Positions 1 through 64,000 of a stretch of 64,000 nucleotides of DNA are shown piece by piece; position 1 is the stretch's first letter, and each line of letters starts with the position of its first letter. The stretch lies in assembly GCA_040954595.2 (NCBI GenBank), contig CM082597.2:786786-850785 (forward strand), read 5' to 3'. Source of the DNA: Balanoglossus misakiensis. Lineage: Eukaryota > Animalia > Hemichordata. The translations under genes and the position numbers were made by a program. The notes under the pieces were generated by a model that made no database searches, was not told the origin of the DNA, and saw only the letters and a program-made list of their open reading frames with translations.

Positions 1-269
1 AAATTGAATAAAAAACATCTTACAACAATCTAAGCTCCCCGAGTACAAACCTCAGTTATCGGGTCGTATTCTGAAAAAACAACAACAACAAAAAGGTGTA
101 TATTAGCACATGTTTGTCATAAATAAATTTAGTTAACGAGTATAAGCTTTTGTTCTATTGTAGTGTAAGATGTCACCCGCTATGTAGTATTGTATTGTTT
201 TGTATCGCGCTCCTCTTGAATTAGAGGATGTTCATATAACTATATTTCCTATATCATTATTAAACTTAC

Positions 270-491
270 TTCCCGGTGCATATTCACACACAAAGTGCAA
301 CTTTTCTTCACAACTGACACTTCTGTACATTGAACCATCGCCAGATGTTGCCATGACAACACAGTTCTTGAAACCGGAATTATCCGGTTGGTCTTCGTCC
401 CATTTGTCGTAGCCTAACTCTGTTCCATCAGTCCACAAAAAATCTGACGTGGGTTTCAGATTATTCAAACCTATCAAATATGATGAATTTC
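270..491 (-). CDS. Mosaic lectin gene, exon 13 of those visible: C-terminal half of second C-type lectin domain (gene continues off the left edge)
   Basis: Acceptor cttcttcag, donor gtaagt (264-269), phase 1/1. Translates GNSSYLIGLNNL..FLWTDGTELGYDKWDEDQPDNSGFKNCVVM..SCEEKLHFVCE, with WIGL-like motif, QPD and CTL cysteines. Confidence 0.9.
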
Positions 492-841
492 CTGAAGAAG
501 GAACAAAACAGAATTAAACACCATGCGTTCCAATATGTGTCAGCAATCATTTCCTCAGCCCCCTAATATAAATTCATGAAAGCACTGTGAAATTCATTAT
601 TTCTCTCCAAATTTAGCAAATTAATATAAACATTTGGGATCCAGCCAATCTCATATATGTACATGGTCAGTAGAAGACAAGTACAACTTGTTTCTTTTAT
701 ACATTTACAACTTCATTATTTCATTAAATTGACGGCAACAAATAAAGTAAAGGTAATATATTAGCTAAAATGGTTTGTACAATATTGTATTGTCATTGCT
801 ATAGGGCCTAATTGTTTAATAATGAATACATGTTTACCTAC

Positions 842-1030
842 CATGCCCTGCGTTATAGGACATCCACTCGAATTCATCTAAGTTTTCTATGTCAAGCAGT
901 GACCCCCATCTTTCTGAATAACAAAATGTCATACTCTCGCCATAATTTTTCCCTTCTTCATTTCTCTCGTAGAATGCGTAACAGCGACCGTTGTGTGATA
1001 TACCACCGGGTCCACATGGATGAGTGTTGG
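842..1030 (-). CDS. Mosaic lectin gene exon 12: N-terminal half of second C-type lectin domain
   Basis: Not in the ORF track. Manual translation ANTHPCGPGGISHNGRCYAFYERNEEGKNYGESMTFCYSERWGSLLDIENLDEFEWMSYNAGH; tttgcccag acceptor, gtaggt donor, phase 1/1. Confidence 0.88.
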
Positions 1031-1189
1031 CTGGGCAAAGTAATACAATGGAAATGGTAAGTGGCCATCTACTATATGATTACTAAAAAATTATAATGGG
1101 GTAGATTGTCGATATTCATTTATGAATACCTGGTAAAAATTTAATATACATTGTAAATGGTTTTAATAATTAGTGAGGCCTATACTTAC

Positions 1190-1399
1190 CATAAACAAGA
1201 ACTTCACAAACACTAAGTGCCACACCGGAAGTAAGCTGCAGACTGACATATTGACCTTGGATGACGTCACCGCAGTGTTTCAAAATGTAGTTTCCGTTTC
1301 CTGTGTCGTCTGAGGTCACAGTTCCACACAGAGTATTCGATGCCAAAGAGGGTGCACCGCTCATACCAATGCGGATTTCTGTTCCAACAAGTGATTCTG
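1190..1399 (-). CDS. Mosaic lectin gene exon 11: C-terminal half of F-type lectin (FTP/fucolectin-like) domain
   Basis: EIRIG...LCGTV...CGDVIQGQYVSLQL...LSVCEVLVYG; tacag acceptor, gtaagt donor, phase 1/1. Confidence 0.88.
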
Positions 1400-1549
1400 C
1401 TGTAAAATTTATATAGCGTGATGAGTAATGTATTCCTGTCGAATCAACATAAGTTGAATAGTTTAGGAATGTCAAATTTACAGTCCTTTAGGGTCAAATC
1501 AGTGGTATACACTACGAAAAGAGACTACTAGATTACTGCATCATTTTAC

Positions 1550-1759
1550 CTGGCTCCGGAGCTTTGACAATGGCAACAGCTATGAGTTCGTACATTTCGC
1601 CTATATCAACAATCCACCAGGAATCTGTATCGACGCCAGTTGTTACACAGTTGCTTGTAATCACGCCGCTTGGCACTGTATCGTCTAGTGCATTTGAAGC
1701 GTCAGTATTACCAGCAGACACACTGGACTGGCTGGCGGTTTTGCCCTTCGCTAAATTAT
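1550..1759 (-). CDS. Mosaic lectin gene exon 10: N-terminal half of F-type lectin domain
   Basis: NNLAKGKTASQSS...ASNALD...CVTT...WWIVDIG, matching the NLA.GK.A.QSS and WW.VDLG signatures; phase 1/1 splice sites. Confidence 0.88.
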
Positions 1760-1950
1760 CTGTAATGAATACGTTTTACCTGTGTTAGTCAAATTGCGTT
1801 TTTGTTTTAAATCAGATGTACAAGTAATGTCACAGACATTAATCTAAGCAATAGTAATTGATAAGTGGCGGCGCGTGGATCTGTCATTTCGGAAATTTGC
1901 CACAAATTTTGTTTATGTCAGAGGTACAATGCACAATGTCACAGACTTAC

Positions 1951-2086
1951 TCGAAGGACAACCGTAGAGTTCCAAGCGTAGAGCAGGATCGCCATCAGTT
2001 ACTACTATTCGAACAGTCTGTGCAACTAATGGAGTAGACAGCTCATGGACCACTAAGATATTGTCTGCGTAGTTACCGATAAAAAC
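1951..2086 (-). CDS. Mosaic lectin gene exon 9: end of FA58C/discoidin domain
   Basis: VFIGNYADNILVVHELSTPLVAQTVRIV...ALRLELYGC, the classic FA58C C-terminus; phase 0/1. Confidence 0.9.
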
Positions 2087-2213
2087 CTGAAAAGGGCAAA
2101 GATGCATGTTTCAAACATCTCTATCATCAGGTTCCAAGTTGGATTGTAACAATTTCTTAAATTGAATATATTAGAGGTTTTTGAATGACAATTATAGTCT
2201 ATGTAGTCGTTAC

Positions 2214-2330
2214 CCTAATCGTTCCTTTTTCGGTGTAGTCTTCAAATTCGTTTCCATCAGTGCTGTATTGGACTGTGTATGCCACGGCACGATTCACCAT
2301 CCCGCCCATACCACTGCTTTGTGTACCAAC
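2214..2330 (-). CDS. Mosaic lectin gene exon 8: middle of FA58C domain
   Basis: VGTQSSGMGGMVNRAVAYTVQYSTDGNEFEDYTEKGTIR; gtcag acceptor, gtaacg donor, phase 0/0. Confidence 0.85.
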
Positions 2331-2491
2331 CTGACAAGGCAAATGGTTCACAAAGGTCACAGCGAGGTCAAGTGTCAAACCTTGGTTCTATCGTTACTTC
2401 ATGTAGACATTGTTCGTTTTGTGGTGGAAAGCCTTTGTTTTACAATGAAACAGTTACTAAATGATTGTGAACGCATGCACACAAAACTTAC

Positions 2492-2709
2492 GCCTGTAAG
2501 TACTGTCAATTCACCAAGATCAACTTGAAGCCATGTCAAAGACTCTGTCCCGTTTCCGACCCAGCCCGCAGAGGGCGTTCTTCTGTCATTTAGTCGGCCA
2601 TATTGTCCCCGTCTTCCGGTGTTATTTCCAGCAACGGACGAGGAAGTTATACGGCCATCTGGTATGCCATGATTTTCCATTCCGAGAGGCGAAAAACATG
2701 CATTTTGTC
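2492..2709 (-). CDS. Mosaic lectin gene exon 7: start of FA58C domain
   Basis: CFSPLGMENHGIPDGRITSSS...GRLN...WLQVDLGELTVLTG; phase 1/0. Confidence 0.9.
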
Positions 2710-3014
2710 CTGTTGGGAAAATAGTTCTTGTGAGCTATCGATGGCAGGTCAATGAATGACCTTCTTAGGTTTATGGATGCGTTTGTCGTTATAGATTATT
2801 CAGTTACTGGACAGGAATATATGCCAGACATGCAGTCCCTCTTCACAATGTTAATTTGTTGTGTTCTTCCTTTAATCATGGTCTGGTATTTAGCTTGTAT
2901 GCATATACGTTAGAGAACTGACCAAAAGGGTCATTCGGACATTGTCCTGCACCTTGCGTGGAACCCTTGTCTACCCATGTCAATATATATAATGTATTGA
3001 GGTAGTATACTCAC

Positions 3015-3107
3015 TCTCGCATGTCATGCCACCCCATCCAACTGGACATAGGCAACGACATGATGTCAAGTCCATTGTGCCACCATTATTACACGATCTG
3101 GGACACA
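3015..3107 (-). CDS. Mosaic lectin gene exon 6: EGF-like domain
   Basis: CPRSCNNGGTMDLTSCRCLCPVGWGGMTCE, six cysteines in an EGF-like pattern; phase 1/1, gtgagt donor. Confidence 0.88.
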
Positions 3108-3296
3108 CTAGGGAATGAGTGATATGGTAAACGGTAACAAAAACGAAGAGAGGTTTGTTGAATCAGAAATATTGCACAGGTCAGAGTCGCCACTGTTTTG
3201 GAACATAAGTGTCTTTTAGGTAGTTCATAAGTTGTCTATCAACCTATAACCGGAACATTTGTCCAAAAGTAGCAGAATAAGGAACAGTAGACCTAC

Positions 3297-3524
3297 TTAT
3301 TCTCTCATTGTAGCTTTTCTTGTTATGAAAACCAGGCGTTGAAATTGTGGCAGTAAAGTTGGAGAGTTCACAAGATGATCCGTCGTAGAGATACGATCGG
3401 CAAAAGAAATCGTTTTCATTCACACACATGAGCTTGCATGCATCCTCTGACACAGCTGCGAAAACTGCTCCAGGAAAGAATTCTATAGCAGTGTTTGGTG
3501 TTGGAGTGAACAAAGCTTCGAATT
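3297..3524 (-). CDS. Mosaic lectin gene exon 5: PAN/apple domain 2
   Basis: SEDACKLMCVNENDFFCRSYLYDGSSCELS...YNER, PAN cysteine pattern; phase 1/1. Confidence 0.85.
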
Positions 3525-3743
3525 CTGTAATGAAATACAAACGATGTACACATTGTTGAGTGTTAAATTGATGGTGCATATACAGTGACCTGATTAGTTG
3601 AAACACGAAAACTAAAGTACTACTATACCAAGTCTAAGGAGAAGCAAACTATATTTGAGATCATGGAGCAAAACAGTTTAGGGATGGTACCAGTATACCA
3701 CTCGCTTATACCAGTTCAACAGAATCCACCCTTTGTCCCTCAC

Positions 3744-3947
3744 CGTTTATTCTCTCACAGACAGCAGGATATTCAGTACTGCAATTGCTAGTACTTAAAG
3801 TGTTCGAGTATGTAGTGACACAGCTTCCATTTTCCGCTTCCGGGTCACCGGGGCTCCACCTGTCACTGTATGACAGAATGAGACCATTAGACCACATGTA
3901 GCTGCCTCGGTTTGACTTGTCCTTCAGTGCTATCCAATACTGTTGAT
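3744..3947 (-). CDS. Mosaic lectin gene exon 4: C-terminal half of first C-type lectin domain
   Basis: QYWIALKD...YMWSNG...WSPGDP...CV...NCSTEYPAVCER; phase 1/1. Confidence 0.88.
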
Positions 3948-4195
3948 CTAAAATCAAGTAAACATTTTCTCAATATTGTCACTGCCACTTTGGTTTCATA
4001 TTGTTTATCTCAAACAAGATCAAACACTCACAAAAAACAAGTGAAGGCGAAATGATTTATAACGCCAAATACAAGAGCAATCTCCCCCAGTGACGTTTGC
4101 TTGACTTCTGCAAGTACCTACTTATATCACGTACTTGAACATGTCATGATCTTTTAAAATTAGAAATTAGTCATCAATAATGTTGTCTGACGTAC

Positions 4196-4363
4196 CTCCA
4201 TTAAGGTGCATTGACAACCAGTCGAGTTCTTCAATTTCATGGAGGTTTGCAAGCTGGGCATTATGTTCTGCTTGGCAAGTCGTAGCTGCATCCGATCGTG
4301 TGAGTTTATTTGATATTATGAAGTAGCAACTTAACCCACGCCGAAAACCACCTTCACAGTCAA
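4196..4363 (-). CDS. Mosaic lectin gene exon 3: N-terminal half of first C-type lectin domain
   Basis: Manual translation DCEGGFRRGLSCYFIISNKLTRSDAATTCQAEHNAQLANLHEIEELDWL; phase 1/1. Confidence 0.88.
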
Positions 4364-4722
4364 CTGAAACCGAAACATAGATTCTGAGCTGGAATATACC
4401 CCCAGTTATGTTTCAGGGATCGGTTCTTGAGTAAAAGTACAGTTCTGTCTGTCCGTCTATGGAGTGTAATTCATGCCAAAATTAGTACGTCTGCCTGTCT
4501 GTTTGTCTGTCTGTCAGTCTACGCAAAAGACCCACATGAATGCATACATGTTAATAATATATACATCACTGATACAAACTACAGTCTTTTAATAAGCCGA
4601 CTATATCAGAAAGGATCAGTTAATTTGATTGAAATTTTCAGCTTGAAGAAATCTGAATGCCGCATTTCCGGATTTTGATGTAAAATATATTACTTGTGAT
4701 ATTAAGGTTAAATCTCACATAC

Positions 4723-4972
4723 TCTTTCGATCGGAGTGAGAAAATTGTTCGCTGTCCTGTTGAAGGTTGATACTTTCCTCTGAGAGGACCTCGTATAAAT
4801 GGCACCAGCCGTTACTATGGTAACTGAACGATAAGCAGTTTGGTGAAGTACGTTGCAGACATGCATATGCGCACTCTTCTTTGCTGAGCAGATCGATTTG
4901 CACACTTCCGGTTCCGGTGTCAAGAAACCAACCTTGTGATGAAACGAAGTTGTCCAAAATTGTTGACGACAA
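4723..4972 (-). CDS. Mosaic lectin gene exon 2: PAN/apple domain 1
   Basis: SKEECAYACLQRTSPNCLSFSYHSNGWCHLY; attttcag acceptor in phase 0, gtatgt donor in phase 1. Confidence 0.85.
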
Positions 4973-7501
4973 CTGAAAATTGAAAATAGTCCGAAATTCA
5001 ATGGTTATTTACTTTCATTATTCGACATGAACCCATGTCATGCATGTGTTTACTTTGAAAGATCTTATGCTCACTATACGGCCCATCATAAGAGAATCAC
5101 TCCAGCATTATTGGCCTCTTCTTTCTGTTGTCACATGTCTCTCTGACTAACTGAATACACAGACACGGTACAATATAAAGACTGCCGTCACCTGTCAGTG
5201 TTGTAAACTCAGGCCTGATTTGCCGCTGTCTCACAGGTTGTTTGTGGATGTGTTATTACTCTGTTGAACCAATCTGTTCAAGCACAGAATTGGAGCAACA
5301 CACCTTTATTGGAAACACAGTCTGGTTGAGTCCTTCTCCAAGTTAATGCACCGCGACAATAAACTCATGGCTGAAAAACAAGCAATCATGGCGGAGAAAA
5401 TTGCTATTGATTGATTCAGTGGTTTGAGTTGATCAATTACTGTAGCTTCAGTTATACTTTTGCAAGAATTATTTATTTAAAACGCCTGTAACACTGCCAG
5501 TTATGCCACGCCGAATAATTGTTTTAGATAAAATTTGTTTTGAGAAGTGTCAGTGCGACCTTGGTAACACACAATATACCACGATGACTATGAGTTCTTC
5601 TTTCAGTTCTAGAGTAAATATGATGTACGTGTTAGGCATCGAGTCCAAGAATAATGTTTCGTGCCAATGAGGTGATATCTCTATTGAGTGGACTGAAGAT
5701 TCAGTATTTGCACGATCGCCAGGCATTTTACTGCATCTGACAATTAAGAATGCTTCACTGACTTTAATATAGCGGTTGATATCAACGCGTCAATTTGAAG
5801 TGATACTTGTCTCCACATCTCATTGAAAGTTCCTATTGGCACTTTGATTACTACTCAAAGATGCCAAGCTGGAATACCCACTTCCGAAAGAAGCTAATAT
5901 TCCCGAAACTATTCAGCCTGAGGGTAGTAGTTATCGTTTTGAGTTTTGAATGTCTTTTCTAACCAAACCACAATAAACCAGGCCTTTCCTTTTAAACCCA
6001 AGAGTTACTAAAACTCAGTCCATCCATGTGTAAACATTGAAATGCAAATACAAAACTATAAAGATATTTATTGGGACATACACAAATTAACCAATCACAT
6101 CGAGGAGATTTTTTCCAATGGTGTCGGTTTGAGTTCAGATTCATGATGGATGCATGAGGACGCTTGACTGTATAACGCCCTCGGTTTGAACGTAGAAAGA
6201 GTTAATTCGGTGAAACGTGTTGCATTTTTATTGAAATGAGGACAAGGGTTAGAGACCTTTAGTGAAGAATTTGCCTGAATAAATCACTATGTAGAACACT
6301 ATGTTGTAAAATTGACATTAAAATAGATAGTTTCTGTAACATTAAATTTGAAGAGTTTACTATAAAGTTTTCCATCTTGATAAAAAGTGACATAAAAATG
6401 TTGGAAGCTATTTATGATTCCCAAATCCGTACTGATATGAAATAAAATGACGTCAATTCACATGCACGTTAACTTTTAACATAAACAGGCTGTTTAGTGA
6501 AAAGAGCCAGTTGATAAACTTGAGTAAAATTACCATTGACCTGATATTCGGAATACGTGAACTTCCGTTAGCAGATACAGGTTCAAATCTCTTCATATAT
6601 AACGCATCATTGTAATTCTGGGCAAAAACTTTAACGGCCCGCATTGCCTCCGAGCCAGCGTTAACTGCGATACTTCATAAACTAGGTTTGACAACTTCGT
6701 CACGTTGAATCCGGCGCCAGAACTGCAATCATATGTTAGTGTAGTGCAGATTACATTTAGTGCCTTTGCTGTCTCCTGAATATTAAAGTCTCCAACTACT
6801 CCTGGATCAAAGCACCTTTACTTTAGTTTTTAGAAACCAAAGAATTTTACTCAACCTAACTGCGTTTCACCGTGCCATAAAAGAACGGAAAAGTGTTACG
6901 AAAAACGTGTGCTAAGAATACATATGACTTCAATTGTCAAGAGACGAAATAAAAAGAAATTCGTCCGGTAAGCTATTTTCTTTTAATGCCAACTGTGAAA
7001 TCTGACAGTCCCAGGCTAATACTTTTGATGCACATTGTGAAATGACATTAACTCTGGCATTAACTCTGGCACCGCACAGAACCTTGTTGTGATCGTTGCT
7101 TGGGTAAGTCTACCATAATTACCTTCTATTCCTGGAACGAGGCTGTGTTACCATGCGCATGCTCCTGTAGTTTGTGATGGAATGGCGCGTCCCGTGGTGG
7201 TAGAGGTTCCACGACAGTAACATTTTGGTAGTCATCGGCGAACGGGAGGGTCGATCGAGTGAGTTTTCGTGTGAATGTGGGGTCCTGCACAGTTGGGACG
7301 CGTGGAACAAGTCTCTCCGCCAGGGCTCAACAGGGAGTGGTGTGTAGTGGGAATTCTCCGCGCGAAACGTGCGGCCCCATTTGCATACAGGGAGACTTTC
7401 GCGCGTTTCAGAGTTGTGCTTCTCGTCGTGTCGGTCTGTTTGCCAGAGGGATGGGGTGGGTCTTGGTCATGGGCTCTTGATCCTCCAACAGTTTTATATT
7501 C

Positions 7502-7527
7502 TGTGTGTGTGTGTGTGTGTGTGTGTG
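7502..7527. repeat. (TG)13 microsatellite
   Basis: Perfect dinucleotide run. Confidence 0.95.
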
Positions 7528-10500
7528 GCGCGGGGACGCCTGATAGCCGCATAGACGTGGTCGAGCACAGGCCCTGAAAGGGAACTTGTTTTGGCAAGTG
7601 AACTTCGTGGGGCAATGTGAATAGGCTGGTGGTATTCTATATTTTGAAAGAAGTAGGCCTACCAACAGTATATTACACTATGAAGAAAGTACAGTGTGAT
7701 TAATATTCCAATATATATAAATTTCACTGTCAGTCAGGCAATGTTTTCATGTAATAATACTCGTAAAATACGACTGGCATTGTTGCTAGCAACAGGTTTC
7801 AAATCCTCAAGGGAAGGTCCATTTAATGGGAAAGTCGTGTGGTTTTCTTCTCTTTGTCACAAGCGACGTGTGTCTTTAATTGTCTGCAGGGGAGTCCTCT
7901 TTGTATCCGACAGCAGTCTGTGATATGATGACGCTGTATATCCCGGGTTTTAACACTACTAGATTATCATTGGTAAATGGAGTCTCCCCGCTGTTCTAGT
8001 AAATGGTTTTTAGTTTGAAGTATATATCATATGGATTATCAGACGCGTTAATCATTTTAATTTGAATGCTTCGCCTATGGCCTTTGTATACAGACGTAAT
8101 AAATATAAGAGGGAAGGTGTACTCTCAGGCAAACACTGATATGGTGACGCGACATGCCAGCCAGTGAAAGCGATATCAGTAATGTGCCTGAATTTTTAAG
8201 GATAGAATGTTTTAATTTGTGAAGACATTAAGCTTCAGCAAATCTCCAATGAATAGTCCTATACCTTCTAAATTATGATTTTTTTCACTCTGTTTCTGAT
8301 ACATGCGCAGTTTGTCTTTGGTTTATTTTCATGCTAGATTTGAAAGCGTCTTCGTAGACACCGATACTTGCTTTTATATAATTGAATGGCGTTACAATGT
8401 AGTCGTTGTTAGGTTTATCACTGATTTGTGACGGTTTCTCTGTAATTGAACATTTGCCGACACGCTGCAGTTGCACACAGGAAATTATCCGGAAACGTTT
8501 CTTGCCACTTTTCCCAAATAAGTAGTAACTTGGCAGGTACACATCACTCATAATGATATCAGCTTGGAAGCATCAGCCTTCTGTGGCACCACATCGTCTG
8601 TTTGCCAGTTGTTAACTTCAAATAGGGAGACAGAGTGCAATTACACCCTGAAGCTGGGTTGGTGGATGAAATTGTTTTAATGAAACTGATACCATGGATG
8701 ATTGTAGTAAGCAGACAAGTATGTAAAACGTTTAACTCAAAACTTAATTGTATATACGGCCACATTGGATGACTCTAAATATTCCACATGTGAAAAAACA
8801 CACTTGATTAGGTGATAATGCCACTGTGTTACGCAGGGCTATCCTACAACATTTATATGTAATCTCAAATTCAACAATTCACATGGGATTCATTCTAGGG
8901 AAAAAGAAAGCAATTATGTCCGATGCAACAATATATCATCTGTAACACCCGATTATTTGCAACATAGAAAGTATCAAATATACGAATATCATATGTTGCA
9001 AATTTAATTACATTTGTGCTTTGTGTTAGACCATATGGACTGCAACACGTCAGACCTTACACCAAATAAATTCTTGATTATTTCTAACGCATATGATAAT
9101 TGGGGTTTCATGCAATAGCATGTTATGGATTAACACCCAATAAACAATAAATTCTATGGGTTTTAACACAGATGTACGTATTTCAAACTAGGGACAAGAA
9201 TTTATTATAGAGTGACATCTGTCTGAGTATAGGCGCCTGATATTCGTGTCACAGTCTTGTTTTGCTGGTGGAAAACAGTTTTCATTTACAATAATATGAT
9301 TACTGTTTGATACACCCATGTAAGGAAATTGAATGTGGTCAATTAATTTAGAAGGGAAACGTTTGCAAATCCAATATTGACTGTAGCAAGATTCGCAAAA
9401 CACGAATATTACATGGCTTTGTTGGGCAGGATACAAGACATGTGCATTCAGTTTCTATATAGATACCTTTGTCAGTTTTGACAATCATATTAGGGTACTG
9501 CAGAAGCGGTTTCAATAAAGTGTTTATGACTTTTTATAACATTCTTTACGATGAAATCTGAAAAAGGGAAAGCAAATGTAATATCTACGACTGGGAAGAA
9601 AATATGCTGTGTTTATTATTGGAGAACGCAGAGTCTTCCGAATTGACACTGTAATAAAGCGTTGGTTTGCTATATGTGGTTATTACTTGGTTCCACAGAG
9701 TCTGTGCAATATTTAAGCAATTTATATTCCTGCATAGCTGTCTTCAGCTGCGAATTAGATCCCAAACAAATCACCAAAATGGGGATGGGGGAATGAAAGT
9801 TGTCTTTCTTCCTTGTTAACAATTCCAGGATTAAATTTGCACTAGCTCAGTGTCATGCGATTGTCAAGGTCATAAAGTATATGCATGTAACAAATAAGCA
9901 ATGAATTGAACAAAGAAGGTAACAATGAAATCATACAACTAGGGAACAAAATCATATCCATTATGGACAAAGTATATCTGTACTGGTATACATTATTAAT
10001 GGTTCAATTGCACTGAATATGCAAACAGAAATGATGTATCTAGTCTATTGTAGCCCTTCTGAGCCACGGCAGGACAAAACAAACTAAAATCCGCGTATTT
10101 CAATGTGCTTACGACAACTACTGTGTTGATGATTGATAAGTTCAGATATTTTCAATTAAAGATTCAATCATAGTATTAGCCAGCTACAACCGGTGAATTA
10201 ATTGACCAGCTGGTACAACTATCACAATCATTAGAAGTCATTTTTTTCATCAAGGCACTCAACTGAAAGATAAACATCTCAAATGTGCAAGGGTAACTAC
10301 AGTTACCATGGAGATTACAAATCCAACCATCAAAGATTTTCCTTTGGGTGGCCTTACGAGCAACTAGTGGCCATTAGAAGATTTAGCCTCGCCATCCCCT
10401 TCCCCAGCTTGTGAGGACACAATTATACAGTTCAACGTGATTCAAGTGCAGGTCTACGGTTATTGTGTGATTTTTCAGCTGGATGGCAAAAGCATCAATG

Positions 10501-12179
10501 TGAAAGACGTCAGCTCTTGTCATGCATATTTGCAATTCACATAACTTCACAATTAACCGAATGCGTGAACGTGTCAGTCTCGCGCTCCTCCAATTGACGA
10601 CAACAGGGCGCTCTAAATTCGATGCGTACTACTGTTCACTCTTCAATGTATCATTGAATACAACACGAACTCTCTCCATCAAGCGTCGCGTTTCCCCCAT
10701 AAAAGCACATCAGAACTCAAGAGGATACATTATTACCCGGTGGTTTGGTACGAACATGCTAGCAATAACCGCCAAAGCGTGGGAGTTTGATATTCTTCAG
10801 CGGATATTGAGCTACACGCTTAAATGGCTGCAGCTAGATCTTCGTTAACGAGTACATTGTTACCTGCGGGCAGTTCATTTGGAAAGAAGTAATCCTTCTA
10901 TCACACCAGAACCAACGCTACCAATTACCAGACTGCAAATGTTAACGTGAGCAGAGTAGAATACTAGTATGCAGGTTTTGCAAGTTGTTTTCTATGAATC
11001 TCTGTGACTAGGTGGTATTGTCGTAGGTATTTGATTTCCATGGTACAGTTGTGTTATATGTTTCTAGTAAGAAATTTGCAGGCTTATGACAGACACTTAG
11101 CTAAGATGGGACGCCAACTGGAATGAAATACTGGACATGGAAGACGGATTTAATGGGATTGTTTGGCGTGAATGCTTCTTTAATGGAATTATTTGTACTT
11201 GCCCTTTAGATAAATGTGATCATTACCTTCCCAATTCTTATGTTTTCGAATACGTCAAATGTTCAAAGCCATGTCATAAATCACATAATATTATGTGCCA
11301 GTTTCCGCAGTTTGCACTGGAAATGGGTTAAGAGGGCACAGTGTGAGATTGAAGAATACTGATAGTTTTACTCTTAGAAATAGTTATACCCTGGTCATAA
11401 AACGTGCTTCGTTTAACGGTTGGATATGAAACGTTTCCATTTCATTCACCCGGGGAATAGAATAAGTCGAAATACACCCAACCTGTTATTCATGTTATTG
11501 CTCTACAGTGAGACGCACGACAGCACTTAACATTTACGTCGCTTGTGGGCTATGTTATATCAAAATTGCAAAATGGCACTGTTATTAGACGATGTATCTA
11601 AATCACAACATACTTGCAAATACATATTTGTAATTGATCATTTTCTTCTCATTTCGAGATATCGCGAGACGTGTGTATGTTTGAAAGCTCGTCTTTACAG
11701 ACTGTTATCCATAATGGGATCCTTGGTTTGAACATTGGAGACAAGATGAAGCGTTCATCTCTAGCATGTTTCAGCAATTTATCTGAAATTTCATCGGCAG
11801 CACCTTTTTGTTCCAGGACGGTTAGTTCTAGATGATGGCCTTGAGTTGTGATTAATTCATGAAAACAGGGCAAATCATCTTCCCATTTTATAGGCCTTGT
11901 TTTCATCACTAGAGAATTCGCTCTCACTTTTACTGTCTAATCCCCAGCGTGCAGTCCAATACAGAACCCATTTAATGCAATTAGTATTGTCACTTAGTGT
12001 GCTTATCGCAAAAATAGATCGAGACGAATTCGATCATTCTAAACTCAAACCTCGCTGCAGTTATCATTGTGCTAATACAAGTGAGAGATGGTATATTTTC
12101 TGTTTCATGATTTTTGTTTTGTTCCGTATTGTTAAATTGTGTTTGATGATCAAAACAAACAGGAAAACAAATAACTCAC

Positions 12180-12257
12180 CGAACGATGCGGTAGCAATGC
12201 TGTGGCAGCAAACACCAAAACCATCATCCTCAGCAATTTTGCCAAGGCAAACGACAT
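12180..12257 (-). CDS. Probable first coding exon (signal peptide) of the mosaic lectin gene
   Basis: MSFALAKLLRMMVLVFAATALLPHRS followed by a gtgagt donor in phase 0. This matches the phase-0 acceptor at 4972 and gives ...PHRS-LSSTILDNF; it implies a 7.2-kb first intron. Confidence 0.65.
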
Positions 12258-15200
12258 CCTGTCTCTTCTCTCTTCAAAGGGTTAACTTTGTGTTTTCCCG
12301 CCTATTTAGTCTCGTCTTCCTTTAGAAACCATCAGTGGTAGGTTGTAGTCTCTGCAAAAATAATAATAAAACATATACACTGAGTCAATTCAAGCGCGAC
12401 TTGGCTGAGTCAATATTCTTTTTGGTGCCAATATGCCACATTTTACATAAATCCCAATAATTGGATTAGAAAAAAATACGCAAATAAATAACAATTGACT
12501 AAAGCTTGGCAATAAATTGCACTATAATCGAATCAAATATAAATAAGTAAACTTGTCATGAGGTTAACTCAAAGAAATGGTATCCCATTTATTAGTCACA
12601 TAGTATAAAAGACTTATATAGGCATTGTCATGGCCATTCTGCTCTTAGCAACTGATTTTTAAAAGGATTTCTTGAACATGGATCAGTGTAAGCAATACAC
12701 CATCTGATGTTTCAGCTCTGGGCAGCATGATTGGCAGTTTACAAAATTAACCTATAGTGTGACTCTCACTGACTTGAAATTAAATCTCTTCTCTCCTGAA
12801 TAGCCCTGGCGCATTTTCTGTTGAAATGATTTAATGACAATAATGTTCCCTAACTAATGGAAAACGATCGCTCGCGTGTTCCATAATTGGAAATTTCATA
12901 AAAAAGTCCCGGTAATGGTCAAGTCTTGAAAGTATGGAGGATTCTTTTATCAATTAGAACGACTTTTGAGCGCAAAGTTACATACGAAGCAAGATTGTAA
13001 AACAACCAGATTCAATGCTTATCCCAATCTTGTTTTTAAAACACGCGCCTCATGCTTCATTCAGTTGTATACTGCAAAAAACGTCTATAACGTTTTTGAA
13101 TCCCGTCTTGAGAGGTTTATTCAGTGGTCTTGCCATCTGACTCCCGGAGCAAATCGGCGCAATGTAAAACTTAATTAGGAGAAGTTTATTAAATTACAAT
13201 TCACTTGATAGACTTTGAAAATTTTAATCTTCCAAATGAAATGGCGTTTATAGACGATATGACGCCAATGTGTGTTATTTCGCTAAGCCTCTTGGCATTT
13301 TTTAGAAACCATGTTTTCAAATAATTGTTTCTATGGATTAATACATCACACAATTAGTGATAATCAGGTAACACGAGTTTGCTCTCTCCCAATCGAAGCT
13401 GAAAACTTAACCTTTGATAAGTTCTTGTAACCTTTACCAAAGATGTCATGAGGCAACCGGGGTGTGGGTTTTAGTTGAATATGATTATACGTCATTCACA
13501 TCAACATTTGCAATATAACTTATTATAGAACATTACTAGTATGGCAATCTTTTGTAAATTTATAATTATTCCTCACGGCTTTGTAAAATTCGATGGTCAC
13601 CTTGTCAACAGGTAGACCTACATTTAACATATTTCTGACGCATCGACGGTAAGTCAAACTATAAAAAATAAAACGATGGTAAAGTTTGATAGAATGAAAC
13701 GCTGTGAAACACACAACGTTGAATTCTGAGGCTGAGTAGGCCGTAGCCTTTTATCTACGCTATAATTCCTTTGTGACATAGCGGCTTCTTTTCTGAGTAC
13801 AATTTACTAGATGTGCAAGTGTTTATTTTGACGAAATGCAAAGTGGTTCTTTCAATTCATCCGGAAATATTTTATAATCCAGTACTGCAGAAGATGTGAT
13901 AAGGAACGATAGCACAACATGTGAAAAGTTGAAACATTTCTAATATTTCAAACTATGTCGAGAAATATCAATTGGTTTTCTAACAAGACGACGCATGTCT
14001 GAGAGCGGAACAAATTGTATGTGACAGCCCATAAAAAGGGGAAAGTGTCTAGATCTATTGATCTTTTGGCGTTGCATTGGTTTAGACAGCTTGGTGACTG
14101 CTTACAGTGTTTCAGCACCGTTCTTGGTACGATTATCACTTAGTGGCGTTAACCAGACAGATAAAAAAAATCTTGCATTTGTAACAAATCGTGGCTGTCA
14201 TACGATATTATTCCCCATTTTAGCCTCATAGCTGTATGAAAAGATCTACTAGATTATGGACAGTTAGTGGTGACACTGTGTTTGCTAAGGTAATGTGTAT
14301 GACAGAGGCATTTAGGGGAGCTAAAGTAGATGGTACAAAAGCCTTTACTTGTAAAACTGTCGTGATCGCAGACTCATCGCCACGGATTTGTCAAATAGGG
14401 ATTGTCTGGGAGAGCGTAATCTAGAAATACTGAAATAGTTCTCGTGTCAGCGACCCCTTGATGGTTATCGAGATATTGGGCAAATGGTTGTATAAACACA
14501 AATGATGTAGGAATGTTTTCCAATGAGACAAGTCAACCATGATTACAGCAGGTACGTGAGGTGACGTGAAAAGTCAGCCAGGAGCAAAAATTTTACTTTC
14601 AGTTACAATGTCTAATCATGTCTTTCTCAACCTTAGTCTGTTTGCATCTTCAGGCTCCAAAAGAGGCGATAAGTTACAAGCAAGTAATGTCTATCTATTA
14701 CAAATATAGGTAACCCACCTTTGAACGTCTGTGGTTTAACTTCAGTACGAGATGATGGTCACTAAAATAACCAACAACAGCAGCACGCTTTGCCAGTTTG
14801 AAGTTTGAGAAAGACTCGCATCAACCGACAGTCACGCCGCTAAAACTTCTCACTCGGCTGTCAAGGATATTTAATGTCGCAATGTTGTCACGTGATAGAA
14901 CAGAACAAACATATATATGGGTATGGCAGCTACATATGGGAGGGGTACACGCTTTCTTATTGAGATTAAACCATTTTCAAACGGTTTCATTACATATACT
15001 TCAAATGGCCAAGACTTTACTTAATATTGGTTGATTTATTTTGCATAATAATCCTTTAGATTTTTAAAGTGGGTATATTTCTTGGAAAGGCTCAACTTGG
15101 TAATTCATTGATACTTCATTGACTATATAGTTTCATGAACATGTATAGGTTTTTGTGTAGGTTTTCCTTTATCCGTGAGACTGATGGCTTCATGCGAACG

Positions 15201-18200
15201 GAAGTACGAGGATGTGAGGTCATGTGAGGGTCATGAAAAAGGCCAATTGTTGTCGGTAATCACAAGAAGTCTTTCGGGGATGCAGTTAACTTGTCTCATG
15301 ATCACGAGTTGAATTTGGGTCGAGTTGTAGCAACAGATGATTTGGCATTTTCCAGTGGGAGAAAATCCTAAATGGATCATGACTGAAAGATAAAAAAGAA
15401 CAACAGAATAATGATAAAACCTGGCGACCTTTGACCTCAATATTCAAAGCAAACATTGATACAGTATACAGCGTGGGCGTTAGCAGAAGGTTTATTTAAA
15501 CGTTTGAAATGTTTTTACATTCGAGTTAGAAGCTATTGAAAGCGAAATAAGATTTGTGGTCAGTAATAAGCTCAAATCTAATGTCTGTTGCAAATTTTAA
15601 ATTCTAGTAACGTTTGTTCTGGGCAGCATGTTATCCGATTATTGTAAAATAATTTTGTAGTCTGCGCATTATTCTACAGAGAAGAATAATTACTTGTTTG
15701 AATTGCAAGTTGTTTAATTCGGCATGACATTTCATTGGAAAGAAGTCCGACAAAACTGCCGAACACAGACCAGCATAAATTGTACATATTGATTGTTCAG
15801 TTGAGCTGGTCATTCAATCATTCCTCTGTTTGCTCTCAGTTAACGCGTATGGTACGATAATCAGTTGCCACGACAACACGTCGAAATGAAAGTACTGTAC
15901 GTTCATCATCCGCAAATATTTCGATTCTGAATCAAACACCACGGAATGTCGACGTTTAGCATTACGTGTATTGAGACAGGTTGGATTGTAATTGACGTGG
16001 GTGCGTGGTTTTGAATCCGCTTATCCACTCTCTAATGTGACCTCAGCTTGAGCATAGTCTGGGTTAGTTTAGCAGAGTCTCTTCAAGATGAAAATTTGAC
16101 ATTACAACTATTAAAACGTGATAACCGAACGTGAAGTGCCTATGTGAAGTGTCATCATGTGAAGCAGCTAGTTTGTCTGTATATACACCAGACAAAGTAA
16201 CCTTTGTAAGGCGTACTGAACACATCTTGAAAACGTCGTGAAGATTTCTATGAAAATTTAAATAGTATATTTTACCTGCCCTCGTCCATTGTAACGGCAA
16301 CGTCAAATGTAAGCTCTGCATTTTATATCCACGTTTCATCTCTGTGCCCCTTCAGTATAATTCAATGAACGGGGTAGTGTTTTGAAGAACACGTCATCAT
16401 GAAAGTTTATGTCTGTTCTTTTATGAGCACCTTCACGTATTTATGATCACCGTCATCAAAGCTTAGCTTCTCCACCATTGTAATGGTGAACTTAACAATT
16501 TCACCACAATGTTTCAGTCCTTTATCCATTGTTTCCAATGGTAAGACTCTAGGATCTATGGCACAACTCGAATACACTCTGGTTTCAATAACTTCTGTTT
16601 GGCAGTTCTTAATTACCGACACAGTTGGCTGGGTGTATTCCTACCGTCTTGCGACACAAACAACTTACACATGTTTTCTGTGAGTTTCTCATTATCTTTC
16701 TCATCTGCAAAGTGGAATTGTGTGTGTCGCCAGTAAGTGTTTCCTTTATTATTCACGTGACACATCTGCTCATGCGTAATTAGTGATTGTCACGCGTTCA
16801 GTAACAATTTCCGACACGATGCTGAATACAGCGAAATTCATTCTCATAATTGACGTAATTTTCGTCGTTCAGTCAGGAGACGGCGGAAAGTAGATGCCTT
16901 TCAATTCCTAGCGGTTATAACTGGTTGTTTTGTGACAATATTGTCTCAATGTGATGTGACTGCAATTCTATAGTCTTTGGCCATTTTAACAGTCGATAAA
17001 AATGAAACCAACTTTTAAATATGCACATGATTCGAGTTGTTGTTTCTGTAGATGGTGTGGTGATGAACATTGGTTTTAGAATGCCTCGTCTGGTTCGTGA
17101 ATGTTGAATTTAGGTGTGTGGAATGCTTCATATCAGCGTGAGCAATTTCTCTGAGTGGTTTTCTTTGTTTACACTTTGTCGGCAGAGATGCCACGCTTTT
17201 GCCGATGTAAGAAGTACTTGCTTGTTCTCATCTCACCTACATATGTTCCCATATTTATGGCAAGTCAGTCTTTTAAGTGAAGTGTAGGACTTAAAATCCA
17301 GAATACAAATTGTGGGTCGCTGTGCAATTTTCTCAAATTTGAAGTTGGCCGAGTGACCGCGCCATTCTATGGAGACAAAAATTAAAGTGGTGCTTTTTTT
17401 GTGAAGATGTTTTCTTCTTTGCTTTCAAAGAGAATCCTCTCAAGAATTTTAATATGTCAAAAGATTGAAAGCTTCGGAGAACTATCATTTTACTGAAAAT
17501 TAATCCCTAGGTGCGTACTACCTTAAGTGAAGCGAACGATAGACCTGGGATTATCCCACTAAGTGAAGTTTTCATTATTTCAATCCTTTTTGAGCTATGG
17601 CTATCACAAAAGAAGCTGACAGAGTAATCTAGCCCACAGGGGTGTTGATATGATGGTATACGTATTTCTGAAGTCTTAACACGCAGCATTTCTCAATCCC
17701 TAGTTGTCGCATTAATAACTGTGGGTGTTAGACTTGTTAGCAATGTCTTGGATAATGACAGCAAGAGATTAGCCAGGCTGTTCGACCTTCACGCGTCCTT
17801 TTTGATATCATAGTACACAACGTTCGCCTACAACGGCTTCAGTTGGAACACCTTCATGTATCCGAAATAATCATGTTGAGGCAGATTTATCCTCATCGAA
17901 GTGTGCCCCCAAGTGGCGAACCTTCAATTTCTGTCTTATTCTTTTGGCACTGAGAGAAATAAATTGTAACGTCGGATAACAATTAGCCATGTTGGATGCC
18001 GCGGTAGTCAAGACATTATCATATTTGTAATCCATAATGACTCTTTAGAGATAGGTAAAGCTTGGTATTACCTGCAGAGTTTTATCTGTCCTATTTTGAA
18101 GTGTTGATGCAATTTTGTTGCCAAAAGTAAATGGCATATCACACTGATGTTTGTAATGTGATCATAATTAAAGTGATACTGTCCATTTGTGGTGGAAACG

Positions 18201-21144
18201 TCGATTGACATTGTCCAGTTCTGATGAAAACTACACCGAATATAAGCTTAGCGTTCTTGGGGTCATTCCACACAGGTGCTAGGCTACCCTTTGATCCCGC
18301 GCGTTAAAATCTCATTAATTATGATGTGTTAATAGCCCCACGTTTGACAAGGATACGAAGGACAAAGAGCGACGGTATAGTCTGACCTGAACACAGGTGC
18401 GGTTAGAATATTTGCTGGTACATCCATCAGTGGCCTGGTCAATCATGAAGCTAATATGGATTGATTTACATACTTCGTAGACCGTAACAGTCTACCACAG
18501 CTTAAATTATTCCTGCGGCAAAATTCATTTCGCTCGTTGCAGAACCACACGTATTTATTAGCTTGGGTACTTAGTTCCATCATGAGGGAAAAGCAGAGAC
18601 CGAACTTAGCAACACATTTATGCTTCGTCGGTCATTTGCTGTTGAGTGGTACTTCTAATCTAGCATCGCAATGGGCAATTTGACAAAAAGGGTATGGTTA
18701 CGAAAACGCACGTTCGAAGACTGTATTTTGTAAGATGAGAGATGAATTGGAACCTGGCAGTTTCGACAGCACCACTGGAGGGCTTGTGTGACCTCTGGAC
18801 CTTGCTTTCCCGTACGAAACTGCAAATATCCATGTCTAGAAATAACAAGAAAACACAACAGTGCATTCTTTGTCTTGTTGATTTGTGAGCGAAATAAATT
18901 TGCAGATTCAGCACCAAATGTTGTTTTTCTCTTCACCAAAAAAACTCAGATGTGGCGCAATGACTGATGATGATGACACACATAGAAAGTTCTATTGCGA
19001 TAAATTTAGAAATAACCTCATTAAATTCGAAAGTGTTCTTAGATATTTCTGTTGTTTACTTCGGGTCCTCCAAGCTCAGTGACCCTTCAAATGACCCCTG
19101 TGTTCCGCACACGTAAGCTAACTGCTGAGCACACGAAGGGGATGTGGGGACCACATAGAGGTGTACATGTAATTACAGTTCTTGCCTGGCAGGTCACTGT
19201 GTTCTGGCACTTTTGGTCGGTTTTGGCCAATTTGTATTGAAACGTACAGACGAGATGCTTTACTTTTCTATGTGACCAGAAAAGTGCTTGGGTCAGTTTC
19301 TATCAACAGAGAGGGCTTTGTCCTCCATGTTTGTGTTTCAGAAACAAGTGTCTCGTTGTTTGCGGTGACTCGGTCGTGAATAACGGCCGGATTTTGGTCC
19401 TTTGAACGCACTGGCTATTGACAATGTTGAATGACATTTTATCTGTTCATCATTCTTCACGGGAGTAGGTCGACATATCACCCGGACGGTTTTTCTTTCA
19501 CATTGCTTCAAATATTATCACCACCTCCTTGTGGTCAATTGCAGACAAGGATCAATTGTAGTGGCCACTCCAGTTTATTTGCATAGCCCATTTTGAAGTT
19601 CATGAATGGGGTTGCTGAAAGTCCTTGAATGCGAACACCCCCCCCCCCCCCAGTTCATCTCTTGGGGATTAGATAGTGTCAATCGTGCATTTGGGGAATT
19701 TGGATAACATCATTTGAACTGAACTGTACAGCATAACCTTGAATGACCTACTTAGATTATCCCAGGGAGTGTTGTAATGTAATATATGACAAGCGGTCAA
19801 AATGGATATGCCCTCACAGCTTAGTGGCTGAAAGATCGCCAAGCCCTGGTGCGCTCCCATCGCAGCCAGACGATCACGTGTGTCTGCCTAATCAGTGTGT
19901 AAACTGTGTATACACTCGCCATCAAGAACGACTGTTTAATACTTCACTAATGCAGTGAAAAAGAATCAATATTCTACACGCATGGCTGGACGCTGTGCAC
20001 TCGCAAGCATGCAAGCGAAATAGTTAATACATCTATCAGTGTGTTGATAAGCTGGGCCGTAAGATGATCATAAAGATTTTAACGGCATGCAGTTGTGAAC
20101 TTGATTGACTGGTCGGGTGTGGGAAAGATATTTGTCGAACAGAATGAGGTTATACCAGGGACCCAAAAGCCATGCGGTTGCAATTAAACCCGGTCATGTC
20201 AGCATGGGACGAAGTCGAGAGAAATCGAATATATCAGTATTACTAACCATTCAACGAGCTGATATTCGTTGATTTTACGTGCTTTATTTCGCCCACGGTT
20301 TAAACGTCAAATGGCAAATTGCCAGCGTGTTTATCTCCGATGGCGCTTATTTCAATGGGTTCACGACCTGTTAGTAGAGGCCTTTAGTAAAGCAGGCTGT
20401 CGTCAATTGATTTGAGGTCAAAGACTTTGTTAATATTTAAACGGGGGACGCCTGCTTGCGTTATCAGAGGCCTCGTTAGCTTTTCACAAAGGAAGTAAAT
20501 AAAATTGTTATGGAAACGTTGCATAATGTTTGTAACTTGTGTCTGTTTAAAAATTAAAGCGTATTGTTGTGTCAATTAAATCTCTCTTGTGATGCGGGTC
20601 TAGGTTACAGCGTCGCCACGGCAACGGGGTGGGTAGAACGGGGTCTGGCGCGCGCTGTAAAGAGGGGCGCTTTGAATAGAGAACGCACGTGTATTGTATT
20701 TATAGCCGACCATAGCTGACTGCTTCAATATGATGGAGCTTTTGTAAAGGCTGAGCGGATATAGGAGTGACACGTCACATCGTTGAGACATCACCTGTCC
20801 CGGGTTCATACATGTGATCTCGCGCTAATCGCGGACGGCACGCTTCAGAATTTGGGCAATTGTTTTTTTCGGCCAGGGCTGGCTTCTGTGCAGTGGTCCG
20901 GTGGTTATTGATTTTTGGTCTGCATTCCGCCGTTCCCCGAGTCGACACGTGTGTAAGCCGCGCGAATCGAGAATCATCAGATATAAATAACATACATTAC
21001 GGGTTTAAAGTTGAGCATACCGCGACTGCGTGAACATTAGACGCCATATTGTTATTTTAGGAGAGTTTCGGAATCAGTCTGTGGTCATAATTCTTACGCG
21101 GATGACCCGGGGAACGTAGTACGTGTACACAACAGACGGGAAGA

Positions 21145-24100
21145 ATGGAGGCTGAACAGAATTATCTCCGGAAGAGCGCAAGCCAGGTGAAGGAAATTCC
21201 ATTGTTTTCGGAACAGATGGCCGAGTTGTTCAACCAACAGAAAACAAGCGACGTATGCCTGCTTATCGATCAGATTCAGTACTATGTCCATAAAAACATA
21301 TTGTCGCGGGTCAGTCCGGTGTTTCGGAATCTGTTTGCCGAGGAAAGCGATGACGATGGCGGCGATGATGGCACGGTAGTGCAGCTGACTGAGACAGACG
21401 ATTGCCTGGTTGTTTTTCCTGTCTTCTTGAGGTATTTCTACTGTGGTCCGACTTCGCTGTCATTGAATGCTCTGAATGTCGTCCAGCTTCTGATTTTAGC
21501 GACCAAGTACGAAGTCGACCAACTGAGGAAACAGTGCCTTGATTGGATGCTGACATATCTAGATACTGCCACGGACAGTGGTGAGTTTGAACTTGACGTT
21601 GTTTTCGATTGGGCTTTGCATGGCTATATTCGAGAAGATATCGAACCTCAACACCTTCGTAAAAAATGCCTTGATATACTAAAATTACACATGGATGACG
21701 TCATCAACTCGGCGAAGTGGGCCGATCTCCCGTTGGAATATATTATGATCCTCCTTCAAGACGATGACCTTAGAGTTAGCGACGAGTACATGCTGTTCCA
21801 AGCAGTCGAAAATTGGCTTCTAGGAAACGGTCGCAAGCGGGCGCAGTCGAAGAACCTCTCTCCTGTGCTGCAACTTGTTAGATTCCCGATGATGACGTCA
21901 GACGATCTCTCCCTGATCCAGGAAACTTCTATCCTGTATGCAGAGAACAAAGACGAATTTCAAAAACACTTGGAAGACGCACGCCGGTTTCATTGTCTGA
22001 AAATCACGGAGAGCAGGAACGAGATCTCGCGGCACGTGATAGGCAACTACACGCGCAAGTACTGCAAGCGAAAGTACACGGGCACTCATGATCTTACTGC
22101 GGACCTATCAAAATCAAGCTATGACGACGAAAAGGAAACCGATGTTGCCATAGCAGCCGAGCTCTTATCCAATGGATTTGAAGTCTCTGTGTATCACCTC
22201 CATGAACGAAGTGACACTGAAACCTCGGCACCAAGAGTGACCGAGATGCCGAAAATTGTGAGTCCAAAAAGAGGGATTCTGAAAAAGAACATGGTAGAAC
22301 GTTCAAAATCAGAAAGTTGCATAGATGCTTTCCGCGAAGCAAACACCAACGACACCGAAGAAGTTCCGAGTGATACCGACCTGGATTTTTTGAAATCATA
22401 CGACAACGTTGAATTGTCTGACATCGACAACCTTTCATCGGAGAAAGAGGGCACTGTAGATTTCGAGATTGATATGGATCCTGTGAAAGCAATTTCAAAC
22501 GACGCGTCTGTACAGCGATCGGAGAACGCCGATGACAGTGGAGAGGAGGGGAGGGTGTCAGACTCACGTCAGTCGACGTCACCCGTGTGTGTAGTTCAAA
22601 TCGACGGTTCTGAGCACCTCTCAGATAATGACGTCACTGTGGACGAACACAGCGAACGAATGAGCGTCCAAGATGTTTCGAAAACAAAGAAGACGAGTTC
22701 ACAGAAGACAGCTGACACACAGACTGATCTCTCGCTGCTAGACAAAGAAGTGTACTTCGATGAGCAAGAAGACGCAAAACGGGGAAATGCTGTCAATGTC
22801 CGGCGAATCGTGCGCAGTCGCCCCGAACGAGAAAACACCGCCAGTGTCAGAGGCGAGGACGAACCATCAGCAGACGACAAAAACAGCTTCGAAGCAGAGA
22901 GGATTCATGTTGAGCCACGTGGAGATGGCGAGGTGGACCACGTGATCGACGAACAGATCTCTGCGACAAAAATGAACCGTTCAGATGCAGCGACGGACTC
23001 TGACAGACCTGAATCTAAGAGCGAGACGCAACCACCCTTGCTTTCACAACAGAAGAATAACTTTGTCGCAAGAGCCGACAAAATGACTGAAACTGATATA
23101 CCCATAAGCCCAGAACATAAGGATGTATGCACAAGTTGTCACGAGAACTCCATCATGCAAGTAGATTTCAGAATCTTAAATACTGACAAGGCAACCATTG
23201 TTATGGATTGCTCCAGAAACAATGAAATAGTTCTGGAAATACAAAAAGTAAACAAGGGAACAATGACTGAAGTTCTGAACCCGAAAGAATCGAAAGGCAC
23301 GTCTGTCTGCGAAAATTGTTTCAAAATTGGGAGTCATCGATCTCGAACGGCTCACACAAAGTCCACGCATAAACTGCCAAGAAGTGCCCCGGTGTCAGAG
23401 GTCAAGGAGCCTCTTCCTCGTACGGTGAACATTCCATTTTTGCACGGCGGCATCGAGGCAGAAGTTCGCCCCCTCGCGGCAGTTGAGCCTTATCCTCGAG
23501 GCCTGGCCAAGTCAAAAGGCGAAGAAGAATGTTCTGAACCACACCTGCCGTTTATCGAAGAAAAGACCAACGGTAGTGCGCTGGTGGCAAACGATTACGA
23601 GGTTGCCGATATTACTGCTCATGCGCCTTTCTTTCGACGTATATCCGAGAGTGGATCTACTGATGGCGCTGGTGAAATCACCATGGAAACCGAAAAGGAT
23701 AATTTAACACCTGATAATTGGCCAAGTATCTCGGAAGACAAGTCTGGATCGTCTTTGCATTCTGGTGCACCACAGTTTGACCGAAACAAAATCGAGACAA
23801 GATTGACAGCATCGCCAGAAATTCTACCCGGACTCAATCACAGCCTTTGTAAGGAGAGTGGTATTCGATACGACCAGGGACTCCAACAGGTTGTTTTCGT
23901 CCCGGAAGATTCGAGCGTTCTGGCAAGGACGATGATGCGCGTCAACGACGGGAATTACCTGAAAAGCATCAGAGAAGAAATTGAAGTAACAGACGGTGAC
24001 ATCTGCCATGACAAAGGAGAAGATGACGTCATATTGGCCGAAGCAGACGACCAACAAGATGGCGGTGACGCAAGTAACGAAAACAACAACACATCCTGCA

Positions 24101-24533
24101 GTCAGGAACCGGAAGCACAAAGCACGAACGACAATCTTCCCGCCAAGTTACTGTACTCTGAGATACTCAAGAAGCACACCGGAAAAGAATTGCACCATTT
24201 TCAAGAGGGTGACGATCCAAAAGTGTCTACTGGAAAAAATGATGGGCAATCGACTGAAGCAGACGACAATTACACATACTTTGAAAAACCAAGCGAATCT
24301 GGAAAGGGATCCACCATACGCCTTGGATCGGAAGACTCCAGAAACAATAATGACGTCATCTCGGAAAGTCAGACTTGTTTTCAAACTTCGAGGCCTGACA
24401 GGGACGATGAGGTATTCGTCGAAGCTACAAGCACAGCTCACGTGACATTCCGTTGGAATGGTGACTGTAGGGCGGCTAGTGTAGCTGGAGACTTTACATC
24501 ATGGGAGGAAAAGCCTATGGAATACGATGAAAA
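21145..24533 (+). CDS. BTB-BACK-IDR-CBM48 protein, paralog 1, exon 1 (about 1189 aa spliced)
   Basis: N-terminal BTB (SDVCLLI..YYVHKNILSRVSPVFRNLF; FLRYFYCG; ATKYEVDQLRKQC) and BACK (EYMLFQAVENW; VRFPMM), then about 780 aa of acidic low-complexity linker, then VTFRWNG...VAGDFTSW. The ORF stop overlaps an AA|gtaagt donor. Confidence 0.92.
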
Positions 24534-24662
24534 GTAAGTAAAGGTTGCTATTCATTCAATAGTGAAGATGCACGTTTCTCTCAATACCAAGAAAATCTCG
24601 AACCCTGTTTTTGAAAAAATACAACCTAACACCCTGTTTTCTTGCATTGTTATTTTTCACAG

Positions 24663-24756
24663 AAATGGGTGTTTTGTCTGTACATTGGACCTAGCAGACG
24701 GTGAACACCATTACAAATACTTCATCGATGGTGAATGGAAACTCAAAGCCGATGAA
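24663..24756 (+). CDS. Paralog 1 exon 2: core of AMPK-beta-type glycogen-binding domain (CBM48)
   Basis: tttttcacag acceptor, 94 nt, phase 2/0; NGCFVCTLDLADGEHHYKYFIDGEWKLKADE. Confidence 0.92.
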
Positions 24757-25168
24757 GTAAGTTGACTTCTTATTTTGAATAAGCCAAAACCTCACGTGCC
24801 AACAGAAGGCCAAAACTTGCGACTGTTTGGCTTTCACTCCAGCCAGACAAGGGCACGGTCTGTGTGTGAAAGTGTCAAAACAGTCATGTCTTTATAAAGG
24901 AGGAGTGTCGTCCGAACTGCACATGTGCGACTTTTCGCTGTTCATGGGACCCAGCCCACCAACACATGTTATATCGAAGTAAATTGTAAACGTTAAAATG
25001 TAACGAAGTCTTGTTTGTCGTGATGTACAGAGTGATACAAAGTAACCGCCGCATTCTTTATTATGATGTACAATGTAGCCAGTTACACTTTGCGCCTACT
25101 CTGATACGCTGGCACAATCAGCCGCAGACGATACAACACACACGCTGATTCGTCTATTTTCATTGTAG

Positions 25169-25255
25169 GATGACGTTCAAGGACCGTACGGACCCAATCA
25201 CGTTGTTCGAATTAAACATGGAAAGCAGGTCACACAAACAGCCAGCCCATGTTGA
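25169..25255 (+). CDS. Paralog 1 exon 3 (terminal): end of CBM48
   Basis: cattgtag acceptor; DDVQGPYGPNHVVRIKHGKQVTQTASPC-stop, similar to the AMPK-beta GTVNNIIQV strand. Confidence 0.8.
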   Translation, partial: DDVQGPYGPNHVVRIKHGKQVTQTASPC

Positions 25256-26438
25256 TATATGATGCTGCACGAACCCAGTTGACCTCAGATTGACCCTTCG
25301 GCTGGGGTACGAACAGCTGTGGAGGCATAAATAGAAGCTATGAATGTACCAGCTTTTAAAGTGTGACCTGTTTATGGCGGGACTGTGAGTCTGTCTACTC
25401 AAGGAGGCAATACAATTGTAAACAAAAGTAAAGTTAATGCTAATACTCGTCATATTTACACTGCATATATATTTACCAAGTAAGACATTTTGTTAAAAGT
25501 ATATATTTATCAGAACTATCGTGTGTGTGTTCATACATAAGTGACAAGAACTATGCAAAGTCAAAGTCTCTATTATTCTTATCAGTTGTTCCTTGTTATA
25601 AATCTGCAAATGGATGTATTGGAAACAACCTTGTAAGTTTCTGTTTCTATAATTGATTTTCATTTATTTTCAATGATTTCCCGTGTTTCCATGTTTTGTT
25701 TTATTTTCATCATACTCTGTTGTTCTTTCTGCCTCCCACCGTTATCAATATGTGTGTCCATTACAGCTTGATTGATTTTATATCAGGAGTATAGTCATAT
25801 GTATATCTGTATAATCCACCCGGACTACCTTAATACACTTCTCATATATTGTGGTGCTCATTATGCATTAACAGTACTGATAAATAAATAATCGTAAAAT
25901 CTGATGGTTGATATGTTTATATTTACCTAAAACAACTATGGGTCGAAGCTTTAAAAATCAAAATGAAATCGACGCGGATTGATGTCTCTGGCGCAAATCG
26001 CATCTGGGCAAGTTGCCAAGGCCTCGACAGTTGCCATGGTAAGCTTACTAACACAGAAGTAAAAGGTAAGCCTCGTATTCCAACAAGACACACCAACTTT
26101 AAGTTTTTCACAGAAAGTTTAAGTGTGTTGAGTGATCGAGTTTTGGTATTTTTCGGCCACATCTTCAGAACAGAAACTAGTAACATTAACCCGCGCAAAC
26201 AGATTAATCATTTAATGACTTCGACGTGGAGATTGAACAGAAACTGCCTCTGCTTCTGAGTATTGGCGGCCATATTGGGTTTTCCTCGAACCACACCAGA
26301 GCTCAAAGGTCTTAATCGTCCTATTTGTGCATTCGCACACGCTCATAACGCTATTGGCCGGCCAACAGGACACAGCGCATTCAACGAGTCGGCTGAGGTG
26401 AGATTATTTGCGGTGCAGGTGTAGATATTTCGACGTCG

Positions 26439-27188
26439 ATGCACAAAAGTCTACTGACGATGGAGACTAAAGTTTGCAACACTCACCTCATGGTTGAAAC
26501 CATGGCCGGTCTATTCAACCAGCCACAGTGGAGCGACCTCTGCGTTGTTATCGGCGACGAGGAATTTCGTCTTCACAAATTCGTCCTGGGATCGCACAGC
26601 CAGGCTTTTCGAGAACTTTTGAATCCTGATCACGCCCGTAAAGGCGATGACCTTTTCCATTACACCAAGGAATCCAACTATCCCTCAGAATGCGTGGAAA
26701 TCTTCCCGGATTTCTTACGTTATTTCTACACAGGGGAGATAGTGTTGTCACCAGGTAACGTCTTGCAAGTGTATGCTCTGGCGATGAAGTTCCAAGTTGG
26801 GGTGCTCAGCTATGAATGTAGAGAGTTTGTTGAAAGCTGCCTCAGTGGCAACAAGCTCTCCATTGATGGATACGTAGAATGGTACCTGTTGCTCCCTCGC
26901 CTGCTCGAACTCGATGGTGATCTAAAGTGGGTTAAAGATAGCCTCTTTGATATCTTCAAAGCCGAGTTTTATAGACTCGTGCAAACCGAAAGCTTCCTAA
27001 AGCTGGGTCGACAAGACGTGGATCATCTGATCATGGAGTCTGATGTGAAGGCTGGAAATGAGTACAGTCTGTTCAAAGGTGTAGAAAAATGGTACGAATC
27101 AAACCCAGACGACATGTCAACATTTCCAGACGTCATGGGGTACATCCGCTTCCCGTTAATGACAGTGGACGAACTAGATGAAATCCAG
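26439..27188 (+). CDS. BTB-BACK protein, paralog 2, exon 1 (start may be the ATG at 26460)
   Basis: LFNQPQWSDLCVVIGDEEFRLHKFVLGSHSQAF; FLRYFYTG; EYSLFKGVEKW; IRFPLM; CAG|gtaagt donor, phase 0. Confidence 0.9.
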
Positions 27189-27640
27189 GTAAGTTTTGCC
27201 TAAAAATCATTCACCCGGAGACTTCACGTGTGATTTTGACTCCTATTTTTAATTTTAATAGATATTCTACAATAAATGAAATATGTCTTTAGAGGTTTCT
27301 GTGCTATGCCCTTGCTGTATAGTGACCCCCATATTCAAATTAGGAGAACGAGACAAAAACATTCACAATGTATACATTGTGAGGTCACATGGGCAGTTTT
27401 GCTGGGTACAGATCGATGCTTGTAATTGTGAACAAGGGGCGTTTCTCGAATCAAAGTTTGAACCATGACCCCAAAACTTCAGTTGATTGATAGGACAGTT
27501 GATTGATGTTATTTATTTTATTGACCCCACACTTTAAGTTTACATATGCGTTCTCAAATGATTCAAATTGGTCTGGCTACTGCGACATGGTTTTTGTCAT
27601 CTCACAGAAAACTTAACATTTTCCATTTTATTCCCAACAG

Positions 27641-30600
27641 GTAAATTCAATGCTGTATTCCAAATTCCAAAACCACTTCAGCAAATACCTTCTGGAAGCC
27701 TATAGGTACCTCACTGCTGGCCACAAACATATGTCCGCCAGCAATATAAGGTATGAGCCACGACATTACTTGATGAGTCAGCATGGTGAATCTACTACAC
27801 CAGAGAACACAAATCTGAATGAATCTCACGAGAAAGACAGACAAGGAGAAATACATGATAAAGACATAAATTATGAAGAGCAGCCACAAGCACATTATGA
27901 AGATGAGATGAGTGACAGAGACTTGCCCTCAGAACTCGGTGTACAGAGAAACACCTGTGATGCTGCTTCACAAGCCCCGTATGTCCGGACCTTAACAGAC
28001 CAGGAGACACAAACGACAGACATGGATGAAAAATGTGTCAAAAATCAAATTGGCACACAGACAGATACTGGTACAGATAGTCTCCATGCATCCGACGACG
28101 ACCAAGATAAACCATCTAATCCTGATGAAAAGGAAGATTCCGACGACCATGAAGCTGAGAGTGATAGTGGTGATGATGGTGTAAATGAAAAGGGCGGCCA
28201 TGGTACAGATAGTCTCCATGCTTCCGACGACGACCAAGATAAACCACCTGTTCCTGATGAAAAGAAAGATTCAGGCGACAATGAAGCTGAGGGTGATAGT
28301 CGTGATGATGGTGTAACTAAAAATGGCAGCCATGATACAGATAGTCTCCATGCTTCCGACGACGACCAAGATAAACCACCTGTTCCTGATGAAAAGAAAG
28401 ATTCAGGCGACAATGAAGCTGAGGGTGATAGTCGTGATGATGGTGTAACTAAAAATGGCAGCCATGATACAGATAGTCTCCATGCTTCCGACGACGACCA
28501 AGATAAACCACCTGTTCCTGATGAAAAGAAAGATTCAGACGACCATGAAGCTGGGGGTGGGAGTCGTGATGATGGTGTAAATCAAAATGGCAGCCATGAT
28601 ACAGATAGTCTCCATGCTTCTGACGACGGCCAAGATAAACCACCTGTTCCTGCTGAAAAGAAAGATTCAGACGACCATGAAGCTGGGGGTGGGAGTCGTG
28701 ATGATGGTGTAAATCAAAATGGCAGCCATGATACAGATAGTCTCCATGCTTCTGACGACGGCCAAGATAAACCACCTGTTCCTGCTGAAAAGAAAGATTC
28801 AGACGACCATGAAGCTGGGGATGGGAGTCGTGATGATGGTGTAAATCAAAATGGCAGCCATGATACAGATAGTCTCCATGCTTCTGACGACGGCCAAGAT
28901 AAACCACCTGTTCCTGCTGAAAAGAAAGATTCAGACGACCATGAAGCTGGGGGTGGGAGTCGTGATGATGGTGTAAATCAAAATAGCAGCCATGATACAG
29001 ATAGTCTCCATGCTTCCGACGACGACCAAGATAAACCACCTGTTCCTGATGAAAAGAAAGATTCAGACGACCATGAAGCTGGGGGTGGGAGTCGTGATGA
29101 TGGTGTAAATCAAAATGGCAGCCATGATACAGATAGTCTCCATGCTTCTGACGACGGCCAAGATAAACCACCTGTTCCTGCTGAAAAGAAAGATTCAGAC
29201 GACCATGAAGCTGGGGGTGGGAGTCGTGATGATGGTGTAAATCAAAATAGCAGCCATGATACAGATAGTCTCCATGCTTCTGACGACGGCCAAGATAAAC
29301 CACCTGTTCCTGCTGAAAAGAAAGATTCAGACGACCATGAAGCTGGGGGTGGGAGTCGTGATGATGGTGTAAATCAAAATAGCAGCCATGATACAGATAG
29401 TCTCCATGCTTCCGACGACGACCAAGATAAACCACCTGTTCCTGATGAAAAGAAAGATTCAGACGACCATGAAGCTGGGGGTGGGAGTCGTGATGATGGT
29501 GTAAATCAAAATGGCAGCCATGATACAGATAGTCTCCATGCTTCCGACGACGACCAAGATAAACCACCTGTTCCTGATGAAAAGAAAGATTCAGACGACC
29601 ATGAAGCTGGGGGTGGGAGTCGTGATGATGGTGTAAATCAAAATGGCAGCCATGATACAGATAGTCTCCATGCTTCTGACGACGGCCAAGATAAACCACC
29701 TGTTCCTGCTGAAAAGAAAGATTCAGACGACCATGAAGCTGGGGGTGGGAGTCGTGATGATGGTGTAACTAAAAATGGCAGCCGTGGTACAGATAGTCTC
29801 CATGCTTCTGACGACGACCAAGATAAACCACCTGTTCCTGATGAAAAGAAAGATTCAGACGACCATGAAGCTGAGGGTGGGAGTCGTGATGATGGTGTAA
29901 CTAAAAATGGCAGCCATGATACAGATAGTCTCCATGCTTCTGACGACGACCAAAATAAACCACCTGTTCCTGCTGAAAAGAAAGATTCAGACGACCATGA
30001 AGCTGGGGGTGGGAGTCGTGATGATGGTGTAACTAAAAATGGCAGCCATGGTACAGATAGTCTCCATGCTTCTGACGACGACCAAAATAAACCACCTGTT
30101 CCTGCTGAAAAGAAAGATTCAGACGACCATGAAGCTGAGGGTGGGAGTCGTGATGATGGTGTAACTAAAAATGGCAGCCATGATACAGATAGTCTCCATG
30201 CTTCTGACGACGGCCAAGATAAACCACCTGTTCCTGCTGAAAAGAAAGATTCAGACGACCATGAAGCTGGGGGTGGGAGTCGTGATGATGGTGTAACTAA
30301 AAATAGCAGCCATGATACAGATAGTCTCCATGCTTCTGACGACGACCAAGATAAACCACCTGTTCCTGCTGAAAAGAAAGATTCAGACGACCATGAAGCT
30401 GGGGATGGGAGTCGTGATGATGGTGTAAATAAAAATAGCAGCCATGATACAGATAGTCTCCATGCTTCTGACGACGGCCAAGATAAACCACCTGTTCCTG
30501 ATGAAAAGAAAGATTCAGACGACCATGAAGCTGAGGGTGGGAGTCGTGATGATGGTGTAACTAAAAATGGCAGCCATGATACAGATAGTCTCCATACATC

Positions 30601-31582
30601 CGACGACGACCAAGATAAACCACCTGTTCCTGATGAAAAGAAAGATTCAGACGACCATGAAGCTGAGAGTGATAGTGGTGATGATGGTGTAAATGAAAAG
30701 GGCGGCCATGGTACAGATAGTCTCCATGCTTCTGACGACGACCAAGATAAACCACCTGTTCCTGATGAAAAGAAAGATTCAGACGACCATGAAGCTGAGA
30801 GTGATAGTGGTGATGATGGTGTAAATGAAAAGGGCGGCCATGATACAGATAGTCTCCATGCTTCTGACGACGGCCAAGATAAACCACCTGTTCCTGCTGA
30901 AAAGAAAGATTCAGACGACCATGAAGCTGGGGGTGGGAGTCGTGATGATGGTGTAAATCAAAATGGCAGCCATGATACAGATAGTCTCCATGCTTCTGAC
31001 GACGACCAAAATAAATCATCTGTTGCTGCTGATGAAAAGGAAGATTCAGGCGACCATGAAGCTAAGGGTGATAGTCGTGAAGATGGTGCAACTGAAAAAG
31101 GCGGCCATAGTACAGATAGTCTCCATGCTTCCAACGACGACCAAAATAAATCATCTGTTCCTGATGAAAAGAAAGATTCAGACGACCGTGAAGCTGAGGG
31201 TGATAGTGGTGTTGATGGTGTAACTAAAAATGGCAGCCATGGTACAGATAGTCTCCATGCATCCGACGACGACCAAGATAAACCATCTGTTCATGATGAG
31301 AAAGATTCAGGCGACAATGAAGCTGAGGGTGATAGTCGTGGTGCAGGTGTAACTAAAAATGGCAGCCGTGGTACAGATACGCCCCCTGATCCTCAAGACA
31401 CCTCAGAACAAAAGTCAGAGAAGGAAGAGAAAGATGAACAGACGAGTGATGATGATCCCCAAAAAACGACACCGAAGGAGGCCGAAGACAGCTCGAATCT
31501 GGGAAATGTACAGCAGACAAAAACAGATGTTGGAGAAGAAATTGACAGTGACAAAAAGGACAACAGTGATAATGTTAACTGA
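27641..31582 (+). CDS. Paralog 2 exon 2: end of BACK region plus Asp-rich 44-aa tandem repeat tail; no CBM48
   Basis: ttcccaacag acceptor in frame with the 1310-aa ORF. LLEAYRYL...YEPRHY matches paralog 3 LVEAYRFH...FEQRNY. Spliced length about 1563 aa. Confidence 0.85.
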   Translation, partial: VNSMLYSKFQNHFSKYLLEAYRYLTAGHKHMSASNIRYEPRHYLMSQHGESTTPENTNLNESHEKDRQGEIHDKDINYEEQPQAHYEDEMSDRDLPSELGVQRNTCDAASQAPYVRTLTDQETQTTDMDEKCVKNQIGTQTDTGTDSLHASDDDQDKPSNPDEKEDSDDHEAESDSGDDGVNEKGGHGTDSLHASDDDQDKPPVPDEKKDSGDNEAEGDSRDDGVTKNGSHDTDSLHASDDDQDKPPVPDEKKDSGDNEAEGDSRDDGVTKNGSHDTDSLHASDDDQDKPPVPDEKKDSDDHEAGGGSRDDGVNQNGSHDTDSLHASDDGQDKPPVPAEKKDSDDHEAGGGSRDDGVNQNGSHDTDSLHASDDGQDKPPVPAEKKDSDDHEAGDGSRDDGVNQNGSHDTDSLHASDDGQDKPPVPAEKKDSDDHEAGGGSRDDGVNQNSSHDTDSLHASDDDQDKPPVPDEKKDSDDHEAGGGSRDDGVNQNGSHDTDSLHASDDGQDKPPVPAEKKDSDDHEAGGGSRDDGVNQNSSHDTDSLHASDDGQDKPPVPAEKKDSDDHEAGGGSRDDGVNQNSSHDTDSLHASDDDQDKPPVPDEKKDSDDHEAGGGSRDDGVNQNGSHDTDSLHASDDDQDKPPVPDEKKDSDDHEAGGGSRDDGVNQNGSHDTDSLHASDDGQDKPPVPAEKKDSDDHEAGGGSRDDGVTKNGSRGTDSLHASDDDQDKPPVPDEKKDSDDHEAEGGSRDDGVTKNGSHDTDSLHASDDDQNKPPVPAEKKDSDDHEAGGGSRDDGVTKNGSHGTDSLHASDDDQNKPPVPAEKKDSDDHEAEGGSRDDGVTKNGSHDTDSLHASDDGQDKPPVPAEKKDSDDHEAGGGSRDDGVTKNSSHDTDSLHASDDDQDKPPVPAEKKDSDDHEAGDGSRDDGVNKNSSHDTDSLHASDDGQDKPPVPDEKKDSDDHEAEGGSRDDGVTKNGSHDTDSLHTSDDDQDKPPVPDEKKDSDDHEAESDSGDDGVNEKGGHGTDSLHASDDDQDKPPVPDEKKDSDDHEAESDSGDDGVNEKGGHDTDSLHASDDGQDKPPVPAEKKDSDDHEAGGGSRDDGVNQNGSHDTDSLHASDDDQNKSSVAADEKEDSGDHEAKGDSREDGATEKGGHSTDSLHASNDDQNKSSVPDEKKDSDDREAEGDSGVDGVTKNGSHGTDSLHASDDDQDKPSVHDEKDSGDNEAEGDSRGAGVTKNGSRGTDTPPDPQDTSEQKSEKEEKDEQTSDDDPQKTTPKEAEDSSNLGNVQQTKTDVGEEIDSDKKDNSDNVN
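28073..31372 (+). repeat. Coding minisatellite, 25 x 132 bp (44 aa: TDSLHASDDDQDKPPVPDEKKDSDDHEAGGGSRDDGVNQNGSHD)
   Basis: ACAGATAGTCTCCAT recurs every 132 bp from 28073, with one +3 and one -3 in-frame indel near the 3' end. Confidence 0.97.
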
Positions 31583-32663
31583 TGTTGCTGGCGTTCATGC
31601 ACACGATAAGGCTTTATTTTATTTTATCAGTTTTATGGCTGTACAGTTTCTTGGCATTATTTAGTTGTTCTGTTGTAGTTTGAAAAAAAAGCTTTGTAAT
31701 TTCTGTTAAAATATTACCAATTTATGAGTTTCACAAAGAGTCAGTTTATGTGATATTGTCACCAATTAAGCACAGAATTCTACATCTTGACAACATAATT
31801 TAGTTCACCTTCAAACATGGCCGCCAACCTTTACTAGTAGCATCATGCAGGAAATACTGCGGACTAGACAGTCTGTTCGACTACAACTATAACCACCTTT
31901 GATTTACACGTTTCCGTGCATAGTCCAAAGGCCATGCTTGTGGCTTCAAGTGCCTGTGTGGTGGCGCATTTTATTTTCGCATAGCAACACCAGTTGAAAC
32001 CTGTGACTGACTATATCTCCCATTCCAATAATAAATGTTGCTAAATTTGATTAGGTGGCTGTATATCTTGCGTTCTTTCTTCTTTCAATATGGGTGAAAA
32101 TTCCACTTTACTCCTTTCATTTTTGGTTCATTGGAAACAGTTACTGATGCAGTTCAGAGTATTGTGGCTAATTAATATTCATGAGTTCCATGAACGCATA
32201 AGAAAACCACGCGCCTGATACACAGCGTGTACAGTGCTTGATCTAGGTCGACACAGTTAAAGACTTAGCCTTACACGAACAGCCTTCTTCTTGACAAAGC
32301 AGATACTGCGTGCATATTTAGTTTTTGAGGACGACGATTTCGCGGTTCGGGTTAAAGGCTGACAAGTGAGAGTGGTGATGGTACTGATGTCAAACGCGGG
32401 ATGTTAACAAAATCGTTCCTGACGAGCAGCTTGGGAAACAAGAAGCCACGTACGCTTTGGTGATCCGGCAGCTAAGTTAGATATTAACAATTTGAATTGA
32501 ACAGGCTGTGGCGTAGTGTTGCCTGTGTGTTAATTTTGCTTTAAAGTTTAGCAAGTCCAAACTGTGGATTGTTGTCTATGCCATAGCGAGCTTGAAGACG
32601 CCAGATTTGTAATTGTGCTTGTCGAAACAGAGAACTTGGTCCTCCACATTCAACGCTATCACC

Positions 32664-33401
32664 ATGTCAACCAACGTCTGCCATACCGACGAAATTCTGA
32701 AAATAGTCGAGGCATTATTCAATAAGCCTGAACTAAGTGACATGTGTCTGTGTGTCGACGGCCGGCAATATCACCTCCATCGATCAATAGTATTTCCACA
32801 GAGCAAAGTATTTCAACAGCTGTTCGAGTCAGCTGATAGCGCCACCGGTGTTGACCCTTATCACCGCGTAAATGAGGTCGGTCATATAACTGAATGCGTT
32901 ATACACATGGAGCAGTTATTTCGGTATTTCTACACCGGTAAAATCAACCTGACCACAAAGAACGCCGTTGGGATCATTCTGCTTGCTTACCATTACAAAA
33001 TTACGAAACTTGCCGTTGCGTGCCGAAGTTTCTTGAGGGAATATCTGCAAAGTAAAAGCGCTGATATTGAGGTCGTCTTTCGTTGGTACAAACATCCAAA
33101 CCTCCGTGATATCGAACACCTGCAATGGGTAGCGGAAGAGTGTTTGAAAGTGATAGAGCGTAGACTTGATGAAGTGATAAACTGTCAATCGATTTGGTTA
33201 AAGCTGGAATTCAACAGCGTTTGGGTCTTCCTGCAAAGCTCTGAAGTAAAAGTGAAGGATGAGTACAGCTTCTACAAAGCGCTAGTCAGATGGCTAATGA
33301 ATGCTTACAATGATGGCGACGAACTGGACACGAAGTCAAGAGAGTTTCTGGAATACGTACGCTTTCCAATGATGTCACCAAGAGATTTGGGATACCTACA
33401 G
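32664..33401 (+). CDS. BTB-BACK-IDR-CBM48 protein, paralog 3, exon 1 (about 725 aa spliced)
   Basis: accATG start; LFNKPELSDMCLCVDGRQYHLHR; FRYFYTGKINL; DEYSFYKALVRW; VRFPMM; CAG|gtaatg donor. Confidence 0.9.
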
Positions 33402-33514
33402 GTAATGATTTCCTCATTTTAGACTAATGTCTGTTTATCTGTCACAAAACCATCCATCACTTCAAATATAGCATTTTCTAAATATATATATATTCTTCAA
33501 TGTTCTGCACACAG

Positions 33515-34653
33515 GAAACTTGTCCACTATACAAACGGTACCGTTTGCTGTATGATAGTCTGTTAGTGGAGGCGTACAGGTTTCACAGCACCAGGGACAT
33601 CGCTGCATTCTGGGGAAATCCACGATTCGAACAGAGGAACTATATCAAACGCCCAGCAAAAGTGCCAGTGACCGAAAAACAGCGGTCTCGGCATTCTGTT
33701 TTGCAGCAACGACGCACACCCACCACGCAAGCTGCACCTGCACCCAACCCCAAAGACAGTGACGATACACATCTGGATAAAAAGCGCCACCAGGAGGGCG
33801 ATCTCTGCGCTGGTCATGATAAGAAGGGAAATGGTACAGTTGATCATAGCGGCGATAAAGGTGAAGGCCAAAGCATTGCAGACAATGCTGTTCCCACAAG
33901 ACCTATTCCACAGAAATCAGAACTGGTTGAGTCTAGTGCAGCAAGAATTAACACCCATGAGACCCAGAGTTTGCAGACGAAAAGTGTTCACACAGAACAC
34001 ACGCATGGCAATGATGGAAATGGTGCTGGTTCAGTCACCGAAACAGAACCCTCGGAACGTAACCCACGCCCAGGTCTCCAGAGTCCCCCGCGCCATGGTG
34101 AGGGTCAGAGAACAGCTAGTGCTTCGAGTAAAGGCGAGGAAGGTGACATTGCAGATGATGGACCTGTTATGGAGGATGAAGTATACCCAAGTCAAGATAA
34201 GACAGAAAATGGCACCGTAAGTACCAGTGACAAAGATCAAAGCATTGTAGTTACTGCTGTTCCGCCCAAACCGCCACAGAAATCAGAAATGAATGGGTCA
34301 AGTCCTGCCAGAACAGACAATCATGAGTCCCAGAATTTGCAGATGAAAGCAGAAGACTCACAGAGAAATGATGGACATGATGGTGGTTCAGACACTGAAA
34401 CAGAATCTGTGGAGAGTGACCCGGACCCTGGTCGGGGTTCTCCGGGTCATGACCCCCAGGGTGAGAAAACAGAGCGTGCTATAGATGGAAGTGATGAAGA
34501 CGAAGTTTTGGATGCGGAATCGCAAGACAACGTTGATTTCTTGCAAGGAAATACCACCCCTATTGTATTCAAATGGGACATGGATGGTCGTGATGTGTCT
34601 GTAGCAGGGAATTTCACCAACTGGACAAAAATACCAATGACATATGATAACAA
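33515..34653 (+). CDS. Paralog 3 exon 2: end of BACK region, disordered linker, start of CBM48
   Basis: cacacag acceptor; ends PIVFKWDMDGRDVSVAGNFTNWTKIPMTYDNK with AA|gtaagt donor. Confidence 0.9.
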
Positions 34654-34829
34654 GTAAGTAATACACCATTTTAATGTCGATTCATCACAGACGTAGAAGT
34701 GCAAGTTTTCTGTGTATATTCATAAGTTTTATTCAATGAGCAAATCTAGCATTTCATTTCTACTTTTGACTTTCCTTTACAATAACTTTAAATGTTGAAA
34801 TACTCTAAAATGCAACTTTACATTTTCAG

Positions 34830-34923
34830 ATCGAAATGCTTCACTCATTCTTGTCAACTATTACCTGGTGACTATCAGTATAAGTACTTCATTGATGGTG
34901 ACTGGTGTATTGATCCGCGACAG
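34830..34923 (+). CDS. Paralog 3 exon 3: CBM48 core
   Basis: ttttcag acceptor, 94 nt, phase 2/0; SKCFTHSCQLLPGDYQYKYFIDGDWCIDPRQ; gtgagg donor. Confidence 0.9.
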
Positions 34924-35245
34924 GTGAGGAATTCTTTGAATGTTTACAAATAGAGCTTGCAGTAGCAATATGCATGGAGCATGTTTTATGACCCTTACCA
35001 TCGCTTATAACAAATGTGTTCTGCATACTGAATGATATGTTTGATACAACGTGAAAGTTTTCTTGGATAATGACACTTTCGGCCACTGTATAACTCCTAC
35101 AATTCAAATCCGAGAATGATGTCAGCCTGTCACTTAACATTTGTGGAGTAGATGTAAGCATATAAAGTCGAAAATAATGGTAGACCAACAGAATTCGCTA
35201 GATTGTATTATTTGGCATCATGCTTTCATTTGACGTGTCTTTCAG

Positions 35246-35452
35246 GAATCAATTCACGATCAGGGAGGTCATCAGAACAATGTCATAAGAGTAAAAGCGC
35301 GGGAAGGTCATTGCGAGTCACGTGACGATACGTCAGATCGGTCAGATGTCATCCAAGGTCAAGAGGTCACGTTTGACAACGTGGAAGGAGAACTTCCAAC
35401 AGACGTGCAAGACACAAATGACACCAGATCACCTTCACCAAGTGAAGACTAA
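35246..35452 (+). CDS. Paralog 3 exon 4 (terminal): end of CBM48 plus acidic tail
   Basis: tctttcag acceptor; ESIHDQGGHQNNVIRVKARE...SPSED-stop. The total CDS of 2178 nt is a multiple of 3. Confidence 0.85.
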   Translation, partial: ESIHDQGGHQNNVIRVKAREGHCESRDDTSDRSDVIQGQEVTFDNVEGELPTDVQDTNDTRSPSPSED

Positions 35453-36760
35453 TGAATCTGTCTCTCTAACGCTAAGAACATACAGCCTGTTGGCTTATAT
35501 TTTTAATTAAATAACCTCGGGTCTAATTGCCAGTAATTTCTAGTAGAGCTGTCATTTCGACTAATCTTTACACATGACAAGACAATTTATGGACTGGATT
35601 CAGCGACAGCATGGTTCTATACCTGGCGCTTGTAATGCCCGGATTTTGTGAGAAAATGTGACATAATGACAGTACTGATAATTTTGAGGTTTTTTGCCTT
35701 TGGGAAACTTTTAACTTTTGACTAAATGAAGCATTCAAAAAATTCCTTTTTAACGGGATAAATCATTCCTTCAATTGCAAATTTGGTTGGTTGATTTTCT
35801 TTCCTGTCTTCTGGAATCAGCTGGAATACGAGATGACCAGCAAGAGAATAACAGTGTCGTCATGACCTGTCGTCTTTGTTTAATAATTATGCGTCAATTA
35901 AGAAAAGGTGTGATGCTATTGTTATGCAAAACAACTACATCACCTGATCTCGACTCGCCTCGTGTTATGTGTAGTGATGCAGTCTGGCACGATGACGGTA
36001 TATGTCTTTCGACCCGTACAAAAATTTCGTTTCACATGAGTTGATGTAGTTTGAACACTGCTGTTGTAAACCTGTGTGTATGAGGCTGACAGGGATCCAA
36101 CCAAGGTATGTATTTTTATGCTACAATTTTATTTGAACCGCATAGATTGAAGCCCACTTGAAATTGTCATTGTCTGAGTTACGAAATTTCCAATTTCCCG
36201 ATTTCAACGATATTTTGACTCGGACAGTGTTATATATGAGCGACTGTTTCAGAAGACTGGTACATTCGGCACAATTAAGCCAGGTGATGCCTCTAAATTA
36301 AAACCGTTTATGTATTCATTGTGTTGGACTGCTAAAGTGTCATATTTGACTGGTTGCTTTCGTTTGCTTTTCCACAACGAACAAAATATTTACTCGTGCC
36401 TGTGAGGGCGGACACATTACCTCAAGACACTTCCGGTATTACGCCAAAATAGTGTGTGCGTCTGTGCTTTAGTGCCGAGTGGAGACAAGAGGCAAATATT
36501 GAACAATCACGATTCGAAGAATTGTGAAAATCGACAACATCGTACCTTCATTCGATGTGTTTTGAAAGACGCTGCATTGCATATTATCCCCCTTTCCGTT
36601 TTCGGAAGCGGGTTTCTTTTGTAGAAGGTAACGGTGTAAATAACATGAAAAAGCACTTATGTCGACTGCGAGAACGATGAGTTCTACTTGGTCAGGTCAT
36701 GTGATTTTTCGGTCACTGGATTTTCGTCTGTGCAGCTTGTAAATGAAGCTGAGAAACGAC

Positions 36761-36765
<5 letters not shown>

Positions 36766-36836
<71 letters not shown>

Positions 36837-36837
36837 G
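36766..36837. repeat. (TCTG)18 microsatellite
   Basis: Perfect tetranucleotide run. Confidence 0.95.
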
Positions 36838-39800
36838 CATGCCTGACTGCCTTTCTGTCACCCTCACTGAGCGTAAGATAAGGATTTCAAACACAAAGAA
36901 GTGACTCACTGACGGAAGCACCTTAAGGCATTGTACAAAAAGTACACATGTCTTTCTGATGTAGAACTATCCTCTACAGAACACGTCAGTGTTTTACAGA
37001 CTTTATCCTTATAAGTTCTTTCTTATAAATATATGAATATTTTCATTACACTTTTCCGTGATAAATCTAAATCGAATTTTCTCCTCCAAAACTCCAGAGG
37101 ATGTGTCTAAACAAGCAGAGACAATCAAAGAGGGCCGAAGGAGATATAAACTTGGTGGGATTTCCTTCGCGTTATTAAGGTGGCAAAATTATACGGGGTA
37201 TTAAATGCAGTGAATTTTCTTCTATTTATGGGAAATGTCTCGCGGGAAACCTGCTCGAATTTATTCTGCTTATGTTTATATCTCCTGGGTAGTGACTACA
37301 ATGATTCCTGTCGTGAGGAGTGAAGTTGGTGGATTTCCAGTCGTTTTATCTGCGTGGATTATTCTGAAGAAATCGGAACGAAGACCTTCCAAGTCAGGAT
37401 TCATGAATAAGAGAACAATCTCATCTCAGGAAAAGCCATAGGTAAATATTTTACCGCCAGCTATGCGTTTTAATAATGATCCTTGTCCACTTTGCTTTCA
37501 TTTCCGTTTTACTTGGTCTATTTTAGAATTATAATTGCGTCGATCTCACGACGCCAATATTTAAAAATATTTTCATAAATATTTGGATATATAGTTGTAC
37601 TCCCACAAAAACTTACCCAAGGAGAAAAGAATATGTGGATTTTTCTTTCTTTTCGTATTTGGTGTAGGCAAGACTCATCATAAATGAAACGACTGGGGAA
37701 TCTCTCCAAATGACTTTATTTCAAAGTTAAAGCCTTATCAATTAACGGCTGGATTCAAACAAGCTTATATCTAAGACTCCACTTTCCCACATTTTCTTAT
37801 CAGTTTTAGTTTTTACGACAATTATCTATGACTTCATAGTTCATAAAATTACTTCAACGACATCGCGCATCGCTGGTGATGTTTGACTTATGACCACTCT
37901 GTTATGAGACATGAGTATTTATTGCACTTAAGGGGAATGTTGTAATTTTGCCGTAATTGGCGATTTCATTCATTTATCTGTCCGCGTCGGCAGTCATCAT
38001 CAGGACCCACAATCCTTAGGGCATTTTTCGCCGGTTAAAGAAATGACGCATCTGGAAACATGCACGAGCGATTTGTCATAAGTTGTAGTTTAACAGTTTA
38101 CATATGAGCTGATGATTTCCCATTTTTGTCGTTCCAATAATTTCACTTTATCAATCGAGTGGGCTAACTTGCCCTTGGCATGTGTCTTGCGACATGTTCA
38201 AAAATACAGCAAAACACATCCATTTGGGGATAAAAGATGGCCAATTCAACCGGCCCATAATTTATAGCCAATTTTTAAATTCTAACTTCGTTATTACATT
38301 TTCGCTGATATATTACAATACATGTTATCGTGATAGTAGAAGGATATTAATTTTTTGGACGGAACCTGTATGACTAAATAGCAATTTCCTGTGGTTGACC
38401 TTCCGTGTGTACGTTACAAGAAGATCAGATGCGACAAACTAATCCATTAGCTATAAACTGAATTAGTTACATCAACCCATGGGGTCCTAAATTACATGTG
38501 CTCAACCCCAACGCCCAACAGGTCTATATTGATTGCAGCAATTTCATTTGTGGTACCTCAGGATTCTGCAGTGGGGGTGTGGTTTTGGGCTGTCACGATT
38601 TGTGATGATATTTTTTCCGGAGTGGTCTATCTCTCTCTCCATGCGTTTTATTACCATGTGCACCAAACCTTCCTAGTATAGGGAACGGAAGCTGAAAATA
38701 TTACATAAACATTTCATTGAAATTATTTTCATCTACAATTTAATGCACTGTGGTCAGTGTTCACCAAGATTCTCGTGACCAGATGAAGACCGGATTGCCG
38801 GTCACGTGACTATAAATTGACGGGGATGGGCAAGACAGATAATTGCTTATCGGAACCATATCTCTTCCACAAATCACATGTGACCTCGTCTGCTTTCACA
38901 AAGCCCATTACTGTGTTAGTGACAATATTTACCGGGCAATGCAATTGACATTTGCCCGCTAGTGACATATACGTTGCCCCAGGTTCTGTACTGCACGTAT
39001 ATACAAACAAATTAGCTGACAAATCCGGGCATTAACTCCATGTCCTGCTCAGACTTGTCAACGCAGATAGATTATACAAGTCACACGTCCAATTTCAGAT
39101 GAATAACGCGCGTGAAAAAGACTCCTCGCATATCAGGAATGATTTATTGATTTTCACGACATATTTTAATACGTTCAGTCTAGTGAGACTGAGAGAAATG
39201 CCTTCAATGATAATAGCAAATACATCAGTTGAATTCTCTGCGGGGAGCGCGTTGGTAATAGTATCATCCCACATCGCCCTCTTTCATCATTTCGCCCTAA
39301 GAACTGTTAACAACAACGCCTGCGATGATCAATGTCATAAGTGTATATCAGCTCTTTGATTATTAAAGACCTCACAGTTTGCTATCTGTCACTAGATTCT
39401 AATGACTTCATTAGCAGATGATGTTGTGTTAACCTCGCCTGCATCTCTTGCTGTCGCCTGTGATCATTGTCGATAAATTGAAAGCATTGAAGAGATAGTG
39501 ATGTGATGAGCAAGAGGGAATTGAGTTTATACTCCTGCGTCGTGCCTTCATCTTGGTTTAATTTGAGTGTCATTAGATCTATTTTACGTTTATGACATCG
39601 GTGGAGCTTTAACAAGGGTCTTGAAAGTTTTACTTTCGCGGGATCAGAGTCACCGTGAAGCGATGTGAAGTACTCCATGTATTCTCGAGACGAGGGGAAG
39701 GGCTTGGTTGACAGAGCAAAACAAACCATGTGTCTTGCATACTGGTATTTGGCTTAGTTACTCTCTATCAGCTCACACTGTCATAATTCAAATTCCATAT

Positions 39801-42800
39801 ACATCCATATACTTATCTGTATTTATAGAATAAAATAGGAGTAGGGAATGGTTTAATCAATATTCGATCCGTGGAGGAATAATAAATATTTCGCAAACGC
39901 AGAGTGAATTTACCTGTTGCGCAGCAAGAAATTGGGATATTACCTGCAACATCGGTTTCTATTCTGCCTTTATAAGCTATTATGCCGCTCCGTTTGACTA
40001 AATATCTCATATTTCTCAGATGAAAGAGTTTTTGCGACACTGTGACAACAACACTCGTTGCCAATATCCCTTTTCGAGGTTGGCAAATATGTACATTATA
40101 AATACAGTCACATTAAAAGCAAATGTAACGGAACAGGCCATGGCGAATACTAGCAAACATTAACAGAGTTTTATGTGTGTCGTGTATAGCTGTCAATGTC
40201 AGGCGACAGAGCATCAAGATTTATTGAGGACTGCGCCTGACTTGTTACCGGCGTCGAGGATGAACATGTCCCCAGAATCCACTGCGGATAGATTAGAGTT
40301 TTGTTTGAAGTTTGTCCGAGCTGAGCCCCAGAGCAAGTTCAGAATTTCCATCAGCCTATTGTTTGACAATTTTGACACATTTCTGGTCGGTATGCACACC
40401 TGCACTATTCTGGGGAGGTGATAATTGCGGTCTTGTGTATTGTGCACTGTGCGACCCTCTTTCTGCGGATAAAACAAACGTACCTCAAAAGTACTTTTAT
40501 TTTTCTGATTCGCAGAAAGGTTACCGTGTGATTTTCACACTTCAAACTTAGTGTAAAGCGTCAAACCACTACTGTTTGACAGTTGTCAACGCGAACGTTG
40601 AATAATTTTTCAAAACCGTGACGACGAACCCTTTATAGCGTTATACGTTCGATAATTGTGAGACCGATCAGACACAGTTTTAAGTCACGTGATTTCTATT
40701 GCTATTTTGCATAGACTTGTGGGAAAGCAGTATAATCTATGAGTGATCATAACATTACGAGTCCAATCGACAGTGACAGTGTGTATTACAACGTGTAGCG
40801 TGCCGCTCCACTTGTCTCTGTCAGCCGCTGCCTGTGACATCGACCCCAACAATACGTAGCGTAGGGTTTCAATGAAACTAGAAGCCAGAAATTGATGCAA
40901 CAAATTTATCAAGGTTATCAGCCAGCGGTAAAACAACAAGTTGATCAAGACAAGCTAAATATCAACGCAATATTGACAACCTGCTTTCATTTTCAGAACG
41001 AAGGAAGACAGACGCTTTTAGCAAGGTCCAGGACAAACGTATAAAAGTAACAACTGTATAGGTAAGTGTATAAATGTTTTATTCCTTTTTGGCTTTCGTT
41101 GAATCTGTGCATTTAGATGATCATTTTGGGAGGCATTAATCCCACCCAACATTTATCTGAACGACTGAGTATCAAATAATTGCTATGGCAACCGTTTTTC
41201 CTGATAATCGAATTGGACTCAGAAGTAGTATTTGGGGCGCATGTGTTTAATGTATTTTGTCTGGAACTACAAAGTCACGGAGTCTGAATCATATCAAGAT
41301 GATTTACAAATAGAGAAATTTATGTTCAGAGTCATCTTAAGTTAATATTTTTCGCGTTGTGAACTTTCCCAAAAAGTGACATACAGTTACACGACAGATG
41401 AAGTGATGACGTAACTAGACGAAATACAATCAAGCGACAAAATGTGTTCTGTTGTTAGTATTCTGTAGCTGCATTAACAGGTAGTTATAATGAAATACAG
41501 CCAGTGTCAGTTTCCTTGTTATGCATATTGCATACATGTATTATGCAAGCATGACGATTTGACAGCTGTATCGATAATTGAGTCTACTTAATTAGGCCTA
41601 ACCACGGCGGTCTCTGCTAAACCAAAAAACACAGTGCATCCGTTGAGAAATTTCATGACATTTTTAATTCAGTGCAAAGCGTCGTTCGTAAAACGTTTGG
41701 GAACGAAAATGATTTCTTTCGGATGATTGATCTCGTACGCGTCGATCCTTTTCCGAATGTTAATGGTCACAGTTTATAACTTCTCCAGGATAATCTATGA
41801 GGGTTATAGCAACTGAGGCGCATCACATTGAAAGCTTTGGGTCGTATCCTTCCACGGTATATACGCGGAATAATTATTTTAAAGCGCGCTCCCGAGAGGG
41901 GGAGTTGCAGTACTTTATCTGCAGAACAACCGATGGATGAGACACTGTCTTGCACTCGTTATTATGCTGATACCACAGGGGGAGGCAAAACATTTGTATA
42001 TGCTGGACACTTTGCGTGAAGCACTCCTTGTTAATGATTTATACTGGTTCTATTCGCAAATACACATTCAAAGTCGTGGAAACTGCCAAAACGCGACACT
42101 GACTTAATTTGTTAATCGATTTTGCAAATTATCTGGCAGGTTTTGGAAAGTGTCAGAAATGACCGAATGGGTAGTCATGCGCAAACAAAATGATGCAAGG
42201 TTAGGTAGTAGGCTGATGTCGTTTATCAGAGTTGATTATGGAGGCGATATGTGACAGATACACAGATGACTACGTCAGATAGCGGTTGTAAATAGATAGC
42301 AAGCGTTTTAATGCGTGGGATATCAGGAGATAGATGGCCCGATACAGGTAATAGCGCGCTAGGTAAAAAGATAGAGATGTAGACACGTGTTTCGTCATAT
42401 CTGTATTCTTCGGTAGACTTGTACACAAGTGGGCCGGACTGATACACAATTCCAAACGCGCGAACGTTAAATAGGAAGTCGTGCGCATCCGGCACCGGGA
42501 AATGGATGGTTCATAAGGAATGAGTGGAAAACCCTTGGGAAGAAAAGTCAGAGCGACATGTCAGAAAAGTTGAGAGGGTGAAACCACTGTTTTAGTCATG
42601 TACGAACAGATATGCCCGACAGGGAGCTATAAATCTGTCCCTTGTGTGATGACGGTTTTTGATCCTCACGTCAAGTTTTAAAAATTCAGCTGTAGTGGGA
42701 CGGAATTCCCCGCTCTTCGAATGACATCCAACTCACTTCTTCAAGGCAAGGATTTTTTATAAAGATTACCCCTGTCTATAGACGTAGATTCAGAATATAT

Positions 42801-43716
42801 CATGCGATACAAATAGTGTGAAGAGACGGCTTAATATATGCATGTATAGGTGAAGATGTCACATGGTATGCGTGGCCCAATCATAACGCAGTATGAGATA
42901 CGCAGTATTGCCAAGCCAAAACTACAACAAAGTCAAGCATTTTCAACTGAAAGGTATCTATGATGATGTATGAATGGTCTTCAGCTCGAGAGATTTCAGA
43001 AGAAATCCGTTGTACGAACGACACATGACAGATTAGTGGGAACTGTCGCCGGAAACCAGGTGTTACGCCCGCGTTACTGAATTGCCCACGCTGACGACAC
43101 CGCAGACATGAAAAAGGTTTTAGTCGGAAATGCAACTTCCGATCCTTAATGTCGAGATTTAACCAAGTGCAAACGACTGTCGCGGAAAGCACTACTGTTT
43201 AATATTTACTTCAATTTAGTTAATCTGGAGACGCGTGGGCGTTTCACCCCCGGGACAAACACTAAAACTTCTGCCCACATTACCCGTAGTTCAAATGGAG
43301 TCTCCCAATTGTTATTCAAAAATGGACACAAAAGTATTCATCAATTTTGAAACCGCGATGATTAACCCTACAATATTTAAGTCCGGGCCGGAGATGACTA
43401 AATTCTTAGAATTTTCAACATCGAGTGTCTAGCAGTATTCAACTTTCACTCACATTTTCTGATCATCTTTTGTGGAATTGTGTCGTGCAGGACGTTTGGC
43501 GCAGGTAAGGAATCGCTTTGTGCATTCTGCTAGCATATGCATTGATTAAATGAATTTGGTGGTTTCAGTTGCGTTGTGAGAAAATGAAGGGGAAAAACAA
43601 ATAATTTAAAGGAGCTTTCAGGCTAAGGTTCTAGCAAACGATCCGTCGATCAGAACAAAGACAACTTGGCAAACTTGAAAGTTGCAACAAAGTAAACAGC
43701 ACCGCTTGTCGAATCA

Positions 43717-43907
43717 TACGTCATACATGCGCGCAAATATCTCCATGGCGACGCCAAATGTGGGTGTAATCTACGTCACACTCATTTTTACTAAAAGTCA
43801 TATAAATGCGGGGAAGTATGAACGTTTATATCTTGTGAGAATTGCTTCTCTTGTAGTGCTTCTGTTCGGAGTCTCAGCGTACAGCGGAAACGTCGGCTTA
43901 ATTACAG
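43717..43907 (+). promoter_or_regulatory. Candidate promoter and non-coding first exon of the neuropeptide gene
   Basis: Two TACGTCA (CRE-like) sites at 43717 and 43772, TATAAA at 43801, and CAG|gtaact donor at 43907/43908. The coding exon has an acceptor only 2 nt before its ATG, which suggests an upstream exon. Confidence 0.4.
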
Positions 43908-45113
43908 GTAACTGTCCCCTCGTCTTTTACTCAGTGCCTGGACAGGGCATTTGTTGTCCAGATTTCAGTGCATCAACGGTGTTTTCAACTTTTATACTGA
44001 GTAATCGAACTCTCAGTACCGCTTTCCACCTTATCTATGGTGAACTTGACAATATGAACTCTTTCCAATACTAATTTCGCGACGAAGCACTGTAAGTGTA
44101 ATTGATTGATGGGGAACTACAGAGACATGACTATTCTTCAGCCTAATTGTTCACAAGGTCTTGTTAAATTGTTCATAGATTGATCGCGTCCTTATTCGAA
44201 TTTCTCGTCTTTTGTGTCGAGCGAGAGAGGAGCCTGCAACCCGAGTCAAATTGATTAACAGGTATTGGAGACATAACTATACCGGCTTCCAGGTATTTAG
44301 AATGGTGGTTTTTGCTTTATTGCGCTTTCTTGCAAATATTGATGGCGGCGATCATCTGTGTCTAGCTAGTTTAGCTCACTGGTTTATCGTGTGATATTGG
44401 GCACAATAATAAACTTCAACTGTTCTAATGTTGTTAAAAAATCAAAACTAACAAAAACAGTAGTTTTGTTTTCGGTATTTGCCCAAGAATTTACGTGAGG
44501 AAGATTAGTGTTGCTGATGCAAAGAAGATACCACTCAAATGACAAAGCTTGTAATATATTTTTCATAAAGAGGATACCATCTACACTTTATCTCATAACA
44601 TTTACAAATATGACTGGTATCTTCAAATTGTACAAGAACCTCAGTAAAGTGGGTTCAACTTGTGTTGCGTCAGACTTTTCGTTGTTGCCAAGCAACGACA
44701 ATAAATCGCACATCTTGTAGTGCGCCTACGCACCACACTTTCAGAAACTGACATCAATGATAAACGCTTTCGATGCCACAAAATTTTTATCTCGAAAACC
44801 GTGATCATAGACACTGGTTTTCAAATTTGGTAACAAACATCAGTCATATTTTGACACCAGATAATGGTATCACTATCTTGTTTAAAAAGTAAAGGTCACT
44901 ATTATCGTCCACTTATACACCCATTAAAAGTACGGTTGAAAATATAACCGTTGGCAAAAAGATAAAACATATTTTTTGCACATACCTGCATCTGCGCATG
45001 CTCGACTGCCACCGCGCGCCACGTGTATGTTCAACTAAACAAGCTTTGCTCGACAGACACAAAAATACGATTATAAATTCATCTTGTGCTGATTTTTGTG
45101 TTTCTTTGCAGAC

Positions 45114-45478
45114 ATGTCGGCTAAGGTGATAATCTCTATGCTGTTTGTGATGACAACCTTGCTTGCATTTTGCGATGCCGTCAATTTCTGCAGAATGGGG
45201 ATAGGACCAAAGTGTAGGAAACACAACAAGGGTAAAAGGTACCCCCTCTACGACGAAGACGGTGATTCAGACATGCGAGACTTGAACGAGATCCAGAGGC
45301 GAGGAAACGATGGCGGGTATGATTTCTACCCGATTCTGCAGCCAGACGACAACTGGAACAGACAAATGAACGACAAGCATTACAGTCACGTGGCTAAGAA
45401 AAATAGCAATATGGATTTTTACCCAAGTGAAGAAGTTTTGCAGATGCTACTCAGAAAATACTATGGGAGCCAAGACAA
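45114..45478 (+). CDS. Neuropeptide/prohormone precursor, main coding exon (elevenin-like cyclic amidated peptide)
   Basis: tttctttgcag acceptor just before ATG 45114; signal peptide MSAKVIISMLFVMTTLLAFCDA, then VNFCRMGIGPKCRKHNK-G-KR; further RR, KK and RK sites and an acidic spacer. If unspliced it stops at 45482. Confidence 0.8.
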
Positions 45479-45701
45479 GTAAGTAATATACATACGCAAA
45501 ATAGACATCATTGAATAGCCTACAAGTACATAAGTAAATCCCTTTTGAGACTCCGGAAGTACTAGTAATTCGCTTAGGCAACAGACGAGACAGACACTGG
45601 CAGACAGACAGAGAGACAAGCAGGCAGGCAGACTTGATTGACACAAATTATGAGCATAATAATATTATCTTTAACAAATCTTTTTTTATCTTTGACATTA
45701 G

Positions 45702-45735
45702 GAATCTTTGGCAGAAACGCAATAGCTTATATTGA
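45702..45735 (+). CDS. Probable last coding exon of the neuropeptide precursor
   Basis: AA|gtaagt donor at 45478/45479, pyrimidine-rich ...cattag acceptor, in-frame (K)NLWQKRNSLY-stop, AATAAA at 45757. Confidence 0.6.
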
Positions 45736-46683
45736 ATGTCAAGTTAGTGTTGAAGAAATAAAAGTAAGTCTCCATAAATACAATGAGTTTTCAATGTAGC
45801 ATTATCTTTCTGGGAACTCCCCCCCCCAAAAAAAAAAAAAAAAAATCTTGTAATCAGCCATACATATTGTTTCACTGATACAAAATTCACGAGCACTCCA
45901 CTCACAAAAAGCATCGATTTAAAATCTTTCAGGCAATCGTGACAGAAGATACACTCAGATGTCTCATCGCAAGAGTTAACACAATCACGTGACTGGCAAA
46001 GTAAAGGGACTATGGGATGGCCCGTGTATATACGCGCTATATATTTTTTTTTCGTTATAAACGATAGAAATTAGAAATTGTTAAAATTATATGTTTGGCA
46101 ATATCTGTTCTCAAAATACTTTAAAGCTACGTCTATGTCCAAGGTATGTTATATGCGAAATTATTTAAGGAGATCGCGGTTGATAATGCTGTCAAACAGG
46201 CATATTTTCTAATCGTTCGTATAAAGAACAAAATGTCAAACACCTTGACCACCTAAAGATTTGAAACCTCAGTATCTGTTACTTTTAACTTTTTATTGTA
46301 TTTTTTTTCAATTCCACATAATTATAACATGTAACCTTTTAAATGTTACTCGTCGACCGTTTTGCTCGACTACCTCCCTTTAATCACGTTAGCGATGTAA
46401 TCGCAATTAATTTAACGTACCCCGTATTGCATTATATTCTAAACCTAAACAATGTAACGATTTTCTATCTCTCTTTCAATATTGTCAGTTTTCATGAATG
46501 TTTACTTTTTACCATTCTAGTCTTGTGTGTTTGTAAATAAGATAATGAATAGAACGATTAGAAATTAAAATCGTGCTTGCAGGAAGACTACAGCGAGTGG
46601 AGATCACAAGTTTCAAATTGGAATCACCGTTTTTGGAATGCAGTCAGTGATACAAAACTCAGTTCTACAAAACCCGTAGGTAA

Positions 46684-47419
46684 GGGAGCATTCGTTTTTT
46701 ACAGGGAGGGGGGGGCCGGTGGAAATCAGGGGGGGGTTTACTTTTACAAAGCAGTTTTTAGGGGGGGACAAATTTTATAATCAAGGGATTATTATATAGG
46801 GACTGAAAGGGGGGGGACTTGAAAACTTTGACGGCTAAATATTTATTTTGAGTCCACAAAAATGCAGTTTCGCGTCCTTTATTTTACAAAATTTTCTAAT
46901 GTGGGAGGGGGACACCCCCTCCCACACCCACCCCCTCCATTCATCAACACCTTTCAATCATTGACTGGTTTATCTAGTGTCCCAGGTCAGGGGACTTGCC
47001 CCCACCCCATGATAACTTTGAGCGGCGACGTTAATTTGCTTTCGCTGGGTTCATTAAAATGCAGCTTTGAGCTCTGTATTTTATAAAATTTTCTTACGTG
47101 GGAGGGGGACACCCCCTCCCAAACCCACCCCCTTCAATTCTCGGTTTACAATGTCTCCCAACACAGAATACAAATACTTAAAAAATAAAAACAATGTTCA
47201 GTTTTACTACCCACTGATGAGGGGAAACATCGGTTTCAAATTCTTTTCATGGGAGCGCTGTGTCCATGATAAGTTTAATCAGGTGGATAAACTTTTTTTT
47301 TTTTGGGGGGGGGGGGTCACATTTTAGAAAAGTAATTTCCAGGGGGGGTTGCCTTTTACATTTAGTCGGCGACTCAAATTCCACCAGCCCCCCCCTCCCT
47401 GTAAAAAACGAATGCTCCC
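46684..47419. mobile_element. Non-autonomous PIF/Harbinger (Tourist-like) MITE, 736 bp
   Basis: Near-perfect TIRs of about 40 bp (GGGAGCATTCGTTTTTTACAGGGAGGGGGGGG...), TAA on both sides (46681-83 and 47420-22), and no coding capacity. Confidence 0.85.
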
Positions 47420-48446
47420 TAAACGAAGAAACTTGCACATATTGAAAATGAAGTTCGAAGTGGAACAAAATTTGCCCACAATGTTGTTTTTGATAGCGGT
47501 AGTCTTAGTCTTCCTAACAGCCAGAATGAAGTCTCCGAGCCTTGACAGGCAACCAAAACTGCTTCAGCGGTTATGACGTCATAGAGTGTTTTTTGAAAAA
47601 TAAATGTCAATTTTTGATTTAATAATGTAAGGTGTCAATAACCTTCTTTAATGTATGCATTGTGATGATGAGGTCATTTTAGTGTGACCTTTACTGGCTA
47701 GTAAGATTTCTTTTGTTTTGGGTGACCAGGTGTTGATGAATATTCATTTGATTGACATGTATAAATACACATGCTACCATGTGGTCAGGGGGCTATTTTT
47801 TCGCTGGACACTGTGCCGATAGCTTCAGTGCTGGGGACTCCATGCTGCTGTTTGGGACCTTTCGCAGGCCGTTTTGTTTGACTTCGAGTTGTAAGTACAC
47901 ACCACTCGGACTGAAACCAGACTTTCCTGTACGTCGGAAGTCTTTGACTTTACTGCATATTTGCTGCTCGTGTGCTTCATGACTGGAGTTATAGCTGAGT
48001 ATATGGAGTGCTGTGTGTGTTGCTCAGTTTGGTTCGCATTCATTGTTTTATGACCTGTCAATCCCTTTTTTGCCTGCAACTTAATTTTGTTAGTATAGCG
48101 AATAGCCATTAAATACTTTTTATGAAAGGAAAACCACTGACTTCGCCCTTTCTGTCATAACAGCATGTTTAGATACATTTAATCAAATCTATTACAGTCA
48201 CATTACTGCTGATTTGGGTAATTATAAGCTTTTAAGGAAATTTTCGCATGATGAAAAGATCCTTGTAACAAATAATATTTTTCAGGGCCTTCTGTCGTTA
48301 CAAGTATCATCAGACCCTGTTTCTGTAGGCATGTCTTGAAATGAAATTGGACAATTCATTGTACGAAACAAGTCTTCATTCTGTGAATGTCGAAATCCAA
48401 GTCTTATAAGGATATCGGTGGAACACTTACATTATTTGAAAACAAA

Positions 48447-49742
48447 TCAAAATATTTTGAAATTTTTGATATCTCTCAATTGTTCCTCTCGCTCTACGAG
48501 CTTATATCCAAGCTTTTTCATGACGTCACCGCAGACAGCCTGAATTGCAATGACATCATCAAAATTGATCCGCTTCCTCCAAAGGTGCACGATTTCGGTT
48601 GAATTTCGACGAGTCTCCATATTGTTGTATATCACGCCCTCTGCAGACCTGGTGTACTTCTCAATTGTTGTTCGAACATTTTCGTCCATATTTATTCCAA
48701 CAAATTTGTAGATATTCTCAACAACACGGGTTGTTTCCATGGCGACGTCTTCGTGTCTCAGAAGCAGTACTTTTCCTTTCAGCCAATCGGGAGGCTCAGA
48801 AATAATTTCTAAATTTTCCTGAAATCTCTGGCAATCGTAGTTTATGTTCTCCGGAAACAGTTTATCAAGCTTCACGCCGGGCGCCCCAACGAGTCCTAAG
48901 TTGACTAAACTCTCGTTCTGTCTTCTCGGTGGGAATTTCATCGTCCTTCGAGACAGCGCTACCGCACGGGGATCTCGGACTAGAAATATGATCTTGAGAT
49001 TTTGATATTTCTGAGACACTAGTCGTTCCAGCAAACTCAAGTTGTTCAATCGTATTACTTTTATGGCCATGTGTTGATACAATTCACACAATGCTGTAAA
49101 ATCCTCGGCATCTCTTCCTGTACAATCGTTGGCGCTTCCGCAGAAGAGTCGAATCACCCGACTGTTGAAAACACCCACCTTCCAATTTTGAAAATTACTG
49201 TAAACGAAGTAAGTCGGAAAGACGCATTCGTAAAGATTTTGCAGTATTTCAACAGCGCCCGCATCGATTAAATTTTTCGGTATGGCGCCATACTTTGCCA
49301 ACAAATGAACTGCACGAATCGGTTCGAATATGTACATGATGTCCGGGTGTGCGTTTAGAAACTGTCCGAGGAATGTGGATCCGTACCTTGCCTTGGCAAC
49401 TAACAAAATTTTGACGCCGGGTTGTGTGGTGACGTTCACATCAGCCGTTGTGTATCCGTCAATATGACCTTGTGTGTAGTCAGTAACATCATTTATGGGA
49501 CTCAATCCTCCATTAGTGGCAAGAGAGGTTTCGCCATTGTTCACACTATGTATGTTGTGTTGAACATCTGCGTCGTCGACAACAACCAACTTACCAGTGA
49601 TCGTCTGGTCCGCCATTTTTGAAGATCTTCTCGTCTCGTCGAACTCGCATCTTATCCAGGAAATCGTGAACAACTTGAAGGAGATGACGCAATAAACACC
49701 AAGGATGCAAACGGCAATTGTTGAGTATCGTGGCCTCCGCAT
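48447..49742 (-). CDS. Golgi carbohydrate (Gal/GlcNAc) 6-O-sulfotransferase, CHST1-like, intronless, 431 aa
   Basis: Type II TM anchor; 5'-PSB region AKARYGSTFLGQFLNAHPDIMYIFEP; IKVIRL; 3'-PB LVRDPRAV; LRHED; C-terminal WR..I...Q..CGDVMKKLGY. Confidence 0.93.
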   Translation of the reverse strand: MRRPRYSTIAVCILGVYCVISFKLFTISWIRCEFDETRRSSKMADQTITGKLVVVDDADVQHNIHSVNNGETSLATNGGLSPINDVTDYTQGHIDGYTTADVNVTTQPGVKILLVAKARYGSTFLGQFLNAHPDIMYIFEPIRAVHLLAKYGAIPKNLIDAGAVEILQNLYECVFPTYFVYSNFQNWKVGVFNSRVIRLFCGSANDCTGRDAEDFTALCELYQHMAIKVIRLNNLSLLERLVSQKYQNLKIIFLVRDPRAVALSRRTMKFPPRRQNESLVNLGLVGAPGVKLDKLFPENINYDCQRFQENLEIISEPPDWLKGKVLLLRHEDVAMETTRVVENIYKFVGINMDENVRTTIEKYTRSAEGVIYNNMETRRNSTEIVHLWRKRINFDDVIAIQAVCGDVMKKLGYKLVEREEQLRDIKNFKIF

Positions 49743-50364
49743 GGTTTTAGATTTCCATTGAAAACTCTAAATTTGACATCAAATCGATCAGTTCACCACC
49801 GTCTGTTACCAGGAGTACAATCAATCACTGTTGTACAGTAGTGATGACACGTGATTCTCCGAAAACATATTTCGTTACGGTGAATTATTTCCATGATATT
49901 AAATAATTGATCCAGAAATTAAAATACTGTGTCGTGATAGAAATTCATTACAAACACGAATTTGATATGATGGTCACATATTGGGAAAGAGGGATTGTTT
50001 GCGTGTTATTAACAACGGTAACAGCTGGTCGTCCGGCGGCGATCTACGCATGCTCTGTAGAGCGGAATTCCAGCGAGTTAGTTTGGAAAGCGATTGATGA
50101 GAACATACTAGTAAAGTAACACTTTATCACATTTATTTTATCAATAATCAAACAATAAATGATAAAATATTAAATTGCATGTTTCTTCATAGCTTCATGT
50201 ATGTATGTGCGCTGTTTTCGACGGAAATTTGTTACATTTCTTTTCATTTTTGTGTGTAATTATAGTATTATCTGAAACACATGTTTCAAAAATTATTCAA
50301 AATGGCGGTCAGATCAGAGAGGAGGCAAACGCTACGTGGTTTTTGAAGTAACATAATCCCCCAA

Positions 50365-51561
50365 TTATAAATTTCCTTTTAAAGGTAGAGTGTCTACAAA
50401 CGACAATGTCATATCTGTTAGTTCGTTCTCACTCTGGATAAGTTTATAACCAAGTTCCTGGATGACGTCACTACATGCGCCCTGCACAAGCTCCACGTCT
50501 TTCATTTTGAGGTCCGTCCTCCACGCCTGCGCAGTACTGGTGGAATTTCTTTTGGTGTCCATCGAGCCTCTTGATGGGTTCTTCTTGCTTTGTGTATTAC
50601 CTTTAATCCAATGCAAGACTTCATCTGATGCCTGAAGTCCAAACATTTCATACAGCTCCAAAGCTTTCTGTGTGACGTTACTCACTATGTCTTCGTAGCG
50701 CAACACCATCAATTTGCTCAATGCCCGCGGGGATGCACTCTTCAATACTGCTATGTTTCGCGCCAACCATTTGCAATAGTCGTGCACGTTAGCCGGATGT
50801 AGCGCGATGGTGGTATCGTCCATCGGTCTGGCGATCCCAAGTTCCTGTAGAGACTTGTATGTTGAAAAGTGGAATTTGAAATGCTTCCTGGACGAGGCTA
50901 CTGCTCTCGGATCCCGAACGAGCAATACAACTTTTAAGTCGAAACATTCTCGCTCCAATAATGGCAACAGATACTCCAAATTGTCCACACGTATACTTTT
51001 CATTACCATAGCTTCATATCTGGAACAAGTATCAACCAGTTCGGAGATTTTCACAGTCGGACAACGCGTCTTCGAATCGCAAATTCTCTGCAATGCCTTA
51101 CTCTCGAATATCGCCAAACTCCATCTCTGTATCTGGTACGCGTAATACGTTAAAAAGTCACAATGATAGAAACTGTGGAGTAATTCTGCAGACATCTCTC
51201 CACGGTATGTGTCTGGTATGGCGTTCAATTTTACCATATCCGGGATGACGCGTAAGGGTTCGAACAGGTAGAAGACGTTAGGGTTTTGATTGAAGAGCTC
51301 GCCGATGAAAGTAGATCCGGTCCTCGCCTTTGCGGCAAACAATATGTGTTTCCTTGGTTTCTGTATCGGGCATGTCGTCAGCTCAGCTGCATGTGACGAC
51401 GTGGCATTTCCAAACACCGACATCAGCCGGTTCCAGCTGTAGCGACTTTCACCTGGTCGGTTGTGCAGACTGACATCTAAACCGTTGTAGAGGAAAACGC
51501 ATGAGCCGACAATCAAACATGCAATCATAAAAAGGAGAGGTTTCTTGAAGGCAGCGTCCAT
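50365..51561 (-). CDS. Golgi carbohydrate 6-O-sulfotransferase, CHST1-like, intronless, 398 aa (tandem paralog)
   Basis: Type II TM anchor; AKARTGSTFIGELFNQNPNVFYLFEP; LKVVLLVRDPRAVASSR; LRYED; AWR...VQGACSDVIQELGY. Confidence 0.94.
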   Translation of the reverse strand: MDAAFKKPLLFMIACLIVGSCVFLYNGLDVSLHNRPGESRYSWNRLMSVFGNATSSHAAELTTCPIQKPRKHILFAAKARTGSTFIGELFNQNPNVFYLFEPLRVIPDMVKLNAIPDTYRGEMSAELLHSFYHCDFLTYYAYQIQRWSLAIFESKALQRICDSKTRCPTVKISELVDTCSRYEAMVMKSIRVDNLEYLLPLLERECFDLKVVLLVRDPRAVASSRKHFKFHFSTYKSLQELGIARPMDDTTIALHPANVHDYCKWLARNIAVLKSASPRALSKLMVLRYEDIVSNVTQKALELYEMFGLQASDEVLHWIKGNTQSKKNPSRGSMDTKRNSTSTAQAWRTDLKMKDVELVQGACSDVIQELGYKLIQSENELTDMTLSFVDTLPLKGNL

Positions 51562-52256
51562 CTTTTGATATCAGAAGGATCCTATGTTATTGACACGAGT
51601 CGTGGTCTGCCTCCTGGTGACGCTATGATAAATGAATCGTGAATTCACTCGAAAAAAACACCTAAAATTTGAAAGACAAAGGTATCTAATTAACAAGCGA
51701 CTCTGCTTATATAATTGCAGCCTGTTCTCAATTCTGCTAAAACGCGAGCGGGCAACAAAAGATATTTTAAAAGTGACGAAAGTGGAAAGTGGGAAACCTT
51801 ATCAAAGCCTAACGCATCGTCGAATGTCGAAAAAACAAATTTTTCAGTGAAGACTTTCAATATTTCCACTTAAGCGAGTAACACATGGTGCCATTAATTT
51901 TACAAATATGACATTTTCTTTTTCTAATTCGTCATTGTTCGGGGACGATGCACAGCTTGCTTGCATAAGAGGTCAAAGGTCAAAGTTTAAAGCACTCGTT
52001 TTCCTTACAGATGACCCGACAATAATTTTCATCTGGTACACTGCTCACCATGAGAACCATAACAGATTAAAATTACGCGATTCAAAGACCTGTTAATCAT
52101 ATGTGACCCTCAAACTTATGCCACGCGGTTCTTCATTTCATTTCGTTACGCACAACCGTGCGGTTCCATGGTGGCTGTGATATCAGTGGTCCGTAGACGA
52201 CGGTGATTTTTGGAGGCCTACTACTCTCCGTTAATGATTTTTTTTAAAAAAAGACC

Positions 52257-55200
52257 AATTTTCGAGTTGCCGAATTTCGAGATTTTCGGCCGATTTGAAC
52301 ATTTGTCATGGGTTAACCATCATGGTTTTTGTCGAAAAACCGCGAATTTTCGAGTTGCCGAATTTCGAGATTTTCGGCCGATTTGAACATTTTTCATGGG
52401 TTAACCATCATGGTTTTTGTCGAAAAACCGCGAATTTTCGAGTTGCCGAATTTCGAGATTTTCGGCCGATTTGAACATTTTTCATGGGTTAACCATCATG
52501 GTTTTTGTCGAAAAACCGCGAATTTTCGAGTTGCCGAATTTCGAGATTTTCGGCCGATTTGAACATTTTTCATGGGTTAACCATCATGGTTTTTGTCGAA
52601 AAACCGCGAATTTTCGAGTTGCCGAATTTCGAGATTTTCGGCCGATTTGAACATTTTTCATGGGTTAACCATCATGGTTTTTGTCGAAAAACCGCGAATT
52701 TTCGAGTTGCCGAATTTCGAGATTTTCGGCCGATTTGAACATTTTTCATGGGTTAACCATCATGGTTTTTGTCGAAAAACCGCGAATTTTCGAGTTGCCG
52801 AATTTCGAGATTTTCGGCCGATTTGAACATTTTTCATGGGTTAACCATCATGGTTTTTGTCGAAAAACCGCGAATTTTCGAATTGCCGAATTTCGAGATT
52901 TTCGGCCGATTTGAACATTTTTCATGGGTTAACCATCATGGTTTTTGTCGAAAAACCGCGAATTTTCGAGTTGCCGAATTTCGAGATTTTCGGCCGATTT
53001 GAACATTTTTCATGGGTTAACCATCATGGTTTTTGTCGAAAAACCGCGAATTTTCGAGTTGCCGAATTTCGCGATTTTCGGCCGATTTGAACATTTTTCA
53101 TGGGTTAACCATCATGGTTTTTGTCGAAAAACCGTGAATTTTCGAGTTGCCGAATTTCGAGATTTTCGGCCGATTTGAACATTTTTCATGGGTTAACCAT
53201 CATGGTTTTTGTCGAAAAACCGCGAATTTTCGAGTTGCCGAATTTCGAGATTTTCGGCCGATTTGAACATTTTTCATGGGTTAACCATCATGGTTTTTGT
53301 CGAAAAACCGCGAATTTTCGAGTTGCCGAATTTCGAGATTTTCGGCCGATTTGAACATTTTTCATGGGTTAACCATCATGGTTTTTGTCGAAAAACCGCG
53401 AATTTTCGAGTTGCCGAATTTCGAGATTTTCGGCCGATTTGAACATTTTTCATGGGTTAACCATCATGGTTTTTGTCGAAAAACCGCGAATTTTCGAGTT
53501 GCCGAATTTCGAGATTTTCGGCCGATTTGAACATTTTTCATGGGTTAACCATCATGGTTTTTGTCGAAAAACCGCGAATTTTCGAGTTGCCGAATTTCGA
53601 GATTTTCGGCCGATTTGAACATTTTTCATGGGTTAACCATCATGGTTTTTGTCGAAAAACCGCGAATTTTCGAATTGCCGAATTTCGAGATTTTCGGCCG
53701 ATTTGAACATTTTTCATGGGTTAACCATCATGGTTTTTGTCGAAAAACCGCGAATTTTCGAGTTGCCGAATTTCGAGATTTTCGGCCGATTTGAACATTT
53801 TTCATGGGTTAACCATCATGGTTTTTGTCGAAAAACCGCGAATTTTCGAGTTGCCGAATTTCGAGATTTTCGGCCGATTTGAACATTTTTCATGGGTTAA
53901 CCATCATGGTTTTTGTCGAAAAACCGCGAATTTTCGAGTTGCCGAATTTCGAGATTTTCGGCCGATTTGAACATTTTTCATGGGTTAACCATCATGGTTT
54001 TTGTCGAAAAACCGCGAATTTTCGAGTTGCCGAATTTCGAGATTTTCGGCCGATTTGAACATTTTTCATGGGTTAACCATCATGGTTTTTGTCGAAAAAC
54101 CGCGAATTTTCGAGTTGCCGAATTTCGAGATTTTCGGCCGATTTGAACATTTTTCATGGGTTAACCATCATGGTTTTTGTCGAAAAACCGCGAATTTTCG
54201 AGTTGCCGAATTTCGAGATTTTCGGCCGATTTGAACATTTTTCATGGGTTAACCATCATGGTTTTTGTCGAAAAACCGCGAATTTTCGAGTTGCCGAGTT
54301 TCGCGATTTTCGGCCGATTTGAACATTTTTCATGGGTTAACCATCATGGTTTTTGTCGAAAAACCGCGAATTTTCGAGTTGCCGAATTTCGAGATTTTCG
54401 GCCGATTTGAACATTTTTCATGGGTTAACCATCATGGTTTTTGCCGAAAAACCGCGAATTTTCGAGTTGCCGAATTTCGAGATTTTCGGCCGATTTGAAC
54501 ATTTTTCATGGGTTAACCATCATGGTTTTTGCCGAAAAACCGCGAATTTTCGAGTTGCCGAATTTCGAGATTTTCGGCCGATTTGAACATTTTTCATGGG
54601 TTAACCATCATGGTTTTTGTCGAAAAACCGCGAATTTTCGAGTTGCCGAATTTCGAGATTTTCGGCCGATTTGAACATTTTTCATGGGTTAACCATCATG
54701 GTTTTTGTCGAAAAACCGCGAATTTTCGAGTTGCCGAATTTCGAGATTTTCGGCCGATTTGAACATTTTTCATGGGTTAACCATCATGGTTTTTGCCGAA
54801 AAACCGCGAATTTTCGAGTTGCCGAATTTCGAGATTTTCGGCCGATTTGAACATTTTTCATGGGTTAACCATCATGGTTTTTGCCGAAAAACCGCGAATT
54901 TTCGAGTTGCCGAATTTCGAGATTTTCGGCCGATTTGAACATTTTTCATGGGTTAACCATCATGGTTTTTGTCGAAAAACCGCGAATTTTCGAGTTGCCG
55001 AATTTCGAGATTTTCGGCCGATTTGAACATTTTTCATGGGTTAACCATCATGGTTTTTGTCGAAAAACCGCGAATTTTCGAGTTGCCAAATTTCGAGATT
55101 TTCGGCCGATTTGAACATTTTTCATGGGTTAACCATCATGGTTTTTGTCGAAAAACCGCGAATTTTCGAGTTGCCGAATTTCGAGATTTTCGGCCGATTT

Positions 55201-58200
55201 GAACATTTTTCATGGGTTAACCATCATGGTTTTTGTCGAAAAACCGCGAATTTTCGAGTTGCCGAATTTCGAGATTTTCGGCCGATTTGAACATTTTTCA
55301 TGGGTTAACCATCATGGTTTTTGTCGAAAAACCGCGAATTTTCGAGTTGCCGAATTTCGAGATTTTCGGCCGATTTGAACATTTTTCATGGGTTAACCAT
55401 CATGGTTTTTGTCGAAAAACCGCGAATTTTCGAGTTGCCGAATTTCGAGATTTTCGGCCGATTTGAACATTTTTCATGGGTTAACCATCATGGTTTTTGT
55501 CGAAAAACCGCGAATTTTCGAGTTGCCGAATTTCGAGATTTTCGGCCGATTTGAACATTTTTCATGGGTTAACCATCATGGTTTTTGTCGAAAAACCGCG
55601 AATTTTCGAGTTGCCGAATTTCAAGATTTTCGGCCGATTTGAACATTTTTCATGGGTTAACCATCATGGTTTTTGTCGAAAAACCGCGAATTTTCGAGTT
55701 GCCGAATTTCGAGATTTTCGGCCGATTTGAACATTTTTCATGGGTTAACCATCATGGTTTTTGTCGAAAAACCGCGAATTTTCGAGTTGCCGAATTTCGA
55801 GATTTTCGGCCGATTTGAACATTTTTCATGGGTTAACCATCATGGTTTTTGTCGAAAAACCGCGAATTTTCGAGTTGCCGAATTTCGAGATTTTCGGCCG
55901 ATTTGAACATTTTTCATGGGTTAACCATTATGGTTTTTGTCGAAAAACCGCGAATTTTCGAGTTGCCGAATTTCGAGATTTTCGGCCGATTTGAACATTT
56001 TTCATGGGTTAACCATCATGGTTTTTGTCGAAAAACCGCGAATTTTCGAGTTGCCGAATTTCGAGATTTTCGGCCGATTTGAACATTTTTCATGGGTTAA
56101 CCATCATGGTTTTTGTCGAAAAACCGCGAATTTTCGAGTTGCCGAATTTCGAGATTTTCGGCCGATTTGAACATTTTTCATGGGTTAACCATCATGGTTT
56201 TTGTCGAAAAACCGCGAATTTTCGAGTTGCCGAATTTCGAGATTTTCGGCCGATTTGAACATTTTTCATGGGTTAACCATCATGGTTTTTGTCGAAAAAC
56301 CGCGAATTTTCGAGTTGCCGAATTTCGAGATTTTCGGCCGATTTGAACATTTTTCATGGGTTAACCATCATGGTTTTTGTCGAAAAACCGCGAATTTTCG
56401 AGTTGCCGAATTTCGAGATTTTCGGCCGATTTGAACATTTTTCATGGGTTAACCATCATGGTTTTTGTCGAAAAACCGCGAATTTTCGAGTTGCCGAATT
56501 TCGAGATTTTCGGCCGATTTGAACATTTTTCATGGGTTAACCATCATGGTTTTTGTCGAAAAACCGCGAATTTTCGAGTTGCCGAATTTCGAGATTTTCG
56601 GCCGATTTGAACATTTTTCATGGGTTAACCATCATGGTTTTTGTCGAAAAACCGCGAATTTTCGAGTTGCCGAATTTCGCGATTTTCGGCCGATTTGAAC
56701 ATTTTTCATGGGTTAACCATCATGGTTTTTGTCGAAAAACCGTGAATTTTCGAGTTGCCGAATTTCGAGATTTTCGGCCGATTTGAACATTTTTCATGGG
56801 TTAACCATCATGGTTTTTGTCGAAAAACCGCGAATTTTCGAGTTGCCGAATTTCGAGATTTTCGGCCGATTTGAACATTTTTCATGGGTTAACCATCATG
56901 GTTTTTGTCGAAAAACCGCGAATTTTCGAGTTGCCGAATTTCGAGATTTTCGGCCGATTTGAACATTTTTCATGGGTTAACCATCATGGTTTTTGTCGAA
57001 AAACCGCGAATTTTCGAGTTGCCGAATTTCGAGATTTTCGGCCGATTTGAACATTTTTCATGGGTTAACCATCATGGTTTTTGTCGAAAAACCGCGAATT
57101 TTCGAGTTGCCGAATTTCGAGATTTTCGGCCGATTTGAACATTTTTCATGGGTTAACCATCATGGTTTTTGTCGAAAAACCGCGAATTTTCGAGTTGCCG
57201 AATTTCGAGATTTTCGGCCGATTTGAACATTTTTCATGGGTTAACCATCATGGTTTTTGTCGAAAAACCGCGAATTTTCGAGTTGCCGAATTTCGAGATT
57301 TTCGGCCGATTTGAACATTTTTCATGGGTTAACCATCATGGTTTTTGTCGAAAAACCGCGAATTTTCGAGTTGCCGAATTTCGCGATTTTCGGCCGATTT
57401 GAACATTTTTCATAGGTTAACCATCATGGTTTTTGTCGAAAAACCGCGAATTTTCGAGTTGCCGAGTTTCGCGATTTTCAGCCGATTTGAACATTTTTCA
57501 TGGGTTAACCATCATGGTTTTTGTCGAAATACCGCGAATTTTCGAGTTGCCGAGTTTCGCGATTTTCGGCCGATTTGAACATTTTTCATGGGTTAACCAT
57601 CATGGTTTTTGTCGAAAAACCGCGAATTTTCGAGTTGCCGAATTTCGCGATTTTCGGCCGATTTGAACATTTTTCATGGGTTAACCATCATGGTTTTTGT
57701 CGAAAAACCGCGAATTTTCGAGTTGCCGAATTTCGCGATTTTCGGCCGATTTGAACATTTTTCATGGGTTAACCATCATGGTTTTTGTCGAAAAACCGCG
57801 AAATTTCGAGTTGCCGAATTTCGCGATTTTCGGCCGATTTGAACATTTTTCATGGGTTAACCATCATGGTTTTTGTCGAAAAACCGCGAATTTTCGAGTT
57901 GCCGAATTTCGCGATTTTCGGCCGATTTGAACATTTTTCATGGGTTAACCATCATGGTTTTTGTCGAAAAACCGCGAAATTTCGAGTTGCCGAATTTCGC
58001 GATTTTCGGCCGATTTGAACATTTTTCATGGGTTAACCATCATGGTTTTTGTCGAAAAACCGCGAATTTTCGAGTTGCCGAATTTCGCGATTTTCGGCCG
58101 ATTTGAACATTTTTCATGGGTTAACCATCATGGTTTTTGTCGAAAAACCGCGAATTTTCGAGTTGCCGAATTTCGAGATTTTCGGCCGATTTGAACATTT

Positions 58201-61200
58201 TTCATGGGTTAACCATCATGGTTTTTGTCGAAAAACCGCGAATTTTCGAGTTGCCGAATTTCGCGATTTTCGGCCGATTTGAACATTTTTCATGGGTTAA
58301 CCATCATGGTTTTTGTCGAAAAACCGTGAATTTTCGAGTTGCCGAATTTCGCGATTTTCGGCCGATTTGAACATTTTTCATGGGTTAACCATCATGGTTT
58401 TTGTCGAAAAACCGCGAATTTTCGAGTTGCCGAATTTCGAGATTTTCGGCCGATTTGAACATTTTTCATGGGTTAACCATCATGGTTTTTGTCGAAAAAC
58501 CGCGAAATTTCGAGTTGCCGAATTTCGCGATTTTCGGCCGATTTGAACATTTTTCATGGGTTAACCATCATGGTTTTTGTCGAAAAACCGCGAATTTTCG
58601 AGTTGCCGAATTTCGCGATTTTCGGCCGATTTGAACATTTTTCATGGGTTAACCATCATGGTTTTTGTCGAAAAACCGCGAAATTTCGAGTTGCCGAATT
58701 TCGCTATTTTCGGCCGATTTGAACATTTTTCATGGGTTAACCATCATGGTTTTTGTCTAAAAACCGCGAATTTTCGAGTTGCCGAATTTCGCGATTTTCG
58801 GCCGATTTGAACATTTTTCATGGGTTAACCATCATGGTTTTTGTCGAAAAACCGCGAATTTTCGAGTTGCCGAATTTCGAGATTTTCGGCCGATTTGAAC
58901 ATTTTTCATGGGTTAACCATCATGGTTTTTGTCGAAAAACCGCGAATTTTCGAGTTGCCGAATTTCGCGATTTTCGGCCGATTTGAACATTTTTCATGGG
59001 TTAACCATCATGGTTTTTGTCGAAAAACCGCGAATTTTCGAGTTGCCGAATTTCGAGATTTTCGGCCGATTTGAACATTTTTCATGGGTTAACCATCATG
59101 GTTTTTGTCGAAAAACCGCGAATTTTCGAGTTGCCGAATTTCGAGATTTTCGGCCGATTTGAACATTTTTCATGGGTTAACCATCATGGTTTTTGTCGAA
59201 AAACCGCGAATTTTCGAGTTGCCGAATTTCGAGATTTTCGGCCGATTTGAACATTTTTCATGGGTTAACCATCATGGTTTTTGTCGAAAAACCGCGAATT
59301 TTCGAGTTGCCGAATTTCGAGATTTTCGGCCGATTTGAACATTTTTCATGGGTTAACCATCATGGTTTTTGTCGAAAAACCGCGAATTTTCGAGTTGCCG
59401 AATTTCGAGATTTTCGGCCGATTTGAACATTTTTCATGGGTTAACCATCATGGTTTTTGTCGAAAAACCGCGAATTTTCGAGTTGCCGAATTTCGAGATT
59501 TTCGGCCGATTTGAACATTTTTCATGGGTTAACCATCATGGTTTTTGTCGAAAAACCGCGAATTTTCGAGTTGCCGAATTTCGAGATTTTCGGCCGATTT
59601 GAACATTTTTCATGGGTTAACCATCATGGTTTTTGTCGAAAAACCGCGAATTTTCGAGTTGCCGAATTTCGCGATTTTCGGCCGATTTGAACATTTTTCA
59701 TGGGTTAACCATCATGGTTTTTGTCGAAAAACCGCGAATTTTCGAGTTGCCGAATTTCGCGATTTTCGGCCGATTTGAACATTTTTCATGGGTTAACCAT
59801 CATAGTTTTTGTCAAAAAACCGCGAATTTTCGAGTTGCCGAATTTCGAGATTTTCGGCCGATTTGAACATTTTTCATGGGTTAACCATCATGGTTTTTGT
59901 CGAAAAACCGCGAATTTTCGAGTTGCCGAATTTCGAGATTTTCGGCCGATTTGAACATTTTTCATGGGTTAACCATCATGGTTTTTGTCGAAAAACCGCG
60001 AATTTTCGAGTTGCCGAATTTCGAGATTTTCGGCCGATTTGAACATTTTTCATGGGTTAACCATCATGGTTTTTGTCGAAAAACCGCGAATTTTCGAGTT
60101 GCCGAATTTCGAGATTTTCGGCCGATTTGAACATTTTTCATGGGTTAACCATCATGGTTTTTGTCGAAAAACCGCGAATTTTCGAGTTGCCGAATTTCGA
60201 GATTTTCGGCCGATTTGAACATTTTTCATGGGTTAACCATCATGGTTTTTGTCGAAAAACCGCGAATTTTCGAGTTGCCGAATTTCGCGATTTTCGGCCG
60301 ATTTGAACATTTTTCATGGGTTAACCATCATAGTTTTTGTCGAAAAACCGCGAATTTTCGAGTTGCCGAATTTCGAGATTTTCGGCCGATTTGAACATTT
60401 TTCATGGGTTAACCATCATGGTTTTTGTCGAAAAACCGCGAATTTTCGAGTTGCCGAATTTCGAGATTTTCGGCCGATTTGAACATTTTTCATGGGTTAA
60501 CCATCATGGTTTTTGTCGAAAAACCGCGAATTTTCGAGTTGCCGAATTTCGAGATTTTCGGCCGATTTGAACATTTTTCATGGGTTAACCATCATGGTTT
60601 TTGTCGAAAAACCGCGAATTTTCGAGTTGCCGAATTTCGAGATTTTCGGCCGATTTGAACATTTTTCATGGGTTAACCATCATGGTTTTTGTCGAAAAAC
60701 CGCGAATTTTCGAGTTGCCGAATTTCGCGATTTTCGGCCGATTTGAACATTTTTCATGGGTTAACCATCATAGTTTTTGTCGAAAAACCGCGAATTTTCG
60801 AGTTGCCGAATTTCGAGATTTTCGGCCGATTTGAACATTTTTCATGGGTTAACCATCATGGTTTTTGTCGAAAAACCGCGAATTTTCGAGTTGCCGAATT
60901 TCGAGATTTTCGGCCGATTTGAACATTTTTCATGGGTTAACCATCATGGTTTTTGTCGAAAAACCGCGAATTTTCGAGTTGCCGAATTTCGAGATTTTCG
61001 GCCGATTTGAACATTTTTCATGGGTTAACCATCATGGTTTTTGTCGAAAAACCGCGAATTTTCGAGTTGCCGAATTTCGAGATTTTCGGCCGATTTGAAC
61101 ATTTTTCATGGGTTAACCATCATGGTTTTTGTCGAAAAACCGCGAATTTTCGAGTTGCCGAATTTCGAGATTTTCGGCCGATTTGAACATTTTTCATGGG

Positions 61201-64000
61201 TTAACCATCATGGTTTTTGTCGAAAAACCGCGAATTTTCGAGTTGCCGAATTTCGCGATTTTCGGCCGATTTGAACATTTTTCATGGGTTAACCATCATG
61301 GTTTTTGTCGAAAAACCGCGAATTTTCGAGTTGCCGAATTTCGAGATTTTCGGCCGATTTGAACATTTTTCATGGGTTAACCATCATGGTTTTTGTCGAA
61401 AAACCGCGAATTTTCGAGTTGCCGAATTTCGAGATTTTCGGCCGATTTGAACATTTTTCATGGGTTAACCATCATGGTTTTTGTCGAAAAACCGCGAATT
61501 TTCGAGTTGCCGAATTTCGAGATTTTCGGCCGATTTGAACATTTTTCATGGGTTAACCATCATGGTTTTTGTCGAAAAACCGCGAATTTTCGAGTTGCCG
61601 AATTTCGAGATTTTCGGCCGATTTGAACATTTTTCATGGGTTAACATATCATGGTTTTTGTCGAAAAACCGCGAATTTTCGAGTTGCCGAATTTCGAGAT
61701 TTTCGGCCGATTTGAACATTTTTCATGGGTTAACCATCATGGTTTTTGTCGAAAAACCGCGAATTTTCGAGTTGCCGAATTTCGAGATTTTCGGCCGATT
61801 TGAACATTTTTCATGGGTTAACCATCATGGTTTTTGTCGAAAAACCGCGAATTTTCGAGTTGCCGAATTTCGAGATTTTCGGCCGATTTGAACATTTTTC
61901 ATGGGTTAACCATCATGGTTTTTGTCGAAAAACCGCGAATTTTCGAGTTGCCGAATTTCGAGATTTTCGGCCGATTTGAACATTTTTCATGGGTTAACCA
62001 TCATGGTTTTTGTCGAAAAACCGCGAATTTTCGAGTTGCCGAATTTCGCGATTTTCGGCCGATTTGAACATTTTTCTTGGGTTAACCATCATGGTTTTTG
62101 TCGAAAAACCGCGAATTTTCGAGTTGCCGAATTTCGAGATTTTCGGCCGATTTGAACATTTTTCATGGGTTAACCATCATGGTTTTTGTCGAAAAACCGC
62201 GAATTTTCGAGTTGCCGAATTTCGCGATTTTCGGCCGATTTGAACATTTTTCATGGGTTAACCATCATGGTTTTTGTCGAAAAACCGCGAATTTTCGAGT
62301 TGCCGAATTTCGCGATTTTCGGCCGATTTGAACATTTTTCATGGGTTAACCATCATGGTTTTTGTCGAAAAACCGCGAATTTTCGAGTTGCCGAATTTCG
62401 CGATTTTCGGCCGATTTGAACATTTTTCATGGGTTAACCATCATGGTTTTTGTCGAAAAACCGCGAATTTTCGAGTTGCCGAATTTCGCGATTTTCGGCC
62501 GATTTGAACATTTTTCATGGGTTAACCATCATGGTTTTTGTCGAAAAACCGCGAATTTTCGAGTTGCCGAATTTCGCGATTTTCGGCCGATTTGAACATT
62601 TTTCATGGGTTAACCATCATGGTTTTTGTCGAAAAACCGCGAATTTTCGAGTTGCCGAATTTCGCGATTTTCGGCCGATTTGAACATTTTTCATGGGTTA
62701 ACCATCATGGTTTTTGTCGAAAAACCGCGAATTTTCGAGTTGCCGAATTTCGAGATTTTCGGCCGATTTGAACATTTTTCATGGGTTAACCATCATGGTT
62801 TTTGTCGAAAAACCGCGAATTTTCGAGTTGCCGAATTTCGAGATTTTCGGCCGATTTGAACATTTTTCATGGGTTAACCATCATGGTTTTTGTCGAAAAA
62901 CCGCGAATTTTCGAGTTGCCGAATTTCGAGATTTTCGGCCGATTTGAACATTTTTCATGGGTTAACCATCATGGTTTTTGTCGAAAAACCGCGAATTTTC
63001 GAGTTGCCGAATTTCGAGATTTTCGGCCGATTTGAACATTTTTCATGGGTTAACCATCATGGTTTTTGTCGAAAAACCGCGAATTTTCGAGTTGCCGAAT
63101 TTCGAGATTTTCGGCCGATTTGAACATTTTTCATGGGTTAACCATCATGGTTTTTGTCGAAAAACCGCGAATTTTCGAGTTGCCGAATTTCGAGATTTTC
63201 GGCCGATTTGAACATTTTTCATGGGTTAACCATCATGGTTTTTGTCGAAAAACCGCGAATTTTCGAGTTGCCGAATTTCGAGATTTTCGGCCGATTTGAA
63301 CATTTTTCATGGGTTAACCATCATGGTTTTTGTCGAAAAACCGGCGAATTTTCGAGTTGCCGAATTTCGAGATTTTCGGCCGATTTGAACATTTTTCATG
63401 GGTTAACCATCATGGTTTTTGTCGAAAAACCGCGAATTTTCGAGTTGCCGAATTTCGAGATTTTCGGCCGATTTGAACATTTTTCATGGGTTAACCATCA
63501 TGGTTTTTGTCGAAAAACCGCGAATTTTCGAGTTGCCGAATTTCGCGATTTTCGGCCGATTTGAACATTTTTCATGGGTTAACCATCATGGTTTTTGTCG
63601 AAAAACCGCGAATTTTCGAGTTGCCGAATTTCGCGATTTTCGGCCGATTTGAACATTTTTCATGGGTTAACCATCATGGTTTTTGTCGAAAAACCGCGAA
63701 TTTTCGAGTTGCCGAATTTCGCGATTTTCGGCCGATTTGAACATTTTTCATGGGTTAACCATCATGGTTTTTGTCGAAAAACCGCGAATTTTCGAGTTGC
63801 CGAATTTCGCGATTTTCGGCCGATTTGAACATTTTTCATGGGTTAACCATCATGGTTTTTGTCGAAAAACCGCGAATTTTCGAGTTGCCGAATTTCGAGA
63901 TTTTCGGCCGATTTGAACATTTTTCATGGGTTAACCATCATGGTTTTTGTCGAAAAACCGCGAATTTTCGAGTTGCCGAATTTCGCGATTTTCGGCCGAT
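52257..64000. repeat. 88-bp satellite DNA array, about 133 copies, running off the right edge
   Basis: The unit TTTTCGAGTTGCCGAATTTCGAGATTTTCGGCCGATTTGAACATTTTTCATGGGTTAACCATCATGGTTTTTGTCGAAAAACCGCGAA is repeated head-to-tail with rare SNPs and two +1 phase shifts (about 61647 and 63343). Confidence 0.99.

What the first reader, a model, noticed from the sequence alone, without database searches (positions are those of the whole stretch)
21145..35452. Family of BTB-BACK proteins fused to an AMPK-beta-type glycogen-binding domain (CBM48): candidate glycogen-targeted Cullin-3 ubiquitin-ligase adaptors
Seen: three tandem BTB-BACK paralogs. After manual splicing, paralogs 1 and 3 end in a complete CBM48 that the ORF track splits across exons (FRW..G....VAG.F..W...PM | F...L.L..G...YKYFIDG.W | G..N.V.RI/V). 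Positions equivalent to the AMPK-beta1 sugar-binding W100, K126, W133 and N150 are conserved. Established: BTB-BACK proteins are CUL3 substrate adaptors whose C-terminal module (usually Kelch or PHR) selects substrates, and laforin(CBM20)-malin is the known way animals bring an E3 ligase to glycogen. Inference: here one polypeptide may dock CUL3 on glycogen particles through a long flexible tether, forming an independently evolved glycogen quality-control or glycophagy system. I do not know a described protein with this architecture.
Basis: partly seen in the sequence, partly recalled or inferred. Interest (0 to 1): 0.9.

Follow-up and report, generated by a model that had tools for sequence, protein, structure and literature searches.

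The report
Glycogen-binding BTB scaffold in acorn worms
Two of three neighbouring genes, most likely from an acorn worm, join a ubiquitin-ligase-adaptor-type BTB-BACK head to the glycogen-binding type of domain found in AMPK, but the head has lost the residues that normally grip Cullin-3, so the protein likely acts as a glycogen-tethered scaffold rather than a ligase adaptor.

Summary
Three tandem BTB-BACK genes are present, and genes 1 and 3 end in an AMPK-beta-type CBM48 split by matching GT-AG introns. BACK sequence and the first third of the CBM lie in one exon, so the fusion does not depend on splicing. A Glandiceps talaboti RefSeq protein (XP_077985573.1, 'uncharacterized') has the same architecture and reads across both junctions. 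The family is BTBD17-derived and was found only in enteropneust hemichordates. AMPK W100, K126, W133 and N150 are kept; L146 and T148 are not. The CUL3-adaptor reading is weakened: all 7 family members lack the phi-x-E tryptophan (kept in 111 of 125 relatives) and the helix-5 aspartate (107 of 125), and have a longer 3-box loop, while core residues persist. Best reading (0.45): a CUL3-uncoupled, likely dimeric scaffold tethered to glycogen, with LC8-like and phospho-like linker motifs. A divergent or indirect CUL3 adaptor remains possible (0.25). There are no RNA, binding or CUL3-model data. The gene 3 orthologue models of two other species lack the CBM. The architecture was not found in print or in this scan's earlier notes.

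The parts
21145..24533 (+). gene 1 exon 1: BTB, BACK, about 800-aa linker and first third of CBM48 in one exon
21223..22026 (+). gene 1 BTB-BACK (aa 27-294), BTBD17-like; model pLDDT 88.9, best structural match KLHL11
21337..21375 (+). gene 1 alpha3-beta4 loop (aa 65-77): acidic and Gly-rich, no hydrophobic residue, phi-x-E motif absent
21502..21504 (+). gene 1 Thr120, at the helix-5 Asp position that bonds CUL3 Tyr125 in KLHL11, SPOP and A55
22711..22728 (+). gene 1 TQT motif (LC8-like, predicted)
23167..23694 (+). gene 1 conserved linker island (aa 675-850; 43% identical to Glandiceps) with a TMT motif at 23254-23271 and a near-invariant core at 23599-23652 holding an [RK]RxS site
24436..24533 (+). 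gene 1 CBM48 part 1 (W1120 = AMPK W100)
24663..24756 (+). gene 1 exon 2, 94 bp, CBM48 part 2 (K1148, W1155)
25169..25255 (+). gene 1 exon 3, CBM48 part 3 (Y1168, N1171) and stop
26460..27188 (+). gene 2 exon 1: BTB-BACK (start codon uncertain; an in-frame ATG also at 26439)
27641..31582 (+). gene 2 exon 2: end of BACK, two TQT motifs (28007-28066), acidic tail, no CBM
28072..31379 (+). gene 2 coding tandem repeat, period 132 bp (44 aa), 25.1 copies, 95% matches
32664..33401 (+). gene 3 exon 1: BTB-BACK
33515..34653 (+). gene 3 exon 2: end of BACK, about 300-aa linker, CBM48 part 1 from 34556 (W616)
34830..34923 (+). gene 3 exon 3, 94 bp, CBM48 part 2 (K644, W651); ungapped register with AMPK-beta1 residues 109-139
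35246..35452 (+). gene 3 exon 4: CBM48 part 3 (N668, N669), acidic tail, stop

Best explanation
Genes 1 and 3 encode BTBD17-derived BTB-BACK proteins fused through a long low-complexity linker to an AMPK-beta-type CBM48; they have lost the canonical Cullin-3 contact residues and likely work as CUL3-independent scaffolds, predicted to dimerise through the BTB domain and to hold glycogen particles with two tethered CBM48 domains. Shown: the fusion, its conservation in a second enteropneust (gene 1), four sugar-binding residues, and loss of the CUL3-contact features with retention of the BTB core. Inferred, in order of falling certainty: (1) the CBM binds glycogen; (2) the BTB dimerises, giving a bivalent binder that could span or cluster particles; (3) linker motifs recruit partners (LC8 through TQT/TMT, a kinase through the conserved [RK]RxS core); (4) the CBM came from an AMPK-beta gene by exon shuffling before the tandem duplications, replaced the ancestral C-terminal TRAF-like substrate domain, and was later lost from gene 2.
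For: Fusion within single exons and matching CBM introns. The orthologue P0001 = XP_077985573.1 has BTB, BACK and AMPK1_CBM above Pfam cut-offs; the pair g1+P0001 has support 99/98. CBM identity g1/P0001 is 44 of 82 (53.7%), above BTB-BACK (120 of 253, 47.4%) and the distal linker (36 of 125 aligned, 28.8%), which indicates constraint. The best PDB matches of the P0001 CBM are AMPK-beta1 (E 6e-13), with plant, yeast and bacterial CBM48 at E 0.008 or worse. CUL3 features, 7 family members against 125 relatives: phi-column Trp 0 of 7 vs 111 of 125; helix-5 Asp 0 of 7 vs 107 of 125; 3-box W-to-C spacing 18-21 in 7 of 7 vs 15-16 in 92 of 94 scorable relatives; at most 1 of 4 contact features in 7 of 7 vs 8 of 125. 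Among 70 well-conserved columns, only 6 are changed in all 7 members, and these include the two CUL3 contacts. [quoted passage not shown] TRAF_BTBD17 is found in 7 of 16 outgroup proteins scanned and 0 of 4 family database proteins.
Against: No binding, expression or localisation data exist. The phi-x-E motif is not absolutely required: A55 F54E loses only 7-20-fold and D99A little (10.1101/461806, passages), KLHL3 has Ser at the Asp position, and KCTDs bind CUL3 without the motif (PMC13061254, passages). The family sits on long branches, the loop alignment is ambiguous, 3 to 4 of 7 members keep an acidic residue in the E column, and my feature classes were set after viewing the alignment. L146 and T148 equivalents are changed, most severely in g3. 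The gene 3 orthologue models of Ptychodera (386 aa) and Saccoglossus (417 and 269 aa) carry no CBM. Monophyly of all 7 is weak (69/34; 83). LC8-like motifs exceed shuffles only in g1 (4 of 500), g2 (2 of 500) and P0004 (3 of 500), not in P0001 (212 of 500), are absent from g3, and were defined after seeing the data; many TQT peptides do not bind LC8 (PMC6607443). The [RK]RxS count alone is not above chance in g1 (205 of 500). The match to AMPK-beta intron positions is recalled, not shown by a call.
Confidence: 0.45

Rival explanations
1. The proteins are glycogen-targeted CUL3 adaptors after all, binding CUL3 through a rewired surface, or indirectly by heterodimerising with a canonical BTBD17-like adaptor, and ubiquitylating glycogen-bound proteins in the manner of laforin-malin.
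For: Full BTB-3box-BACK fold with KLHL11-CUL3 entries as best structural matches (E 1e-9, TM 0.64). The CBM sits where relatives carry their C-terminal TRAF-like domain. Exceptions to phi-x-E are known. The same enteropneust genomes encode BTBD17-like proteins with the motif intact (P0009, P0010, P0012). The fly BTB-BACK protein Tango10 co-precipitates CUL3 without a Kelch domain being described in the passages seen (PMC8617488).
Against: Three separate CUL3-facing elements (alpha3-beta4 loop, helix-5 Asp, 3-box loop length) are all altered in 7 of 7 members, and the altered loops are not conserved among them. A 300-1600-residue tether fits poorly with the short E2-to-substrate geometry of BTB-Kelch ligases (inference).
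Confidence: 0.25
2. The CBM48 is kept for something other than bulk glycogen tethering, for example as a protein-binding surface (as the AMPK-beta CBM packs on the alpha-subunit kinase lobe, recalled) or as a sensor of short branched oligosaccharides that regulates the BTB protein.
For: L146 and T148 equivalents are changed in both genes, there is a 2-residue insertion near S108 and a 1-residue deletion before N150 in g1/P0001. AMPK's CBM acts as a regulatory sensor as well as a localiser (PMC2642990, passages).
Against: Both tryptophans, the lysine and the asparagine of the sugar site are kept in 3 of 3 CBMs; the linker makes intramolecular allostery unlikely (inference).
Confidence: 0.15
3. 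The cluster is a fast-evolving, partly decaying paralogue array: the CBM was captured once, matters at most in gene 1, and is being lost elsewhere; the BTB-BACK has no specific coupled function with it.
For: CBM absent from gene 2 and from the gene 3 orthologue models in two other species; long branches; repeat expansion in gene 2; linker length varies from about 800 to about 1620 aa between g1 and P0001.
Against: All three reading frames are intact with consensus splice sites; the CBM is the best-conserved part of g1/P0001; g3 keeps the four key residues at 41% identity to g1; each of the three genes has a well-supported orthologue in another enteropneust.
Confidence: 0.15

Closest known systems
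BTBD17-like BTB-BACK proteins (invertebrate expansion; C-terminal PF23651 TRAF_BTBD17 in many)
   Same: Nearest sequence family: most named best hits are BTBD17-like; shared core motifs through BTB and BACK.
   Different: C-terminal globular domain replaced by a long linker with or without CBM48; W-x-E/D loop and helix-5 Asp lost; 3-box loop 2-6 residues longer.
CRL3 substrate receptors of the KLHL/KBTBD/SPOP type
   Same: BTB-3box-BACK fold (KLHL11 best by sequence and structure).
   Different: No Kelch, MATH or PHR domain; phi-x-E absent.
AMPK beta subunit CBM (CBM48, PF16561; PDB 1Z0M/1Z0N)
   Same: Closest solved relative of the CBM (E 6e-13); W100, K126, W133, N150 kept.
   Different: No beta C-terminal alpha/gamma-binding domain was detected by Pfam, so it is not an AMPK subunit; L146 and T148 changed; the domain is C-terminal on a long tether.
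Laforin-malin (recalled) and the glycophagy receptor STBD1 (PMC12913940, passages)
   Same: A non-catalytic starch-binding module brings another function to glycogen.
   Different: Those use CBM20, not CBM48; here there is no phosphatase, no RING and no AIM/LIR enrichment. The main text of that survey does not mention hemichordates (supplements not read), so whether acorn worms have laforin or STBD1 is open.
XP_077985573.1, Glandiceps talaboti 'uncharacterized protein LOC144440168'
   Same: Orthologue of gene 1 with the same architecture, CBM and linker island.
   Different: 2013 aa against 1189 aa; an automatic model with no described function.

Membership tests
CRL3 substrate receptor (BTB-BACK type) | BTB domain followed by 3-box/BACK helices | tested here: met
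   Pfam above cut-off in 3 of 3 genes; model pLDDT 88.9, KLHL11 match
CRL3 substrate receptor (BTB-BACK type) | phi-x-E/D motif in the alpha3-beta4 loop | tested here: not met
   0 of 6 parsed family members (P0002 not parsed; Asp in the Trp column) vs 94 of 111 parsed relatives; Trp column 0 of 7 vs 111 of 125
CRL3 substrate receptor (BTB-BACK type) | helix-5 Asp bonding CUL3 Tyr125 (common, not universal) | tested here: not met
   0 of 7 vs 107 of 125; role from 10.1101/461806 passages
CRL3 substrate receptor (BTB-BACK type) | canonical 3-box alpha7-alpha8 loop | tested here: inconclusive
   Helices present in the model but spacing 18-21 vs 15-16 in 92 of 94 relatives
CRL3 substrate receptor (BTB-BACK type) | physical binding to CUL3 | not testable with these tools
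   No CUL3 sequence was available to the folding tools
BTBD17-like family | BTB-BACK nearest to BTBD17-like proteins | tested here: met
   Named hits; the tree held only BTBD17-like hits and no KLHL outgroup
BTBD17-like family | C-terminal TRAF_BTBD17 domain | tested here: not met
   Not detected in the window genes or 4 orthologue records; present in 7 of 16 outgroup proteins scanned
CBM48 / AMPK1_CBM glycogen-binding module | profile match to PF16561 over the domain | tested here: met
   Exon pieces E 1e-7 to 4e-4; P0001 51.6 bits vs cut-off 26.8; Atlas features 0.95 to AMPK1_CBM clusters
CBM48 / AMPK1_CBM glycogen-binding module | W100, K126, W133, N150 | tested here: met
   4 of 4 in g1, g3 and P0001; residues from PMC4032982 passages
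CBM48 / AMPK1_CBM glycogen-binding module | L146 and T148 | tested here: not met
   g1 Y/P, P0001 F/P, g3 G/H; importance from PMC2642990 passages
CBM48 / AMPK1_CBM glycogen-binding module | beta-sandwich with correctly placed sugar site | tested here: inconclusive
   Shallow-alignment model pLDDT 59.8; no fold match at E 0.001
CBM48 / AMPK1_CBM glycogen-binding module | glycogen binding | not testable with these tools
   Needs a pull-down or ITC
AMPK beta subunit | C-terminal alpha/gamma-binding domain after the CBM | tested here: not met
   g1 ends 10 residues after the CBM; no such Pfam hit in the g3 last exon or P0001
STBD1-type glycophagy receptor | CBM20 and Atg8-interacting motifs | tested here: not met
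   CBM48 instead; AIM-like counts at or below chance in g1, P0001 and g3 linkers

The most novel reading that the evidence does not exclude
An animal E3-ligase adaptor has been repurposed into a dedicated glycogen-particle organiser: a BTB dimer with two AMPK-derived CBM48 heads on long tethers that cross-links or clusters glycogen particles and couples them to LC8 and kinase control, with gene 2 as a CBM-less modulator. It would be a non-enzymatic protein cross-linker of animal glycogen, a kind I know no described example of (recalled knowledge).
Probability: 0.2. Interest if true: 0.75.

Novelty: new variant of a known kind. Interest (0 to 1): 0.52.

Why it matters
In the animals I know of, CBM48 occurs in AMPK-beta and glycogen branching enzyme (recalled), and a survey of non-enzymatic CBM20 proteins lists only GPCPD1, laforin and STBD1 clades (PMC12913940, passages). 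A BTB-BACK-CBM48 fusion adds an independent route by which a deuterostome lineage put a protein-interaction hub on glycogen. Either outcome of the CUL3 test is informative: a convergent one-chain counterpart of laforin-malin, or a natural pseudo-adaptor showing how a ligase adaptor becomes a scaffold. Both domains are small and easy to assay. The reach is limited because the family appears confined to acorn worms and the function is untested.

Tried and rejected
No whole genome is held, so other copies and the organism's AMPK-beta, CUL3, laforin and STBD1 genes could not be examined. No RNA holder was listed, so no reads were laid; this is no evidence on expression. Three word-index protein searches were empty (1819 candidates, none at E 1e-10, and the 2013-aa orthologue lay outside the 621-1978 range; 2 candidates each, none scored). 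The Atlas gave no usable hit for gene 1 exon 1; for the CBM it listed 8 of 30 hits, none with a BTB family, but it covers only clusters of 50 or more members. The BTB-BACK two-copy folding job returned 'no answer'. The CBM model was low-confidence and uninformative. A ten-row alignment of exon pieces misaligned and was discarded. A metagenome scan for AMPK-beta loci with introns did not run. Two paper searches for AMPK-beta gene structure found nothing relevant in the listings. The first tree run did not finish. Rejected: chimeric mis-splicing of separate BTB and CBM genes (fusion lies within single exons); an AMPK-beta gene next to BTB genes (no beta C-terminal domain); glycophagy receptor (no AIM enrichment); PP1-targeting subunit (RVxF-like counts at chance); a zinc finger in the g1 linker (only one of two CxxC pairs is kept in P0001); Kelch family (P0002 is named kelch-like 24 but has no Kelch hit).
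Full report
Observation. The region holds three tandem plus-strand genes. Joining exons at GT-AG sites gives intact frames of 1189, 1556 and 725 aa, with consensus donors and pyrimidine-rich acceptors in 6 of 6 introns. Pfam finds BTB and BACK above cut-off in all three and AMPK1_CBM on the exon pieces of genes 1 and 3. A search of the window with the two CBMs finds no third copy. Both CBMs are split in the same way: phase-2 intron, 94-bp exon, phase-0 intron. The fusion does not rest on splicing, because gene 1 carries BTB, BACK, linker and the first CBM third in one exon, and gene 3 carries the end of BACK and the first CBM third in one exon.

Relatives. A profile of the three BTB-BACK regions plus the first CBM third was scored against 1.84 billion representatives; 12,745 passed E 0.001 and the best 150 were listed. 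Four of the top five are enteropneust proteins: Glandiceps XP_077985573.1 (P0001), Ptychodera XP_070551198.1 and XP_070551205.1 (P0002, P0004, with contigs of the same length and near accession numbers, which suggests the same cluster) and Saccoglossus XP_006822270 (P0005/P0151). The fifth, P0003, is a fish protein with three BTB-BACK repeats. The window is therefore most likely from an acorn worm (inference from best hits). Trees pair g1 with P0001 (99/98), g2 with P0004 (100/100) and g3 with P0002 and P0151 (99/96); g2 and g3 group together (98/95); the seven as one clade are weakly supported (69/34 on 31 rows; 83 on 132 rows). P0001 has BTB, BACK and AMPK1_CBM and aligns without a gap across both gene 1 junctions. 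It is an automatic RefSeq model, so it is independent of my splicing but is not an experiment. Of 166 stored proteins only P0001 has a CBM, and it was part of the profile used. The Ptychodera and Saccoglossus gene 3 models end without one; this may be loss or truncated models. The library shows one protein per 50% cluster and only the top 150, so further fusions may be hidden.

The CBM. The P0001 CBM matches AMPK-beta1 best (E 6e-13), far ahead of plant, yeast and bacterial CBM48. Gene 3 pieces map to human beta1 residues 77-107 and 117-138, so the 94-bp exon corresponds to residues 109-139. I recall that human PRKAB1 has introns at exactly these places; two searches found no paper to confirm it, so origin by exon shuffling is inferred. 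W100, K126, W133 and N150, the critical residues (PMC4032982, passages), are kept in 3 of 3 CBMs. L146 and T148, whose mutation also cuts glycogen binding (PMC2642990, passages), become Y/P in g1, F/P in P0001 and G/H in g3. The CBM is the best-conserved part of g1/P0001 (53.7% vs 47.4% for BTB-BACK). Glycogen binding is likely for gene 1 and less certain for gene 3.

The BTB-BACK and CUL3. The gene 1 head folds confidently (pLDDT 88.9) and matches KLHL11 best. CRL3 receptors of this type are defined by a phi-x-E motif and a 3-box (PMC13061254, passages). The phi residue enters a deep CUL3 pocket (PMC3597819; 10.1101/2023.02.15.528651; PMC3616122; passages), and a helix-5 Asp bonds CUL3 Tyr125 in KLHL11, SPOP and A55 (10.1101/461806, passages). 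Of 151 proteins considered, 22 were dropped (21 with incomplete BTB-BACK coverage, 1 duplicate gene), leaving 125 relatives and 4 orthologues plus the 3 window genes. The Trp is present in 111 of 125 relatives and 0 of 7 family members; the Asp in 107 of 125 and 0 of 7; the KLHL3 A77 position is D/E/N/Q in 6 of 7 against 38 of 125 polar or charged. The 3-box W-to-C spacing is 18-21 against 15-16 in 92 of 94. Core residues and the Asp36/His49/Ser57 set are kept in 7 of 7; their role at the dimer interface is recalled. The loss is therefore selective. Against this: A55 still binds CUL3 with the phi residue mutated, KCTDs bind without the motif, 8 of 125 relatives also score 1 or less, the loops align poorly, and the feature classes were set after inspection. 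CUL3 binding itself could not be modelled.

The linkers. They are acidic and Ser/Thr/Pro/Gly-rich; disorder is inferred from composition. Gene 1 and P0001 share one island (43% over 165 aligned residues) with a TMT motif and a near-invariant 18-residue core containing an [RK]RxS site. TQT-type motifs, the LC8 anchor (PMC6607443, passages), occur in g1, g2, P0001 and P0004 but not in g3 or its orthologues, with mixed shuffle support. AIM/LIR and RVxF motifs are at chance level. Gene 2 has a 44-aa acidic repeat in 25 copies that the 396-aa Ptychodera model lacks.

Mechanism. Most likely (0.45) a BTBD17-like adaptor lost its C-terminal TRAF-like domain (present in 7 of 16 outgroup proteins scanned), gained an AMPK-beta CBM48, lost its CUL3 contacts and triplicated. 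The product would be a dimer with two tethered glycogen-binding heads that anchors partners on glycogen or clusters particles. Shown: anatomy, conservation, residue losses. Inferred: glycogen binding, dimerisation, partners, order of events. Rivals: a divergent or indirect CUL3 adaptor (0.25), a CBM used for protein binding or sensing (0.15), a decaying array (0.15).

Novelty. 'CBM48' and 'BTB' occur together in 2 papers, both unrelated by title and abstract (listing only). AMPK1_CBM/PF16561, BTB and hemichordate terms gave 15 listings, none pairing the CBM with BTB. (25 of 556, 20 of 64 and 12 of 96 listed) showed nothing on it. The library lacks most subscription journals, and no supplements were read; a domain-architecture table in a genome paper's supplement could list it. 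The scan's own notes hold no earlier record. The architecture exists in RefSeq as an uncharacterised protein. Interest 0.52.

Noticed in passing
window 28072-31379: Coding tandem repeat in gene 2: 132-bp unit (44 aa, Asp-rich), 25.1 copies, 95% matches; absent from the 396-aa Ptychodera orthologue model, so probably a recent expansion.
   Followed up: partly
window 27188 and 33401 vs gene 1: Genes 2 and 3 share a phase-0 intron near the end of BACK that gene 1 lacks, matching the tree in which 2 and 3 are sisters; gene 2 would then have lost the CBM.
   Followed up: partly
window 24534-24662: Gene 1 intron 1 is 129 bp (in frame) with a stop at its start; retention would give a protein ending after the first CBM third.
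   Followed up: no
window 26460-27188 and 32664-33401: Genes 2 and 3 and their orthologues share a D-x-[FY]-H motif in the remodelled alpha3-beta4 loop (5 of 5), perhaps a new binding surface.
   Followed up: no
window 48447-49766 and 50365-51570 (-): Two tandem single-ORF sulfotransferase genes (PF00685).
   Followed up: partly
window 45093-45482 (+): 129-aa ORF with a hydrophobic start, a short Cys-containing segment and basic cleavage-like sites; looks like a secreted peptide precursor; no Pfam hit.
   Followed up: partly
window 2399-3633 (-): Exons with F5/8 type C and PAN domain matches, part of an extracellular multidomain gene.
   Followed up: partly
window 61469-63564: Two near-identical 140-aa spurious ORFs with internal repeats, indicating a satellite-like array.
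   Followed up: no
window 36764-36859: TGTC microsatellite, 24 copies.
   Followed up: no
P0002: Named 'kelch-like protein 24' by its source but has no Kelch domain by Pfam.
   Followed up: yes
P0130: Unnamed 602-aa BTB-BACK protein with a low-complexity tail and no W-x-E loop; groups loosely with the family on a long branch and has no CBM.
   Followed up: partly
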